Source: Myxococcales bacterium (lineage in GTDB: Bacteria; Myxococcota_A; Polyangia; Polyangiales; SLQV01). From it: a stretch of DNA of 61,128 bases. Under the pieces are notes generated by a model that had not been told where the DNA came from, ran no database searches, and worked only from the letters and a program-made list of their open reading frames with translations. Both the position numbers and the translations under genes were made by a program. Position 1 is the first letter of the stretch, and each line of letters begins with the position of its first letter. This document shows positions 1-61,128 of the stretch, piece after piece. The DNA is taken from NCBI GenBank assembly GCA_007131285.1, contig SLQV01000017.1, positions 1-61,128 of the forward strand. The letters are read 5' to 3'.

Positions 1-78
1 CAACCCAGCTTGCGCCCTCCCCCCGCCACGTGGCCGCAAGAACGCCGCTGCGTCAATGCCCAGACTCACTCGCTTTCG

Positions 79-2496
79 TTACCGATTTAGTTGGCTTCCG
101 GTGAGCGCGTGGAGGGTCTGTTCCCGAGCTTCGGCGAGTTGGGTCAGATCTAGCGAGGTGCTGCCTGCGGGCGTACTCACTTTCAGCGCGGTACCGACCA
201 GGGTGCGACCGACAGCGGTGAGCGCGAGACCCGCCTCTGCAGCCTTGGCGGCTAGATAGTCGAACTGCCCGCTTTCAACGGCAAGGATGACCCTCGAAGG
301 GGCCTCGCTGAACCATTCGCGGACACAGCCCTCGGTATCCGTCGCGCTACCGGTCACTTCTCCACCGAGACCGGCAGCGAGAAGCATCTCCAGAATAGCC
401 TGCCAGCGCCCGCCCTCACTGACATCATGCGCTGCGCAAATACGGCCTTCGGCATTCTCTTGAGCAATAAATTGCTGCAGTCGAACCTCAGATCTGAGAT
501 CGAATTCGAGCGAGCGAGGCTCTTCAAGCCGTTCGCGCGCTGCGAGCCATTCACTGCCACTCAAGCTACCGTTCGAAGCAACGCCCACTTCGATCAGTAA
601 CTGGTCCACTGCGGTCGGAGCAATGAAAAGTCGTTTCTCAGGGTTCTCGAGTACACCCACCACCGCGACAGATGGCGTAGGAAAGATACTCTCACCGTCG
701 GTTTCGTTGTACAGGCTGACGTTGCCCGACACCACGGGAACATCGAGGGCACGACTGGCCTCGCCCATGCCGTCGATAGCCTGCGCGATTTCCCACATCA
801 CCTCAGGCACCTGGGGATTACCGAAGTTTAGGCAGTCAGTCATACCCAGAGGCTTAGCGCCGGCACACACGATATTGCGGGCGCACTCCGCGACGACCAT
901 CGCCGCACCCTGGCGCGGATTGATGCGTACAAACCGCTCGTTACAGTCTACAGCGAGTGCCAGATGCTTCTCTGGACCTCCCGAACCTGCCTCGCGCTCG
1001 GGCAGAACGCGAATGATCGCTGCATCGCTTTCCCCGGGACCAGCTACCGTTCCAACACCCACGATATGGTCGAAGTGCTCGTACACCCAGCGTCGCGAGC
1101 AAAGATTAGGGCTCGCTGGAAGATCGCGTAAATCGTCCGCGAAATGATCCCATGCGTATGCGGAAAAGTCGATAGGCTGGGACGCCTCCTCGGCGGGCTT
1201 CCGCGGCCTCTGCGGGCGGTCGTAAACGGGGGCAGCCTCAGTGAGCAGGTCAACCGGCAAATCGACAACAACCCTACTCACGGCACCCTCTCGGGGCGCT
1301 TGATCACGGTATGGGTCAAAGCCCGGAGTCGCCCGACATATGAAACGACCTGTCTCCGTTACGCGGCCGACCACAGCCACATCGAGATCCCACTTCTCGC
1401 AAATGGCGATGACTCGCTCTGCGCAGCCGGGCTTCGCCACCATCAGCATGCGTTCCTGGGACTCGCTGAGCAGCAGCTCGTAAGGCGTTAGGCCCGCGGC
1501 TCGACGCGGAATACGGTCAAGATCTAGATCGAGACCGTTGCCTGCGCGCGCTGCCATTTCAACAGATGAACTCGTTAGGCCCGCGGCACCCATGTCCTGA
1601 ACCCCCTCCAGGACATCGGCCGCAAAAATCTCCAAACACGCCTCGAGAAGCAGCTTCTCGATGAAGGGATCGCCGACCTGGACCGTAGGCAGCTTAGCTT
1701 CGCTTTCGTCGCTGAAGCTCGCGCTCGCCATCGTGGCCCCGTGAATACCATCGCGTCCCGTACGGGAGCCGACATAGAGGACATCGTTGCCCACGCCCTC
1801 GGCTTTACCAAAGAAAAGCGCTTCAGATTTCGCGATACCAACCGTAAATGCATTGACGAGATTGTTGCCGTTAAAGCACGTGCCAAAGCGCAACTCCCCG
1901 CCGACCGTTGGCACGCCCATGCAGTTGCCGTAGTGCGCGATTCCTGCCACGACCCCCTTGAGGAGGTGTGCGGTTTTGGGGTGTTCCGGAGCGCCAAGCC
2001 TCAAACTATTAAGCGAAGCTACAGGCCGTGCGCCCATGGTGAAGACATCCCGTAGGATACCTCCCACGCCCGTAGCTGCCCCCTGAAAAGGCTCGATAAA
2101 CGACGGATGGTTGTGCGATTCCATCTTGAATACAGCACAGTAGCCATCTCCGATAGCCACCGCGCCAGCGTTCTCGCCGGGCCCCTGGACCACCTGCGGA
2201 CCCGTCGTAGGCAGACGACGCAAGTGCAGTCGCGAGCTCTTATAGGAGCAATGCTCGGACCACATCACGCTCACAACCCCTAGCTCGGCGAAGTTTGGCA
2301 GGCGCTGTCCAAGTCGCGCGCAAAGCAAAGCAAATTCATCGGAACTTAAGCCAAAGCTCTGCGCGAGACCAAGGTCGGAAGCCTCGGTCTCGCGGCACAT
2401 GCGTTCCAGGAGCGCTGCGTGCTCACGCGCGTCTTGGGGGTCTGCGGTAGGCGCAGGGCCCCGAGAATTGCTTTTTAAAGAACGTTCCTGCGTCAT
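79..2496 (-). CDS. purL: Phosphoribosylformylglycinamidine synthase subunit PurL (FGAM synthase II)
   Basis: 805-aa ORF with PurL hallmarks ([24 protein letters not shown]) and a duplicated AIR-synthase-like architecture. The stop of purQ overlaps its start by 4 nt. Confidence 0.95.
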
Positions 2497-3296
2497 CGGG
2501 TCTCCCCGCCCATAAAGCGACCTAGGCTCTCAAAGAGTGCAGCGCCGGCACTGTTGCCGAGAACGGACTCGCTCGCGCGCTCGGGATGCGGCATCAGACC
2601 GAGCACGCGCCGCCGCGCGTCGTAGATGCCAGCGATGTCATCGATCGAACCGTTAGGGTTAGAGTGCGCTACGGTCTGCGCCAGTGACGGGGCGAGCACC
2701 GCCGCCGAACGCGCGAGCGGGGCGCGTCGTGGTTCGGTGGCAGCTTGAGTCACCGCGTGCGGCGCATCGGACGCAGTGTCGCACTTTTCCGGCGCCGCCA
2801 CGTAGCGGAACGCCACCTGACCTTCGCCTTGAAGACTGCGCAGCGTTTCAGCCTCTGCAACGTAGCGGCCATTCGCGTGGGCAATCGGCAGGCGCAGCGC
2901 CTTGCCCACCATCTCCTGGCTGGTGAAGGCCCCGGGGGCCTCCGTGCGCAACCAGATGTCGCGGCAGACAAAGCGGGAACCCTCGTTCGGCGCTAGAGCC
3001 CCCGGCAGCAAGCCGAGCTCTGTTAGTATTTGGAATCCGTTGCAAATACCCAACGTGGGCACGCCGCGCTGTGCGGCTTCAATGACTGCCGAGCTTATAG
3101 GCGAAAAGCGCGCGATAGATCCTGGCCTCAGGTAGTCGCCGTAGGAAAAACCACCGGGAATCACGATGGCGTCACACGGCCCCAGTTCCGCGCTTTTGTG
3201 GAAAACAAAAGCGGGCCACATGCCTAGAGCCCTCAGGGCCTGGAAAGCATCAAAATCGGCATTGGAACCGGGGTACCGGATGACTGCTACGCGCAT
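2493..3296 (-). CDS. purQ: Phosphoribosylformylglycinamidine synthase subunit PurQ (glutaminase)
   Basis: 267-aa ORF with class-I amidotransferase motifs ([20 protein letters not shown] with the Cys nucleophile, MPHPER). ATGA overlap with purL. Carries an internal insertion of about 45 aa (see findings). Confidence 0.93.
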
Positions 3297-3307
3297 CGCT
3301 AAGTTCT

Positions 3308-4267
3308 CTACTCGCCTTTCGTGACGCCGGAAGCATGCCCGCCGTTCGCGCTTCGACTGTGAGCACCGAGGCCCAAATCGAGGACGAAAAACATAGGCCA
3401 GTATTTGCCCGTAAGCCAGAGGTGCCCTGTTTCTGGCTCGACAGCGAGCCCATTAGGAACCTCTCGCGCGCGGTGTACGCGCTCTGCTTCGCGGTCGAAA
3501 GGTGCGAGATCTAGAGCACCATCGAGCTTGCCGAGTGCGGGATCGATGCGCACTATCCAGGTAGTCATCCAGACATTCGCAAGGAGCCGACCGTCCGGAA
3601 GGCACTCAAGCGCATTCAGCCGTTGCACCGCTTTTCCGTGATGCTCGACCTGCTGAGTCCGCCGCGCCGCGAAGGTTTTCGGGTCACGCAAGATGAGGGT
3701 GCCCGAGCCATCGCTGGTCCAAACGCCTTCGGCCGCAGAGCAGATACCCCAGCCTTCGCCCTCGTAGGCAAGCACCTGCACCTCCCGCAGCGTCTCCGGA
3801 TCCCAGACAAAGGCTTTGCCCTCTTTCCAGCTTAACTGCATCAGCAACCCGGATGGCAGCGCTGTGAGGCCTTCGCCAAAGACACTATCCGGCAGCTTGC
3901 GCGTTCGCAGTACCCGCCCCGTTGAGCGGTCGATCTCACGGATGCGCGAGCTGCCGTAGTGTCCCGTGCTCTCGAAAAACTGGTTGCCGACAAAGGCAAG
4001 CCCTTGGGTGAAACCGTCCGGCCGACGATCGATTGTGCGGATGCGCTCGTAGCCGATCGGCGGAAGACTATCGAAATCCGCCCGGCCGGTATTGCAATCG
4101 CAGGCGGAGACCAGCACTATTGAAGCGAGTATCACCCCCCTACAGTGCCGCCCAAGCCCCACAACTGTCCTCAACCGCCTACGCACCCCTCCAGCGCATG
4201 GCTTGCTTCGTGCAAACCAATCCAACGACACTCTGTGCTCGGCAACGTGCTCGGTGGGGGGTTGCAT
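3308..4267 (-). CDS. Glutaminyl-peptide cyclotransferase (bacterial beta-propeller glutamine cyclotransferase), probable lipoprotein
   Basis: The C-terminal ~260 aa of the 535-aa track ORF match the family pattern (FTQGLAF..FFESTGHYGSSRIREID, FGEGLT, QLSWKEGKAFVWD, EGWGIC, TSDGSGTL, LNALECL..LLANVW, NGLAVEP..LWLTGKYWP). Lipobox LVSAC. The start is uncertain: ATG at 4267 or in-frame GTG at 4186. The track start at 4915 overlaps the divergent kinase and is rejected. Confidence 0.8.
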   Translation of the reverse strand: MQPPTEHVAEHRVSLDWFARSKPCAGGVRRRLRTVVGLGRHCRGVILASIVLVSACDCNTGRADFDSLPPIGYERIRTIDRRPDGFTQGLAFVGNQFFESTGHYGSSRIREIDRSTGRVLRTRKLPDSVFGEGLTALPSGLLMQLSWKEGKAFVWDPETLREVQVLAYEGEGWGICSAAEGVWTSDGSGTLILRDPKTFAARRTQQVEHHGKAVQRLNALECLPDGRLLANVWMTTWIVRIDPALGKLDGALDLAPFDREAERVHRAREVPNGLAVEPETGHLWLTGKYWPMFFVLDLGLGAHSRSANGGHASGVTKGE

Positions 4268-4429
4268 CGGCGCTGCTATCGTGATGCGCCAGGCGTACCT
4301 GCCCGTCAACTTCGGTTGCCGCCACTGCGACATCGCTAAGTGTTGGCCGCGTGCCACCGTCGTGCTGCAAAAAACACTACGCTGCGCGGTCAGAGCTGGG
4401 TCAGGCATTAAGGACGAAGAGAGGAACAT

Positions 4430-6937
4430 GTGCTGAAGGTCGGACAACGACTCGGAACTTACGAGGTGGTAGCGCAGCTCACCTCCGGAGGCATGGCGAC
4501 CTTGTTTCTGGCGCGGCGCGTCGGAGCAGCGGGGTTTGCGCGCTCGGTGGCACTTAAAGTCGTGCAGCCTGAACTCGCTCGTGATCCTCACTTTGTGCGC
4601 ATGTTTATCGATGAGGCAAAGCTTGCGGCGCGCATTCAACACCCGAATGTGGTTCACGTCGAGGAGCTTGGCGAGCGCGATGGATTTTACTTTTTGGCCA
4701 TGGAGTACGTTCACGGCGTGTCGTTGGCGGAGCTCCTGCGAGAGCTGCACAGCCAGAAGCGTCGATTGGCGCCGGCAGTGGCCACATACATCGCAACGCA
4801 AGTCGCAGACGCACTGCACGCGGCCCACGAGACCCGCAGCGACAAAGGTAGGAGGCTTGAGGTCGTTCATCGCGACGTGAGCCCGCAAAACATCCTGATC
4901 AGCAGCAACGGGCACGTGAAGCTCATCGACTTTGGCATCGCAAAAGCACTTGGCCGCCAGAGCCGAACGAATGTTGGCGCCCTCAAGGGCAAGCTGCGGT
5001 ACATGTCACCGGAACAAGCACACGGCAGACCCGTGGACCGCTCAACGGATCTTTACGCGCTCGGTATTGTCCTATGGGAAATGCTGACGATGCGCCGGCT
5101 CTTTCGCGCACCGAGTGAACTTGCATTGCTCGACCAGGTGCGCGCACCGCAGATCGAATCCCCCGACACATTGGTCTCGGACCTGCCTCGGGGTCTTGTA
5201 ACCGCTGTCATGAAGACGCTCTCGATCGAGGCAAAGCAACGCCCTGCCTCCGCCCTCGAGTTGCGCCGAGCACTTGCTTCGGCGGTGGCCGGTGTTGAAG
5301 AGGTGGATTCAACCCAGCTCGCCGAACTCCTCGAGGTGGTACTTGGCCCCCTTCTGGCTGAGCGGGCAGACTTACTGCCGCCTGACACGCGAGAGCTTAC
5401 ACTTGGCAACGCAGCGATCCCCGATGAGACGCCGAGTGTCGAGCACAACGATGCATTCGAGCGCACCATCGATGCAGCACTGCCGCAAACGCAAGCTGGG
5501 CGCCCGCGGCGTCGCATGACGCCCTCCGAAGGGGAGCGAAGCGTAAGCGAACGCGATGCACTCGTCGCCACCGACCGCAACGTGGGCCCCCAAGCTGGTA
5601 CGCGAAGTGGCCTCACCGGCACATCCTCAGCCCGTCGCTCTCCACGCGCCAACAGCGAACCATCCAGTCCGCATTTCGTGCCCCCCAGTGCTGCGCACCC
5701 TACGCGCCCCACTCCCGCAGAAGGTTTTATGGACACCGTCACCGTGTCCATGAAGGAGCTCGAAGGCAACGAATGGATCGACATTGATCTGGACGACGCC
5801 ATCGTAGAAGACGTGAGCGCCGACACACCTGACTCCAAGACACCAACGCGCACGCGGTCGGCGACTCCAGCGCAGCCGCGTTCAGTCGCACCTGGCATAC
5901 GAAACGATGCGGACCTCAACCCACGCTACGTGCAGAGCCCCCAAGGGACTTTCCGAGAAGTAGGGTCTCTTGGCGTTGCCACTGCCCGCGCGGAGGCAAG
6001 TAGCCCGCTCGCTTCAACCGCTCCGCAACGGCACGATGTACGTCCTCCTTTGTCTCCTTTTAGTCACGAAAGTGCGCGCCAAGCCCCCCCATGGGCTCCG
6101 CACGGCCCCGGACAACCACAAGCCATGTTATGGCCTGGTCAGAGCGATGGGCGCATCGATGCAGCGCTCGCGGAAGCGTACGTCACGACTCGCGCAGCAC
6201 ACTTGGTACCAAGCTCGGAGGATGTGCCAGGGCATCACCGGCAATCGCCGGTCAGTGGCACTTATCGATGGGACCATCGCGACTCCGAAGTCAGCCTGGT
6301 CAAATCCGATAGTTATTCACCCGCGACGCTGCCCGTGTTCACGTCCACGGATTCGAATGAGGAGAACGCGTTCGCGAGCGCCGTCGCAGAATTCGACCGC
6401 ACGCAGGCGCGTCGCCGGAACCTCCTGCGGTCTCGTCGCGCTTGGGTCGCGGCCGCACTGTTAGCTTGCCTTGCCAGCGCGGCATGGGCTCTGCTGCAGC
6501 AAGAGGCTCCCCGGGCTGCCCTACGGGCCCACCTTCACCCCGCACTGAGTGCCTTGCTTGGCCTCAGCTCGTCGCCGCACCTGCACGGAAACCGGCAGAT
6601 CACGGCGAGTGTTCCAGCACCAACGCTTCCTCTTCAGGCAGCGCCCGAAATGCCGCGACCCACTGAAAACTCGCCGAGCACGCTAGCGGACGAAGACCAG
6701 ACGCGTGACAAAACGGCAGAAGGTACGCCAGCGGCGCCTGAAGCGTCGACCCACGCCCGAGCGACCGTGACTTCCCCCGGCGCAACCCAGACCGCTGAGG
6801 CCTCACGTACCAAGACCAAGGCACGCCCGACGCGCGCCCCACACCGTCCACGTACGCGCAACCCCGCCCAAGACGCCGACACACCTTCAGAGCAAGTCAT
6901 CGCTGAGGTACCCATTTTTTCGCTGCCGGGGCGCTGA
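4430..6937 (+). CDS. Hanks-type Ser/Thr protein kinase, single-pass membrane, long Pro/Ser/Thr-rich linker and tail
   Basis: N-terminal kinase domain (GGMATLFLA, ALKVV, HRDVSPQNILI, DFGIAK, YMSPEQ). TM segment AWVAAALLACLASAAWALL. GTG start. Confidence 0.9.
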   Translation: MLKVGQRLGTYEVVAQLTSGGMATLFLARRVGAAGFARSVALKVVQPELARDPHFVRMFIDEAKLAARIQHPNVVHVEELGERDGFYFLAMEYVHGVSLAELLRELHSQKRRLAPAVATYIATQVADALHAAHETRSDKGRRLEVVHRDVSPQNILISSNGHVKLIDFGIAKALGRQSRTNVGALKGKLRYMSPEQAHGRPVDRSTDLYALGIVLWEMLTMRRLFRAPSELALLDQVRAPQIESPDTLVSDLPRGLVTAVMKTLSIEAKQRPASALELRRALASAVAGVEEVDSTQLAELLEVVLGPLLAERADLLPPDTRELTLGNAAIPDETPSVEHNDAFERTIDAALPQTQAGRPRRRMTPSEGERSVSERDALVATDRNVGPQAGTRSGLTGTSSARRSPRANSEPSSPHFVPPSAAHPTRPTPAEGFMDTVTVSMKELEGNEWIDIDLDDAIVEDVSADTPDSKTPTRTRSATPAQPRSVAPGIRNDADLNPRYVQSPQGTFREVGSLGVATARAEASSPLASTAPQRHDVRPPLSPFSHESARQAPPWAPHGPGQPQAMLWPGQSDGRIDAALAEAYVTTRAAHLVPSSEDVPGHHRQSPVSGTYRWDHRDSEVSLVKSDSYSPATLPVFTSTDSNEENAFASAVAEFDRTQARRRNLLRSRRAWVAAALLACLASAAWALLQQEAPRAALRAHLHPALSALLGLSSSPHLHGNRQITASVPAPTLPLQAAPEMPRPTENSPSTLADEDQTRDKTAEGTPAAPEASTHARATVTSPGATQTAEASRTKTKARPTRAPHRPRTRNPAQDADTPSEQVIAEVPIFSLPGR

Positions 6938-7031
6938 TCGATCGCGAATCCGCGCGGCCTTCGCCACGGTGGCGCCCCGACCGGAGCATGGCCGCGGGCT
7001 CCGCGGGAATCAGGCCTCGAAATGCTGGGCG

Positions 7032-7898
7032 CTAGGCATCAGGCACTTCGGCCACCTTGGCTTGCATCCCCTCGCCGTTCTCATCTCGGTGAAGGGCGAG
7101 ATCTGCAAGGTGCGAGGGCCGTACATTCGCAAGGCTTGCACCGATGGAATTGAGCGCATTGGGCGCCAGAGTCATCAGTTCTTCGAGGACGGTGCGTACG
7201 CGTTGGCGCATCAGACCAGATTGTGAACCGCAAAGATTGCAGGGCAAAATAGGAAAGGCCATCAGCTCCGCGAAGCGCGCAATCTGACGCTCATCGGCGT
7301 AGTAGAGCGGCCGAATCACTACCGGCTTGTCTCCATCGGGCTCAAGCCGCGGAGGCATCGCACTGAGCGCACCGGAGAAGGTCATATTGAGCAGCAACGT
7401 TTCAATGGCATCCTGCCGGTGGTGCCCTAGCGCAAGCTTATTGCAACCGAGTTCACGAGCGGCGCTATAGAGAATGCCGCGTCGCAATCGCGAGCACAGC
7501 GCACAGTAGGTTTTTCCCGCGGCAACTTTATCAATGACAACACTGTAGGTGTCCTCGCGAATGATGCGGAACTCGTAAGCCTCTCGGCGCAGATACGCTT
7601 CGAGCCGTTCACCTTCGTAACCAGGCTGCCCTTGGTCCACATGCACCGCGAGTAGATCGAACGCGAAGGGCGCGCGTCGCTGCAGAGCGCGGAGCAGATG
7701 CAGCAGCGTATAGCTATCCTTGCCACCGCTGAGGGCAAGCATGATCCGGTCGCCGGGTTCTACTAGCCGGTAGTCCGCGCTGCAGCGGCCGACCTCTCGG
7801 AGCAAGCGCTGCTCAAGCCCTGCAAGTTCAGCGGCATGGCATGGGACGCCTGCGCCGTTTGATCCGGGACTAAGGGGTCGTCCGGCCTTATCCCGCAC
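7032..7898 (-). CDS. ttcA: tRNA 2-thiocytidine(32) synthetase TtcA (PP-loop ATPase)
   Basis: SGGKDS PP-loop plus two Cys motifs (YCALCSRLRRG, PCNLCGSQ). The family normally has about 40-50 aa before the PP-loop, so GTG at 7898 (AGAGG 12 nt upstream) is preferred over the track start at 8081. The start remains uncertain. Confidence 0.8.
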   Translation of the reverse strand: MRDKAGRPLSPGSNGAGVPCHAAELAGLEQRLLREVGRCSADYRLVEPGDRIMLALSGGKDSYTLLHLLRALQRRAPFAFDLLAVHVDQGQPGYEGERLEAYLRREAYEFRIIREDTYSVVIDKVAAGKTYCALCSRLRRGILYSAARELGCNKLALGHHRQDAIETLLLNMTFSGALSAMPPRLEPDGDKPVVIRPLYYADERQIARFAELMAFPILPCNLCGSQSGLMRQRVRTVLEELMTLAPNALNSIGASLANVRPSHLADLALHRDENGEGMQAKVAEVPDA

Positions 7899-8198
7899 TT
7901 GGATGATAGCCTCTGGACTCACGGCGACCAGCTTAGTACAAGCCTTCGAGAGATGCCGCCCGTGCCCCCCGCTTTGCCACTCCGCCCGAGAGATCCGTCG
8001 AAAGTCCCGCAGGGACCTACCGGCCTCGCGTGCGCCAAAGCACAAAGCGGGACGCCTCCTGCTGCACACACAACCCGACAAGTCGGCTTTTCAGCGGGCT
8101 GCGGTGGCAGCGCGCGCGATGCAGGGCGACAAGACTGCTCGATCACGCATGGCGGAGAGCAGGGCAGCAGTGGCGCTGCGTGGTGCGTAGGCATCGGC

Positions 8199-8648
8199 TT
8201 GCTGTTGGTCATCGGCGGGCTCGTACTCGGCGCGATCCTGCAGCCCACTGCGCCGGAGTTTTTACCTAGAACAGGTTCGATTCATCTCATCAAGCGCGCC
8301 GCTTCGTGGGCATCACCGTGCGCCAGCATTGCAGCCTTAGGGCTGGCCCTGGTGGTGGCGGGTCTGCTGCGTCTGGCCGGTTTGCCGAGGTCGTTCGCCT
8401 ACGCAGCGGCACTGCCGCCCTTGATAGCGGCGGTGCTTTTCACTTTTGGGCCAAGCCTGTCCGGGCGCACCGGCATCCACGGTGTCTACTGGCTGCTGGG
8501 CCTCCTCTGGCCATCAGCTATCGTGCTCTACGCGCTCGCCTGGACCCGCTTCAGCGCCTGGGGGCTACCCTGTACGCCGGAGGCCGACGGGCTCGCGGGA
8601 ACCGTGCAACGAGATGACAGGCGGCGCTTGCAAGGAGGCCCGAAGTGA
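8199..8648 (+). CDS. Small polytopic membrane protein, translationally coupled to the downstream symporter
   Basis: Hydrophobic C-terminal ~150 aa of the 7899..8648 ORF with about 4 predicted TM segments and coding-like third-position GC. Its stop overlaps the symporter GTG start (GTGA). No ATG is available, so TTG at 8199 is only a guess. Confidence 0.35.
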   Translation: MLLVIGGLVLGAILQPTAPEFLPRTGSIHLIKRAASWASPCASIAALGLALVVAGLLRLAGLPRSFAYAAALPPLIAAVLFTFGPSLSGRTGIHGVYWLLGLLWPSAIVLYALAWTRFSAWGLPCTPEADGLAGTVQRDDRRRLQGGPK

Positions 8649-10165
8649 ACAGCCAACTTGCGCGCTACGCGCTTGGGGCGCTCGTACTGTACATGATACT
8701 GTGCGCGGGCATTGCCTGGTGGTCGGCGCGCGAGACCCACTCGGAAAGCGACTTCTTTGTTGGGGGCCAACGCCTCGGCGCCCTAGTCAGCGCGCTCGCA
8801 ATGTTCGCCAGCACGCTGAGCGGATTTGGCTTTGTGGGCGGTCCCGGCCTTGTGTACGCCCACGGCGTGACCTCGTTCTGGATCATAGCGGCCACGCCCC
8901 TGGGCTTCGCCCTAGGGTTACTATTGCTCGCGCGTCCTCTGCGCGCGGCGGCGGAACGCGAGCGGGTTATCTCGCTACTCGATGTTGTGCACGCGCGCTT
9001 CCAGTCCCGAACCCTGCGCGCCATCACCTCTCTTGCCGTCCTTGCCGGTTGTACCGCCTACGTGGGCACGCAGATCCTCGCGCTCGCCGTCGCTGTGAAG
9101 CTTGTCCTCGCAACGGCGAGCTTCGGCGTTTCGATGGCCACGCTCATCGTTGTAACAACGGTATTTTTAGTCGCCTATTGCGCCTTTGGCGGGGTTCTCG
9201 CATCAATATATACCGACGTATTGCAAGGTTGCATCATGGTTGTTGCCGCCATTTGGGTCTTCGTGACTGCCTGGCAGACTTTCGACGGCGGGATCCCTCG
9301 AGCTATCGATATTCTGGCCTTCGATAGCGAGGGCGCCGTAGGTGCCTTCGGCGTGATGGGTCCGTTGGCAGCGCTTTCCTGGTTTGTGATCTTCACGTTG
9401 GGCAACGTGGGCCAGCCTCAGGTGGTCTCGAAGATACTGATGCTGCGCTCGAGTCACAGTCTGAAGTCCATCCTGCCGATGACCACCCTCGCCTACACGT
9501 TATCTGCGCTACTTTGGATCGGCATCGGGCTCGCGATTCGAGCGGCGGTCATTGAGGGGCGCATTCCTGCCCTACAAGCGGCCGATGACGCAGCGGCGAC
9601 ATTTCTTACCGCTTTCGCTCCACCCGCGTTAGCGGCTCTCGTCTTAATAGGCCTCCTATCGGCAATTATGTCGACGGCCGATGCTTTTCTGAACCTCGGG
9701 GCGCTGACCCTCACCCACGATTTGCCGATGGCGCTGACGCCTGGACTGCGAGCCCGCTTCAAGCGGTCGGGAAGGAGGCGTCTATGGGTGGCGCGCAGCA
9801 CGACCATGGTACTAGGTGCCGCGGGCGCGTATGTCGCGTTGCTAGCGTCGCGCTCCTCGGGGCCGTTGATAGGGCTGCTCGGTGCTCTGGGCTGGAGCAT
9901 GCTTGCGGCCACGCTAGTGCCGCTCCTCGCCATCGGCCTTCAGCTTAGGCGGGCATCGGCGCTAGCAGCGATACTATCTGTCGCGCTCGGACTGGTGACG
10001 AACATCATACCGGAGATGGTGACAAGCCTGCGGCCGGGAACCATTCATATCGGAGCGTTATCCATTGCCGTCACCTCCCTGGTCTTCATCAGCCTGAACT
10101 TTGCCCTGACCACATCTCTCCCGGAACGTACGCACAAAGTCGCCGACGCGCATGAACTACCATAA
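8645..10165 (+). CDS. Sodium:solute symporter family (SSS) transporter
   Basis: 506-aa polytopic ORF with an SSS-like N-terminus (FFVGGQRLGALVSALAMFASTLSGFGFVGGPGLVY). GGAGG lies 6 nt upstream of the GTG start. Confidence 0.9.
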   Translation: MNSQLARYALGALVLYMILCAGIAWWSARETHSESDFFVGGQRLGALVSALAMFASTLSGFGFVGGPGLVYAHGVTSFWIIAATPLGFALGLLLLARPLRAAAERERVISLLDVVHARFQSRTLRAITSLAVLAGCTAYVGTQILALAVAVKLVLATASFGVSMATLIVVTTVFLVAYCAFGGVLASIYTDVLQGCIMVVAAIWVFVTAWQTFDGGIPRAIDILAFDSEGAVGAFGVMGPLAALSWFVIFTLGNVGQPQVVSKILMLRSSHSLKSILPMTTLAYTLSALLWIGIGLAIRAAVIEGRIPALQAADDAAATFLTAFAPPALAALVLIGLLSAIMSTADAFLNLGALTLTHDLPMALTPGLRARFKRSGRRRLWVARSTTMVLGAAGAYVALLASRSSGPLIGLLGALGWSMLAATLVPLLAIGLQLRRASALAAILSVALGLVTNIIPEMVTSLRPGTIHIGALSIAVTSLVFISLNFALTTSLPERTHKVADAHELP

Positions 10166-10226
10166 AGCAGCCAGCGCGTAGGCAAGACTGTGCGCAACGC
10201 GCGAAGCGCTTGCGCCCCCGGCTGCG

Positions 10227-11135
10227 CTAGCGAACCGTGATGCTGCCCGGATCTGAAGTGCCACCGAAGGCGTCGGGAGGACTAGGCCAGAGAAAATAGG
10301 CCGCCGTGACCGCACCGCCAACAAGTAGAAGTGCGCCTACGGTGGCCCAGATAATGGTGTTGCGGCGGCGTGTACCGTCCGCCTTGGGAGTGGGTTCGGA
10401 GAATGGTGGACCCTGGCTGGCAAGGTGTTCAACTTGCGTGCGGTGCGCCGGGTCTTTCGCCGCTTCGCCTAGCGCGATGGGATCAAGCCACGCGCCCTTG
10501 CGGGGTTCCGCTTTCAAGCCGCTCCAGCTCACATCGACGATGTCACCGCGCTGCACGGTGACGATCTGGCCAAGCACCAACCCAGCCTCCCGCACGAGTT
10601 CTATCTCGTAGGTGCCAGGCAGCACCCAGAGTCGCTCCGGCGTTTCACTGAGCGCGATACCCCCAAGCAGAAGCCGATCGCTGGCGTCGAGCTCGCGTGC
10701 TTCGAAGGCTAGCTGCCCGAGGCTAGCCTCCAGTTCGGCAAGCGCCCCCTCGGCAGCGCGAATCTGCGCCTCACTGAGATACAGCCTATCTCTCGTCAAT
10801 ACTTTTTCGTAAGTCTCCCGCGCCTCCAGTAACGCGGCGGTCTGGGACAGCGCGCCCGCAAGATTGAGCAATGTGACCGGGTGCGGCTGAAGCGCATAAG
10901 AACGGCGAAAAGCTGCGGCGGCTTCCTGCCAATCGCCTGACTTAGCTGCCGCAACCGCCGACCCAAAAGCGGCCCGCGCTTCCCCCTGCGGTAATGGCTG
11001 CGTGGACTTGCCTGCGACAGGCGGTTCGGGCTGCGCTGACGCACTTCCCGCCCAACCTTGGCCACTCATCCCTACGAGCAGGGCCGTACAAAGCGGTAGG
11101 CTAAGGCGGTAAAAAGCAGGCATCATAACAAACAT
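10227..11135 (-). CDS. Hypothetical secreted/membrane-anchored protein (TPR-like helical region, PEGA-like beta domain, C-terminal TM)
   Basis: Signal peptide starting at the internal Met (MFVMMPAFYRLSLPLCTALLVG..ASAQ). PEGA-like stretch LWVLPGTYEIELV. C-terminal TM IIWATVGALLLVGGAVTAAYFLW. Start chosen at Met26 of the track ORF. Confidence 0.6.
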   Translation of the reverse strand: MFVMMPAFYRLSLPLCTALLVGMSGQGWAGSASAQPEPPVAGKSTQPLPQGEARAAFGSAVAAAKSGDWQEAAAAFRRSYALQPHPVTLLNLAGALSQTAALLEARETYEKVLTRDRLYLSEAQIRAAEGALAELEASLGQLAFEARELDASDRLLLGGIALSETPERLWVLPGTYEIELVREAGLVLGQIVTVQRGDIVDVSWSGLKAEPRKGAWLDPIALGEAAKDPAHRTQVEHLASQGPPFSEPTPKADGTRRRNTIIWATVGALLLVGGAVTAAYFLWPSPPDAFGGTSDPGSITVR

Positions 11136-11282
11136 CGAGAGCAACCATTCAGGGGCGTGGGCTTTTTCCCGCTCTCCCAGCCGCTCGCCACTAAGGCAAC
11201 GGCTACCCATACTATAACGCGCCTTTGAGATCGGTTAGGCTCTTAGATGGCTCATGTTCGCAAAAATCGCTAAAGTGATCAC

Positions 11283-12980
11283 ATGAAAGGCCCGGCGTTT
11301 TTTCGGCGCACCCGCTACCTAGATGCGGCGCGACCGTGCACTTTCTCCTTCGGCACCGCCGCTGAGCTCCCCCGCCCACCTGCGCATCTCTGCTTGGGCC
11401 AAGCCATCGTGCTGGCCTTGGTGCTGGCGTTCCTAGGCTGCAAGCCAGGTCCACGTTCGGAAGTTGTGGTGGTCTTGGACTCCACCTTTAGCGTTCCGGA
11501 TGAAATTAACGCGATCCGTTTCGATGTCAGGGACAGTTCTGGCCAGCAGCAGCGTTCGGAAGCGTTGCTCTTCGGCCCAACGCGAAGCGCACTGCCTGTC
11601 ACGCTCTCACTTGTAGGCGAAGACTCAAGGTCGGCAAGCGTTGTTCAGCTTGTGATTACCGGTGCACTAGGCGCCACCGAGGTATTCAGCCGCCGCGGGC
11701 AACTTCGGCTGGCCGCCGGACAAAGACGCGTATTCCCGATCGGACTGTTCCGCGAATGCTTGGAGTGCGGCCCCGATTGTACCGAACCGGCCTGCCTGCG
11801 CTTTAATGTCTCCGCGTTAGATCTCGAGCCCTTTACCGGCGAGCTGCCCGGCGTAACGAACCCCTTCACCGGGACATGTTTGGGCCAGGGCACGTGTGCG
11901 AGACCCACCGCCCGCTCATTGAGCGCGAATGCAGAAGAAACCTGCTTGGTGGACCCGGACGGCCAGTTGCGGTGCTTCAGTGGCACGCAAAACGGCGAGA
12001 CCCGTTTTGACCGACGGTCACTGAAAGCGGTCGGACTTGGCGATGGCTTTGGTTGTGCCATTGATGACAGTGACAACGCTCCCGGCATGGTGGTGTGCTG
12101 GGGTCGGGGCGAGCACGGTCAGCTTGGCAACGATCAGACAGGTGACAGGGACTTTCCCGTTCCCGTGCTCAACGACACCCGCGAAGTGCTTATAGAAGTT
12201 ACCGCGTTAGCAGTGGGCGCGCGCCATGCGTGTGCCCTCACCGACGCTGGCGCGGTTTACTGCTGGGGGGACAACCGGCGCGGTCAGGTTACAGGCGAAG
12301 CGCCAGCCACGGGCCCCGAACAGCTAGCACGGGCCCGGGCAGTTGCAGGGCTTGATGAGGTAGGCGTCATTGGCGCTGGCAAGGCGCACTCGTGTGCCGC
12401 CAAACGCGACGGCACGCTTCTCTGCTTTGGCGACCGCAGCGACGGCCAGTCCGGCGGCGGTGCATCCGAGATTGCGAGCGACGGACTGATTGAAGTAACC
12501 TTTCCAGAACCTTCGCCAGCGGCGATCGAAGCACTGGCTTTGGGCGATGCACATACCTGCGCGCTGACCGGCAATGGGCAAGTCTTCTGTTGGGGGCGCA
12601 ATATTGACGGCGAAGCAGGCGTTCCGGGTGAAGCCGGCCCCATTATCTTGCCGCGACGCCACATCGGATTGAACTCAGGACAGCATATCGCCGCGGGCAC
12701 GTCGCACACCTGCGTCGCCAGCAGCACACGCTTGCAGTGTTGGGGCCGCGGCGAGGCCGGCCAGCTTGGCCAAGTCGTCGACGCCAGTTCGAATCCCGTC
12801 GAAATCACGCTTCTTTCAAACGCACGTGCCCTGGGACTCGGTGCTGCGCACACCTGCGTGGCCGTTGATCGAGGCAATGTACAGTGCTTCGGGGACAACA
12901 GCGCCCTGCCAATGGGCCGCGAAGCCGCCGCTGGCGGCACAACCCCAATTTCCATCATCGATTTCGCCTCGCCACCCTAG
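11283..12980 (+). CDS. RCC1-repeat (beta-propeller) lipoprotein
   Basis: Lipobox LAFLGC. At least 6 RCC1-type repeats (CWGRGEHGQLG, YCWGDNRRGQV, LCFGDRSDGQSG, FCWGRNIDGEAG, QCWGRGEAGQLG, QCFGDNS), each preceded by H(A/T)CA. Confidence 0.85.
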   Translation: MKGPAFFRRTRYLDAARPCTFSFGTAAELPRPPAHLCLGQAIVLALVLAFLGCKPGPRSEVVVVLDSTFSVPDEINAIRFDVRDSSGQQQRSEALLFGPTRSALPVTLSLVGEDSRSASVVQLVITGALGATEVFSRRGQLRLAAGQRRVFPIGLFRECLECGPDCTEPACLRFNVSALDLEPFTGELPGVTNPFTGTCLGQGTCARPTARSLSANAEETCLVDPDGQLRCFSGTQNGETRFDRRSLKAVGLGDGFGCAIDDSDNAPGMVVCWGRGEHGQLGNDQTGDRDFPVPVLNDTREVLIEVTALAVGARHACALTDAGAVYCWGDNRRGQVTGEAPATGPEQLARARAVAGLDEVGVIGAGKAHSCAAKRDGTLLCFGDRSDGQSGGGASEIASDGLIEVTFPEPSPAAIEALALGDAHTCALTGNGQVFCWGRNIDGEAGVPGEAGPIILPRRHIGLNSGQHIAAGTSHTCVASSTRLQCWGRGEAGQLGQVVDASSNPVEITLLSNARALGLGAAHTCVAVDRGNVQCFGDNSALPMGREAAAGGTTPISIIDFASPP

Positions 12981-13225
12981 TCGGTGACGCTTGGCTCACC
13001 CGAGCCAAAGACGAGATCGCCTGTCTGGAGACACGGTGTCACGGTCTCATCGACCGCAACGCAGCGGCCACCGACACAGACCCGGACCGCGCCTCCGCAG
13101 ACGACCGAATGAATGCACTGGCCATCCTCAAGACAGCGCGCACCCTCTGGAGCGTCAGGAACCGAAAGCTTTCGGTTTGCACACGCAGGCTGAACCAAGC
13201 CCAGCGTACACACACCCCACAACAC
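12977..13225 (-). CDS. Small Cys-rich putative lipoprotein
   Basis: C-terminal part of the 161-aa track ORF. Lipobox-like LVQPAC, then 8 Cys in about 60 aa (CLEDGQCIHSVVCGG..VCVGGRCV..PC). The ATG at 13462 would put 94 aa before the lipobox, so GTG at 13225 is proposed. Convergent 4-nt overlap with the RCC1 gene stop. Confidence 0.35.
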   Translation of the reverse strand: MLWGVCTLGLVQPACANRKLSVPDAPEGARCLEDGQCIHSVVCGGAVRVCVGGRCVAVDETVTPCLQTGDLVFGSGEPSVTD

Positions 13226-13508
13226 GAAGCCTAACCGAGCCTGGTAGCTGCTGGCTAGTGTGAGAGTGCACCTGCGTAACGGAAGTGCGGCTCGCGATGC
13301 GCTCTTGTGCGCGGCCCGCCGCCCTGAAATGATCCTTTCGCATGGCCTGAGAACGATTGAGCGTAGCGCCCCGGCGAACCGGCCGAAAGCACGATGGATT
13401 AGCGGCAACCGGCTACGGCCAGCGCCGACGCGTAGAGACTCTACTGACAAAGAAGCGGTCATCGCTCAAGCTCCTACCTTGCCCTGATGCTACGTTACGG
13501 CATCGCTC

Positions 13509-14171
13509 ATGGCTCGCATTGTTCTACTGGGCCCACTGACGGACCCTCAACGCGCGTGGCATCGCTGGGTTGCGGAGACGCTGCTGGCCGACGGCCACAC
13601 CCTCACTCTCGGCGGAATCACGCCGGATGACTTGAGCCACTTTGGTGCTCTTCGACTCGTTTTGCGACAACCTGGTTCAGCACCGCCGCACCAGGTGCAG
13701 GTTGCTGCAGCGGCGCAGCTTGAGCGGGACGACCACGACATTTCGATCACACTTTCGCCGCTAACATCCGCCAGCGCGCCGCCGCGCTACCCTCTGGAAG
13801 CTCCGGTCTTTCACGCGCACCTTACGGTCCTTTTTGGCCCACCCGACCCAGAGCCCACTACGCTCCTCCAGGCTCTCGATTCGCTAAACCACCACTTCCT
13901 TGCATCTAGCCACGCCGGGGCCGCCGCTACCCATGTCGCGACATCCCAGAGCACGCTATTGCTGGAGGGCGACCTCTCTCAACTCGCAACCTGGACGGCG
14001 CCCGCGCTGCAAGCGCTTGTCAACATCCGCGCGAAACAAATGCTTCTCCGCGTAAGTCCGGGACGCTATCTCCAAACGTTCATCGCGACGCGACCCGTCA
14101 AAAATGCGATCCGGCCTCCGTCTGGCGATACGCTTCGCGCAACCCTCCTTGGTTCGGGGCCTCCTCCCTAG
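13509..14171 (+). CDS. Hypothetical protein
   Basis: 220-aa ORF with no competing long ORF. No motif recognised. Confidence 0.55.
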   Translation: MARIVLLGPLTDPQRAWHRWVAETLLADGHTLTLGGITPDDLSHFGALRLVLRQPGSAPPHQVQVAAAAQLERDDHDISITLSPLTSASAPPRYPLEAPVFHAHLTVLFGPPDPEPTTLLQALDSLNHHFLASSHAGAAATHVATSQSTLLLEGDLSQLATWTAPALQALVNIRAKQMLLRVSPGRYLQTFIATRPVKNAIRPPSGDTLRATLLGSGPPP

Positions 14172-14328
14172 CGCCCCCCCCAAAAGCCAAGCGCTCGCCG
14201 TAGGCGGCACGTGAACCTTTCCGGAAGCCTTTTCGCTTGCGTCAGCCCGTGCCGCTAGCCTCGTAACCAACCGTCAACATCGTTGGTTTTTCGCGAAGCA
14301 TCACTCAAAGCGAGCGTGTCATCGCGAA

Positions 14329-14508
14329 CTAGAGAACGTCGAGAATCAACACGCCACGCGCGTCGTCGTCATCGTCTCTACCGTGCCTAGCGGGCAGCTC
14401 GTCCTCGACGTGCTCAATGAGGGGCAAGTGGAGTTCGATGTGCAGCGGGGCAGAGTCCCGACGCTTTTCGCGTTCTCTCAACTGCTCGATGATAAAAGGG
14501 TGAAGCAT
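14329..14508 (-). CDS. Small acidic hypothetical protein (59 aa), below the ORF-track cutoff
   Basis: Hand translation gives MLHPFIIEQLREREKRRDSAPLHIELHLPLIEHVEDELPARHGRDDDDDARGVLILDVL. GGGAG lies 6 nt upstream of the ATG at 14508 and the stop is TAG at 14331..14329. Divergent from rsmA. Confidence 0.4.
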   Translation of the reverse strand: MLHPFIIEQLREREKRRDSAPLHIELHLPLIEHVEDELPARHGRDDDDDARGVLILDVL

Positions 14509-14836
14509 AGTTACTCCCTATGTGTGCGTCTGTAACGAATCTTTAATCTGCGACGAAGTGCCTTTAGTTCAGGTTAAGCAACCTACTGGATTAATCAAGT
14601 GCTTAACCTCGCCGGACCCTTGCAGCCAAAATCGCCCGCACCTCGCCTTCCGTGACAAAAGCTACGACGCCACGGATTGGCTCGCGATTCACCTGCTCGG
14701 GCCCTAGTAGCGAGCTAGGCTCATTACTGGGGATTGAACAGTGGCTCTCTAAAGTACATCTGCGAGAATCAGGCCAAGTGTTTACAGAACACACAAGCCC
14801 AAGCCCAACTCGGTGCGCTGCTCGAAATACCTATCC

Positions 14837-15706
14837 ATGAACGCTTCAGAACGCCGGACCACGCCGACGTGGTGGGAATCACCCGGGCAGGTGCTCAAGG
14901 CTTACCAGCTCCAGGCTCAGAAGCGTTTTTCTCAAAACTTTCTGGCCGACTGGCGGGTCGTGTCAAAGATCGTGGATCGAGCCGCTGCGTTTCGCGCAAC
15001 CCACATCGTCGAAATCGGCCCCGGTCTCGGCATGCTCACCGCTGGCTTAGCGAGCCTAAACGTACCCTTGCTCGCCCTAGACATAGACTCGAGCCTTGAG
15101 CCCCGGCTGCGGGAACTCGAGACACGTTACGCAAACCTCTCGGTACGCTTCGCGGACGGCAGTGATTTTCCGTCGTGGCTTGCCTCCTGTAAAAATGCGC
15201 CTCTGGTGGTTTCCAATCTGCCCTATGCTCTGAGCGGGCGCTTTTTGAGGTCCACGCTCGATCACCACGCAAGTATTACTGGGGCGATCTATATGCTGCA
15301 ACGCGAGGTCGCGCTGCGCCTTATGGCAAGGCCCAGAACCCCCGAGTACGGCGCGTTGAGTGTGCTTGCGCAGAGCATGTTCCGCGTCAGCTCGGTGGCG
15401 ACAGCGCGGGCAAGTGCGTTTATTCCACCACCGAAGGTCGACAGCATGGTCGTTGCTCTCGTTCCGGCGCCTCAACTCGCAGCAAGCGACCTGCCGCAGC
15501 TAATAACCCTCGTGAAAACCGCTTTTGCGCAACGACGCAAAGTGCTGGTCTCGAATTTAAAGTCTTTGCTACCGCGGACGACCGTCAGTGACTGGCTTGC
15601 CACCGAAGGCTTCAGCGCCACTTGCCGGGCAGAGGAGCTAAGCCCGGAACATTTTCAGCGCCTGACACTTCTCTGCTGTGGTCATCGCCTCCCGCTTAGC
15701 CCCTGA
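14837..15706 (+). CDS. rsmA: 16S rRNA (adenine1518-N6/adenine1519-N6)-dimethyltransferase RsmA/KsgA
   Basis: KRFSQNFL, SAM-binding VEIGPGLGMLT and NLPY motifs. The internal ATG at 14837 is preferred to the track start at 14813. Confidence 0.9.
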   Translation: MNASERRTTPTWWESPGQVLKAYQLQAQKRFSQNFLADWRVVSKIVDRAAAFRATHIVEIGPGLGMLTAGLASLNVPLLALDIDSSLEPRLRELETRYANLSVRFADGSDFPSWLASCKNAPLVVSNLPYALSGRFLRSTLDHHASITGAIYMLQREVALRLMARPRTPEYGALSVLAQSMFRVSSVATARASAFIPPPKVDSMVVALVPAPQLAASDLPQLITLVKTAFAQRRKVLVSNLKSLLPRTTVSDWLATEGFSATCRAEELSPEHFQRLTLLCCGHRLPLSP

Positions 15707-15785
15707 CACGCCCAACTGGTATAGGTACTCAGACGCTATCGGCGCTGGAACGAGCTGTAGCAAATCTTATTCCTGATGATTAGGC

Positions 15786-17165
15786 TTGTGCGTGACTTGG
15801 TTCTTCTTTTCAACTAGACGCGTGCTCATCGAGATACTGGCGCTTGCGACGATTTCGGTGTTGGCAGCAGGCTGCAGTACGCCCTACAACCGGCCAGACA
15901 CAACCATCTTGTCGGCGCGGTCGGGCACTGGTCGCGACGCGGACACGCGCAGCACGGCGCACCCTCGCGAGCTTGACCACGCAGAGTCAGGCAACAACTC
16001 ACTCAGCGATTCGCGAGAAGACACACGTGGCGCTGTGCCCTGGGGTATCGGTGCCAGCGATCTCCCTCGTGTTGGCACGCTCTCCCTCGACCAGCCGCTT
16101 CCCAGTACTGACAGCGGAACGTTCGACCCGGCAGTTCATTCCAGCCCACATCGTCCAGGTGCCGACCCAACGTGCGTCGCACTGATTATCGACCCGCGTA
16201 CACAGAAAGCCCTCGCGAGCGACCTGCGTCGAGGCGTCGTCCTTGGAGCGGCCCGCAACCAGCGTACTGTCGTCGAAGTCTCTTCAGATTCGCAGTCCAA
16301 CACGCAACCCCTGCCGTGTAGCCTTGGCATCGGACTCAGCGAAACAATCACTTCCTGGCTTGATAATCGGCCCGCACAAACGACCGGCTCGCGTTTTGTC
16401 GCTGTGGCACTGAAGGAACGCGACGGGCATCGCGGAACCTGCGGCGATCATGAACTTGGGCATCAATCGGCACTTGGAACGCATGCCGCCGCTCCAGTAC
16501 TAAGGCCCGCATGCCGGCCTGAAGGGGCGTTCGTAAGCGTAGTAGACCTAACACTCGCAACGCAGCGGGGTCGCCTACGCAGATGCCTCGCGCGCCGCGC
16601 GGCGACGGATGCCAGGCGCGACCCTAGCGTGACGAGCGTCCGGTTCGGCGACCCAACGAACCGGACGGCGGAGGTTGGCACGGGGGATGCCGAAATGCCG
16701 TTGCCGATGCATGAGCTCATCATCACGGCAGGTCTTTCCACTCGGGCATTGAGCGATGTCCTGAAAGCCGAGCGTCGCCGAAACTGGGGCTGGGCCGTCA
16801 TTTTGTCACTTCCACCTGATGTCTCGCGACTCGTCACCGCATGGATTCGGCAGAACGCGCTTAGCGCACCTACGTTAATCGTGGCCACGAACGCGGGCCG
16901 GCATCCGGAAGCACTTTCAGCCGCAGGTGATACCGACGGCATCACCTGGGCATCTGCCTTCGCACCCGCAGCTAGCCACTCGCCAGCAGCCACGTTCGTG
17001 GACGACTACGCCCGTCTTTATCAGGATCTCCCTTCGGAGTTGGCGCTCGCCGGGTGGCAGGCGGCCCAGCTCAGCGGCGACCTAGCGAAGATGCCTTCAT
17101 CGCTCGTACTGCCTCTCTTTCTTTGGGATGGCGACGCGCGCAGTGCTTCACGCTGCGGGGGGTGA
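15786..17165 (+). CDS. Hypothetical lipoprotein, possibly with a periplasmic-binding-protein fold (LivK/LpoA-like)
   Basis: Lipobox VLAAGC. The C-terminal region resembles type-I periplasmic binding proteins (FVDDYARLYQDLPSELALAGWQAAQL). The functional call is weak. Confidence 0.55.
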   Translation: MCVTWFFFSTRRVLIEILALATISVLAAGCSTPYNRPDTTILSARSGTGRDADTRSTAHPRELDHAESGNNSLSDSREDTRGAVPWGIGASDLPRVGTLSLDQPLPSTDSGTFDPAVHSSPHRPGADPTCVALIIDPRTQKALASDLRRGVVLGAARNQRTVVEVSSDSQSNTQPLPCSLGIGLSETITSWLDNRPAQTTGSRFVAVALKERDGHRGTCGDHELGHQSALGTHAAAPVLRPACRPEGAFVSVVDLTLATQRGRLRRCLARRAATDARRDPSVTSVRFGDPTNRTAEVGTGDAEMPLPMHELIITAGLSTRALSDVLKAERRRNWGWAVILSLPPDVSRLVTAWIRQNALSAPTLIVATNAGRHPEALSAAGDTDGITWASAFAPAASHSPAATFVDDYARLYQDLPSELALAGWQAAQLSGDLAKMPSSLVLPLFLWDGDARSASRCGG

Positions 17166-17345
17166 ACTCATCGAGGACCCCGTGAAGCCCCTGGACCCGT
17201 AGGTGTAGCGGGGGCGGCCACCCGAGATGCCTGTTTGCGCCTGCCACCGGCGCTCCCCCGGCCCCACACGCGGCGCGCCCTTCCTCCGCCTCGCTCGGCA
17301 GCGACCGCTAACCCGCAGCGTGACGTTTGTAACCACCGCGTCAAT

Positions 17346-17717
17346 CTAGAGGGTTGCTTGTAGCACCGCCCTAATATCCGGAACCCGGTGCCGAGCCTTC
17401 CTGGACAAGGTGGAGCCTCGCGCGCGAACCATCAACCAATAACCTTCGCCAAGTTCAACGAAGGTTAGACACGCATGGCGACTCGAAAGGCAGACTTCCC
17501 GCAGCTTGCCGCGTAACGTGGCTGCGTGGGTGACGGCGAGCACCGCCGACACGGGTTGCGCTGCCCATACGAGCGCCTGGTCGACGACAACACGTGTGGC
17601 GTAGTCCACCCATTCCGCTTGGTCATCGACGAGCACGGCGGCATCGACACGCGGACATGCGCACATCAACGCTTCAAGCACATCCGTAAATGCAGTGCGA
17701 CGATGCTCTCGCTTCAT
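17346..17717 (-). CDS. Hypothetical protein, possibly Roadblock/LC7 (MglB-like) fold
   Basis: 123-aa ORF lying 51 nt downstream of a kinase gene on the same strand. Its residue spacing is reminiscent of Roadblock/LC7 (AAVLVDDQAEWVDYA ... CLTFVELGEGYWLMVRARGSTL). The fold assignment is an inference. Confidence 0.5.
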   Translation of the reverse strand: MKREHRRTAFTDVLEALMCACPRVDAAVLVDDQAEWVDYATRVVVDQALVWAAQPVSAVLAVTHAATLRGKLREVCLSSRHACLTFVELGEGYWLMVRARGSTLSRKARHRVPDIRAVLQATL

Positions 17718-17768
17718 TCACAGCTCACATGGCCGTCAAGGGCGTCAAACCACCCGGAATCGGGAACA

Positions 17769-18887
17769 TCAGCACACACGAAAAGCCAACACCGCCAAAA
17801 GTACAGCCAACCCAACAACCAAACCCAGACCCGTCAATACCGCCTTTCCGGGAATCGGCGGCGGCACGAAGGATACCTTAAGAGGCCCCTCTCCCAAGGA
17901 GCGAGAAGCATCAAAGGCAGCGGACGCCTCGCTCAGGTGCGGCAGCCTTTGACGAATCTCCGCTACACTGAGATTTTCGAGGGCCGAGTCCTGAAAGCTA
18001 GCCGGTTCAATTCCGAATGCCTGGGCAAACTCTTTTGCAAAATCCGTAGCTTTTGCGTAACGGCTGCTCTTTTCTTTCGCCAGGCCGCGTTGGAGCACGT
18101 TGTCCACTGCCGCCGTGATTCCGTTTGCGCCGCGCGCAAGTGGAGCCGGCTGCTCCTTAAGCACCTTCATCAGAATCTCGCCGATGGACTCTCCATCAAA
18201 TGCGACGCACCCGCTAAGCGCCTCGTAGGCAACTGCCGCGAGCGAAAAGACATCAGAGCGGCCATCAATATCCTGGCGACCGCGTGCCTGTTCTGGGGAC
18301 ATATATGCAGGCGATCCCAACGTTGTCCCGATCCCGGTAAGCTTGGGCCCGGTCTCGAGCTGCATCTTGACGGAACCAAAATCGAGCACACGAAGATCAT
18401 AATCCTCGCCCGCGGGACACAGAAAGATGTTCGCGGGCTTGAGGTCTCGATGAATTAGCCCTCGAGCGTGGGCAAAATCTAAAGCGGAAGCCACGCGCGC
18501 AACAATCTGAATGGTGGCGGCAAGACCAAGACGCCGACGCTGCGCCAACTCAATACTCAACTCGCGGCCGTAGAGACGTTCCATCACCAAGAACGGGACA
18601 CCCGTAGGCGTCGTGCCTCGTTCAAAGACCCGCACAATATAAGGGTGATTTAGACTTGCGGTGACCTCGAACTCACGGTCAAATCTCCGAGCATTGACCA
18701 AGTCCGCCGCCAGCGCACCGTGCATCACCTTGATGGCCACTGGCGGGGCTTCGGGGGCAGCGACTGAGCGAGCCTCGTACACGGTACCCGCAGCGCCCTC
18801 GCCGATGCGGGCGGTGAGATTAAAGCCAGCGAGCGTACTAAACGGCAGCGCTTTTAAATCGTTCACGAAAGCGCCCTCGGCCTGCAC
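17769..18887 (-). CDS. Hanks-type Ser/Thr protein kinase, C-terminal tail anchor
   Basis: GEGAAGTVYEA, VAIKVM, canonical HRDLKPANIFL, DFGSVK, AYMSPEQ. C-terminal TM LTGLGLVVGLAVLLAVLAF. Confidence 0.9.
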   Translation of the reverse strand: MQAEGAFVNDLKALPFSTLAGFNLTARIGEGAAGTVYEARSVAAPEAPPVAIKVMHGALAADLVNARRFDREFEVTASLNHPYIVRVFERGTTPTGVPFLVMERLYGRELSIELAQRRRLGLAATIQIVARVASALDFAHARGLIHRDLKPANIFLCPAGEDYDLRVLDFGSVKMQLETGPKLTGIGTTLGSPAYMSPEQARGRQDIDGRSDVFSLAAVAYEALSGCVAFDGESIGEILMKVLKEQPAPLARGANGITAAVDNVLQRGLAKEKSSRYAKATDFAKEFAQAFGIEPASFQDSALENLSVAEIRQRLPHLSEASAAFDASRSLGEGPLKVSFVPPPIPGKAVLTGLGLVVGLAVLLAVLAFRVC

Positions 18888-19245
18888 GTCAGAGATAGTT
18901 GACTTGCCCTGCCGGCTGCGACAGCGACGTCTCGAGCAGCAGACTGTGTCCTTTGGCCGGAGGGTTCATGCGATGTGTGATGCTTGGCGTAGAGCATAGG
19001 GTTGGGGGTGGTAGCCACTCCGAATCGATTTAAGAGCCAAACTAACCGAATATTCTCGCCCGATCCAGAGCACGCACTTCAGTCTCGCGCGAAATCTCAA
19101 TGTCGGACGGGAATGCGTGCGCTTTTCCGCAAAGCCGTTGCATGCCGCGTGATGCGCCATCTGCGGTCCGTGATGTCGGTCCTCGCTTAAGCAGAGACAC
19201 GCCTGAAGATGCATAAGCGCGCCTTGATGAACCGTAGCTCAAGGT

Positions 19246-21069
19246 CTAACCACCGCTCTTAACTGCTCGCGTGCTGATGGGAATCGCAAACTCCATCTCA
19301 CCGGTGTGCGGCGGAAAGCGCAACGCGTTAGCGACGCTCAGGAGGCACGCACCGAGCGGGGCGCTCTGTAATGTGGCCGGTGCGAGTGACACGGATTTCA
19401 CGACACCATCAGCGGAGACCTTGAAATTGAAAACGATGCGTTCTTGCGCCGTCGCGGCCTCCGTATTTTGATGCAAGCAACGCTCCATCTGACTCTTTTT
19501 TCCACGAAAGGTTCGCGTAATTAGTGCGGCGTGATCACTCGACTTCGGTGGCTTTGGGGCTTTCGTCGAGGGCTGTTTTGCAACCCTTCGGCTCTGCGCG
19601 ACGTGCGGCGTATGCGCCTTGTCCTCAAGCTTTTGGGAGGGGGGCGCGGAGGAAGTGTCGGGATCCTCAGCGTTTTCGTCGTCTGGTGAAACCGAAGCCT
19701 GCTTCGCCTCTTCGGCGGCGCTCTTCGCTACCTCTGCGGATTCGGAATCCGTCGAGCCTGTCACGACGTAGACAGACTGCGCTTTTCGCGCATTGGGTTG
19801 CGATACCAGCGCGAACGACAGCGCTGAAATGCCCACGAGCACAGTAGCGACCACGAGGCCCCACAAAACGTGGGTGCGCCTGGAGGTAGCGGCCTTTCCT
19901 GCCGCTACCTCGTTTACCTCCGCTACGCTAGAACGACTTAGCGCGGGCACATCATCGGAACTAACGGCTGGGACCTTCAGACGCCCCGAGGAAAACGAAT
20001 CGCTAGAGCTGCTTGGAGCATGCTCGGCCATTGCCGCGCCCTCCTCCCAGACTTCGACGGTGCCATCGCGCCAGGCTCGGTCGAGCACTTCCAGAGGCTC
20101 GATACGAAGCACTTCGGCCATATCGCTAAAAAAGTCGCGTTTGACCTGCGCACAGAGTGCCGCCTCAGCCGCGTTTTCCGTGAATCCCCTCACTTCGCGT
20201 AAGGCCTCGGCCATCGCGCCTGCGGACTCCCAACGGCCCGCAGGCGTCTTCGCGACGCTCTTACGAATGATCGCGTCGATCTCGGGTGAAACATCATCAC
20301 GGAGATCGGCGAGCGCACTAGGTGTTTTCGTAAATACTCGATGCAGCGTTTCCGCCATATCGCGACCACGAAACTCATTTTTGCCGCAGAGCAGTTCGTG
20401 CAGCACGAGCCCGCTCGCGTAAAGGTCGCTCTGGGCTGTCGGCCGCTGACCATTGAAGAGCTCCGGCGCGAGGTAGGGGAACTTGCCTTTAACGGTGGTG
20501 TCTTCCGTCTTGTACATCGCGGTTTCACCCATCACGCGCGCAATGCCAAAATCGACAAGCTTCACCTGCCCTTCCACATCGACCAGAATATTGGACGGTG
20601 AGATATCGCGATGAACAACGCAGAGCGACTTGCCATCAGGACGGCGCAATTGGTGCGCGTAATGCAGGGCATCGAGAACTCTAATGGTAATCTGAAGCGC
20701 ACTCGCGACAGGAAAGTGTCCATGTGCTTCCCGGACGTACTTGAGCCAGCGGCCCATGTGAAATCCGTGCACGTAGTCGAGCACCATGATGTAGGCGCCG
20801 TCCTCCTGAGCAAAATCCAGGACGCTGACGATGCCAGGATGCTTCAGATACGATAAAATCCTCGCTTCGCGCACGAACATCTGAGTCATTGCGTCATCGC
20901 CGGTTAAGTCCGGCAAGATGCGTTTCACGACGACCGGCCGCGCAAAACCGGCTGCGCCTTCTGCGCGCGCCAGATACAGCACACCCATGCCGCCGCGCGC
21001 TAGACGCTTTACGATGCGATAGCGACCAAGAACCTTGGTGCCAAGAAGTTCGTCTCGAACTGTGCTCAC
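19246..21069 (-). CDS. Hanks-type Ser/Thr protein kinase with TM segment and AgmX/PglI-like (TonB-C-like) C-terminal domain
   Basis: RGGMGVLYLA, VVKRI, HRDISPSNILV, DFGIAR, YLAPE. TM HVLWGLVVATVLVGISALSFALV. C-terminal ~85 aa (CLHQN..IVFNFKVSADGVVKSV..CLLSVANALRFPP). The GTG start overlaps the upstream stop (GTGA). Confidence 0.9.
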   Translation of the reverse strand: MSTVRDELLGTKVLGRYRIVKRLARGGMGVLYLARAEGAAGFARPVVVKRILPDLTGDDAMTQMFVREARILSYLKHPGIVSVLDFAQEDGAYIMVLDYVHGFHMGRWLKYVREAHGHFPVASALQITIRVLDALHYAHQLRRPDGKSLCVVHRDISPSNILVDVEGQVKLVDFGIARVMGETAMYKTEDTTVKGKFPYLAPELFNGQRPTAQSDLYASGLVLHELLCGKNEFRGRDMAETLHRVFTKTPSALADLRDDVSPEIDAIIRKSVAKTPAGRWESAGAMAEALREVRGFTENAAEAALCAQVKRDFFSDMAEVLRIEPLEVLDRAWRDGTVEVWEEGAAMAEHAPSSSSDSFSSGRLKVPAVSSDDVPALSRSSVAEVNEVAAGKAATSRRTHVLWGLVVATVLVGISALSFALVSQPNARKAQSVYVVTGSTDSESAEVAKSAAEEAKQASVSPDDENAEDPDTSSAPPSQKLEDKAHTPHVAQSRRVAKQPSTKAPKPPKSSDHAALITRTFRGKKSQMERCLHQNTEAATAQERIVFNFKVSADGVVKSVSLAPATLQSAPLGACLLSVANALRFPPHTGEMEFAIPISTRAVKSGG

Positions 21070-23261
21070 TGCTTGCTCGTGTGCCTAAGATAATAGTGCA
21101 CACCATGAACCGGATGAGCCAAGCGAATTGATATGGCATCTGTCTCAGTACCAACGGTCAGTGGCGTGCTGAACCGATGCTTGGCCGCCATCGGAATAGG
21201 CTTGCCTTCAACGGCAACCGACCAGCCGGCCATCGCTACACCTGCGACTTCCACCGTGGTTCCCGGCGTCGCACTGCCTTGAGCCGGCGAAGTGATACTT
21301 GCCTTCGGCGCCGCGTTGTCGAAGTCGATGACAAGAGTCGTCGATTTCGAAGTCTTGCCGGTGTTACTGGAATAGGTGAACGCGTAGCGGCCTTCGCGCA
21401 GATCACCACCTGAAAAGACGTGCGAGGGTTTCGCGCTCGAAAACACCTCCGGCGTGCCACCCGGCAAGCGTTTAGCGGTAAGGGTGTACTCGGATGCAGC
21501 GGGGGCTTTGGGCCAGTTGACGCGAATCTCGGGGAGAAGATTTTGGTATAGAACCGTGTAATTTCGGCCATCTGTATCGACGCGCGTCGATGGCGCGGAA
21601 CGCGGCAATTGGGCCTTGCCAGAGTCACGCAACACGCGAATCCGACCCGAGGCGGACTCCTGCTCTCGCAAGGTGCCCCCCTTGAAGCAGCGAACCCGGT
21701 ACGCATGGATGCCTATCCCTAGACGCGTGTGCACTGAAAGCGAGCCCTTGGACGAAAACGAGAGCGTACGCGCTCCGCTCTTGAGTTCAACGAGTCCTCC
21801 GCCTTCCCCGCAGGCGCGCTTCAGGCGAAAGCCCACCGCACTCGGTGGAGAGGGATCGCGCAGGGTGAAGCTCTCACCGGCTACCACGTATAAAGCGACG
21901 CGATCCGGGGGCTTATCCCCCTGGTCGATCCTTCCGTTATTGAATAAGGTAGCGTGCTCACCGAGCCCGAGGCCGGCACGATCGATATGTCCCACGACGG
22001 CGACCGCACCCTTGCGGTTGCGCACCAACGCTCCCGTGCGTGAGAGCTGGACTAGGCTTTGGCTTCCAGCCTCGAGAACAATATTTCCGCCCTTGACGCC
22101 GAACTGAGCTTGCCCTTCGGCAGAAGACGTGACTTCGACACGTCCGCGGGATGCACTCGCAAAGACGCCATCGCTATCACCAAGCGTCAACTCGGCTGGA
22201 CCGCTCACAGCAGCCACAGCATCGTTGGTGCTGATAAGGCTGGATCCTCGTGATCCTAAGCGAACAACCGATCCCGCTTCAGCCTCGTGGATACCGACCG
22301 GCACCGAAACAAACGTTTTGGTGCCCGGCGCACGCAAACGCAGGGGGGCACCTTCCACCTCAAGCCGAAACCCGTGTATCGCAGTCGCTTCGGTCGAATC
22401 AGGCGCGTCGTCCTCGAGCGGGGGAGCCAGCTCGTCAGTCTCCTTTGCCGCCGCAAAAGTGACCTGCCCAACATCGATAGCGAAGCTTCTCCCCGCTTCA
22501 ACCAACTCTCCGTTTAGGACCGCTTCGCCGATCTCAAGGGTTAGGTTGGCTTTGTCGCCGCTAACCGCATCCATACGCAGTTGCGTTCCGGGCGCGAAAC
22601 GCGCAAGGCCGATCTCAGTTTGCAGTTCGATTGCCTGATCACCGACCTGGAGCACCGCCGTGCCTGCTTCAACCTCAAAGGCGGTTGCTCCCTCCCCTGA
22701 CGAGAAACGCACGCGGGAGTCTGGGCTGAACTGCGCCCGGCCGATCGATGTCTCCAAGCGCATCCCCGAACTTGCCGTCTGCAACACCGCTTCGCCAAGA
22801 CTCACATCGAGCGCAAAGGCTTCGCCCGACTCGCTGTGGCTCAACTTGAAATAGACAATGCTTTCGGGGCCGATTTCTACATTCCCCCCGGCCTCAATCG
22901 CGACGATGCTCGTCGCGCCCGTTGCCGTTTTAATGCCGTCACCGTCGAAGAGTTTTCGACCTTTCTGCACTGGCTTCCAAGCGATTTCCGCCGCCCCTGC
23001 TGGACGTTGCGCGGCACTCGACCGAAAGCTGACGTCACCGCTAACGGTTTGCACCGCACCGAGATGGTCGCTCGCACAACCGAAGCGCGCGCAGCCCAAA
23101 GTGGACAATATCAGCACGGCGCACACCGGCATTGCGGCATCGAGGAGTCCCTGCGCCTGGCACCTGTCGCGCTGCGCGAACCCGCGAAGTGCCTTCACAA
23201 CCACAGACTGCGCAGCGACCAGCGCGACGCGGATTGAAAGGGCTCGTGGCTTCGATAGCAT
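21066..23261 (-). CDS. FecR-domain repeat protein, probable lipoprotein, Ig-like C-terminal domain
   Basis: Lipobox LSTLGC. FecR-like segment (VSGDVSFRS..WKPVQKGRKLFDGDGIKTATGATSIVAIEAGGNVEIGPES). Internally repeated ~45-aa units (GEAVLQ..LETSIGRAQFSPDSRVRF / GTAVLQ..LQTEIGLARFAPGTQLRM). The true start may be the internal Met at 23132. Confidence 0.8.
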   Translation of the reverse strand: MLSKPRALSIRVALVAAQSVVVKALRGFAQRDRCQAQGLLDAAMPVCAVLILSTLGCARFGCASDHLGAVQTVSGDVSFRSSAAQRPAGAAEIAWKPVQKGRKLFDGDGIKTATGATSIVAIEAGGNVEIGPESIVYFKLSHSESGEAFALDVSLGEAVLQTASSGMRLETSIGRAQFSPDSRVRFSSGEGATAFEVEAGTAVLQVGDQAIELQTEIGLARFAPGTQLRMDAVSGDKANLTLEIGEAVLNGELVEAGRSFAIDVGQVTFAAAKETDELAPPLEDDAPDSTEATAIHGFRLEVEGAPLRLRAPGTKTFVSVPVGIHEAEAGSVVRLGSRGSSLISTNDAVAAVSGPAELTLGDSDGVFASASRGRVEVTSSAEGQAQFGVKGGNIVLEAGSQSLVQLSRTGALVRNRKGAVAVVGHIDRAGLGLGEHATLFNNGRIDQGDKPPDRVALYVVAGESFTLRDPSPPSAVGFRLKRACGEGGGLVELKSGARTLSFSSKGSLSVHTRLGIGIHAYRVRCFKGGTLREQESASGRIRVLRDSGKAQLPRSAPSTRVDTDGRNYTVLYQNLLPEIRVNWPKAPAASEYTLTAKRLPGGTPEVFSSAKPSHVFSGGDLREGRYAFTYSSNTGKTSKSTTLVIDFDNAAPKASITSPAQGSATPGTTVEVAGVAMAGWSVAVEGKPIPMAAKHRFSTPLTVGTETDAISIRLAHPVHGVHYYLRHTSKQ

Positions 23262-23269
23262 CGTTTTCG

Positions 23270-24880
23270 TTACTTCTTACGTAGGTCAATATTGAGAATC
23301 GTGACGCCATTCTCTTCCAACACAACCGATCGCGTTTGAGGCCTATAGCCAGAGGCATTGATTTCTACTGTGTATTCCCCTGGATCGAGGTCGATCGAGA
23401 ACTCGCCATGCTCGTCGGTACTGAGAGCGTGATCACCGGGAAACACCTTGACCTCTGCGTTCAACGCCGCGCCCCTGAAGCTGCGAATGACACCGCGCAT
23501 CTGCCCAGGTGGCGTCTTTGCTTCAAGCGCGATTCGTAGCTCTCTAAGTGAAGGTTGGCTGTCTAAGGTTATTATCTGGCTGCTCGTTTCAAACCCTGAA
23601 GCTGCCACACTCAACTTGTAGCTGCCGGGCGAAAGCTCGCTCAATGTCAGCGTACCATCGCTGCCGGTCTCTAGGTTGTAAGCGACCTGTTCAGACTCGC
23701 CTGAGTCGTTCGCCGTCTCTAGCGTGACAGCTGCGCTGACGGGACGGTCTCCGTCGGACGCGACAACCGCCAGTGCCAGCGCAACCGATTGAGTGTCAGC
23801 GACGGCCTCCTTCGCGGCGCTCGCACCGCCTGTGGAACTGTCCTCAACCACCTTCTGCCAAATCGGCAATACGTAGCGGATACCGAGAAGAATACTCAGC
23901 CGCGGCTCAATCGGAACTAGGGGATCGGTGGGTGCGGAGGGCGGCCGACTCGATGGAACGACCTCAACGCCACCTTCAACCTGCAGCGCGCTGAGAACCG
24001 CATAGCGAGCACCCATGTTAATGCGCGAGGGCGATTGCGCGAAGGGTGGCGCACCAGCACCCACCAGAAGGTCTAGACTGTAGTCGATAAGGAGTTCCAG
24101 TGGCCCCCGCTGATAGGCCAAGGCCAAGGCGAAGAGGACCGCATTGTACTCCGACATGCCGATCGCAATACGGTCGCCTTGGCGGAGCGCACCTGGATTA
24201 TCTATCGACTGCGCGCTGCGGTCGTACCGAAACCCCATTCGCGTACCCACGTAGAACGCGTCGAGGAAGCGATAAGTCGCGATGACGGTGGTATCGAGTG
24301 CCAAGGTGCCAAAGTCGAATGACGGTGCCGAGCTTCCGGGGATTCCCATGCGCATGTCGAGACCTACGCCCAGGTCGTCATTGAATGCATAGGTTGCGCG
24401 CGCTCCAAACCGTGGCTGACCACTTTTTCCATCATCTGGACCAAGCTCATCCTCACCGTGGAAGTCGGCGCGACCCTCTAAAGCAGCAGAAAAACCAAGC
24501 CAATCAAGCGGCTGAACGCCGATGGCGACACTACCGGACACGCGATGATGCGAACCGTTGTCGAGGGGACCTTGGTCTTCGGTGTAGCCGTAGGCGAAGT
24601 TGCCCGCGAGGGCAATCTTGCGTCGAGCACGCAGCGCGGAGGGCGTTCGAATAAAACCACTTAGCCCGTCCTGTGCCACACCAAGTTCGGCAGGGTCTGC
24701 CTTCGCCGAGCTGCGAGGCGCTTCCCCGGCCCCTTCGGTTGAAGTCGTGAGCGATGCCGCGAGGTCCTGCGCTTCGGCCCCTGCTGCGAACCCTGCAGGC
24801 AGAGCAACTACCACTGCCGCTACCAAGCGGCTCGCCGTATGCAGTATCCGGAAACTAGCGAAACTTCGCACGTTATTCAC
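23270..24880 (-). CDS. Outer-membrane beta-barrel-like protein with two C-terminal carboxypeptidase-regulatory-like domains
   Basis: Signal peptide (..AAGAEAQ). About 300 aa of alternating amphipathic strands rich in G/Y/F/R/D. Two CarboxypepD_reg-like modules (LSPGSYKLSVAASGFET, DPGEYTVEINASGYRPQ). 8-nt gap to the FecR-like gene. Confidence 0.75.
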   Translation of the reverse strand: MNNVRSFASFRILHTASRLVAAVVVALPAGFAAGAEAQDLAASLTTSTEGAGEAPRSSAKADPAELGVAQDGLSGFIRTPSALRARRKIALAGNFAYGYTEDQGPLDNGSHHRVSGSVAIGVQPLDWLGFSAALEGRADFHGEDELGPDDGKSGQPRFGARATYAFNDDLGVGLDMRMGIPGSSAPSFDFGTLALDTTVIATYRFLDAFYVGTRMGFRYDRSAQSIDNPGALRQGDRIAIGMSEYNAVLFALALAYQRGPLELLIDYSLDLLVGAGAPPFAQSPSRINMGARYAVLSALQVEGGVEVVPSSRPPSAPTDPLVPIEPRLSILLGIRYVLPIWQKVVEDSSTGGASAAKEAVADTQSVALALAVVASDGDRPVSAAVTLETANDSGESEQVAYNLETGSDGTLTLSELSPGSYKLSVAASGFETSSQIITLDSQPSLRELRIALEAKTPPGQMRGVIRSFRGAALNAEVKVFPGDHALSTDEHGEFSIDLDPGEYTVEINASGYRPQTRSVVLEENGVTILNIDLRKK

Positions 24881-25079
24881 TCATCCCTCACAACGGCCAC
24901 CGCCCTAAGCGGCTGCTCGACTCAGGCAAACGTGACTCTAGGCCACTTGCCGCGCTTACCCTGAGGCTCCGCGACCGAACGTCGCATCCCACTCGAGTTC
25001 GGGCGCCGCGGCGAGTAACCGGAGGGGCGCAGCCTCTAGACAAGTTAACCGAAGTGGAACGCAGAAGTCGAGCTGACTC

Positions 25080-25670
25080 TCATCTCGGCGATACCTGCGC
25101 GTTACCGCGCTGCTCGCTGCCTTCAAAAAAGGGGATAAGCCGCATGTTCGACTCAAAGAGTCTGACTTGCGTTCTCGCAGCCAACAGCCGTGCGTTGGCG
25201 GCAACCTGTTCGGAGGTTAACTCGCTTGACTCAGCGTCGAGCTCTCGAATGATGGATTCGATATACGCCCGCACGGATGCGATACGCTTTAGGTATGTGA
25301 TTTCAGACGATTGCATACTCCGACGCGTTTCGATCACGCGTGCTGCCGCAAGGCGACGCAGTGCGTTGCGCACCACGGCCTCGATGTAGCGCGCGTCCCG
25401 TGAACTCGGTAGCCTCTCATCTGGCGGGGCGGCGAGGCGCGTCGATACCAGACCCCGCTCGACGGGTTCCCGTTCGACCGGCCCCCGCTCGATCATGCGC
25501 CAGGCCAGCGCCGCGACCAAGGGCGCGCCGATAGGATACCCGTTAACCCAAGCAGCGGTATCACCGACGGGAAGTGCTGGGGAGGAGGCTTCAGCCCTCT
25601 CAGATGACTGGACCTCGGGTGAAGTGGTGCCGCACCGCGCTATGGTCGACAGCAGCACGGCACATACCAT
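25080..25670 (-). CDS. Hypothetical secreted protein / lipoprotein
   Basis: The internal Met gives MVCAVLLSTIARCG, a signal peptide plus lipobox. The track start at 25886 would overlap the upstream gene by 95 nt. Confidence 0.5.
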   Translation of the reverse strand: MVCAVLLSTIARCGTTSPEVQSSERAEASSPALPVGDTAAWVNGYPIGAPLVAALAWRMIERGPVEREPVERGLVSTRLAAPPDERLPSSRDARYIEAVVRNALRRLAAARVIETRRSMQSSEITYLKRIASVRAYIESIIRELDAESSELTSEQVAANARLLAARTQVRLFESNMRLIPFFEGSEQRGNAQVSPR

Positions 25671-25791
25671 TACCCTACGGAGACGCGCCCAGCGATATAC
25701 GCGAGACAACGCATGCTGAATCAAGGGCTGATGCGGCGCTGACGTCCCACGAAAGCTGGCCTCGCTGTGCGCGTTCGCCCGCAAGTGCAGG

Positions 25792-26514
25792 TCAGGGAGA
25801 AGCACGGCGCACGTCCCCTTTAGCCATGCCCGGCGGTTGTATTTCCTCGTAAGGACCAGCATCGTAGTCCTCCAGGGGGCGCCCACTCAAGCCCCGATGC
25901 CAAAGCAAATCTGTGCGGCCGTACGGCCCAGTAAAGCGTAAGCGCAGTGGCGTCTCCTCTCCGAGCTCCGGAGGCCGCTCAAACACAACCCGAAACGCTT
26001 CGCGCAAGCGCGATATCGACGGGAACATCTTTTGTTGCTGAGGGTTAGGCTTTCGATATCGCACTAGCGAAACGGGCCTGTATAGTCCCTCGCCCACCAC
26101 CAACCATAGGTTCCAAGCGGACTGTCGCCCGGCGAGGTTTGCCTCACGGAATCGTCGACCGGTCAACGTCACTACGAAAGACACCTCGCTCTTACAAGCC
26201 TCGCGCGCCTTCGCGAACTCCGCGGAAGCCTCGTCGACCGGCAATCCGAGGTCTCGTGCCAGCAGCCGATGGTAGGCTTCGCGAAATTCAACGGATTCCA
26301 GTGTTGCTGACACCATTAAAGCATTGGTCAGCGCGCCTACGGAAAAGTTGTCCGTCTCCCGTGTCCATTTGGCGTAGACCCTGCCGTAGGCTCGGTCTTC
26401 AGCATCAAAGGGCGTGATTGAGGGCCCGCGCGAGCGGGCTCCACACGCTCCAAGACCCCACACACACACTGCTATCAGCGTCAGAACGCTCCAGTCATTC
26501 GGGCCAACCCGCAT
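25792..26514 (-). CDS. Hypothetical lipoprotein
   Basis: Signal plus lipobox from the internal Met (MRVGPNDWSVLTLIAVCVWGLGAC). No motif recognised. Confidence 0.6.
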   Translation of the reverse strand: MRVGPNDWSVLTLIAVCVWGLGACGARSRGPSITPFDAEDRAYGRVYAKWTRETDNFSVGALTNALMVSATLESVEFREAYHRLLARDLGLPVDEASAEFAKAREACKSEVSFVVTLTGRRFREANLAGRQSAWNLWLVVGEGLYRPVSLVRYRKPNPQQQKMFPSISRLREAFRVVFERPPELGEETPLRLRFTGPYGRTDLLWHRGLSGRPLEDYDAGPYEEIQPPGMAKGDVRRASP

Positions 26515-26760
26515 GTCAGTGGCAGTCCTCGGTTCGGCTGCGCCCATTGCAGCGGTGATCATTTCGGCGTGCTCCTCGTCGTCGCCACCCTAGGGACTAG
26601 GAGGCTAACACACGTCGTTCGTTAGCGGCACCCGGATAGAGAGTATCCGCGCCCCATGCCTGGAGCCGCGGCTGCGTGCACTTGGCGGCTGCGCGTGGTT
26701 GTCTGTCCATGCCATGCTGCGAGCGTGGCGGCGAAAGACGGCAGAACCCATGAGGCAAAG

Positions 26761-28101
26761 ATGCAATCCGAATGCGCAGCGGACTTCGACCCGACGATGT
26801 TATTTCACAAAGCCTGCAAACCCGCGACAGAGCACCGTGTGGGGGTGGAGTGCGAACGTTTTGGTCTAGTCGGGCCCGCCTGCACGCCGCTGCCCTACCA
26901 CGGAACGGTCAGTATTGAGACCCTCTTTCGGGCGCTTGAACAGGAAGGCTTTAAACCTTACCTCGAACGAGACGGTGGACCTGCTATCGCCATGGCGCGC
27001 GGCGATGCTAACTTTACCCTTGAGCCAGGTGGTCAGTTTGAACTTTCAAGCCCCGCGCGCAGCACCTTAAGTGATCTCAGCCGTGAGATTGTCGGTTTGT
27101 TTGCAGAGCTGGTGGCTCAGGCACCGGAGATAACCTGGATGCCCATGGGTTTTCATCCCCTGGCACGCATTGCAGACCTACCATCGGTGCCAAAGCAGCG
27201 CTACCCAATCATGAAGGGCTACTTCCTCAATACGGGGCAGCGCGGTGAGGATATGATGTGGCGCACCGCCACGACCCAGGTAAATGTCGATTTCACCAGT
27301 GAAAGCGTGGCCTGGGAGAAGTGGGTGGTGGCTACAAAGCTGCAGCCTCTTGTTGCCGCTTGGACCGCTAACAGTCCGTTTTATGAGGGCAAGCATCGAG
27401 GAAGGCTCTCAGAGCGCAGCGCGGTATGGCTTGACGTTGATCCCGCTCGCACGGGACTACTCGAAACGCTCTGGCAGGCAAAGTTTAGCGCAGGTGGATT
27501 CTTCGCCCAGTACGCGGAGTGGGCACTGAACATACCGGTTTTCCTAATCAAGCGTGGCGGTCAAGCAACGGCGGCGCACCAGCATACATTTGCGGAGCTC
27601 TTGCAACACGGCTTCGAAGGCCAACGGGTTACCGAGGCAGACTGGGACACGCACCTGTCGTCTCTGTTTCCGGAGGTCCGACTGAAGCGCACACTCGAGA
27701 CGCGCGGCGCAGATTCCCTGCCCACACCGCACGTGCTCGCACTCGCCGCCCTTTGGCGTGGCCTGCTGGATGACACGGAGACACGGCAGCGCTTACTGGG
27801 CGTTATCGCTGCCTGGAGCAGTGACGATCTTCAGCGCCTACGCAACGCTCTGATCGCCGAGGGCCTGCGCGCGGACTTCCGAGGGCTACCGGTAGCTGAA
27901 GCGTGCCAATCTTTGGTGGAGTCCGCCAGACAGGGCCTCGAAAGTCTCGGAGAGACGCGCGACTGGTTGGCCCCGCTCAGCGATCTTGCTTCTACGGCTG
28001 AGACGCTAGCCGACCGAGCGCTCAAGACACTTGGCAGGGAGCCGCAGCGAGCTGCACTGGCTGGCTATTATGCCCAGGCGCTCGGCGCGGAACACGCCTA
28101 G
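26761..28101 (+). CDS. gshA: Glutamate--cysteine ligase, GCS2 (plant/proteobacterial) family
   Basis: Length of about 447 aa and GCS2-like blocks (HRVGVECERFG, TLEPGGQFELS, TTQVNVD, FPEVRLKRTLETRGAD). ATG at 26761 has GAGG 6 nt upstream. Confidence 0.82.
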   Translation: MQSECAADFDPTMLFHKACKPATEHRVGVECERFGLVGPACTPLPYHGTVSIETLFRALEQEGFKPYLERDGGPAIAMARGDANFTLEPGGQFELSSPARSTLSDLSREIVGLFAELVAQAPEITWMPMGFHPLARIADLPSVPKQRYPIMKGYFLNTGQRGEDMMWRTATTQVNVDFTSESVAWEKWVVATKLQPLVAAWTANSPFYEGKHRGRLSERSAVWLDVDPARTGLLETLWQAKFSAGGFFAQYAEWALNIPVFLIKRGGQATAAHQHTFAELLQHGFEGQRVTEADWDTHLSSLFPEVRLKRTLETRGADSLPTPHVLALAALWRGLLDDTETRQRLLGVIAAWSSDDLQRLRNALIAEGLRADFRGLPVAEACQSLVESARQGLESLGETRDWLAPLSDLASTAETLADRALKTLGREPQRAALAGYYAQALGAEHA

Positions 28102-28399
28102 GCGCTGATAGAACAAGCTCACCCACGGCCCCACCGGACGCCCTGACAGATGGAATGGGCCCGCGGCGCAGACCTCATCAGATCAAAACCGGAGGCGCAA
28201 TCGCGCCGAGGGATCGGTGCGCACCCACGACAAGCGACGTGGGTCAATTCGGCAACGAGACGCTTCGAACGATGACACGTCCAGCGATATGCGGACGACG
28301 CTGACCGCGCATGGTTCTCAGGAGCACGTCATCTGGAAAGCAGCTTCGCTTGACAATTGGAGCGCTGTCCGACAAGTTTTCGGGCTTCCGGAGACCGCC

Positions 28400-29080
28400 A
28401 TGAATACCAATCTAGGACTGCTCGGCACAAAACTCGGTATGACTCAGTACTTTGATGAACACGGCGAAGTACACCGAGTGACAGCCATCAAAGCGGGACC
28501 CTGCGTGGTGATCGGCAAACGCACACAAGAACGCGACGGCTACACCGCCCTGCAAATCGGTTTCGGCACTTCTAAGCCCAAGCGCCACTCGAAGGCTGAA
28601 CTCAAGAACTTTGAAAAGGCGGGCGCTGAGCCATGTCGTACGATTCGGGAACTGCGTGTCCCTGAAGAGACCTGCGCCAGATTTGAGGTCGGCCAGGCGA
28701 TATCGCTGGCGGACATCTTCCGTGAAGGCCATTTCGTTGATATTGCCGGCATGACCAAGGGCCGGGGCTTCACCGGTGTCATCAAGCGCCATGGTTTTAG
28801 TGGTGCGGGTACCGATACGCATGGAACCCACGAGTACCGACGACACGGTGGCTCAATCGGCATGAACATGACGCCAGGTCGTACGTTTAAGGGGAAGAAG
28901 ATGCCCGGTCGCCATGGTCACGTGCGCGTCACCGTACCCAACCTGCGTGTCGATCGCATCGAAATTGAAGACGGGCTACTGTTGGTTCGAGGCGCCGTGC
29001 CGGGCCCCACGGGGGCGCTCGTAGAGGTGCGCTTGGCAAATCGCAAGTCGAAGGCGAACGCCCTGGTAGCTGCGGCTTAG
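28400..29080 (+). CDS. rplC: 50S ribosomal protein L3
   Basis: MNTNLGLLGTKLGMTQYFDEHG..; KGRGFTGVIKRHGFSG; HGGSIGMNMTPGRTFKGKKMPGRHG; LLLVRGAVPG. The internal ATG at 28400 has GGAG 6 nt upstream, and the first 61 aa of the track ORF are spurious. Confidence 0.93.
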   Translation: MNTNLGLLGTKLGMTQYFDEHGEVHRVTAIKAGPCVVIGKRTQERDGYTALQIGFGTSKPKRHSKAELKNFEKAGAEPCRTIRELRVPEETCARFEVGQAISLADIFREGHFVDIAGMTKGRGFTGVIKRHGFSGAGTDTHGTHEYRRHGGSIGMNMTPGRTFKGKKMPGRHGHVRVTVPNLRVDRIEIEDGLLLVRGAVPGPTGALVEVRLANRKSKANALVAAA

Positions 29081-29143
29081 CACCTTGCGGATGCCAGCCC
29101 CAGCAAGCGGTCGGACGCTTGTTTGACCTGAGACGGAGAATCT

Positions 29144-29770
29144 GTGGCAGCTCAGGCAAAAAAGCGCTGGCGGGACCACTACACTGATAAGGCACGTCAA
29201 GCGGGCTTCGCGGCCCGCTCAGTCTTTAAGCTTGAGGAGATAGACCGGCGCTTAGGGCTAGTCCGTCCTGGGCTAAAAGTGCTGGACTTGGGTGCATCGC
29301 CCGGCTCCTGGACACAGTACGCGCTTCAACGACTGGCCGGCTCCGGACACTTGGTCGCAGTCGACCTTAAGCCACTCCACGGAGTCGGCGCGCATCCGAG
29401 GCTCACTTTTCTTGAAGGCGATATTTTTGAGTTTAGTGCGGAAGAGCTGCAGGGTGGTCCCGAGCCTTTCGACCTTATCCTCAGTGATATGGCACCCGCT
29501 ACGATCGGTTCTCGCACGGCAGACACGCTGCGCTCCGCAGCCCTGTGTGAGCGAGTCGTTGATGTTGCGGATGCCTGCCTGCGTCCGGGAGGAGGCCTTC
29601 TGCTGAAGCTCCTGGAGGGTCAAGGCACGGCGCAACTGCGTAGTCGACTCAAGACGGACTACGCATCCCTGCGAGCCTTCAGGCCTGATGCAACCCGTAA
29701 AGCCAGCAGCGAAACCTTTCTCTATGCCTTGAAACCCGAATCATCCGGTGGGAAGGGAAGCGAGGGTTGA
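29144..29770 (+). CDS. rlmE: 23S rRNA (uridine2552-2'-O)-methyltransferase RlmE/FtsJ
   Basis: ARSVFKLEEID, SAM motif VLDLGASPGSWTQY, SDMAP, KLLEG. GTG start with GGAG 7 nt upstream. Confidence 0.9.
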   Translation: MAAQAKKRWRDHYTDKARQAGFAARSVFKLEEIDRRLGLVRPGLKVLDLGASPGSWTQYALQRLAGSGHLVAVDLKPLHGVGAHPRLTFLEGDIFEFSAEELQGGPEPFDLILSDMAPATIGSRTADTLRSAALCERVVDVADACLRPGGGLLLKLLEGQGTAQLRSRLKTDYASLRAFRPDATRKASSETFLYALKPESSGGKGSEG

Positions 29771-29902
29771 GCGTCGGCCGGGCACAATAAAACGCAGGCG
29801 CGGGACAGGACACGACCTCTCTAAACACGAGATTTTTGCGAAAAGAAAATGCAAAGCCGTAGCGGATCGATCTAAGGCTAAAGCGTTTTAGGTGCTTTGC
29901 TC

Positions 29903-32566
29903 TTAGAGGACGGCGCGGAGCTCGGCACAGAGCGCCGAGACCTTAGTATCACTCGGAAACTCACCCGCTAGCGCGCGAACGTAAAAAACATCCGTTACCT
30001 TATTTCCATCCGTGGCGACGGCTGAATAAGTGATTTCGAGACCATGCTCAGCGAACACCCGCGTCAGGCGCGCCAATAGGCCCGCGCTGTCCGCTGCCCG
30101 CACCTCGATGATCGCAGCTTCGCCACGCTGCGTGCGCTCGAAGGAAATACGCGGTTCAATAGGTGGCAAGCGCCGGCGCATAAGCGGTGGACTCACCTCG
30201 AGCATGCGGCGTCTAGCTCGCACGAGGACTGGCATCTCACCTGCGCCCAGCGTGGCGTGCAGTGCGGCCTCCACCTCGGCAAGTCGCTCCTTTGTCCAGC
30301 ATTCTCCACTACGCTCATTGACGGTTAGCAGATCGAAGCGCTGCTTGGTCGACTCGACGGACCGATCACGTCTTGCAACTGCCGCCGGGTCATACCAGGA
30401 GCGAGCTCCAACGATGTTAACGCCGCTTGCCTCAAGATCCGCGGCGATGGCGGGCAGCAAACCGCGGGGGCTAGTGCTGCAAATCAGAAGGTCTGCGTGC
30501 TCGCGACGGTGCCGGATCCGTCCAAAGATCTCAAGCGTTGTTGCCCCGCCGCGAGCGATAAGCGCCTCTACCCAACGCGCAATATCGGTGGGCAAGCCCG
30601 CCAGCACGCGGGCTTGCCAAGTCTCGGAATCCGCTTCTTCAATGTCTGGGCACAAGAATCTCGACGCCTGGTCGTAGAAAGCCGTCAGCAGCTCCAACTT
30701 CCAAGGCGTTAAAGCTTTTTCACTCGTCGTCGCCAGATCACACAGGGTGAGTAGAAAGAGACGGTCGAGTACACCACGCGACGGGATGACGGCGCGCACC
30801 TCGCTGGCGGTCTCCGGATCGGTGACATCCCGCCGCATGGCCCAATGGTAGAGCTGCAGATGAAAACGGACGAGCCAGGCCACAGCAGCTGTTTCCTCAG
30901 CGCCTAAACCGAGTCTTGGGCAGATGGTTTCAGCCATCACCGCACCGACCTCTGGATGCTCCCTCCCCGCATTTTTTCCAATATCGTGGAAGAGCACGCC
31001 GAGAGCCAGTACGTGATCATCTGCCATTTTTGCAGCGAGCTCCGTGGTACGCGGGAGCGCGGCCGCCTCGGCACCGGACATCAACTGGTGCAGCCAGTCA
31101 AGGGCTCGCACCGAGTGCTCATCCACCGTGTAGGTGTGATAGACGTCAAAATGAACCTTTCCGACAAGCGGCACAAACTCGGGCACGACCGCGGTGATGA
31201 ACCCCAGGTCATGCACTTCTCGCAACAGCGTTCCCCGCGCGAAGACCGCAGGCGTCCGGGCAATCAGGATCTGAAGAAAGACCGCATGCGCCTGAGAAGA
31301 TTCGCGCAACTCGGCGATTACGCTTTCCGCGTGCCAAGCCCGTGCCAGAGCGTCTCGCAGCGTTGCACCGAGGGGCAAAGGACGCATGCGCGCCACCTCA
31401 ACCACCTCCAAGGTCTGAGCGGCCGTCAGCGTTTCACTTGCCCCGCCCTCGACATAGAGTTTAAGGCGAACCCCGTCCGTTCGAAGCTTTAGGCCCGTAC
31501 CCAAATCACGCACCAACTCCCATCGCGTGTCAGCAGTAGTGGTATCCAAGGCGCGTGACAGTAACCGCTCGCAGCTCTCCGCGACGATCTTCGCATGACG
31601 GTAGTACACCTGCATCATGCGTTCGGCCGCTTCCGCAGGGGAGGTACCAAAGCCGAGGCGTAGACCGATAGACTCCTGATCTTCGAAGCTTAGTCGGTCA
31701 TTGCGCATGCGACCCATCGCGTGAATGAGTTGGCGCAGATGCCAGGTGAAATCAGCCGCTTGCCGGACCGCAAGATGTTCGGACTCCCGAATCGCACCCG
31801 CTGCAACCAAGCGCCGAGTGCCGCGCGCGCCCCAACGAATGTGTCCCGCCCAGCTAATTACGTCTGCATCACGCAGCCCACCACGCGCGAGCTTAAGCTG
31901 AGGCTCGAGCAGGAAGGCAGAATCCCCAAAACGCTGATGCCGTTGACTCACTTCCTCGGCGAGCGCTTCCAGCAGGCGCCTACGTAGCGCTTCATCTTGC
32001 GCAAGCGCTTGCGCAAAAGCCGTCTGTAAAGATGCGAGCGGCCCCGCACTGCCGGCAACGATCTTGGTATCGAGCAGCGCTGTGGCCATTTTCAGGTCAG
32101 ACAACGCATGCGCCAAAAATCCAGCCTCGGTCTGAATGGTGTGGCCGACCTCAAGACCAGAATCCCAAAGTGGGTAGAGGAGGAACTCTGCGAAGGCTTG
32201 AGTGTGCGAACACGCCCCATCCCGACAGGACAATTCCGGCGCAAGCAGTACGAGATCAACATCGCTACGTAACGCGACCCTGCCGCGACCGTAAGAACCG
32301 ACCGCAACCAGCGTCGGCTCAAAGGCGGGATGCTTGCTCCCACTGGCCGGTTGACGCAGCAGCGCCGAGGACGCTGCGAAGAGCGACGTCAGCAGCCCAT
32401 CGAGCGCTCGTGACCATGCCTCAGCGACATGCACCCCATCCTGTCCATTCTGGAGCGCGCTTTGGGACCGACCGCGATGGAGGCTGATATAATCGGTTGT
32501 ACTGGCCACCATGCCAGACGCAATCGCGGCGGCGTTAACCTGCGCGTCTAGGGCTCCTAGCACCAT
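29903..32566 (-). CDS. glnD: Bifunctional [protein-PII] uridylyltransferase/uridylyl-removing enzyme GlnD
   Basis: 887 aa. Nucleotidyltransferase motif (VAVGSYGRGRVALRSDVDLVLL), HD domain (FHDIGK), two C-terminal ACT-like segments. Confidence 0.9.
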   Translation of the reverse strand: MVLGALDAQVNAAAIASGMVASTTDYISLHRGRSQSALQNGQDGVHVAEAWSRALDGLLTSLFAASSALLRQPASGSKHPAFEPTLVAVGSYGRGRVALRSDVDLVLLAPELSCRDGACSHTQAFAEFLLYPLWDSGLEVGHTIQTEAGFLAHALSDLKMATALLDTKIVAGSAGPLASLQTAFAQALAQDEALRRRLLEALAEEVSQRHQRFGDSAFLLEPQLKLARGGLRDADVISWAGHIRWGARGTRRLVAAGAIRESEHLAVRQAADFTWHLRQLIHAMGRMRNDRLSFEDQESIGLRLGFGTSPAEAAERMMQVYYRHAKIVAESCERLLSRALDTTTADTRWELVRDLGTGLKLRTDGVRLKLYVEGGASETLTAAQTLEVVEVARMRPLPLGATLRDALARAWHAESVIAELRESSQAHAVFLQILIARTPAVFARGTLLREVHDLGFITAVVPEFVPLVGKVHFDVYHTYTVDEHSVRALDWLHQLMSGAEAAALPRTTELAAKMADDHVLALGVLFHDIGKNAGREHPEVGAVMAETICPRLGLGAEETAAVAWLVRFHLQLYHWAMRRDVTDPETASEVRAVIPSRGVLDRLFLLTLCDLATTSEKALTPWKLELLTAFYDQASRFLCPDIEEADSETWQARVLAGLPTDIARWVEALIARGGATTLEIFGRIRHRREHADLLICSTSPRGLLPAIAADLEASGVNIVGARSWYDPAAVARRDRSVESTKQRFDLLTVNERSGECWTKERLAEVEAALHATLGAGEMPVLVRARRRMLEVSPPLMRRRLPPIEPRISFERTQRGEAAIIEVRAADSAGLLARLTRVFAEHGLEITYSAVATDGNKVTDVFYVRALAGEFPSDTKVSALCAELRAVL

Positions 32567-32669
32567 AGAATAATGAGGGACTTTACGCGCTTAAGCAAGG
32601 CGCGCAGAACGATGGCTTTCCAGAATACCAGCCGTGGCATCAGGCGCGAATGCACTTTAAACCTCACGC

Positions 32670-33965
32670 ATGCCCCGGAGCATCTCTGCATCACGCCCGC
32701 GCGGAACGATCACCGTCGGTCGCGACCGCTTATACGCGTCCCCAAGTAGGCGCAGCGCGTGTTTCAAGTCCAACGGACTGGAAAAACTAGCGGGCCTTAT
32801 GTTGGTGCCTCTCGCAGTCGCCTGCGATTTGGGACCGAGAAACACACGCAGCCACGACGACCATGGTCCGCTCTCGGACGCACCCAAAAAAGCTGTCGCG
32901 CCGCAGAGTTCAGCTGACGCCTCGTCCGCGTCTTACGAAGACCGGGGCATGGCGAACCGCTTAAAAGGCGCCACAGCCGAGCCCGATCTGCGCACGTTTC
33001 GACGCAAGCTGATGGGTACCTACTTTCGTATTGTGGTTCCTGAGCCTGCCACCGCAGAGACCGAGGCAGCCGTAGAGGCCGCGTTCGACGTTATGGGCAG
33101 AATTGAATTGCGCTTATCCGAATGGCTCCCGAATAGCGAAATCTCCCAGATCAACCGGGGATCAGGCAGCGGGGAGTGGCTAGACGTGCATTCAGATACT
33201 CTGGCGAACCTTCGGTTCGGCCTAACCATTTCAAAGTTAAGCGCAGGCGCTTTTGACTTAACATGGGCCGCACTCAGGGGACTATACAGCTTCGACGACA
33301 CGCGAAACGAAGCACCTAGCCCGCAAGCGATCGCGGCGCGACTGCCCCGCATTGACTATCGTGCGCTAGAGCTCGATGCCGAACGTTCACGCGCACGCCT
33401 GACGCGACCTGGCATGGTCATCGGCACCGGAGGCATCACGAAGGGCTACGCGCTTGATCAAGCTGCGCACCTGCTGCGGGAGCGCGGGGTACGCGACTTC
33501 ATGCTCGATGCCGGTGGCCAGGTACACCTAAGTGGACTTCGGGGTCGGCGCTCTTGGCGCTTCGCCGTACGCCACCCTCGCAAAGCGGAAGCACTGGCGA
33601 TCATCGAAGCGAGCGATGTTGCGGTAGCCACATCGGGCGATTACGAGCACTATTTTATGGATGCCGAGGGGCGTCGCTGGCATCACATCATTGACCCCCG
33701 CAGCGGGTATCCTGCACGCACGAGTGCCAGCGTGACGGTTCTCTCGGAGAATGGCATGGCCGCGGATGCCCTCGCGACCACCCTCTTTATTCTGGGACCG
33801 GAAGCAGGAAACGCGCTGCTCAATAAGCTCGACTACGCTGTTGAAGCCGTCTGGATTAGCACCGAAGGACTCATTACTGAAACACGCGGGCTGCACGGCA
33901 AGGTTGCCTACCGCGATGCAGAGGTCGAGACTGACCCACTGCGCATCAAAGCTATGACGCCCTGA
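32670..33965 (+). CDS. apbE: FAD:protein FMN transferase ApbE, probable lipoprotein
   Basis: MGTYFRIVV, GGITKGYALD, TSGDYEHYF, HHIIDPRSGYP, ADALATTLF. Lipobox LAVAC. Start uncertain (32670 or the internal ATG at 32799). Confidence 0.85.
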   Translation: MPRSISASRPRGTITVGRDRLYASPSRRSACFKSNGLEKLAGLMLVPLAVACDLGPRNTRSHDDHGPLSDAPKKAVAPQSSADASSASYEDRGMANRLKGATAEPDLRTFRRKLMGTYFRIVVPEPATAETEAAVEAAFDVMGRIELRLSEWLPNSEISQINRGSGSGEWLDVHSDTLANLRFGLTISKLSAGAFDLTWAALRGLYSFDDTRNEAPSPQAIAARLPRIDYRALELDAERSRARLTRPGMVIGTGGITKGYALDQAAHLLRERGVRDFMLDAGGQVHLSGLRGRRSWRFAVRHPRKAEALAIIEASDVAVATSGDYEHYFMDAEGRRWHHIIDPRSGYPARTSASVTVLSENGMAADALATTLFILGPEAGNALLNKLDYAVEAVWISTEGLITETRGLHGKVAYRDAEVETDPLRIKAMTP

Positions 33966-33988
33966 CGAAGCCGATCCCTGCACGCGCT

Positions 33989-35155
33989 TTGCCTTTCGGC
34001 ACCGACTGCGAGCCTGGTAGCCTAATCTCAGTGTTGAAGGATTTGTCGCTCGAGTCGCTCCCGTGGCCCACCATTGACGGCGCGCTGCTGCCACCCAAGG
34101 TACGCAAGTTCACCGCAGCAGAGGCGCCACGCGCCGCGCGCAACATGGCCGCGCGTGGCGCGCTGCCACTGGCGGCAGTGGAACTTGTCAGCACACTTGC
34201 CGCGCTGGCGGGCGGCGAGGACGAAGCCGCCAGCATTGCTCGCGAGAGCCTGAGCAACCTACCTCTTCCCGTCATGCGTGAGGCGGCCCCCAAACTGGCG
34301 CTCGCAGAAGCGCTACAGGCCATCGCCAAGGCCTGCGCGTCTCAACCGGAGATCCTACGTCTCGTTTCCGCGAATAAAGCGACTAATGACCAGACTTTTG
34401 TGGCACTGGCGACGACGCCTGATCGCGAGACGCTCGATATTCTCGCGAACAATCAGGTACGCATGCTCGCGGTACCGCTAGCCATCGAATGCCTCTACTT
34501 CAACCCGCTCGCATCCTCCGTTCTGCTCGACCGCTTGATCGAGCTTGCGGGCCGCGAAGGCGTTCCACTGACTGGCATTCCCGCTCTCGAAGAACACCAG
34601 ACAGCACTGGCGGCATCGGACGAGGTTTCCGCGCTCGCCGCGGAGGCGTTCGAAGCCACCCTCGCCGAGGCCCAACTGGCGGCGAATGGAGAGGCGGAAC
34701 TCGCGAACGAGGATATCGCAGAGGCGACACTCAAGGACGCGAAATCCAAGCCGATCGCGACGCTCATCGGTAAGATGAACATGGCCCAGAAGATTCGTTT
34801 AGCGACCTTGGGCAACGCTAGTGCGCGGGCGGTACTGGTTCGCGACGGCGCAAAAAACGTGGCTCTCGCGGCAATCAAGTCACCCGCAGTGAGCGTAGGG
34901 GAAGCCACCGCGTACGCACGCAGTAAAGAAGTCGCGGAAGACGTGCTGCGCTTCATCGGCAACAAGCGGGATTGGATGCGCTACTACGAGGTTAAACACG
35001 CCCTTGTCGCGAACCCCAAAGCACCCACCGCGCTCGCGCTACGGCTGGTCAATCACCTGCGAGACAAGGACGTTCGGGCGTTGTCAACGAGCCGTAATAT
35101 CCCGGCTGCCGTCAAAAATGCGGCGATCCAGCGCCTCAAGACCCGAGCGGGGTGA
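33989..35155 (+). CDS. Hypothetical all-alpha (HEAT/ARM-like repeat) protein
   Basis: 388-aa Ala/Leu-rich ORF with helical repeats. No catalytic motif recognised. Confidence 0.6.
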   Translation: MPFGTDCEPGSLISVLKDLSLESLPWPTIDGALLPPKVRKFTAAEAPRAARNMAARGALPLAAVELVSTLAALAGGEDEAASIARESLSNLPLPVMREAAPKLALAEALQAIAKACASQPEILRLVSANKATNDQTFVALATTPDRETLDILANNQVRMLAVPLAIECLYFNPLASSVLLDRLIELAGREGVPLTGIPALEEHQTALAASDEVSALAAEAFEATLAEAQLAANGEAELANEDIAEATLKDAKSKPIATLIGKMNMAQKIRLATLGNASARAVLVRDGAKNVALAAIKSPAVSVGEATAYARSKEVAEDVLRFIGNKRDWMRYYEVKHALVANPKAPTALALRLVNHLRDKDVRALSTSRNIPAAVKNAAIQRLKTRAG

Positions 35156-35288
35156 GGTGACACGCAAGCGAAGTTTTGTGAGTCCGAACCTAGCGGCTCA
35201 TGGATTGTCTCCCCAGCCCACCGCATGACATCTGGCGAGTGAACGCTGCGGGTTCGCGTTCGGGCAGGCGTGTACTAGGCTGCGCGAG

Positions 35289-36116
35289 GTGTATTCTCAA
35301 ACTCGCGATGCGAGCCGACGGGTCACCGCAACCGACCTAGCGAAGCTCCGAGACAAGGGCGAGGCTATCATTGCCGTCTCACTCCATGACGCATGGATGG
35401 CAGAACTTTTTGACCGGGCAGGCGCACATATACTGCTCGTCGGCGACTCCCTTGGCATGCTCTTTCAGGGTCAGCCTGATACCGTCGGCGTGACGCTGGA
35501 GCACATTATTTATCACACGCGCGCAGTGCGGGCCGGCGCCTCGCGCGCGCACGTCGTTTCGGATCTCCCCTTCCTTTGGGCATCGCGCAACGAAGATGCT
35601 GCGCTCGAAGCACTCGGGCGGTTGATGCAAGAGGGAGGCGCTGACAGCGTGAAGCTTGAGGCAACCGAACGCCAGATACCACTGGTGACGCGGGCAGTTG
35701 AAGCTGGCATCCCCATCATGGCACACGTGGGCCTAAGACCTCAGACGGCGCGCACGCTTGGCGGCTATCCGCGTCAGGGGCGAGACGCGCAGAGCGCAGC
35801 CACCATTCGCGCCACGGCCCAAGCCCTTGCGCAGGCCGGGGCCTATGCGGTGCTCGTCGAAAACGTACCAGACCATCTCGGCAGCGAAATCACCCAGCAG
35901 CTCACTGTCCCAACCATCGGCATCGGCGCGGGCGTCGGCTGCAGCGGTCAGATTCTTGTGGCCCACGATATTCTGGGCCTTTCGGAACGGACTCCACCCT
36001 TCGCCCGACCTTTCGCTGAGCTGGGGATTCAAGCCGCCGCAGCCGCTCGAGCCTACGCCCAGGCCGTCTCAAGCGGCCAAGTAGGCGGTCGGCCTCCGTC
36101 GACGACACGCTCTTGA
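35289..36116 (+). CDS. panB: 3-methyl-2-oxobutanoate hydroxymethyltransferase PanB
   Basis: LLVGDSLGM, VSDLPF, VKLEA, HVGLRPQ, ENVP. GTG start. Confidence 0.92.
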   Translation: MYSQTRDASRRVTATDLAKLRDKGEAIIAVSLHDAWMAELFDRAGAHILLVGDSLGMLFQGQPDTVGVTLEHIIYHTRAVRAGASRAHVVSDLPFLWASRNEDAALEALGRLMQEGGADSVKLEATERQIPLVTRAVEAGIPIMAHVGLRPQTARTLGGYPRQGRDAQSAATIRATAQALAQAGAYAVLVENVPDHLGSEITQQLTVPTIGIGAGVGCSGQILVAHDILGLSERTPPFARPFAELGIQAAAAARAYAQAVSSGQVGGRPPSTTRS

Positions 36117-36277
36117 TGCGCTGACGCATTTACTTAAGCCTACTGGCATCAAGCGAGAGGAAATAGGAACGTCGCCCAAACGGAGCGCGTTCCCGGGTCG
36201 ACCGCCGGGCCAGATTTAAGCCCTTGCTTCATCACGTTGGCCGCCGATCGGTGCCCGCATTGGCGCAAAGAACGCGC

Positions 36278-37222
36278 CTAGACGAAGGTCGCCAGGTCTG
36301 GTCCTTGGCCCAGCGCTGCGTTGTCGATCAGACGTGCACCCGCCACCTTAGCTGCGATGAGGCAGCGCGCCTCTGCGCTGAGCACTTGGTCCTCCGGCCA
36401 GGGCTCCAAAGTCTCCGGGTCAACGATTGCGGCGTAATCGAGGCACTCAATCTTGCCATCCGCGGAACGCTCTCCAGACAAACTAGGAACCACGGACTGC
36501 ATCCCAAGCACTTCGCGCACTCGGCTCTGGATGATAGGCACCGAGCGTGTCCCATCAGCGAAGCTGGCACGCGCGGCAGCGAGGGCTTGTACGAGGCGAC
36601 GCGCCACCGGGCGCGTGCTCGGCTTTAGGTAGGCGTTGCGTGTCGAAAGTGCCACCCCGTCGGCGTCGCGCACGGTTTCTACGCCGAGCACACTGCAGCC
36701 AAGGGAGAGATCCTTCGCTAGGCGTTGGACCACGCGAAGTTGCTGAAAATCTTTTTCGCCGAAGGCAATGATGGCCGGCCGGATAAGGCCGAAAAGCCGT
36801 GCAAGGACCGTTAGCACCCCCTCGAAATGTCCGGGACGGCAGGCGCCTTCCCAACGTAATCCGAGTCTTCCGGGCAAAACGCGCGTCTCGAAGCCAGGTG
36901 GGTACAACGCATCCACACTGGGCACGAATACAAGCGATACACCCGCCGCCTCACAAAGCGCGAGGTCAGCGTCAAGCGACCGAGGGTAGCGTTGCCAATC
37001 TTCCCCGGGACTGAACTGCAGCGGATTGACGAAAATAGATACCGCGCGCGGCACTTCCGCCGATCTGAGCGCTTCAATACACGCCAAGTGACCCCGATGA
37101 AGCCCCCCCATTGTAGGGACAAGTCCTACGCTACCCAGCGTCTCAAGGGTCGCCTTCAGCGACCCAACATCCCGAAGCACCTGCACACACTTAGTGTGCA
37201 ACCGAAGACCGCCTGACGCCAT
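36278..37222 (-). CDS. panC: Pantoate--beta-alanine ligase PanC
   Basis: VPTMGGLHRGHL, SIFVNPLQF, YPR, FGEKDFQQ. Convergent with panB. Confidence 0.9.
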   Translation of the reverse strand: MASGGLRLHTKCVQVLRDVGSLKATLETLGSVGLVPTMGGLHRGHLACIEALRSAEVPRAVSIFVNPLQFSPGEDWQRYPRSLDADLALCEAAGVSLVFVPSVDALYPPGFETRVLPGRLGLRWEGACRPGHFEGVLTVLARLFGLIRPAIIAFGEKDFQQLRVVQRLAKDLSLGCSVLGVETVRDADGVALSTRNAYLKPSTRPVARRLVQALAAARASFADGTRSVPIIQSRVREVLGMQSVVPSLSGERSADGKIECLDYAAIVDPETLEPWPEDQVLSAEARCLIAAKVAGARLIDNAALGQGPDLATFV

Positions 37223-37259
37223 CCAGCAGGTGTCTGAACCACGCGCTTGCGGCGCCCGG

Positions 37260-39488
37260 TCACTTCACTTTCGATCGCAAGTCGAAGCTCCAAAACCTAT
37301 CCTTCGCGCGCGCCTCTACTCGGCGATGCTCGATCGCTGAACCGAGACTCGGGTGGCGCACCTCCACTTCGACAATCGCATCAACTTCTAGGCCCGGAAT
37401 TTCCGCTGGAGCGGGGCCGTAGGGCACGCCGTTCACAAAGACAGCCGCACCCGCGGGCGACGACAGCACGGTCGCGGTGACACTCAGTGGCCTAAGCACG
37501 ACACGTAGCGGCGAGAGTTGTCCGGGCTCCACAAAAACACGCTCAGGCACGTAACCGTCTTTCACAAGCGTCACCTCGGCAAGACCGCCCTCGCCGCGTA
37601 CAACCTCAATACTGGCAGGCGTCTTGTCCTCATGGGCCACGCCGTTAACCTGAATATATGCGCCTGTTGGCTCAGATTCGATGCGAATCGTTGCTGAAGC
37701 AAGCCGGCCCCACACCACAACCGCGGCGACAAGCAACACAAGAACAATCCCAGCAGTCATACCGATCAGTGCGGCTGCACGAGAGTTTCCTGGGGGACGC
37801 ACGGGCAGTGTCGCCTGCGGCACTTGCTCTCGGGGGAGGTCGCGCGGCGAAGCGGGACGGAGAGGCGTGCGGTCAGAGGAAGGACCTTGTGCGCCGGCGG
37901 CGATATTGGCGTCAGTGTGGATCCGGCCACTCGACGGTTTAGTTCCGGGCGCGCGATCTTCGGCAGACCGTGCCACCGCGCGATCCTCAGCGCCAGCGTC
38001 CGCAGGACCACGTGTGGCATCGTGATCTTCTGGGTCTCGAATCAGGGGGTTGACCCCTGTGTTTTGGGATTTGTGACGGACGCGCAGCTGCCTAAGCGCT
38101 TCGCTAAAGCGATCGGGCTCTGCCGCGGGCTCCGCCTCTGAGGTCGCCTCGACATTCGCAACCGGAAGCAACGAAAGCACATTGGCCTTGGCGGGGACAC
38201 TCGACGGTGCCGCAAGACCCTCATTTATGAGTAAGGAGGTCGCAGAACGGCTTAAGCTTCCGGCACTCGCCAGCATGGCCTCGCGCACCGCTTGCCTTAC
38301 ATCAATATCAGGCTCGGAACGCTCCGAGTCGTGGGGAGAAGACGCGCTAACATGTGTGTCTGTGCCGAGAGGTCGTTCGGAGCGCAGCAGCGTTTTCCAG
38401 CGCGGCTTGCCCTTGTCGACAGACGCGGCAAGGGGAGGATCACTGCGCAGCAGCTTACGGACGTATTTGACAAGCTCCGACGGCGCAAAACCTGGCCAGC
38501 GTGCATGTAGGCAATCGAGGATCGCTTGCTCGAAACTGTTCGCGGAGGCGTAGCGTTTACTCGGATCTCGGCACAAGGCCCCCATCACCAATGCATCGAG
38601 GTCAGGATCCAGATCCGGCCGCCGGGTTGACGGTGGCGGAATATCTGCCGCCCGAACGGCAGTCAATAACAACGGAAAGTTGGGCTCGTTGTAAAGCAAA
38701 TCGCCGGTGAGCAACTCATAGAGCACCACGCCAGTTGAGAAAATATCAGTGCGCGCATCGACGGGGACTCCCTTCGACTGCTCCGGCGACATGTAGTGGT
38801 ACTTGCCTTTGATCACGCCGGCTTCGGTCTGCAGCGCGGAAACCGTCGCTTTTGCAATACCGAAATCCACAAGCTTAACTTCTCCCTCGCGACTGACCAC
38901 GATGTTCTGCGGTGAGATATCTCGGTGCACAATCGCCAGCGAGTTGCCGTCCTGGTCGCACTTTTTGTGGGCATAGTCCAATCCCGCACAGACTTGGGCG
39001 GCGATGAAAAGCGCCGACTCGACAGGAAGCGGTTGCTTGAGCTTGCGCGCCTTCAGGCCAAGGCGATGCAGGTCGGCGCCTTCGACGTACTCCATCACGA
39101 TGCAGTAGGTGCCGTCGATGCAACACAGGTCATACACCTGCGCGATACTCGCGTGGGTAAGGAGAACGAGCAGCTTCGCCTCGGCGACCAACGCATCAAT
39201 GAATGCGAGATCTTCAGCGTAGCGCGGGTGAATCATCTTGATCGCGACAAGCTTCTCGAAGCCCCCCACGCCGAGAGCCTTCGCGACATAGATCTCGGCC
39301 ATGCCGCCAGCAGCTAGGCGTCTAAGCAGCTCATAGGGCCCAAACCGCGCGGGCAAGTTTTGGCCTACTTCGACCACGTCACCGATCTTCTCGTTTCTCG
39401 TTGCACGAAACGCACGCCTTCCTGGAGAGGCACCTCTCGTCCCTCTGAGCGATGCTCGCAGAAATACAGATTTTTGTCGCGCTTTCAC
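37260..39488 (-). CDS. Hanks-type Ser/Thr protein kinase with TM segment and two extracytoplasmic PEGA domains
   Basis: AGGMAEIYVA, VAIKMI, HRDISPQNIVV, DFGIAK, YMSPEQ. TM LIGMTAGIVLVLLVAAVVVW. PEGA-like IRIESEPTGAYIQVNGV and VLSSPAGAAVFVNGVPYG. GTG start, uncertain. Confidence 0.9.
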   Translation of the reverse strand: MKARQKSVFLRASLRGTRGASPGRRAFRATRNEKIGDVVEVGQNLPARFGPYELLRRLAAGGMAEIYVAKALGVGGFEKLVAIKMIHPRYAEDLAFIDALVAEAKLLVLLTHASIAQVYDLCCIDGTYCIVMEYVEGADLHRLGLKARKLKQPLPVESALFIAAQVCAGLDYAHKKCDQDGNSLAIVHRDISPQNIVVSREGEVKLVDFGIAKATVSALQTEAGVIKGKYHYMSPEQSKGVPVDARTDIFSTGVVLYELLTGDLLYNEPNFPLLLTAVRAADIPPPSTRRPDLDPDLDALVMGALCRDPSKRYASANSFEQAILDCLHARWPGFAPSELVKYVRKLLRSDPPLAASVDKGKPRWKTLLRSERPLGTDTHVSASSPHDSERSEPDIDVRQAVREAMLASAGSLSRSATSLLINEGLAAPSSVPAKANVLSLLPVANVEATSEAEPAAEPDRFSEALRQLRVRHKSQNTGVNPLIRDPEDHDATRGPADAGAEDRAVARSAEDRAPGTKPSSGRIHTDANIAAGAQGPSSDRTPLRPASPRDLPREQVPQATLPVRPPGNSRAAALIGMTAGIVLVLLVAAVVVWGRLASATIRIESEPTGAYIQVNGVAHEDKTPASIEVVRGEGGLAEVTLVKDGYVPERVFVEPGQLSPLRVVLRPLSVTATVLSSPAGAAVFVNGVPYGPAPAEIPGLEVDAIVEVEVRHPSLGSAIEHRRVEARAKDRFWSFDLRSKVK

Positions 39489-40044
39489 GCAAGGCCAGGG
39501 CCGACTAGGTAGGTGCCAATCTTACCCGAAGACCCCAACCTTACATCCGACCCGAGGCATGGCTGCGCTCATTCGGCTGCGCCGCAGCGACCAGGCATTC
39601 GCTACTCACGAGACGGCGCACCACCACGCGTCGCGGCGGCGTTTAGACGTCCCCACCCGACCATCAGGCGACACTAGGATGTGCAACCCCTGAGTGTAGC
39701 ATATGCCTCGTTCAGATGGCCTTGCTTGCAAAGGCCCATGCTCGAATCGATCAAGCGAAGCCATTGCGGAGCCTGGCGCTTTTTGTCCCACTGATACCTA
39801 ACTTTGCTGGCAGGAGTGCTGTGCCGCAAACTTTCGCCAGACCGCTTCGCGGCAGGTAAGCGCGCGACAGAGTGTCAAACACACAAGCCAATCGCGGGCG
39901 GCGTATGACAGCGACGTCAATCCAAGGAGGCTTGAAGCCCCAGCACTTCACCTCCGAGACCAGCACATAGACCTCCGCGACAGCATACAGCTCCGGGTCG
40001 TCGCGGCGCGCACTGCTCCGACGAAGTCTCTGGCGAGATCTTGC

Positions 40045-40179
40045 CTAGCGTCGGCGACCGAGGGGGCGGCTCTGCATACCATTAACGCGGCGACGCTCTT
40101 TTGCCTTCAACTTAGCGCTATGGCGGGCGCACTTGGTACGCGAAGCGCGGCGGGACTTTTTGCTGATCGGAAGATACAT
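40045..40179 (-). CDS. Very basic 44-aa hypothetical protein (below ORF-track cutoff)
   Basis: Hand translation gives MYLPISKKSRRASRTKCARHSAKLKAKERRRVNGMQSRPLGRRR (18 of 44 residues are Arg/Lys, 1 acidic). GAGG lies 7 nt upstream of the ATG at 40179. It sits 44 nt downstream of tRNA-Phe on the same strand. Confidence 0.35.
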   Translation of the reverse strand: MYLPISKKSRRASRTKCARHSAKLKAKERRRVNGMQSRPLGRRR

Positions 40180-40223
40180 GGGAAAACCTCAAGCGCTGAA
40201 GGTCAGCGCGCCCGAACCCGGGG

Positions 40224-40296
40224 TGCCCAGAGACGGATTCGAACCGCCGACACGAGGATTTTCAATCCTCTGCTCTACCAACTGAGCTATCTGGGC
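40224..40296 (-). tRNA. tRNA-Phe (anticodon GAA)
   Basis: The reverse complement folds as a cloverleaf: GCCCAGA/TCTGGGC acceptor stem, GCTC-AGTTGGTA-GAGC D arm, GAGGA-TTGAAAA-TCCTC anticodon arm, GGTTCGAATCC T arm. CCA is not encoded. Confidence 0.95.
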
Positions 40297-40310
40297 CGCG
40301 GCGCGCTAGA

Positions 40311-41696
40311 ATGCCCGACGCTCCCTTTTTGTCAAGGACAGCCACAACCTCACCCGTGAACATCTTCTCCGACGCACTTCAACAGGAACTCGAGGCGCGC
40401 GAGTGCGGCATCGTCTCCGCGCGACGCAAGCAACGTTACGGCGTCACTATTCCGCCTATCTGGGCACGCGCCCATGGCGCCGACCTTCGTGACAGCGCGG
40501 GCCGTTCCTACCTCGATCTGACAAGCTCCTTCGGGGCCGCTCCCCTTGGCCAAAGCAATCTGCGCTGGCTGGGCGCGCTCCTATCACAGGGGCTCACCCT
40601 TTCCCACGGGCTTGGCGACCTCCATCCCAATGAAGCAAAGGTTCGTTTGCTCGGCGCACTCGGCAACCTTGCGCCCTGGCCCGATGCGCGGGTCATGCTG
40701 GGCCTTAACGGATCGGATGCCGTCGATGCGGCGCTCAAGACGGCATTGCTCGCCACTGCCAGACCGCATGTGGTCGCGTTTCGTGGTGGTTACCACGGAC
40801 TCATGCTTGGACCGCTCGCGGTATGTGGTTTGAGCGAGACGTTCCGGCAACCGTTCGCGGCAGCGCTGCGCCTGCGGGTTTCCTGGCTCGACTTCCCCAC
40901 CTCCACGGAGGCCGCCAAGCAAACCTTGAACGCGTTTGCAGTACTTCTTCAGCAAACGCAGCCGCCGGGGCTCCTGCTTTTCGAACCCATACTCGGGCGT
41001 GGAGGCGTCACGCGTGCCCCCGACGGGTTTCTTGCTCAACTAAGCGACCTTGCGCGCAAGCACGGCTGCCTGAGCGCGGCGGACGAAATTTTGACCGGCC
41101 TCGGTCGCACAGGCGTGTGCTGGGAGAGCACTGCCCAGGGAGCCCTGCCGGATATGATCTGTGCCGGCAAGGCTCTGGGGGCTGGTTTGCCAATCAGCGC
41201 ACTGCTCCTCAATCGCGAGAGCGCGCGCGCATGGTCCGGGCAGCAGGCGGCGTTCGGGGCCCTCCACACGGCAACCTACTTCGGCTCACCGCTTCTGTGT
41301 GCTGCCGCGCTTGCCTACTTGAAGGCTTTGGCGCGACCAGGTTTTCTACAGCAAGTACGCACGGCTGGCAACGATACGCTCGGGCGTTTACGTCGCGCGT
41401 TAAGCCCCCTCGGCGGCGGCGTCAAAGTGGTTGGACGCGGATTACTGATCGGGTTGGTTTTCGAAAGCGGCCCGGTTGCCTTGGCCGCGCTGGACAGGTT
41501 ACGGGACCGCGGCATTATAGCACTGCTAGCCGGCGCATCCGGCGAGGTCATTCAACTGCTACCGCCGCTAAATCTCGGTGCAAAAGCCTACGCACGCATG
41601 AGCACCGCAGTATCAGACGCCATCCTGGATTCTGCTAGCGGACGCCCACATCGGCCTGCAGCCCGGAGGCAGGAGGCCGAGAATGCGGCTGCCTGA
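40311..41696 (+). CDS. Class-III PLP-dependent aminotransferase (acetylornithine/GABA/omega-aminotransferase family)
   Basis: YLDLTSSFGAAPLG, NGSDAVDAALK, DEILTGLGRTG, candidate PLP Lys in ICAGKALGAGLPISA. Confidence 0.88.
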   Translation: MPDAPFLSRTATTSPVNIFSDALQQELEARECGIVSARRKQRYGVTIPPIWARAHGADLRDSAGRSYLDLTSSFGAAPLGQSNLRWLGALLSQGLTLSHGLGDLHPNEAKVRLLGALGNLAPWPDARVMLGLNGSDAVDAALKTALLATARPHVVAFRGGYHGLMLGPLAVCGLSETFRQPFAAALRLRVSWLDFPTSTEAAKQTLNAFAVLLQQTQPPGLLLFEPILGRGGVTRAPDGFLAQLSDLARKHGCLSAADEILTGLGRTGVCWESTAQGALPDMICAGKALGAGLPISALLLNRESARAWSGQQAAFGALHTATYFGSPLLCAAALAYLKALARPGFLQQVRTAGNDTLGRLRRALSPLGGGVKVVGRGLLIGLVFESGPVALAALDRLRDRGIIALLAGASGEVIQLLPPLNLGAKAYARMSTAVSDAILDSASGRPHRPAARRQEAENAAA

Positions 41697-42789
41697 ACCA
41701 CTACGCTCGCGGGTGCTCGGTGCGCTCCAAACGCAGGAAAACAAAGGGTATCCCTATTTTGACAGCCTTCTGGCGGAGCTGAAGTCTTGGCAATCCGGCC
41801 AAATCCCAGCGCTGGCGCGGCTGGCTGCCTACGGTCCTGAAATGCCGGCGCCCATCAGTCTTTTCCGAGACGGATGCCTCATTAGGCCCGCAGGCGGTCA
41901 AGGAACCAGTGCGCGAAGCCTGCGCTTCGAAAGCTCAGGCACCACAGCCGCGGAACGGGCAGTGCATGTGCTCGAGGAGGCAACGTTTTATGACACTGCC
42001 GCCTTGGCCTGGGGGCGCGCACACGTATTGAGCGGCGCGCTTCCCTCTACTTGGCTAGTGCTTGTTCCCGACCCTGCCGCGCTGCCACACTCTTCATTGG
42101 GTCACATGCTCGCAACCTTCCAGCGTGCTTCAGAACCCAAACGCGTGTGCTGGCTCGGCGTCGACCAAGCCGCCGTGGCTGCCAAGCACCTTGTCGAGCT
42201 AGCGAAAACGCGTCAGCCTGTGGCCATCTTTGCGACTGCCTTTGCTCTCGCAGACGCTCTCGACGCGCTACCACGAGAGATCGTACTCGCGCCCGACAGC
42301 CGCATCATGCAAACCGGTGGCTACAAGGGCCGTCGGCGCGCCTTAAGTTTCGGTGAACTGGCAGAGTGCGTGGACGCACGGCTTGGGCCGGTATCCTTGT
42401 GGTCCGAGTACGGCATGACCGAACTCGCATCACAGCTCTACGCACCCGATCCCCGCAGCGCGTCAACACGATTATCCGCTCAGAGCGATACGGACCAGGC
42501 ATGCTCCCCGACCTCCCCGGGGCGCGTGCTGTCTTTTGAGCCCCACTACGAGGCGCCTCCCTGGGTGCGCCTCACCATTCGCGACACGCGCACGCTAGCA
42601 GCACTGCCGCAGGGTCGAGAGGGGCTGATTCAGGTCGACGACCTAGCCAACGTTTACGGATGCGCCTCAATCCTAACGGAAGACATTGGCATGCTGACAG
42701 AAGAGGGAAAGCTTCTTCTCCGCGGCAGGGCTCCCCAAAGCCCCCTACGCGGCTGCTCGCTTGCATCCGAGCTAGACGAGACCCCATGA
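41683..42789 (+). CDS. LuxE-like acyl-protein synthetase (adenylate-forming)
   Basis: About 368 aa. FESSGTTAAE (SSGTTG-like P-loop), MQTGGYKGRRR, SEYGMTELASQLY. AGGAGG lies 8 nt upstream of the ATG. Overlaps the aminotransferase gene by 14 nt. Confidence 0.78.
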   Translation: MRLPEPLRSRVLGALQTQENKGYPYFDSLLAELKSWQSGQIPALARLAAYGPEMPAPISLFRDGCLIRPAGGQGTSARSLRFESSGTTAAERAVHVLEEATFYDTAALAWGRAHVLSGALPSTWLVLVPDPAALPHSSLGHMLATFQRASEPKRVCWLGVDQAAVAAKHLVELAKTRQPVAIFATAFALADALDALPREIVLAPDSRIMQTGGYKGRRRALSFGELAECVDARLGPVSLWSEYGMTELASQLYAPDPRSASTRLSAQSDTDQACSPTSPGRVLSFEPHYEAPPWVRLTIRDTRTLAALPQGREGLIQVDDLANVYGCASILTEDIGMLTEEGKLLLRGRAPQSPLRGCSLASELDETP

Positions 42790-43985
42790 GCGCACCTAGC
42801 AAACGTGTCACCCCTGGCGCACCCTTGGGCACGGAGGCGGAGACCAGACGCTCTAGACACGACGCCGCGACCACCCGAGAAGATCATCCCGCGCAATCGC
42901 AGCGCGCAGAAGCGACCGCCATCAAACCTCACGTCGCGCCCACTGCGCCCAGCAACGAGCGAGACGCCGCTGCGCTCATCAGCCGATTGGCCCTCTGCCC
43001 ACCGACGCGCATCGCAGCAGAGCACCGAATCTCGGTTGCTTTATTGCTGGGCGAGACGGTGCTCCAAGCTTACACGCCCATTCTGCTGGGTGCGTTGTCC
43101 GTCGCGTCGCGGTTGACTATCAAGGTACCAAGTCCCCCCGCATGCTCGAATCGAGACACTATCAGCACCAACTCCCGCATGCGCGGATTTGTTGAGGCTG
43201 CTGTCAACGCATACCAGCGCGGAACGCCGCCGGGTGAAAGGCCCAGCGTTCGTTGGCTGGAGCAGCGCCTCAATGCAGCCGAACTCGATGCCTTCTGTGC
43301 AGGGCACGCGTTGGTCTATGCCCAAGGAAACGAAGCGCTTATGCGCGCCCTACGACAGCGCCTCGACACTCGGCGCCTCATTGAGCGTGGTCCTGCCTAC
43401 GGCGCAGCGATCATCGACCTGCGTGGGGCCGATACCGCGGGAGCCTGCGCCACTCTCGCACGCGCGCTTGCAAAAGACTTCTTCGACTCAGGAGGACTAG
43501 GTTGCATGCACCCGCGGACCGCTGTGTGCATAGGAGAGCCCAAAACGTGCGCGAGCTTTATCGAAGAGCTGCGCGTCGTGCAGCCAGGCGCAGGCGCCGC
43601 ACCGCTATGCCGCTTTGCCCTAGAAGCCGCGGCTCGAGGGCGAATCTTTCCGTGGGGTGCCGGCACACTCGCGCACCTGCCGAGTCCCAACCGCCTGATC
43701 GTCGCCGAGCACAGTGAGGATCTTCCCATACACAGCGTAGCCTGTCCGCAGGAAGCAGCAGCGCTGCTCCTGCACGCGCCGAAGCGCATTCGAGCCATCG
43801 CGTCCGCGCCCTTCCCATTGGCTTCGATGCTTGTCCCCGCGATCAGCACGCACGGCAACGTGCGCATCGCTCCCTTGGGCACTCTGCAAGCAACCGTCCA
43901 CGACACCGCCGATGAGGGCTGGGATCCTCTATGCCTTTTTCGCACGCGTGCCGCGCTCTTAGGCACGCGCGCACAACCGATCTAA
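42786..43985 (+). CDS. LuxC-like acyl-CoA/acyl-protein reductase
   Basis: The internal ATG at 42786 forms an ATGA overlap with the luxE-like stop. LuxC-family-like blocks are present (ILLGALSVASRLTIKVPS; ERGPAYGAAIIDLRG; DFFDSGGLGCMHPRTAV with a candidate catalytic Cys). The N-terminal ~60 aa are low-complexity. Confidence 0.62.
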   Translation: MSAPSKRVTPGAPLGTEAETRRSRHDAATTREDHPAQSQRAEATAIKPHVAPTAPSNERDAAALISRLALCPPTRIAAEHRISVALLLGETVLQAYTPILLGALSVASRLTIKVPSPPACSNRDTISTNSRMRGFVEAAVNAYQRGTPPGERPSVRWLEQRLNAAELDAFCAGHALVYAQGNEALMRALRQRLDTRRLIERGPAYGAAIIDLRGADTAGACATLARALAKDFFDSGGLGCMHPRTAVCIGEPKTCASFIEELRVVQPGAGAAPLCRFALEAAARGRIFPWGAGTLAHLPSPNRLIVAEHSEDLPIHSVACPQEAAALLLHAPKRIRAIASAPFPLASMLVPAISTHGNVRIAPLGTLQATVHDTADEGWDPLCLFRTRAALLGTRAQPI

Positions 43986-44035
43986 GACAGCGCGCTAGCT
44001 CAGGTCACTGTTTTAAGCCACGCGGCTTCACACTG

Positions 44036-45148
44036 CTACGGCAAGTTAAGCGCCGCTTCGCTCGGCGTACCCTTGGGTAACCTCGCGCCAGCGAGCTGGA
44101 CGAAAGGTGCGGGCACGCCCGAGGCATAGGGTTGCTCTTGCGCATAACGGGCGCGGTCAGACTCGTCATGGAGTAGCAGCACTGCGTTGACTTGAGCCAT
44201 CTCTTTCGCGAACACCGGATGCTGCGCTATGCCCAAAGCGAGTTCATTTGCCAGCGCGCTTCGCGGACCGGAGGGGCCGACCGCTTCGAGCAGGAAGTTG
44301 ACCGCAAAATCGAAGACGCTGAGGTAATCCGGGTAGCGACGCGCACCGGGCCTGAACGCGTAGCTGATGGGCACATCAAAGACGCGTCCCCCACCCCCGG
44401 GAAACTGGAGTCGCGTCGCGCGGAAAAAGAAGGCCTCGCAATGCTGGCCTTGAGCGAGCACACGTTCGGTCTCGGACGCACCCTCTTCCCCCGTTTCGGG
44501 ACGCTCCCTCCCCCGCTCTAAGCGTGTCTGCCAATAAACGGCAGACGCGCGGTAGGTCGGAATATAAGCCGACCCCCCCACCTCAACGAAAGAAGCAACG
44601 GCCCGTAGCTGCGGTGCAGCCCGCAACACAGACGCAACTGCCTGACGGTTTAGATCCTCCCAAAGGGGCACGCCGGCCGGGTTCGCCGCGGCCTTAGCCA
44701 CAAATGCGGCCAGTGCTGCATTGACGTCTCGACGGCCTCCGGCTGTCCGCGTCTCCCCGACCGCATCCTCCTTCTCCTCGTCGGGATCGGAGCGCTCACC
44801 GTCTAGATACGTCATGACGAAGGAAACCGGGCTCACCGTCCATTGCTGCTTCACGGCGACGGTAAATCGGGTTGTGCGAAAAGGCGGCTCAGCGGCAAGC
44901 AAGGTGCGCGCACTGGCGCAGAGTGGGGTAGGCTCGATATTCCCCGTCGGTGAACTGACAGCATGTATCGCTCCCCCGCGGCCCCCACAGGCCACCGCCC
45001 AAACCATCAGCACTAGCGCAGCAGGACCCGCGACATGCAGGGTTCGCACTTTTCCGCAACTAGGCACCGCACACCTGCGATCAGGCAGGGCCATGGTCAG
45101 CGCGCCGTTGCCGCAACCGATTGAAGTGCTCGCTGCGTACTGAGGCAT
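44036..45148 (-). CDS. Hypothetical lipoprotein
   Basis: Signal plus lipobox (AALVLMVWAVACGG). The start may be the internal Met at 45094. No motif recognised. Confidence 0.6.
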   Translation of the reverse strand: MPQYAASTSIGCGNGALTMALPDRRCAVPSCGKVRTLHVAGPAALVLMVWAVACGGRGGAIHAVSSPTGNIEPTPLCASARTLLAAEPPFRTTRFTVAVKQQWTVSPVSFVMTYLDGERSDPDEEKEDAVGETRTAGGRRDVNAALAAFVAKAAANPAGVPLWEDLNRQAVASVLRAAPQLRAVASFVEVGGSAYIPTYRASAVYWQTRLERGRERPETGEEGASETERVLAQGQHCEAFFFRATRLQFPGGGGRVFDVPISYAFRPGARRYPDYLSVFDFAVNFLLEAVGPSGPRSALANELALGIAQHPVFAKEMAQVNAVLLLHDESDRARYAQEQPYASGVPAPFVQLAGARLPKGTPSEAALNLP

Positions 45149-45352
45149 AGGGTCCGCGTTTAGATGGCCGCGTTACCCCACGCAACCCAAAGCGCGACGA
45201 AAGACGCGGGCGCGAAAGCAGCTTCGTTGCGCTGGGGCTGTCGGCAGAGGTAGGACGCAACACTGGCATGCAAAGCATATGTCCCTTTAGGGTCTTCACA
45301 TGCTCAACTCACGTTAGGTGCTCGCGCCGCCCCCGCATCGAGCTGTTCGAGC

Positions 45353-46453
45353 TTAAGGCACGCCCTCCCATGATCCTTCCGCGCCGAGCCCAGGCGTCTG
45401 GTTCAGTAGCAGTTCACCGGAAACTAGCTTAGGCGGCGCCGCGAGATCGCTGCCAAAGTAGCGCGCGGTGGCAAGACCGCAGGGCAACGCGAGCGCCGGT
45501 GCTGCGGCCGCGGTTTGAGCCGTCGCCCAGAGTCCAACAGCGCTCTCCAGACTGTTGGTAATCACATAGGGGGTACCGCGGGCGGCGAGCTGTACGGCAA
45601 CGCTCAGCGTTCGGTCTGGCCCGCCTAGCCGCTGCGGCTTCAGCACGATACCGGCCCCCGCACCCGCATCGAGCAACGTCTCTATGACGGTCCAAGCGGA
45701 CGCACTTTCATCGAGAAAGACAGGGCATGGGGCCTCGCGAGCCGCCGCCGCAAGCTCCCCTGGCGTCGCGCTTGCATTAAGAGGTTGCTCGATGTAGGCA
45801 GGTTTAAAGGGTGCGAATGCCCGAAAATAGCGTAACGGATCTGCGCTCCACGCTTCATTAGCGTCAAGCCTCAACGCCGCAGACGGCAGAGCCGCTCGGA
45901 CGGCAGCCACCCGCGCCGCATCAAGAGCGTCATCCGCGCCGCATTTTATTTTGAGCGTGGTCAGCCCCTCAGCCGCCAACGTTTCCGCATGGCGCGCCAG
46001 TGTCGCGGGTTCACGGTCGGTGAGCAAACCGTTCACCAAAATCTTATCACGCGCTCCCTTACCCTGCAGCGCTTCCAGCCTATCACACGCAACTAAATAG
46101 TGACGCAACGGCAGCGCCGCCGCGGCTGCTTCGGCAGCGAGTAGCGCCGTCGCAAACCCGCAGCGCACCCGAGATCCAAGCTCCGGTGCATCGAGAAGTG
46201 CCCATGCTGCCTCACGCGAACACACCGCCCTGAGTGCCAACAGAACCGCTTCAGCAGCACGTCTTACCTCCAGCGGCATGCCGAGGTTCGGTGGCGGGGC
46301 CACCTCCCCAAACCCTACCGCGCCGCCCAGCACGCAGCGCACCAGAAGTCCCTGACGCTGGGCATTCTCTCCTTTCGCCCACCGGTAGGGTTCGCTTAGC
46401 GCCAACCGGTAGGGTCGCAGCTCCCAGACATCTCCGCACCGCATACTCGCCAT
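45353..46453 (-). CDS. Enolase-superfamily enzyme (o-succinylbenzoate synthase / dipeptide epimerase-like, MR/MLE family)
   Basis: KxK (LKIKCG), metal ligands in LRLDANEAW, YIEQPL and VFLDES, second Lys in VLKPQRLGG. The internal Met at 46453 is preferred over the track start at 46600. Confidence 0.8.
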   Translation of the reverse strand: MASMRCGDVWELRPYRLALSEPYRWAKGENAQRQGLLVRCVLGGAVGFGEVAPPPNLGMPLEVRRAAEAVLLALRAVCSREAAWALLDAPELGSRVRCGFATALLAAEAAAAALPLRHYLVACDRLEALQGKGARDKILVNGLLTDREPATLARHAETLAAEGLTTLKIKCGADDALDAARVAAVRAALPSAALRLDANEAWSADPLRYFRAFAPFKPAYIEQPLNASATPGELAAAAREAPCPVFLDESASAWTVIETLLDAGAGAGIVLKPQRLGGPDRTLSVAVQLAARGTPYVITNSLESAVGLWATAQTAAAAPALALPCGLATARYFGSDLAAPPKLVSGELLLNQTPGLGAEGSWEGVP

Positions 46454-46627
46454 GTTAGTACCAAACGTCGAAACGCAGAAACACGACGCCGAGGCGTTCG
46501 AGGGCTTGCGCCGTGCCACAGCCTCGACAATCCGAGCCAACCGCGGTTGGCCGTTCGGGCGCAGCAAAGGTCGGAACCTGTGGGTCCATGAGGCCGTCAC
46601 AGGGCAGCGCTTGCGGGTCAGTCGAGG

Positions 46628-46701
46628 CGCGCCCGGGAGGACTCGAACCTCCGACCGTCGGCTTAGAAGGCCGCTGCTCTATCCACCTGAGCTACGGGCG
46701 C
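46628..46701 (-). tRNA. tRNA-Arg (anticodon TCT)
   Basis: Reverse complement GCGCCCGTAGCTCAGGTGGATAGAGCAGCGGCCTTCTAAGCCGACGGTCGGAGGTTCGAGTCCTCCCGGGCGCG. Canonical arms, anticodon loop CTTCTAA. Confidence 0.95.
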
Positions 46702-46879
46702 CCGTTGATAATACTTGGTTTTTTTCGGTGCTCGCCGTCAACCGTCACACCACCAGCAGCGCAGCTGCCCGCCACGCTTGCCCGAGTCCTAGCGCATATT
46801 TGGAGCGTTAGCTCGCCTTCCAGCGCCATCGCATTCGTGCACCCAGCGATCGCCCTCTCGCAGAGCACCAGGCGGACGC

Positions 46880-49438
46880 CTAGAGCTCAAGGTCGCGGTG
46901 CCATTGAATTCGAAGACGACTCAGGGGGTGCGGGGCGGCGGCACCGGCGACGGATGCCGCGCCCAGCGTACAAAACGCCGGCACGGGCGGCGGTGGAGAG
47001 GGGGGCACGCCTGGGCCGCAATATACCTCGACTACTGCGAGCGGTGCGCCATCATCCGCTATCACTCGCGGGACGCTGGCCCGGGAGATAGCGTTATCCG
47101 GCCCGCCGCCAGTCGTGGAGGCGGGCGGTTCCGCCCAATACCAGGTGAGCCAGTGGCCTTCCCCAGAACGTAGCGACCGCGGGCGCGCCTGGCTGTCGAT
47201 GCGCGCTGATGCGTTCCTCCCGGCGCGCGGGCGCAGCACGGGGTTGGCACCGCGGGCGAGCAGCGCGCGGCGCAACCTCAAGCAGGTAGAGGTGAGAGCC
47301 GCCTTGAACTCGGCCGCGCGGCCTTCCCGGTCTTCATCCGATCCGGTCCCAGATTGTAGCGCGGCAAGCGCTTCTACCAGGGAAACACCTTGCGCTCTCC
47401 AAGTAGGCACGTCTCGGTTATCGGGGTCGGTGAGCATACGCCGAATACCTTCAGTGCCTTGATAGATATCGGGGGTCCTGGCAGCCAGCAGGTGCAAGAC
47501 GAGCATGGCATGCCTTAAGGCCATTTCCGCTGGAGCAAGCGCCCGCGTTAGCCGGTGTAGCGCTGCTAAAACGCGACCATCGCTCGCCAACCACCGGACT
47601 AGCTCTGCTACTTCGCGCTCGAACACGGCGTTAGGTTCGCGCCAGGTCGTATGCACTTTCGCCTCGCGCATTGCCTTGAGCGCGAAGGCTTGGAAGCGTG
47701 CTTCGCTTATGGGAAAAGCCGCGAGGTAATTTTTCAGCAGAAAGCCGAATACCGGCCGGCGCTCGACGCGCCACAAGGCCGAAGGAAGTGCCGCGAACAC
47801 TGCGTCGAAACATACCTGCGTAGGTCCGAGCGTTTCAGCCAGCGCAAGCAGACGCGCTCGCGCGTCGCCGCTGCGTTTGGCATCGTGGGAGGCCAGCAGT
47901 CCAAGTCCGCCGGGAGCGAATAACGGCTCAAGTGAACACGCGACGTCGGGCCGAGGCGTGCAACCGACATCAGCGAGCGCCAGAAAGGTCGCATCGCGAT
48001 AGAGCAACGTGTCCTCAATACCTTTCGCCTCCAAGGTAGCCGCCAGGACCTCCGTGCGCCCCATCTGGGGCCACGCACGCGGCGAGGTAGCGACAGCGCC
48101 GAGACTGAGTGCAGAGGTGGCGGGCCCGCGCGCAATCGCGCCCGAGTGACGCGTCAGCTCTTCATAATCGCCATCTGCGAGGTATGACCGATAGCGATCA
48201 AGCACCGTGAGATATTCGCGCAGTCGCCCGGCGACACTTAGCAGCGCGGGCCCACCTCTCTGCTCAGCTTCCGCGTGAAACGCCAGGACCCGACTGCGCT
48301 CTGGGGGCGTTTCAGGCCCGGACAACGTGGCTAAATCACGCAATGCCCAGTTGAAGTCACCCTCGAAAGCACGCTCCAATGCAGCCTCTTTTGCGGCGAC
48401 TCGAGCGAGCGACCAGGACCAGTAGCGACCAAATCCTGATCGCAAGGCCAGCCCCCGGAGCCGGCCCTCAGCGCGGCCGCCACCGAGCACTCGGCACACG
48501 GCGCCTGCGACTTCATAACCCGTCGTACCGGCAACAGGCCACGGAGGCAGGTGTTCATCAGGTGCCACAATCTTCTCAACGAGAAGCCACGCGTGCGGGA
48601 ACATTGACCGTAGTTTCCGCAGGTAAGCATGGGGCTTGGGCAGGCCGTCCACATGATCCACCCGCAGCCCCTCAATCAGGCCGTGCTCGACCCAAGGACG
48701 CAGCGGCTCATGAACAGCTGCAAACGCCGCTTCGTGCTCCATATCGAGAGCGGCTAGTTCATTGATATTAAAGAAGCGCCGATAGCTCGCGCGCTGCGCC
48801 GCCTGCTGCCAGGGAACGAGCGTATAATGTTGAGCCGCTAACACCGTCGCCAGCACGTCCGCGTCGCGCACGCTGTCTTGGGCGAGGTGCGGACGCGCCT
48901 CCGCACGCAGGGGCAAAAAACGATCATAGACGCGCAGGAGACGTGTTTCGCCCCACACGGCTGACGCGGGCACCACCTCGAGCGTGCCGTCGACCAAAGC
49001 CACCTCGAGAGGACGGTCAAGCAAGGGCAGCGCAAGCGGCCATAGCCCCGCGGGGTTGAGGTCAAAAAACGGAACGTAGGGGCTCGAAGCGCCGCGCTTG
49101 AGCACGTCCCACCACCAAGCATTGCGGTAGGCTGGCGTCCGCGGTGGTTGCACGCAACAGTGATTGGGCACGATGTCGAGGACGAAGCCCAAGCCTGCCA
49201 CGGCACCCGCTTCGAGCAGTGCACGCAGCCCGGTCTCGCCGCCAAGCGTTGCGCTGACCTCCGGCGCGACCCAGTCATAGCCATGGTCGCTGCCTTCGGC
49301 CGCCGCGTAAACCGGTGAAAGGTAGACGTGAGAGATACCAAGCCGCTTGAGGCGAGGGAGCTGCGCCTGCACTGCCCCGAAGTTCTGCGCCGCACTGAGC
49401 TGTACGCGGTAGGTCGCAACGGGCAAACGCTGTTTCAT
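46880..49438 (-). CDS. treY: Malto-oligosyltrehalose synthase TreY
   Basis: ATYRVQLSA..FG..LPRLKRLGISHVYLSPVY..GSDHGYD, GLRVDHVDGL, TTGYE. ATG at 49438 (GGAGA 7 nt upstream) is preferred. An alternative GTG at 49459 overlaps the glgX stop. Confidence 0.9.
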   Translation of the reverse strand: MKQRLPVATYRVQLSAAQNFGAVQAQLPRLKRLGISHVYLSPVYAAAEGSDHGYDWVAPEVSATLGGETGLRALLEAGAVAGLGFVLDIVPNHCCVQPPRTPAYRNAWWWDVLKRGASSPYVPFFDLNPAGLWPLALPLLDRPLEVALVDGTLEVVPASAVWGETRLLRVYDRFLPLRAEARPHLAQDSVRDADVLATVLAAQHYTLVPWQQAAQRASYRRFFNINELAALDMEHEAAFAAVHEPLRPWVEHGLIEGLRVDHVDGLPKPHAYLRKLRSMFPHAWLLVEKIVAPDEHLPPWPVAGTTGYEVAGAVCRVLGGGRAEGRLRGLALRSGFGRYWSWSLARVAAKEAALERAFEGDFNWALRDLATLSGPETPPERSRVLAFHAEAEQRGGPALLSVAGRLREYLTVLDRYRSYLADGDYEELTRHSGAIARGPATSALSLGAVATSPRAWPQMGRTEVLAATLEAKGIEDTLLYRDATFLALADVGCTPRPDVACSLEPLFAPGGLGLLASHDAKRSGDARARLLALAETLGPTQVCFDAVFAALPSALWRVERRPVFGFLLKNYLAAFPISEARFQAFALKAMREAKVHTTWREPNAVFEREVAELVRWLASDGRVLAALHRLTRALAPAEMALRHAMLVLHLLAARTPDIYQGTEGIRRMLTDPDNRDVPTWRAQGVSLVEALAALQSGTGSDEDREGRAAEFKAALTSTCLRLRRALLARGANPVLRPRAGRNASARIDSQARPRSLRSGEGHWLTWYWAEPPASTTGGGPDNAISRASVPRVIADDGAPLAVVEVYCGPGVPPSPPPPVPAFCTLGAASVAGAAAPHPLSRLRIQWHRDLEL

Positions 49439-49455
49439 CGGTCTCTCCGCGTACG

Positions 49456-51648
49456 TCACGTATCTTTAGGCTGGTCGCAAAGACGCAAGACAAGCACGGA
49501 ACGCCCCGGCACCGTGAGCGGCGTCAGGTCACGAACGCGAGGTCCCGCTTCGTCGACAAGATCAGCCGCGCTGCTGACGACAAGCCGCCAGCGCCTCAAT
49601 AGGAGCGGCGGCGGCACAACGAAATCTAGCGCGTCGAAGTGCGCATTAAAAAGAACGAGGAATGAATCGTCAACAATTCGCTGCCCGAAGCGGTCGCAGC
49701 TAGGAATGCCTTCGCCATTCAGAAAGACGGTGACAGACTTGGCGAAGCTGGCCTGCCAATCCGCTACCATCATCTGAGTGCCATCTGGCCGGAACCAGCC
49801 AATATCCTCCAGATTAGACCCAAGAAGCGAACTCCCTTCAAACCAGCGCCGGCGCTGAAATACAGGATGTGATTTGCGAAACTGAATGAGCTTCTTGGTG
49901 AAGGCGAGCAGTTGCGTATCTGCGCCAATCCAAGGAAAGTAGTTCAGCTCGTTGTCCTGACAGTAAGTATTGTTATTGCCTTTCTGTGAACGGCCCACTT
50001 CGTCGCCCGAAAGCAGCATGGGCACGCCCTGGGACACAAACATAGTCACCAAAAAATTGCGCACCTGGCGGTCGCGAAGCGCCAGCACTGCCGGGTCAAC
50101 AGTATCGCCTTCCACACCGCAGTTCCAGGAGCGGTTATGCGTTTCACCGTCGCGGTTTTCTTCGCCGTTTTCGTGATTATGCTTCTCATTGTAGGAAACA
50201 AGGTCACGCAACGTGAAGCCATCGTGTGCCGTAACGAAATTAATCGACGCATGCGGTTGACGACCATTCGATCGGTAGAGGTCAGACGACCCGGTTATTC
50301 GGTGCGCAAACTCGCCTAGAATCTGATCCTGACCGCGCCAGTAATCGCGAACTGTATCTCGGTACTTCCCGTTCCACTCAGACCATTGAATTGGAAAGTT
50401 TCCAACTTGATAACCGCCTTCGCCAATATCCCACGGTTCCGCGATCAGCTTGACCTGAGAGATGACCGGATCCTGGTGAATAAGGTCAAAAAATGCGGAT
50501 AACCTGTCCACGTCATGCAGCTCGCGGGCGAGAGCGGCCGCGAGGTCAAAGCGGAAGCCATCTACATGCATCTCCAGCACCCAATAGCGCAGCGAATCCA
50601 TGATGAGCTGTAGGACAAACGGGCTCTGCATGTTCAGACTGTTACCGCAGCCAGTGAAATCGACGTAGCGGGATGGCTGAGACGCGTCGATGCGGTAGTA
50701 AGCCTTATTATCGATGCCTTTAAAGGAAAGCGTCGGCCCGAGATCATTGCCTTCCGCGGTATGGTTGTAGACGACATCGAGAATAACCTCAATACCAGCT
50801 TCGTGCAGACTCTTCACCATCTGCTTAAACTCATGAACCGGGCTGCCGATAGACCCTGGACTTGCGTACTCAGCGCGAGGTGCAAAGTAGGCAATGGAGT
50901 TGTAACCCCAGTAGTTCGTTAGACCCTTCTCAATCAGGAAATGATCATCAACGAAGTGATGCACCGGCATTAGCTCGACCGCCGTAACGCCCAGATCTTT
51001 GAGGTAGGCAATCACCGCGGGGTGCGCGAGACCCGCGTAGGTGCCGCGCAAGCTTTCGGGCACGTCAGGGTGGCGCGCGGTGAACCCTTTGACGTGCGTT
51101 TCGTAGACGATAGTTTCGTGCCAAGGCGTGCCCGGTGGTCGGTCGTGGCCCCAATCGAAATAGGGGTTGGTCACCACCGCCTTAGGCATGGAGGCTGCGC
51201 TGTCGAGAATGCTTGTGCTGGTTCGGGGCGCTTCAGGCAGATGTGCATAGAGCGCGTCGCTCCAGGCAAGCGAGCCTTCCACCGCTTTCGCGTATGGGTC
51301 CAAAAGCAGCTTGCGCGGATTGAAGCGAAGCCCGCGCTCTGGGTCGTGCGGCCCAAAGACGCGGTAGCCGTACCGCTGGCCTGGGCCTACCTGCGGTAGA
51401 TAGCCATGCCAACAAAAGCCCGTCACCTCCCGTAAGCGCACGCGGGACTCTTCGCCCGACTCGGAGAAAAGACAAAGCTCAACTGCGTCCGCTTCTTCGG
51501 CATAGAGAGAAAAATTGGTGCCCGCGCCATCGAAGGTAGCGCCGAGCGGATAAGGCGCCCCTGGCCAAAGCACCCGAGGCGCCACCGCCTCACGCACCGG
51601 CACACACGCCGCGTCGCCTCGCATCCCTCTAGTGGACTCGATTGCCAC
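49456..51648 (-). CDS. glgX: Glycogen debranching enzyme GlgX/TreX (GH13)
   Basis: PLGATFDGAGTNFSLYA, YWGYN, VILDVVYNHTAEG, DGFRFDLA, IAEPWD, FVTAHDGFTL. Confidence 0.93.
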   Translation of the reverse strand: MAIESTRGMRGDAACVPVREAVAPRVLWPGAPYPLGATFDGAGTNFSLYAEEADAVELCLFSESGEESRVRLREVTGFCWHGYLPQVGPGQRYGYRVFGPHDPERGLRFNPRKLLLDPYAKAVEGSLAWSDALYAHLPEAPRTSTSILDSAASMPKAVVTNPYFDWGHDRPPGTPWHETIVYETHVKGFTARHPDVPESLRGTYAGLAHPAVIAYLKDLGVTAVELMPVHHFVDDHFLIEKGLTNYWGYNSIAYFAPRAEYASPGSIGSPVHEFKQMVKSLHEAGIEVILDVVYNHTAEGNDLGPTLSFKGIDNKAYYRIDASQPSRYVDFTGCGNSLNMQSPFVLQLIMDSLRYWVLEMHVDGFRFDLAAALARELHDVDRLSAFFDLIHQDPVISQVKLIAEPWDIGEGGYQVGNFPIQWSEWNGKYRDTVRDYWRGQDQILGEFAHRITGSSDLYRSNGRQPHASINFVTAHDGFTLRDLVSYNEKHNHENGEENRDGETHNRSWNCGVEGDTVDPAVLALRDRQVRNFLVTMFVSQGVPMLLSGDEVGRSQKGNNNTYCQDNELNYFPWIGADTQLLAFTKKLIQFRKSHPVFQRRRWFEGSSLLGSNLEDIGWFRPDGTQMMVADWQASFAKSVTVFLNGEGIPSCDRFGQRIVDDSFLVLFNAHFDALDFVVPPPLLLRRWRLVVSSAADLVDEAGPRVRDLTPLTVPGRSVLVLRLCDQPKDT

Positions 51649-51864
51649 CCGCGCGTCAACCTCGATACCGCCAGCGGGCGGCCGTGAGATGCGTGGAGGA
51701 GACGGAAACGCGTCACACTAGACGTCTTCCCCGACAAAACACCGCGCATACACACTTGATCCCGACCGGAACCTGGGGTCACAGCTGACAACCTGGCGAA
51801 TGGTTCATGTTTAAATACACACGCATCGCTTCACTTACGTTCGCAACTTAGTTAGCCTATTATC

Positions 51865-53205
51865 GTGTGGTCGTATATTTTAAGCACTGGATCCATTCTC
51901 GGTACCATAGCTGTGGCTGCGTCTGGCTGTGGCTACATCGGCTACGAACTTCTCGATGACCAAGCTTCGCAGACCGGCAGCGCCAACACAGGAACAGAGG
52001 ACGGAACAGGAACAGAGGACGGAACAGGGGCTGGACTGAACAGCGGCTCAACGCTCGGCTCGAATAATCTTCCAGGGGGGGAGGACGGCGGACTAGCGCG
52101 GCTACCTACCTGCGCTGCTTTTTCGAGCCAGTTGGTTGCCAATCGCCCGGCCGTGATACCGTATCCAGGTCATGAATTATTTAACACTAGCGGGGGGGTC
52201 GGGGCAAATGGCCATATGATGGCTTGGTTAGAAGACGAAACCATCAACGGGGGGGCGGGCGTTTCCCTGCATGCGGCTTTCGTGGACGACAGACTAACTG
52301 TGACGACAAAGGAGGTGCGTTTATGGCCTGGGGCGACGCCTCGAGGAACATCTTTAGTCATGTCGATTGCCTATGAACCCAAATCGAATCTCTTTTTCAT
52401 CTTGGCGCTCGCCAACTCCACGGGCTACATGTTTTCCCTGTCGCCTGATCTCTCTGAACCAGCACAGGAAACAGCGCTTCCAGATGTGACCGGACTGGGT
52501 TCAGTCAGAGGGTTTCCGCGCATTGACGAGAGGGTCTACGCCCTCGTCACACGGAACGGTCAAAACGAATTTGATTGGCTTATTCGTGAGCCAGATGGCA
52601 CGATCCGCTACGCCACCACAGGTGACTCCTCGACCATAGGCAGTCATGGCACCTGGTTCAGCACTTTTTCGGTCGGGTCCGATTTGGTGGCGCTTTGGCG
52701 CCAAGGCAACCCACGCGACGTTTACTTCGCGCGTTTTGACGCGGAAGGCGCGGCCCTTGATACGCCTCAGGTGCTCACAAGCGACCTTAGCTACCATGCT
52801 TATGACCCCAGCGCCTCCTACTCTGAAGCGCAAGGCGCCTACCTGGTTGCGTGGCACCGACGTTTCGCCTCGACGCACCGCGAAGCCATCTTCGCAACTT
52901 ACGACGCATCGGGCACGCGTCTATCCGATCCGCAGACCATCTCCACACCGGGAGGCAACGTCGCCTATCTCCGAGTTGCAGCCTACGGAACGGGATGGGT
53001 TGTTCGCTGGCACGACCTTAACCAGTCTCTCGACGACGGTGTCATTCTCGACGGAACGCTTGCTGCAACGCCGATCGACGCCGCATCCGCTACCCAGGCC
53101 GTAAGCCCTATTTCCGTAATTGACGCGGGCACCGCCTACTTCACCGCCGACCCATCCGGCGACTTGAGAATCACGCACGACTGCACGCCACCGCCCACAA
53201 CCTAG
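51865..53205 (+). CDS. Hypothetical lipoprotein inside the trehalose/glycogen cluster
   Basis: GTG start, lipobox VAASGC, a Gly/Thr/Glu/Asp linker with a tandem repeat, then a beta-rich body of about 350 aa. No motif recognised. Confidence 0.65.
   Translation: MWSYILSTGSILGTIAVAASGCGYIGYELLDDQASQTGSANTGTEDGTGTEDGTGAGLNSGSTLGSNNLPGGEDGGLARLPTCAAFSSQLVANRPAVIPYPGHELFNTSGGVGANGHMMAWLEDETINGGAGVSLHAAFVDDRLTVTTKEVRLWPGATPRGTSLVMSIAYEPKSNLFFILALANSTGYMFSLSPDLSEPAQETALPDVTGLGSVRGFPRIDERVYALVTRNGQNEFDWLIREPDGTIRYATTGDSSTIGSHGTWFSTFSVGSDLVALWRQGNPRDVYFARFDAEGAALDTPQVLTSDLSYHAYDPSASYSEAQGAYLVAWHRRFASTHREAIFATYDASGTRLSDPQTISTPGGNVAYLRVAAYGTGWVVRWHDLNQSLDDGVILDGTLAATPIDAASATQAVSPISVIDAGTAYFTADPSGDLRITHDCTPPPTT
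51988..52029 (+). repeat. 18-nt perfect tandem repeat (2.3 copies) encoding TGTEDG units
   Basis: ACAGGAACAGAGGACGGA at 51988..52005 is repeated exactly at 52006..52023, followed by a partial third copy. Confidence 0.85.
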
Positions 53206-53663
53206 ACTGCCCCGCTGCAGTCCGGCGGGAACCTCCGCGTATGTTCAAGCGAACTATGGCTCCGATTGAGGACCTCAGCTCGAATGCCCGCAGCGTCGCG
53301 ATCCCAGATAGCATTCTGGAATAACTTGTTTTTGTGAGCAAAACTTCCACGCATGGCTGCGCGAGAACCACCAGGCAACGCGCGCTTGACGTGTTCTTGG
53401 CCGTAAGCGTGAGGATACCCTGGGGGAACCGGATCACGGTGACGGTGCATGCCTTGTATGCCCGGGGCGGAGCCGGTGGCATCAGCGCGTCAAGTGCTTT
53501 CGTGTAGGCGGCTCGAGCCGGAGGGACTAGACTGCATCAATGCGAGTTGGGTGCGTTGATATGCGGCGGGGTCGGCCTCGACGGCGGCGGGTTCTGGGAT
53601 CATTTCACGCGAGGATGCGCGGCGCTGTGGAGACGGACTCCCGCCTAACTGGCTGGGACAGCA

Positions 53664-55742
53664 GTGACCCATGGGCACAACGCGGGAGTGGTCATGGCGC
53701 ACAATGACGGCTCAGGCGGCGGGGGGCTCACGGATGATGCGCGGCGGGCGCTGGTCGCCGTTGGGGCGCGTTCTACGTATCGGGATGCGCATGGGCGCGA
53801 GTGCTCTGTCTCCGAAGCCTCGCTTGCGGCACTGCATGCGGCGCTAGGCGGCATCTCCTGTGCGGAACTGGCTGCGCGCGCACCGGAGTTCGACCCCGTG
53901 GCAGTTGCATTTGTTGCGGGTGGCTTTGCCAACTACGGGGCGCAGCTCAAGGTTCGGTGCAAAACCAAACCTGCAGCGCGCGTGATGTGTGAGGTGGTTT
54001 TGCTGCCGGACTACCCGGAGGGCGACACTGAGACGCGCGTGCAGACGCTTGAACTCGCCGAAGCCGCTTGGGAACCCTGCGCGTCGGGGTCGCCGGTGTA
54101 TCAGTGGGAGGCTGCGCTGAAGCTGCGTGCCGAACCAGGGTACTACCGGCTGCACTGCAAACACGGCGCCGACACGCACTCGGTGCTTGCGCTCGTAGCA
54201 CCCGAGCAGCAGGCGACGCTGCGGCGGCGTTATCGCGGACTGTTTGCACCGCTTCACACCCTCGGGTCTCAGGCTCAGGCGCCGGATCTCTCCACGCTGG
54301 CGAGTCTCGCGCGCGGGCTGCGGGGCGAGAACCTCAACCTGGTAGGCACGTTACCGCTCTACCCATCTTTCTGCGGCTACGGACAGGAGCCTTACGACCC
54401 TTCTCCCTACTCACCGGTCTCGCGGCTTATGTTTCACGACCTTTGGGCACCGCGCACCGAACTTGCGCGCACGCTGCAAAGGCTTGGACTACCCGCATCT
54501 GCGCGCGCACCAGAAATCGGAGGCGGCGACTTCGACTATCGCAAGGCCTACCGCGACCTTATCGACTTCGGTCAAATGGCCCTCGCCACGGCGGATGCAG
54601 ACCGGGTACACGCGGCGCTGAGCGCAGAGCTGAGCCCACGGCATTGCGCCTATGCCGCCTTCCGTGCGCAGCTCGCGTCGCCCGAAGCGGGCGCACGCAA
54701 AGCGCTGGAGAACTGGCATCTGCTAGCCCAAGTCGCACTCGGTGCAGGCCTGCGAGAGCTACGGGGCGAGCTTGCGCGCGTAGGCTCCGGGCTCTACCTC
54801 GATTTACCCCTCGGCGTATCGCCTTCAGGTTTTGACGCGCGGGCGTTCAAAGCGGAGTTTCTTCCGGGCTTTTCGGTGGGGGCACCACCGGATATCTTCT
54901 TTCTCGGCGGCCAGGATTGGGGTTTTGCTGCCAGTCACCCCCTGCAAGCGCGCGAGGAAGGCTACCGCTACCTCATCTCTACCCTGCGCTTTGCACTTTC
55001 AACCTGCGACGTTCTGCGCGTCGACCACATCATGGGGCTTGAGAGGCTCTTCCTTGTGCCCCACGGCGGCACAGCGAAAGAAGGCTTTTATCTCGAATAT
55101 CCTGCGGATGAACTCTACGCGCTGATGCTCCTCGAAGCGGCGCGGGGTCACGTGCACCTCATCGGCGAAAACCTCGGCACGGTACCGCCGTCAACCGCTG
55201 AGCGCCTCACGCGGCATCACGTGGGCGGCATGTTTATTTTCTCCTGCGAGGCCTACCCCGGACGCCCGGCTAGCGAGAGCATTGCGCCGCCGCGCACGGG
55301 ACTGGCCTCGCTCAACACCCACGACTTGGTACCCTTCCATGGCTGGCTCGAAGGCGACGACCTCGCCCTGGCGCACAAGCTCGGTTTCATCGACGCAAAC
55401 GCGCTTGAGCATCGCCGAGGCGAGCGGGCGCAGCTGCGCAGCGAGCTTGCGAGCGTTCTCGGCGTCGACGGCTCGAACTCGGACGCCCTATTGACCGCGC
55501 TCCTCGGGCATCTCGAGGCGCAGAACCCCGACGTGCTCTTGATTGACCTCTTTGACCTCATCGGCGAGCGCCGCATGCACAACGTCCCCGGGACACCCGC
55601 TAGCGCCGGCAACTGGCAAGCCCGCCCGATCCTCCCCGCCGACGAGATGCTCAAGGCTACCGCCGTGCGGAATCTTCTGCGCATCATCGGAATGGGTCAG
55701 GAAGTGCGGGAGGGCACCGAGCCAGCGGAACCTATCGCCTAA
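53664..55742 (+). CDS. malQ: 4-alpha-glucanotransferase MalQ (amylomaltase, GH77) with N-terminal extension domain
   Basis: SPYSPVSRLMFHDLW, LRVDHIMGLERLF, IGENLGTVP, LNTHDLVPFHGW. Alternative start ATG at 53694 (GGGAG 7 nt upstream). Confidence 0.9.
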   Translation: MTHGHNAGVVMAHNDGSGGGGLTDDARRALVAVGARSTYRDAHGRECSVSEASLAALHAALGGISCAELAARAPEFDPVAVAFVAGGFANYGAQLKVRCKTKPAARVMCEVVLLPDYPEGDTETRVQTLELAEAAWEPCASGSPVYQWEAALKLRAEPGYYRLHCKHGADTHSVLALVAPEQQATLRRRYRGLFAPLHTLGSQAQAPDLSTLASLARGLRGENLNLVGTLPLYPSFCGYGQEPYDPSPYSPVSRLMFHDLWAPRTELARTLQRLGLPASARAPEIGGGDFDYRKAYRDLIDFGQMALATADADRVHAALSAELSPRHCAYAAFRAQLASPEAGARKALENWHLLAQVALGAGLRELRGELARVGSGLYLDLPLGVSPSGFDARAFKAEFLPGFSVGAPPDIFFLGGQDWGFAASHPLQAREEGYRYLISTLRFALSTCDVLRVDHIMGLERLFLVPHGGTAKEGFYLEYPADELYALMLLEAARGHVHLIGENLGTVPPSTAERLTRHHVGGMFIFSCEAYPGRPASESIAPPRTGLASLNTHDLVPFHGWLEGDDLALAHKLGFIDANALEHRRGERAQLRSELASVLGVDGSNSDALLTALLGHLEAQNPDVLLIDLFDLIGERRMHNVPGTPASAGNWQARPILPADEMLKATAVRNLLRIIGMGQEVREGTEPAEPIA

Positions 55743-55854
55743 CGCTTGTTCCTTGATCCGTGCCGCGCTCGCCTCTCACGCCATACCTTACCTGCATCGA
55801 GGCGGTGTCCCGTATCTCCCGGGGATACAGCCCCGAAGGAGGGGTGAGTAGGTA

Positions 55855-55898
55855 CCCGGAATAGGGTGCGGCGCGTAATCGCAGCGCCCTATTCCGGG
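55855..55898 (+). terminator. Long GC-rich hairpin downstream of malQ (candidate terminator or REP-like element, no U-tract)
   Basis: CCCGGAATAGGG (55855..55866) pairs perfectly with CCCTATTCCGGG (55887..55898). The stem extends inward to about 19 bp with one mismatch. A second 7-bp hairpin, GTATCTC-CCG-GGGATAC, lies about 30 nt upstream. Confidence 0.4.
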
Positions 55899-56115
55899 CG
55901 GCTCAGAGGGCCGGGCCTGCATGCCCGGTCCCCTGCAGAAAGGCCGTACCCCGTAAGATTCGGGACCCTCGCGCGCGCGGCCGCTTTCGCCGAGGCCAGG
56001 CCGCCGGTCGATGCAGGCTTACCACCGCATACAGCATCGTGGACGATCCAGAGAGGCCCTTGATGGATATTTGTCTGCTCCGCTGCGGGCGAGACCTTGC
56101 CTACGCGTTAGGTGA

Positions 56116-58095
56116 ATGCCAGCCCTCCTCGTTATGGCTTTCGTTCACGCCAATCTTCCCGCGCAAGAGCTGCCGCATCTACTGCAACGGCGTCGACGCC
56201 TCGGCGTTTGGCAGCGCGAAGCCGGCGGTTGGGAGGCGCGGGTGTGGGCGCCCGAGGCGGAGCGCGTTGCGCTGGTTGCAGACCCACTGCAAGCGGCCTC
56301 TAGCCATCCGCTCGCGGCGGAAGAGGACGGCTATTTTTGGGCGAGCGACCTGCCGTTAGCGGACGGAACGCTCTACGGCTTCTCGCTCAATGGCGGGCCC
56401 TGGCGCCCGGATCCCGCCTCGCGCCGTCAGCCGCAGGGTGTTTTCGGGCCTTCTGCGGCCCAGAGCACCGGCCATGACTGGCGCGACAGCACCTACGCTG
56501 GGCCGAGTCCCGCGAGCGCTGTCCTTTATGAACTCCATATCGGCACCTTCACCTCCGAGGGCACCCTCGACGCCGCCTGCTGCCGTCTGCCCTATCTCGC
56601 GGAACTGGGCGTCACCGTCATTGGGCTGCTACCGGTGGGCGCGTTTCCGGGCGCGCGCAACTGGGGCTATGACGGCGTCTTCACCTTCGCTGTCCAGGAA
56701 TGCTACGGGGGGCTCCACGCGCTCCAACGTTTTGTCGACGCCGCGCACCGCCTCCGCATCGCGGTCTTGCTCGACCTTGTGTTCAACCACGTGGGTCCGG
56801 AAGGCAATGTCCTTGGGGAATACGGCCCTTACTTCAATGCAAGCTACGTCACGCCTTGGGGCCCTGCGGTCAACGTCGACGGCCCCGCAAGCGATGGGGT
56901 CCGCCACTACTTCATCGAGAATGCCCTTTATTTCGTGGAAGAAGCGCGGGTCGACGGGTTCCGCTTTGATGCCGTTCCCGAAGTCCACGACCGTAGCGCC
57001 TACCCCTTCTGGTCGGAGGTAACGGAAACGTTGCGCACGCGAGCGGCGCAACTCGACCGCAGGCTGCTGCTCATCGCCGAGAGCGACCGGAACGATACGC
57101 GTTACACGCAGCCGGTACATCAGGGCGGCTTGGGCTTTGACGCCGTGTGGTCTGACGACTTTCATCACGCCGCCCACCGCCTTCTCACCGGTGAGACGTC
57201 TGGCTTTTTTGCGGACTACGACCCGCCGCTTACCCACATTGGCCGCGCCGTTGCGGCCGGCCTATCCATCGCTGGCAGCGTCTCGCCCTACCGGCAGCGG
57301 CGGCAGGGTCGGCCGGTGGCATCATCAACAGGACATGATCAGGAAGCAGGGGCTCTGAGGGCCGGACTTGCCTCATATCAGGGCGTTCTGTGCCTCCAAA
57401 ATCACGACCAAACCGGCAACCGCTGCTACGGCGAACGGCTGCACACCCTCTGCGACGAGCAAGCACATTACGCACTCACGGCGTTGCTCTACCTCACCAA
57501 ACAGATACCGATGCTTTTCATGGGCGAGGAGTTCGACGCCCGCTCCCCCTTCCTCTATTTCACGGACCACAGCGGCGCCGAGCTCGCGCAAGCGGTACGC
57601 GAAGGCCGCGCCCGGGAGTTCGCTGGCTTCGCCTGGAAAGGGACAAGCCCCGACCCGCAGGCCGAGCAAAGCTTCCTTGAAAGCAAGCTGTCGTGGGACG
57701 ACCTAAAGCTCGCCCGCGGGTCTGGCAAGCTCTTCTTCGTCCGTGCGCTACTCGACCTGCGCCGCAGGGCACCCAAGCTCACTCGTGCGTATGTTTGCGA
57801 GGAGAGCGCGCGCTTAGTCGCTGTCAGTGACCCAAGGGAGGGGCCTGCGCCCTACCAAATCATCGCCTATGTCAACCTCGGCAATGCGCCCCAGTCCCTC
57901 GCCGAAGGCCCCTGGCTCGACGCGGGCACCAGCCCAAGCGACTTCGCACCCATCTTGACCACCTGGCAGCGGCCCTACGCCGATCAGGTAGCCGCCGACT
58001 TTGTCGGTGCGGACTTGACACGCGCATTGCCGGCGGGAGGGGCCGCCATCTTCGAGCGAATCGTTCCAGGAAAGCCAAGCTACGCTCTGCGTTGA
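56116..58095 (+). CDS. treZ: Malto-oligosyltrehalose trehalohydrolase TreZ (GH13)
   Basis: YELHIGTFT, NWGYDGV, LLDLVFNHVGPEGN, DGFRFDAV, IAESDRND, LQNHDQTGNR. Confidence 0.9.
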   Translation: MPALLVMAFVHANLPAQELPHLLQRRRRLGVWQREAGGWEARVWAPEAERVALVADPLQAASSHPLAAEEDGYFWASDLPLADGTLYGFSLNGGPWRPDPASRRQPQGVFGPSAAQSTGHDWRDSTYAGPSPASAVLYELHIGTFTSEGTLDAACCRLPYLAELGVTVIGLLPVGAFPGARNWGYDGVFTFAVQECYGGLHALQRFVDAAHRLRIAVLLDLVFNHVGPEGNVLGEYGPYFNASYVTPWGPAVNVDGPASDGVRHYFIENALYFVEEARVDGFRFDAVPEVHDRSAYPFWSEVTETLRTRAAQLDRRLLLIAESDRNDTRYTQPVHQGGLGFDAVWSDDFHHAAHRLLTGETSGFFADYDPPLTHIGRAVAAGLSIAGSVSPYRQRRQGRPVASSTGHDQEAGALRAGLASYQGVLCLQNHDQTGNRCYGERLHTLCDEQAHYALTALLYLTKQIPMLFMGEEFDARSPFLYFTDHSGAELAQAVREGRAREFAGFAWKGTSPDPQAEQSFLESKLSWDDLKLARGSGKLFFVRALLDLRRRAPKLTRAYVCEESARLVAVSDPREGPAPYQIIAYVNLGNAPQSLAEGPWLDAGTSPSDFAPILTTWQRPYADQVAADFVGADLTRALPAGGAAIFERIVPGKPSYALR

Positions 58096-58203
58096 GTTGC
58101 GGGTTGCTCCATTCAGCGTTTTGCAGACGCCGACGCCACAGTCCGGCGGGCGACGCACGGGTTTAAACTTGAGACTGGGGCGACGGTATGCAACACCCTG
58201 CGG

Positions 58204-59340
58204 ATGCAGGTTGGACTTTCGGGTGCGGGTTGTTCTGGCCAGGGCCACAATCGAGGCTGGGGAGAAACGCGTGAGCCACGGCCTGCCCCCGACTGGGAAG
58301 TGCCGCGCACGCGCAGCCGGCTGCGCACCTGCTTCTCTTACGGAGGCGTTCAGGGTTGTGCGCTCCTGCTAGCGGTTGCGACTCTCGCGCACGCTGGCTG
58401 CACAGGCAGCGAACCAGCGGCTCCATGCGAACCAGGCGATCTATCCTGTGAGGAGAGCACCGCTGAGGAAACCGAGACAACTTCCGGAGAAAAGGCGACA
58501 TGCGGTCCGTGTGCAAACCCGAATCGTCCCTTCTGCGAGGCTGAGAGCGGCGCATGCGTGGCCTGCTTGAGTCATCTAGACTGCCAGCGCGCCGAGCGCG
58601 CTAAGTGCAATCCTGACACCTTCACTTGCAACGGATGCACGAGCAACAGCCACTGCGAGAACATTGCAGGCAAGCCGGTGTGTGACCTCAGCGACGGCGT
58701 ATGCGTCGCATGCACTGCCACGCAGCAGGAGAGCTGCGGTAGCCGCATTTGTGACCCCAATACACGCGCCTGTGGAGAGCTGCGTCGAGGCAGCGTCAGA
58801 GCCTGTGAGCCCTGCGTCGCCTCAGCCCAGTGTCAGGAAGGGCAATCCTGCGTGACAATGCAGTGGAACCCCCAAGGAGCGCCCGGTGACGACGGCGATA
58901 TCCTAGGCACATTCTGCCTGTGGAATGTCAGCGCGACGCGCACGGAAGAACGACCGTTGGGTGATTGCCGTTTGAAAGCGCCTTATATCTTTCAGCGCTC
59001 GCGCAATCTCGCCAACTACTTCAACAGCACTGATGTCTTCACCGTCGAAGGCACCACCGTGAGCGTCTGCGCACCGGATTACCGAACAACCTGCGAGGCC
59101 CTAGTGGGACCTCAACGCTTTGATGATTGTGCACCCACTGGGACGCCGGACCATACCCTCTGCGGCGTGGATGGAGTTCTAGACGCGTATTGTACCCCCT
59201 ACACGCAAGGCTCCTTCGCCTGCACCACCCCATGCAATGGCGACGCGGCCACGTGCCTCGGCCGCGCCGCGTGCCGAGAGCAGGTAATCACACTACCAGA
59301 CGCAGCAACGTCTTCGCTGATTCCCGTTTGCGACTTCTAG
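58204..59340 (+). CDS. Cysteine-rich secreted lipoprotein (chained CxxC modules)
   Basis: Lipobox LAHAGC. Four to five consecutive modules of the form C-x2-C-x4-6-C-x5-9-C-x5-8-C-x2-C (for example CVACLSHLDCQRAERAKCNPDTFTCNGC), then a Cys-containing C-terminal domain. Start uncertain (in-frame GTG at 58300). Confidence 0.7.
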   Translation: MQVGLSGAGCSGQGHNRGWGETREPRPAPDWEVPRTRSRLRTCFSYGGVQGCALLLAVATLAHAGCTGSEPAAPCEPGDLSCEESTAEETETTSGEKATCGPCANPNRPFCEAESGACVACLSHLDCQRAERAKCNPDTFTCNGCTSNSHCENIAGKPVCDLSDGVCVACTATQQESCGSRICDPNTRACGELRRGSVRACEPCVASAQCQEGQSCVTMQWNPQGAPGDDGDILGTFCLWNVSATRTEERPLGDCRLKAPYIFQRSRNLANYFNSTDVFTVEGTTVSVCAPDYRTTCEALVGPQRFDDCAPTGTPDHTLCGVDGVLDAYCTPYTQGSFACTTPCNGDAATCLGRAACREQVITLPDAATSSLIPVCDF

Positions 59341-59949
59341 GGCACCCGCTGAGGGTTCAATGCTTTCGGGGGATCGCCGCAACCGGCGCCCCAGCGCAGG
59401 CGCTGGCCGGCGTGTATCGAAGGCAATACGTCAGAATGAGAACGCTTTGAATGCGACGCCACGCTTCCAATCGGAGCGAAAGAGCTCACTTTCTGGCGGC
59501 GTATTGCCTCACACGACCCGCTCCTTCTAACCGTGGCAGCGGCATCAATTGTTCACGCTGGATGAGCTTTGACCGCGAAGCGGAGGTCATCGCGCGTAAG
59601 CCACGCAAAAACCGAGGGTCCGATTCAACACCTTGACGACAGCGTACACGCGCTCCCCGCCCCAGAGGAACAGGTCGGCGTTGACATTTGCAAGCCGCTC
59701 CATCCTCTATCGGCCAACCCAATAGCCGTTGATGGACCGCCAATCGGTCCCTTGCGATCTGTGCCAGGGTGAACAGAACCCCATCATTCACAAGCAGCTG
59801 CTATTTTTATTGGACTCAGTCAACTCAAGTGATTTTCATGAGTTGAATACTATCGGCGTACTTCTTGCTTACGCCAAACGATTTGACGACGCAGACGCGA
59901 CCTGCCACGAATCTTTCGGGGGCGTGCAGGATAGTCACCTAAGCAAGGA

Positions 59950-60822
59950 ATGCAAATGAATTTAAGCTCACCGCCTGGTATGTGCGCCCAGACGATGCAT
60001 GCACCGTCGACCTGGCTGTTGGTTGGCTTAAGCATGCTGCTCACCCTAGCCACAGGGGCGTGTGCGGAGACCTGCCCCGAGGGATTTGTCGAGCAGGCGG
60101 GAACCAACGGTTGTTTGCCATTGCCTGCCAATAGGTCGGATACCGATGCCACCGATGGGAAAGAGGCGATTGGCCCTGACCGTGCACCACCCCCTCCGGG
60201 CATTGTCCCGACGGAGGAAGAGCCCGTTGTCAGCGATTCCTGTGATTCAGACCCTGCCAGGCCTGTTTTCTCCGAGACCTTGCGGCGCTGCGTGGGCTGC
60301 GTGAACCACAGTGATTGCGGCGTTGACGCCAATAGACCCGTCTGCGACGCCCGCACACGTCGCTGCATCGGCTGCCGCCACGACACCGATTGCAGCGCCA
60401 CGCCCGATATGCCCTTTTGCGACACACGCTCGGGCGTCCCCAGCTCCGGTCGGTGCCTCAGCTGCGTCCCCAACCGCCCCGACACCTGCGGCGGCAATGT
60501 CTGCAACGCCCGGACCCTCACCTGCACCAGCTGCAAGCCCTACGCCTCCATGACCCCCCCTCTGCGCTCCGGATGTCGCGCCTGTGTGGCCAACGTCCAA
60601 TGCGAGCCGGATGAGGCATGTGTACAAGGCATTGATGATGCCGAAGGATCACACGGCACTTGTTTGGTTTTGGCGAACGCGAGTCTTACGAACGAAGGCT
60701 GCTCGGTTAGTCGGGAGGCTTTTTCAGCCAGGCTCTTCGAAACGCGGCAGCCTGTGCGCGCCTGCCAATCCATCCGCCCTCAGTCCTTCTGCGGTGAATT
60801 TGAGGGTTGCGCGAGCGAGTAG
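59950..60822 (+). CDS. Cysteine-rich secreted lipoprotein, paralog of 58204..59340
   Basis: Lipobox LATGAC. The same chained modules (CVGCVNHSDCGVDANRPVCDARTRRCIGCRHDTDCSATPDMPFCD..) and a matching C-terminal block (CRACVANVQCEPDEACV versus CEPCVASAQCQEGQSCV). AAGGA lies 7 nt upstream of the ATG. Confidence 0.75.
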   Translation: MQMNLSSPPGMCAQTMHAPSTWLLVGLSMLLTLATGACAETCPEGFVEQAGTNGCLPLPANRSDTDATDGKEAIGPDRAPPPPGIVPTEEEPVVSDSCDSDPARPVFSETLRRCVGCVNHSDCGVDANRPVCDARTRRCIGCRHDTDCSATPDMPFCDTRSGVPSSGRCLSCVPNRPDTCGGNVCNARTLTCTSCKPYASMTPPLRSGCRACVANVQCEPDEACVQGIDDAEGSHGTCLVLANASLTNEGCSVSREAFSARLFETRQPVRACQSIRPQSFCGEFEGCASE

Positions 60823-61069
60823 CGTACGTCTCAGTTAGTCCCGAAGATACACTCCTTTAATAATCGCGCGTAGTTTCGAGCGCAGCGGTAGTCCGTGACG
60901 TCGACCCGCACGGACGCGCTACACTCCTTAATACGCATCAGCTTAAGGTTGAGCCGCTACAGCCCCGGGTTCGCTGCTGTGTTCGCCGCGCGCCTTCAAT
61001 CGCTCACGCATGCAGGCTGGGGTCCCTGCGAGCGCGTGGCTGCGGGGCCCGCGGAGGGTCTCGGGGGGA

Positions 61070-61112
61070 CCCACAATTGGGTACGGAGCTGCGCGCAGTG
61101 CCCAATTGTGGG
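61070..61112. repeat. Perfect 12-bp inverted repeat (CCCACAATTGGG / CCCAATTGTGGG) with 19-nt spacer
   Basis: The arms at 61070..61081 and 61101..61112 are exact reverse complements. They are flanked by G-runs and by direct GGAGGGT copies (61053..61059 and 61121..61127). The window end truncates the context. Confidence 0.6.
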
Positions 61113-61128
61113 GGGCTCCGGAGGGTGC

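Follow-up and report, generated by a model that had tools for sequence, protein, structure and literature searches.

Where luxE- and luxC-like genes lie beside an aminotransferase gene instead of luciferase genes, what would their products make? The question is raised by three neighbouring genes in a 61,128-nt contig of a Myxococcales bacterium (SLQV01000017.1; this whole stretch is called the window below). Our best explanation, which we consider probable when all of its parts are taken together, is that the aminotransferase (AT), LuxE-like and LuxC-like genes form one translationally coupled operon, whose products would act as a two-component LuxE/LuxC-type carboxylic acid reductase with a dedicated AT, converting an acid to an aldehyde and then to an amine at the expense of ATP and NADPH.

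Organization of the gene cluster

All three open reading frames lie on the plus strand (40311–41696, 41683–42789 and 42660/42786–43985; Table 1). The preliminary description had reported co-directional genes with a 14-nt overlap between the AT and LuxE-like genes, an AGGAGG before the LuxE-like ATG, and an ATGA shared by the LuxE-like and LuxC-like genes; direct reading of the sequence confirmed each of these junctions. The M-S-A start of the LuxC-like protein recurs in its closest homologue (P0002). The motifs quoted in the same description (DEILTGLGRTG, AGKALGAG, FESSGTTAAE, QTGGYKGRRR, EYGMTELASQ, ERGPAYGAAIIDL and GGLGCMHP) were likewise all present.

Upstream, the operon is bounded by a tRNA-Phe gene. 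The likely promoter of this tRNA gene, with a TTGACA on the minus strand (40335–40330), shares sequence with the 5′ end of the AT gene as annotated, and DNA identity to a related locus, L002, is ~98% over positions 40297–40342 (the initial 45 nt of the AT frame). Because this 5′ end is both nearly invariant and shared with the promoter of the divergent tRNA gene, translation of the AT more likely begins at the conserved GTG (40356) than at the first ATG (40311). Compared with the L002 orthologues (62–78% identical), each of the three genes shows purifying selection, with dN/dS values of 0.10, 0.20 and 0.22 for the AT, the LuxE-like protein and the core of the LuxC-like protein, at a dS near saturation. 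The ten flanking genes (29.9–51.6 kb, within ~10 kb of the cluster) include glnD, apbE, panB, panC, a Ser/Thr kinase, an MR/MLE enzyme and amylase-family genes. None resembles luxA, luxB or luxD, in agreement with the earlier statement that a luciferase partner and LuxD are missing here.

Table 1. Positions of genes, signals and predicted functional residues in the window.
Feature	Position	Strand	Details
tRNA-Phe (GAA)	40222–40296	−	ARAGORN, Rfam; arrangement conserved in L002
Class-III PLP aminotransferase-family gene	40311–41696	+	461 aa from first ATG; 446 aa from GTG 40356
AT Arg230, unusual	40998–41000	+	EPILGRGG
AT Asp258	41082–41084	+	DEILTG
AT PLP-Lys287	41169–41171	+	ICAGKALGAG
AT Gln415	41553–41555	+	VIQLLPPL; Arg at same place in GabT-type enzymes
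Shine-Dalgarno AGGAGG	41671–41676	+	inside AT 3′ end, 6 nt before LuxE-like ATG (41683); read directly
Predicted LuxE-family acyl-protein synthetase (adenylate-forming, self-acylating)	41683–42789	+	368 aa
LuxE-like P-loop SSGTT	begins 41932	+	
LuxE-like Lys215	42325–42327	+	
LuxE-like Arg349	42727–42729	+	
LuxE-like C-terminal acyl-acceptor Cys358	42754–42756	+	RGCSL
ATGA stop/start overlap	42786–42789	+	LuxE-like stop, LuxC-like start; read directly; translational coupling
Predicted LuxC-family (ALDH-fold) acyl-thioester reductase, highly diverged, N-terminally reduced	42786–43985	+	399 aa
LuxC-like low-complexity N-terminal extension	42786–42959	+	~58 aa; pLDDT <50, alignment
LuxC-like Thr91	43056–43058	+	in place of AGNV Asn
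LuxC-like catalytic Cys240	43503–43505	+	GGLGCMHP

The LuxE-like protein retains the LuxE active site

Searched alone, the LuxE-like protein matched PF04443 over its C-terminal 73 residues only and below the cutoff (20.2 vs. 24.9 bits), so that its earlier assignment to LuxE fails the Pfam check on the single protein and stands on its family. There are 1055 homologues, and PF04443 is found in nearly all of the 120 best listed; those that bear it are 31–41% identical to the window protein. A profile built from 25 proteins of the family, that of the window among them, matched Photobacterium phosphoreum LuxE (7XC6_E) with E = 1.4e-33, pairing profile positions 25–358 with LuxE residues 34–369 and the RGCSL motif with KGCSL of LuxE. 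K215, R349 and C358 are invariant in the family alignment and correspond to LuxE K238, R355 and C364, the adenylation/thioesterification site of that enzyme (PMC9157457); C364 is the residue that is acylated, in the motif xKGCxLS. The LuxE-like protein is also close to LuxE in length (368 vs. 373 aa), and the two share the absence of the ANL C-terminal subdomain, the Lys/Arg pair and the acyl-Cys in an xGCSL motif.

The LuxC-like protein is diverged but keeps its catalytic cysteine

The LuxC-like protein had no Pfam match at E ≤ 0.01, including PF05893, and no PDB sequence match at E ≤ 10, and an exhaustive HMMER search with it found only three relatives. The assignment to LuxC proposed in the preliminary description, which the Pfam check on the single protein did not bear out, was instead upheld by profile and structure comparison. 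With hhalign, the protein aligned to neighbouring LuxC-family genes, 17 of whose 18 members match PF05893, with a probability of 98.5% (E = 3.3e-15), and the 18-member alignment matched P. phosphoreum LuxC (7XC6_A) at 4.1e-39. A structural model of moderate quality (pLDDT 65.5, TM 0.45) recovered the ALDH fold, with 7XC6_A as the top Foldseek match (1.9e-10). G181, G239 and C240 are invariant among 21 aligned sequences, and C240 in GGLGCMHP aligns with DQxGCLSP and YDQQACFS; the acyl-accepting Cys of LuxC is Cys286 in V. harveyi and Cys296 in P. phosphoreum. An ALDH fold with an acyl-Cys is thus common to LuxC and the LuxC-like protein.

The unusual low-complexity N-terminus noted earlier, then put at ~60 residues, is real. 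Residues 1–55 have pLDDT <50, are 30% identical to P0002 and evolve with a dN/dS of 0.39, and the extension is probably disordered, judging from the model. It has no counterpart in other LuxC-like proteins and replaces their conserved N-terminal helical segment.

Could the LuxC-like protein be, in this lineage, a degenerate, non-catalytic partner, leaving acyl-S-LuxE to be used otherwise, for example in acyl transfer, with no aldehyde formed in this organism? The lack of any Pfam match would fit such a role, as would the disordered tail where the cofactor-binding domain should begin, the change to Thr of the AGNV Asn that most LuxC proteins have, and a 14-aa insertion after the KVPS strand; with Thr91, the missing helical segment and no Pfam match, the protein could be catalytically impaired. 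However, the catalytic Cys and GxGC motif are retained, the core is constrained (dN/dS 0.22), the predicted fold is that of an ALDH with LuxC as its nearest structure, and the same Asn-to-Thr change occurs in LuxC-like proteins of Eremiobacterota and of locus L005, most of which pass PF05893. We regard loss of catalysis as unlikely.

The aminotransferase belongs to a distinct subfamily

The AT was correctly described as a class-III PLP enzyme, a family of fold type I: it matches PF00202 over residues 50–437 (6.9e-64, 216.4 bits vs. a cutoff of 30.5), its K287 motif aligns with the Lys-bearing A/G-K-G-I-A-G-G of GabT structures, and DEILTG aligns with DEVQTG. Both the Schiff-base Lys and the pyridine-N Asp motifs are kept across the subfamily of ATs linked to LuxE-LuxC. 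The top NCBIfam matches are all transaminases, acetylornithine transaminase having the lowest E-value and ArgD and LysJ being among the best, and yet the AT falls below every equivalog cutoff, including those for ArgD, GabT, BioA, HemL and EctB. ArgD comes closest, at 190 bits vs. 457, and all 25 listed families are far under. The Glu (EPiqGEGG) and Arg (vlRxxPPL) that form the gating and α-carboxylate-binding pair of GabT, OAT and AcOAT are not present in the AT. In the alignment with GabT, an Arg replaces the gating Glu (EPxxGRGG), and this GR is at least 90% conserved among linked ATs, none of which (0/50) has Arg at the second position. The linked ATs form a distinct subfamily that accompanies LuxE-LuxC, with 35–51% identity between phyla.

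Because the best PDB matches include racemases (amino-acid amide racemase 6gio, 142 bits; alanine/serine racemase 9wqz, 139 bits; GabT, 136 bits), the AT is best called a putative transaminase. The enzyme might instead be a racemase or epimerase of the class-III fold, or a PLP enzyme of some other kind, with a substrate derived from an amino acid; the module would then make or process an amino aldehyde or amino alcohol instead of turning an aldehyde into an amine. The slightly higher scores of 6gio and 9wqz point that way, and 6gio, like the AT subfamily, has no α-carboxylate-binding Arg of the GabT/AcOAT kind. Against this, the differences in bit score are trivial, the NCBIfam matches favour transaminases, and the conserved Arg230 in the active-site loop could stand in for the missing Arg, whereas racemases have Asp there. 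Moreover, an aldehyde released by LuxC is a natural ω-transaminase substrate. A racemase is therefore unlikely in our judgement, and an AT is preferred.

Linkage of the three genes across phyla

The trio is conserved in many uncultured soil and sediment bacteria, and its carriers include the cultured Polyangium sp. 15x6. In a survey of 79 species-level loci, the order AT-E-C was found in 39 loci of Myxococcota (33 in which the AT directly precedes LuxE and 6 in which an insert lies between them) and the order E-C-AT in 8 loci of Eremiobacterota, with the AT directly downstream of LuxC; two further loci with other labels also carry the trio. Synteny thus extends far past close relatives, and since Myxococcota and Eremiobacterota differ in gene order, adjacency of the AT outlives rearrangement. 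AT genes in Eremiobacterota were found only where LuxC is present. LuxE-LuxC pairs occur without a nearby AT in Gemmatimonadota and most Verrucomicrobiota, so the aldehyde need not always be aminated.

These data bear on whether the AT is simply a housekeeping enzyme of the ArgD/GabT type that happens to adjoin LuxE-LuxC, as its acetylornithine transaminase match and the proximity of panB, panC, glnD and apbE might suggest. We find this very improbable: the ArgD score is less than half its cutoff, the active site has a signature of its own, the AT–LuxE start/stop overlap has been retained, and the genes stay linked in two gene orders, at least two phyla and at least 47 loci.

A predicted route from acid to amine

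In the route that we favour, the LuxE-like enzyme would adenylate a free carboxylate with ATP and move the acyl group onto its own Cys358, from where the flexible C-terminus would carry it to Cys240 in the LuxC-like reductase. Cleavage of this thioester by NAD(P)H would free an aldehyde, which the AT would turn into a primary amine with an amino-acid donor. The direction from acid to amine is suggested by the activation step, which consumes ATP. A reverse, catabolic or salvage route, an option raised in the preliminary description, would have the AT deaminate an amine to an aldehyde, the LuxC-like protein oxidize that aldehyde in the manner of an acylating aldehyde dehydrogenase, and the acyl product go to the LuxE-like protein. 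It would agree with the reversibility of class-III transamination and with the usual oxidation of aldehydes by ALDH-fold enzymes. Nevertheless, it seems highly doubtful: LuxE spends ATP in making an acyl-thioester (PMC6279958, PMC9157457), its adenylation/self-acylation triad is invariant in the LuxE-like family, and the reverse route would require synthesis of ATP from AMP and PPi, which is without precedent.

The preliminary description had proposed a fatty or other acid as substrate. The path from acid to amine is the best-supported mechanism, but nothing speaks specifically for a long-chain fatty acid. Residues P460–P488 of P. phosphoreum LuxC build a hydrophobic, L-shaped cleft of >40 Å for the myristoyl (C14) chain (PMC9157457). 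This C-terminal element is absent from the whole LuxC-like family, since the family alignment stops at chain index 447 of 477 in 7XC6_A, and the equivalents of Q402, F436 and H442, cleft residues essential in the P. phosphoreum enzyme, are not conserved. The data are as compatible with a smaller or polar acid as with a medium- or long-chain aliphatic one.

Comparison with known systems

In the lux system of P. phosphoreum (PDB 7XC6; PMC9157457, PMC6279958), adjacent genes encode the same two families, and the predicted path from acid through acyl-AMP, acyl-S-LuxE and acyl-S-LuxC to aldehyde is the lux route. The trio differs in having an AT as partner instead of luciferase, in its order (E-C, vs. 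C...E in the lux operon), and in its hosts, Myxococcota and Eremiobacterota rather than luminous Gammaproteobacteria. Sequence identity to the lux proteins is ~15–20%, and besides the cleft element missing from its family, the LuxC-like protein of the window lacks the N-terminal helical segment.

Carboxylate activation, reduction to a semialdehyde and class-III transamination also follow one another in ArgB/ArgC/ArgD and LysZ/LysY/LysJ. There, however, activation is by phosphorylation and reduction by a GAPDH-like enzyme, and the AT is set apart from ArgD and LysJ by the missed equivalog cutoffs and the swapped Glu/Arg signature. PigE and MxcG/MxcL are grouped with systems that combine acid activation, thioester reduction and transamination. 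No paper on a LuxE/LuxC/AT architecture was found in the literature searched, which agrees with the earlier view that no such pathway has been characterized; the logic of acid to aldehyde to amine is itself already known from TamA/TamH, TabE/TabA and CAR plus transaminase. TamA/TamH, of the tambjamine YP1 pathway, convert fatty acids to amines (PMC9594044), and, like CAR (A-PCP-R) with an ω-transaminase, they use ATP activation, thioester reduction and PLP transamination. These cascades activate the acid on an ANL-ACP/PCP carrier and use SDR-type thioester reductase domains, in many cases as fusions with the transaminase; these enzymes are unrelated to an ALDH-fold LuxC and a carrier-free, self-acylating LuxE.

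Finally, the LuxC-family reductase TabE and the stand-alone ω-transaminase TabA make dodecylamine for tambjamine BE-18591 in Streptomyces (bioRxiv 10.1101/2025.08.11.669332), a sequence of thioester reduction, there to a fatty aldehyde, and transamination to primary amine like that predicted for the trio. The substrates of TabE are acyl-ACP or acyl-CoA, and it works without ATP or a LuxE partner, whereas the trio has its LuxE-like protein; and TabE/TabA lie within a secondary-metabolite cluster with fatty-acid-synthase-like genes, whereas the trio is self-contained in housekeeping-type neighbourhoods.

Layout of the operon and the start of its first gene

The preliminary description had read this region as three co-directional, translationally coupled ORFs, encoding a class III PLP aminotransferase (AT, gene 1), a LuxE-like protein (gene 2) and a LuxC-like protein (gene 3). 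The ORF coordinates, the 14-nt overlap of the first two genes with a perfect AGGAGG ahead of the second ATG, the ATGA overlap of the last two and every motif quoted from the proteins were confirmed. With a tRNA-Phe gene immediately upstream and a convergent, lineage-specific gene downstream, the unit comprises exactly three genes. All three are under purifying selection relative to the orthologous trio of a related MAG (L002/L008, 'Myxococcales bacterium'), with dN/dS of 0.10 (AT), 0.20 (LuxE-like) and 0.22 (LuxC-like core) at a dS near saturation.

Over the first 45 nt of its ORF, the AT gene is ~98% identical in DNA sequence to L002, and the following 10 nt diverge. The conserved stretch carries a minus-strand TTGACA and, 16 nt beyond, a weak −10 element into which the ATG falls; it probably serves as promoter for the divergently oriented tRNA-Phe gene. 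A tRNA promoter at this position makes the conserved GTG a more likely start for the AT than the ATG. Public annotations of the relative L002 extend the AT too far, across the tRNA gene (505 and 539 aa). The ~730-nt stretch between the kinase gene and tRNA-Phe contains no long ORF and has no Rfam match at E ≤ 0.1. Rfam and promoter/terminator scans around the operon returned two tRNAs only and nothing above shuffled expectation.

Features of the trio and its flanks in the window
Feature	Position	Strand	Remark
panB, panC	35289-37222	+ (panB), - (panC)	3-5 kb upstream of the trio
Ser/Thr kinase with PEGA domain	37260-39488		between panB/panC and the trio
Intergenic stretch	39489-40221		kinase gene to tRNA-Phe
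tRNA-Phe	40222-40296	-	abuts AT ORF
Conserved 5′ region of AT ORF	40297-40356		probable tRNA-Phe promoter
TTGACA	40335-40330	-	within the conserved 5′ region
AT ORF	40311-41696	+	ATG at 40311; likelier start GTG 40356
AT R230	40998-41000		Arg at gating-Glu position of GabT, OAT, AcOAT
AT Q415	41553-41555		Gln at conserved carboxylate-binding Arg position
AGGAGG	41671-41676		6 nt before LuxE-like ATG
LuxE-like ORF	41683-42789	+
ATGA overlap	42786-42789		LuxE-like/LuxC-like
LuxC-like ORF	42786-43985	+
Convergent gene	44036-45148		no family match, lineage-specific

Genes 2 and 3 are related to LuxE and LuxC

Scanned directly against Pfam and NCBIfam, the products of genes 2 and 3 gave sub-threshold or empty results. 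We do not count this against the LuxE and LuxC assignments of the preliminary description, because profile comparisons recover both families. By itself, the LuxE-like protein aligns solely with the final 73 residues of the Pfam LuxE model (20.2 bits vs. a threshold of 24.9). Nearly all of the best 120 of its 1055 homologues, however, match PF04443, and a 25-sequence profile that includes gene 2 aligns over its full length with Photobacterium phosphoreum LuxE (chain 7xc6_E of the LuxC-LuxE structure 7XC6; E = 1.4e-33). The C-terminal subdomain typical of adenylate-forming enzymes is missing from LuxE (PMC9157457; PMC6279958), and cryo-EM defines its active site as Lys238 and Arg355 together with the acylated Cys364, with a conserved C-terminal TRxxKGCxLS motif (PMC9157457). 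K215, R349 and C358 of the LuxE-like protein align with these three residues and are invariant in the family, C358 lying in RGCSL, 11 residues before the end of the 368-aa protein.

The LuxC-like protein is far more isolated. It has no Pfam match; a word-indexed search gave only two hits, yielding one homologue, HMMER run exhaustively over 1.84 billion representatives gave three matches only, and a PDB sequence search gave none. The link to LuxC was built instead through the genes found next after LuxE homologues elsewhere. Of 18 such genes, 17 match PF05893 (LuxC), and a profile of the 18 proteins finds the LuxC of 7XC6 (4.1e-39). Comparison of the window protein with these proteins by hhalign gave a probability of 98.5% (E = 3.3e-15, 290 columns), pairing GGLGCMHP with DQxGCLSP and YDQQACFS, and in a 21-sequence alignment just three residues other than Met are invariant, C240 among them. 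For a moderately good AlphaFold model (pLDDT 65.5, from a shallow alignment), LuxC (7xc6_A) ranks first in the PDB (E = 1.9e-10), ahead of hundreds of aldehyde dehydrogenases. Taken together, the hhalign link, the invariant C240 and the model match indicate that the third gene is a very diverged LuxC-family reductase. It is peculiar in having a disordered tail of ~58 aa where other LuxC-like proteins have a conserved N-terminal helical segment, a 14-aa insertion, and Thr for the Asn of the AGNV motif, a substitution also present in the Eremiobacterota and L005 homologues.

The linked aminotransferases form their own subfamily

Gene 1 encodes an unambiguous class III PLP enzyme (PF00202, 6.9e-64) that misses all NCBIfam equivalog cutoffs (e.g. 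ArgD, 190 bits vs. a cutoff of 457). Its best PDB relatives score only ~136-142 bits, and both racemases and GabTs are among them. LuxEC-linked ATs across phyla are 35-51% identical to the window AT and clearly nearer to it than any characterized enzyme is. The AT is not an ArgD-type housekeeping equivalog; it belongs to a subfamily of its own that travels with LuxE-LuxC.

Two active-site positions set this subfamily apart. At least 90% of its members carry EPxxGRGG, with Arg in place of the Glu in GabT EPiqGEGG, and at the Arg position of vlRxxPPL none of 50 subfamily ATs has Arg (Gln, Ser, Thr, Val or Cys instead). The signature looks like a swapped Glu/Arg charge pair and may represent a relocated carboxylate-binding Arg. 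It also keeps alive a minority possibility, that the AT is not a simple transaminase. We retain the transaminase reading below; the signature offers a defined handle for structure-function work on the AT.

The trio is conserved in two gene orders

A one-genome-per-species scan gave at least 587 stretches with a match to the LuxE-like family, the best 80 of which were analyzed by iterative profile searches on their ORFs. The trio is syntenic in other genomes in two orders, a Myxococcota type and an Eremiobacterota type. Because the adjacency outlasts this change of gene order between phyla, and because the AT subfamily is dedicated to it, the comparison argues strongly that the trio is a functional unit.

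Gene arrangements among the analyzed LuxE-like loci
Group	Arrangement	Loci
Myxococcota-type	AT directly before LuxE-LuxC, overlaps of 1-4 nt frequent	33
Myxococcota-type	AT 0.5-3 kb upstream, another gene in between	6
Myxococcota-type	truncated at contig ends	3
Myxococcota-type	AT not found, only ~1.1 kb of upstream sequence	1
Eremiobacterota	LuxE-LuxC-AT, AT overlaps LuxC or directly adjoins it	8
Eremiobacterota	lone LuxE paralogue, neither LuxC nor AT	7
Gemmatimonadota	LuxE-LuxC pair lacking AT within ~5 kb	11
Verrucomicrobiota	no AT within flanks examined; 3 of 5 are LuxE-MFS-LuxC	5
Verrucomicrobiota	AT upstream with inserted gene	1
Omnitrophota	AT upstream with inserted gene	1
Other labels	AT directly upstream	2
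Acidobacteriota (Thermoanaerobaculia)	cut by contig end	1

Predicted chemistry and substrate

LuxE uses ATP and ends as an acyl-thioester on its own C-terminal Cys, from which the acyl group passes to a Cys of LuxC and is released as aldehyde with NADPH (PMC6279958; PMC9157457). Because the residues needed for these steps are all conserved, reduction of a carboxylic acid to an aldehyde is the best-supported prediction for genes 2 and 3, and the ATP-consuming LuxE step would fix that direction. Since aldehydes are the standard substrates of class III ω-transaminases, the tightly coupled AT would most simply act next and yield a primary amine. We favor this acid-aldehyde-amine mechanism with moderate confidence.

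The route of the preliminary description, from a fatty (or other) acid, stands in its order of steps, the best-supported reading; for 'fatty' in particular the evidence is mixed, and we do not adopt it. Against a long acyl chain, the LuxC-like family stops ~30 residues short of the P. phosphoreum LuxC C-terminus and so has no counterpart of P460-P488, the element closing the >40 Å hydrophobic cleft; the cleft-essential Q402, F436 and H442 are not conserved; and the top matches of a Verrucomicrobiota MFS gene are organic-acid/anion families (generic, sub-threshold). A lipid-type substrate is favored by a lipase/palmitoyl-thioesterase-like hydrolase between AT and LuxE at five Myxococcota loci, and by an N-acyl-amino-acid-deacylase-like amidohydrolase adjoining LuxE in Longimicrobiales.

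The closest family-level relative of the trio is the LuxC-LuxE fatty acid reductase. As the preliminary description had it, neither luciferase nor LuxD is found among the flanking genes, so the trio is not a lux operon. Among the systems nearest to it in function are ArgB/C/D and LysZ/Y/J of primary metabolism and, in general, pairs of CAR or thioester-reductase with a transaminase. So are the tambjamine enzymes TabE (LuxC-family) and TabA (ω-transaminase), which make dodecylamine for tambjamine BE-18591 (bioRxiv 10.1101/2025.08.11.669332), and TamA/TamH (PMC9594044). Judged by these analogues, the chemistry itself is of a known kind.

Flagellin-glycosylation islands contain luxE and luxC (PMC7874193). 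The LuxE/LuxC/AT combination is not described in the literature searched, in keeping with the earlier claim that no characterized pathway has this architecture; its breadth in Myxococcota and Eremiobacterota and the AT subtype likewise appear undescribed there. To our knowledge, LuxE/LuxC pairs outside bioluminescence have essentially no assigned function, which contrasts with the abundance of the LuxE-like family in our scan. The trio would be a new natural acid-to-amine solution that dispenses with carrier protein, CoA or an NRPS/PKS scaffold, and a candidate producer of some amine metabolite or lipid in the poorly studied Polyangia and Eremiobacterota. It would also be a compact biocatalytic cassette, primary amines, fatty ones included, being industrial targets.

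A more specific proposal strikes us as unlikely: that the trio is a previously unrecognized, vertically conserved pathway by which Polyangia-type Myxococcota and Eremiobacterota make a primary amine in their normal physiology, with carrier-free LuxE/LuxC acting on a non-fatty substrate and a new AT subtype with a relocated carboxylate-binding Arg. Candidate products would then be a polyamine or diamine, an ω-amino acid such as β-alanine from a dicarboxylate, or an alkylamine lipid building block. β-Alanine is included because panB and panC lie nearby in the window lineage. This arrangement is common to the closest relatives only, and the β-alanine idea drawn from these neighbors was rejected for that limited linkage. 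PanD had no match in the window or the relative loci searched, and a 61-kb window says little on this point.

Lineage-specific neighbors

Neighborhoods outside the trio are lineage-specific. All four candidates for a conserved fourth gene proved lineage-restricted, and none occurs in the window. A Metallophos gene lies near the trio on the convergent strand at 13 loci, and a CoA_binding_2 protein is encoded near it at seven Eremiobacterota loci.

Directly upstream of the AT, 10 Polyangiales-type loci (L011, L020, L030, L032, L037, L040, L045, L065, L072 and L086; e.g. L032 3073-4485) encode a 470-aa protein, absent from the window, whose two ends each form a small fold and whose long middle is Pro/Ser-rich and disordered. 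It matches neither Pfam nor NCBIfam. A tRNA-Phe lies just upstream of its gene in L011 and L065, the two among these 10 loci that were scanned for tRNAs. The α/β hydrolase between AT and LuxE (L015, 4784-5896; L027, L036, L043 and L087; DUF676/Palm_thioest, sub-threshold) is likewise absent from the window; it is possibly a LuxD-like, acyl-releasing partner.

The MFS transporter gene between LuxE and LuxC in Verrucomicrobiota (L031, L078 and L080) has only generic matches, all far sub-threshold, with drug-efflux families alongside those at the top; the lysophospholipid (LplT) model is not among the matches listed. These matches are too weak to name a substrate. In the Longimicrobiales loci L012 and L014, the amidohydrolase (Amidohydro_3, N-acyl-D-amino-acid-deacylase-like) is directly upstream and extends over the start of LuxE; downstream are ABC/ABC-2 transporter genes.

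Six Eremiobacterota loci (L018, L019, L049, L050, L055 and L067) hold a second LuxE-like type with neither LuxC nor AT nearby, whose conserved neighbors include a Cys/Met-metabolism PLP enzyme, aconitase and RF-2-like genes. This second type is possibly a LuxE paralogue whose acyl acceptor differs. Finally, ~3.5 kb downstream of the trio in the close relative L001, past the MR/MLE gene, five co-directional genes (14441-20750) encode three proteins of ~395 aa and one of 652 aa, all without a Pfam match, and then a Lant_dehydr_C protein. This run looks RiPP-like; at its position the window has tRNA-Arg and amylase-family genes instead.
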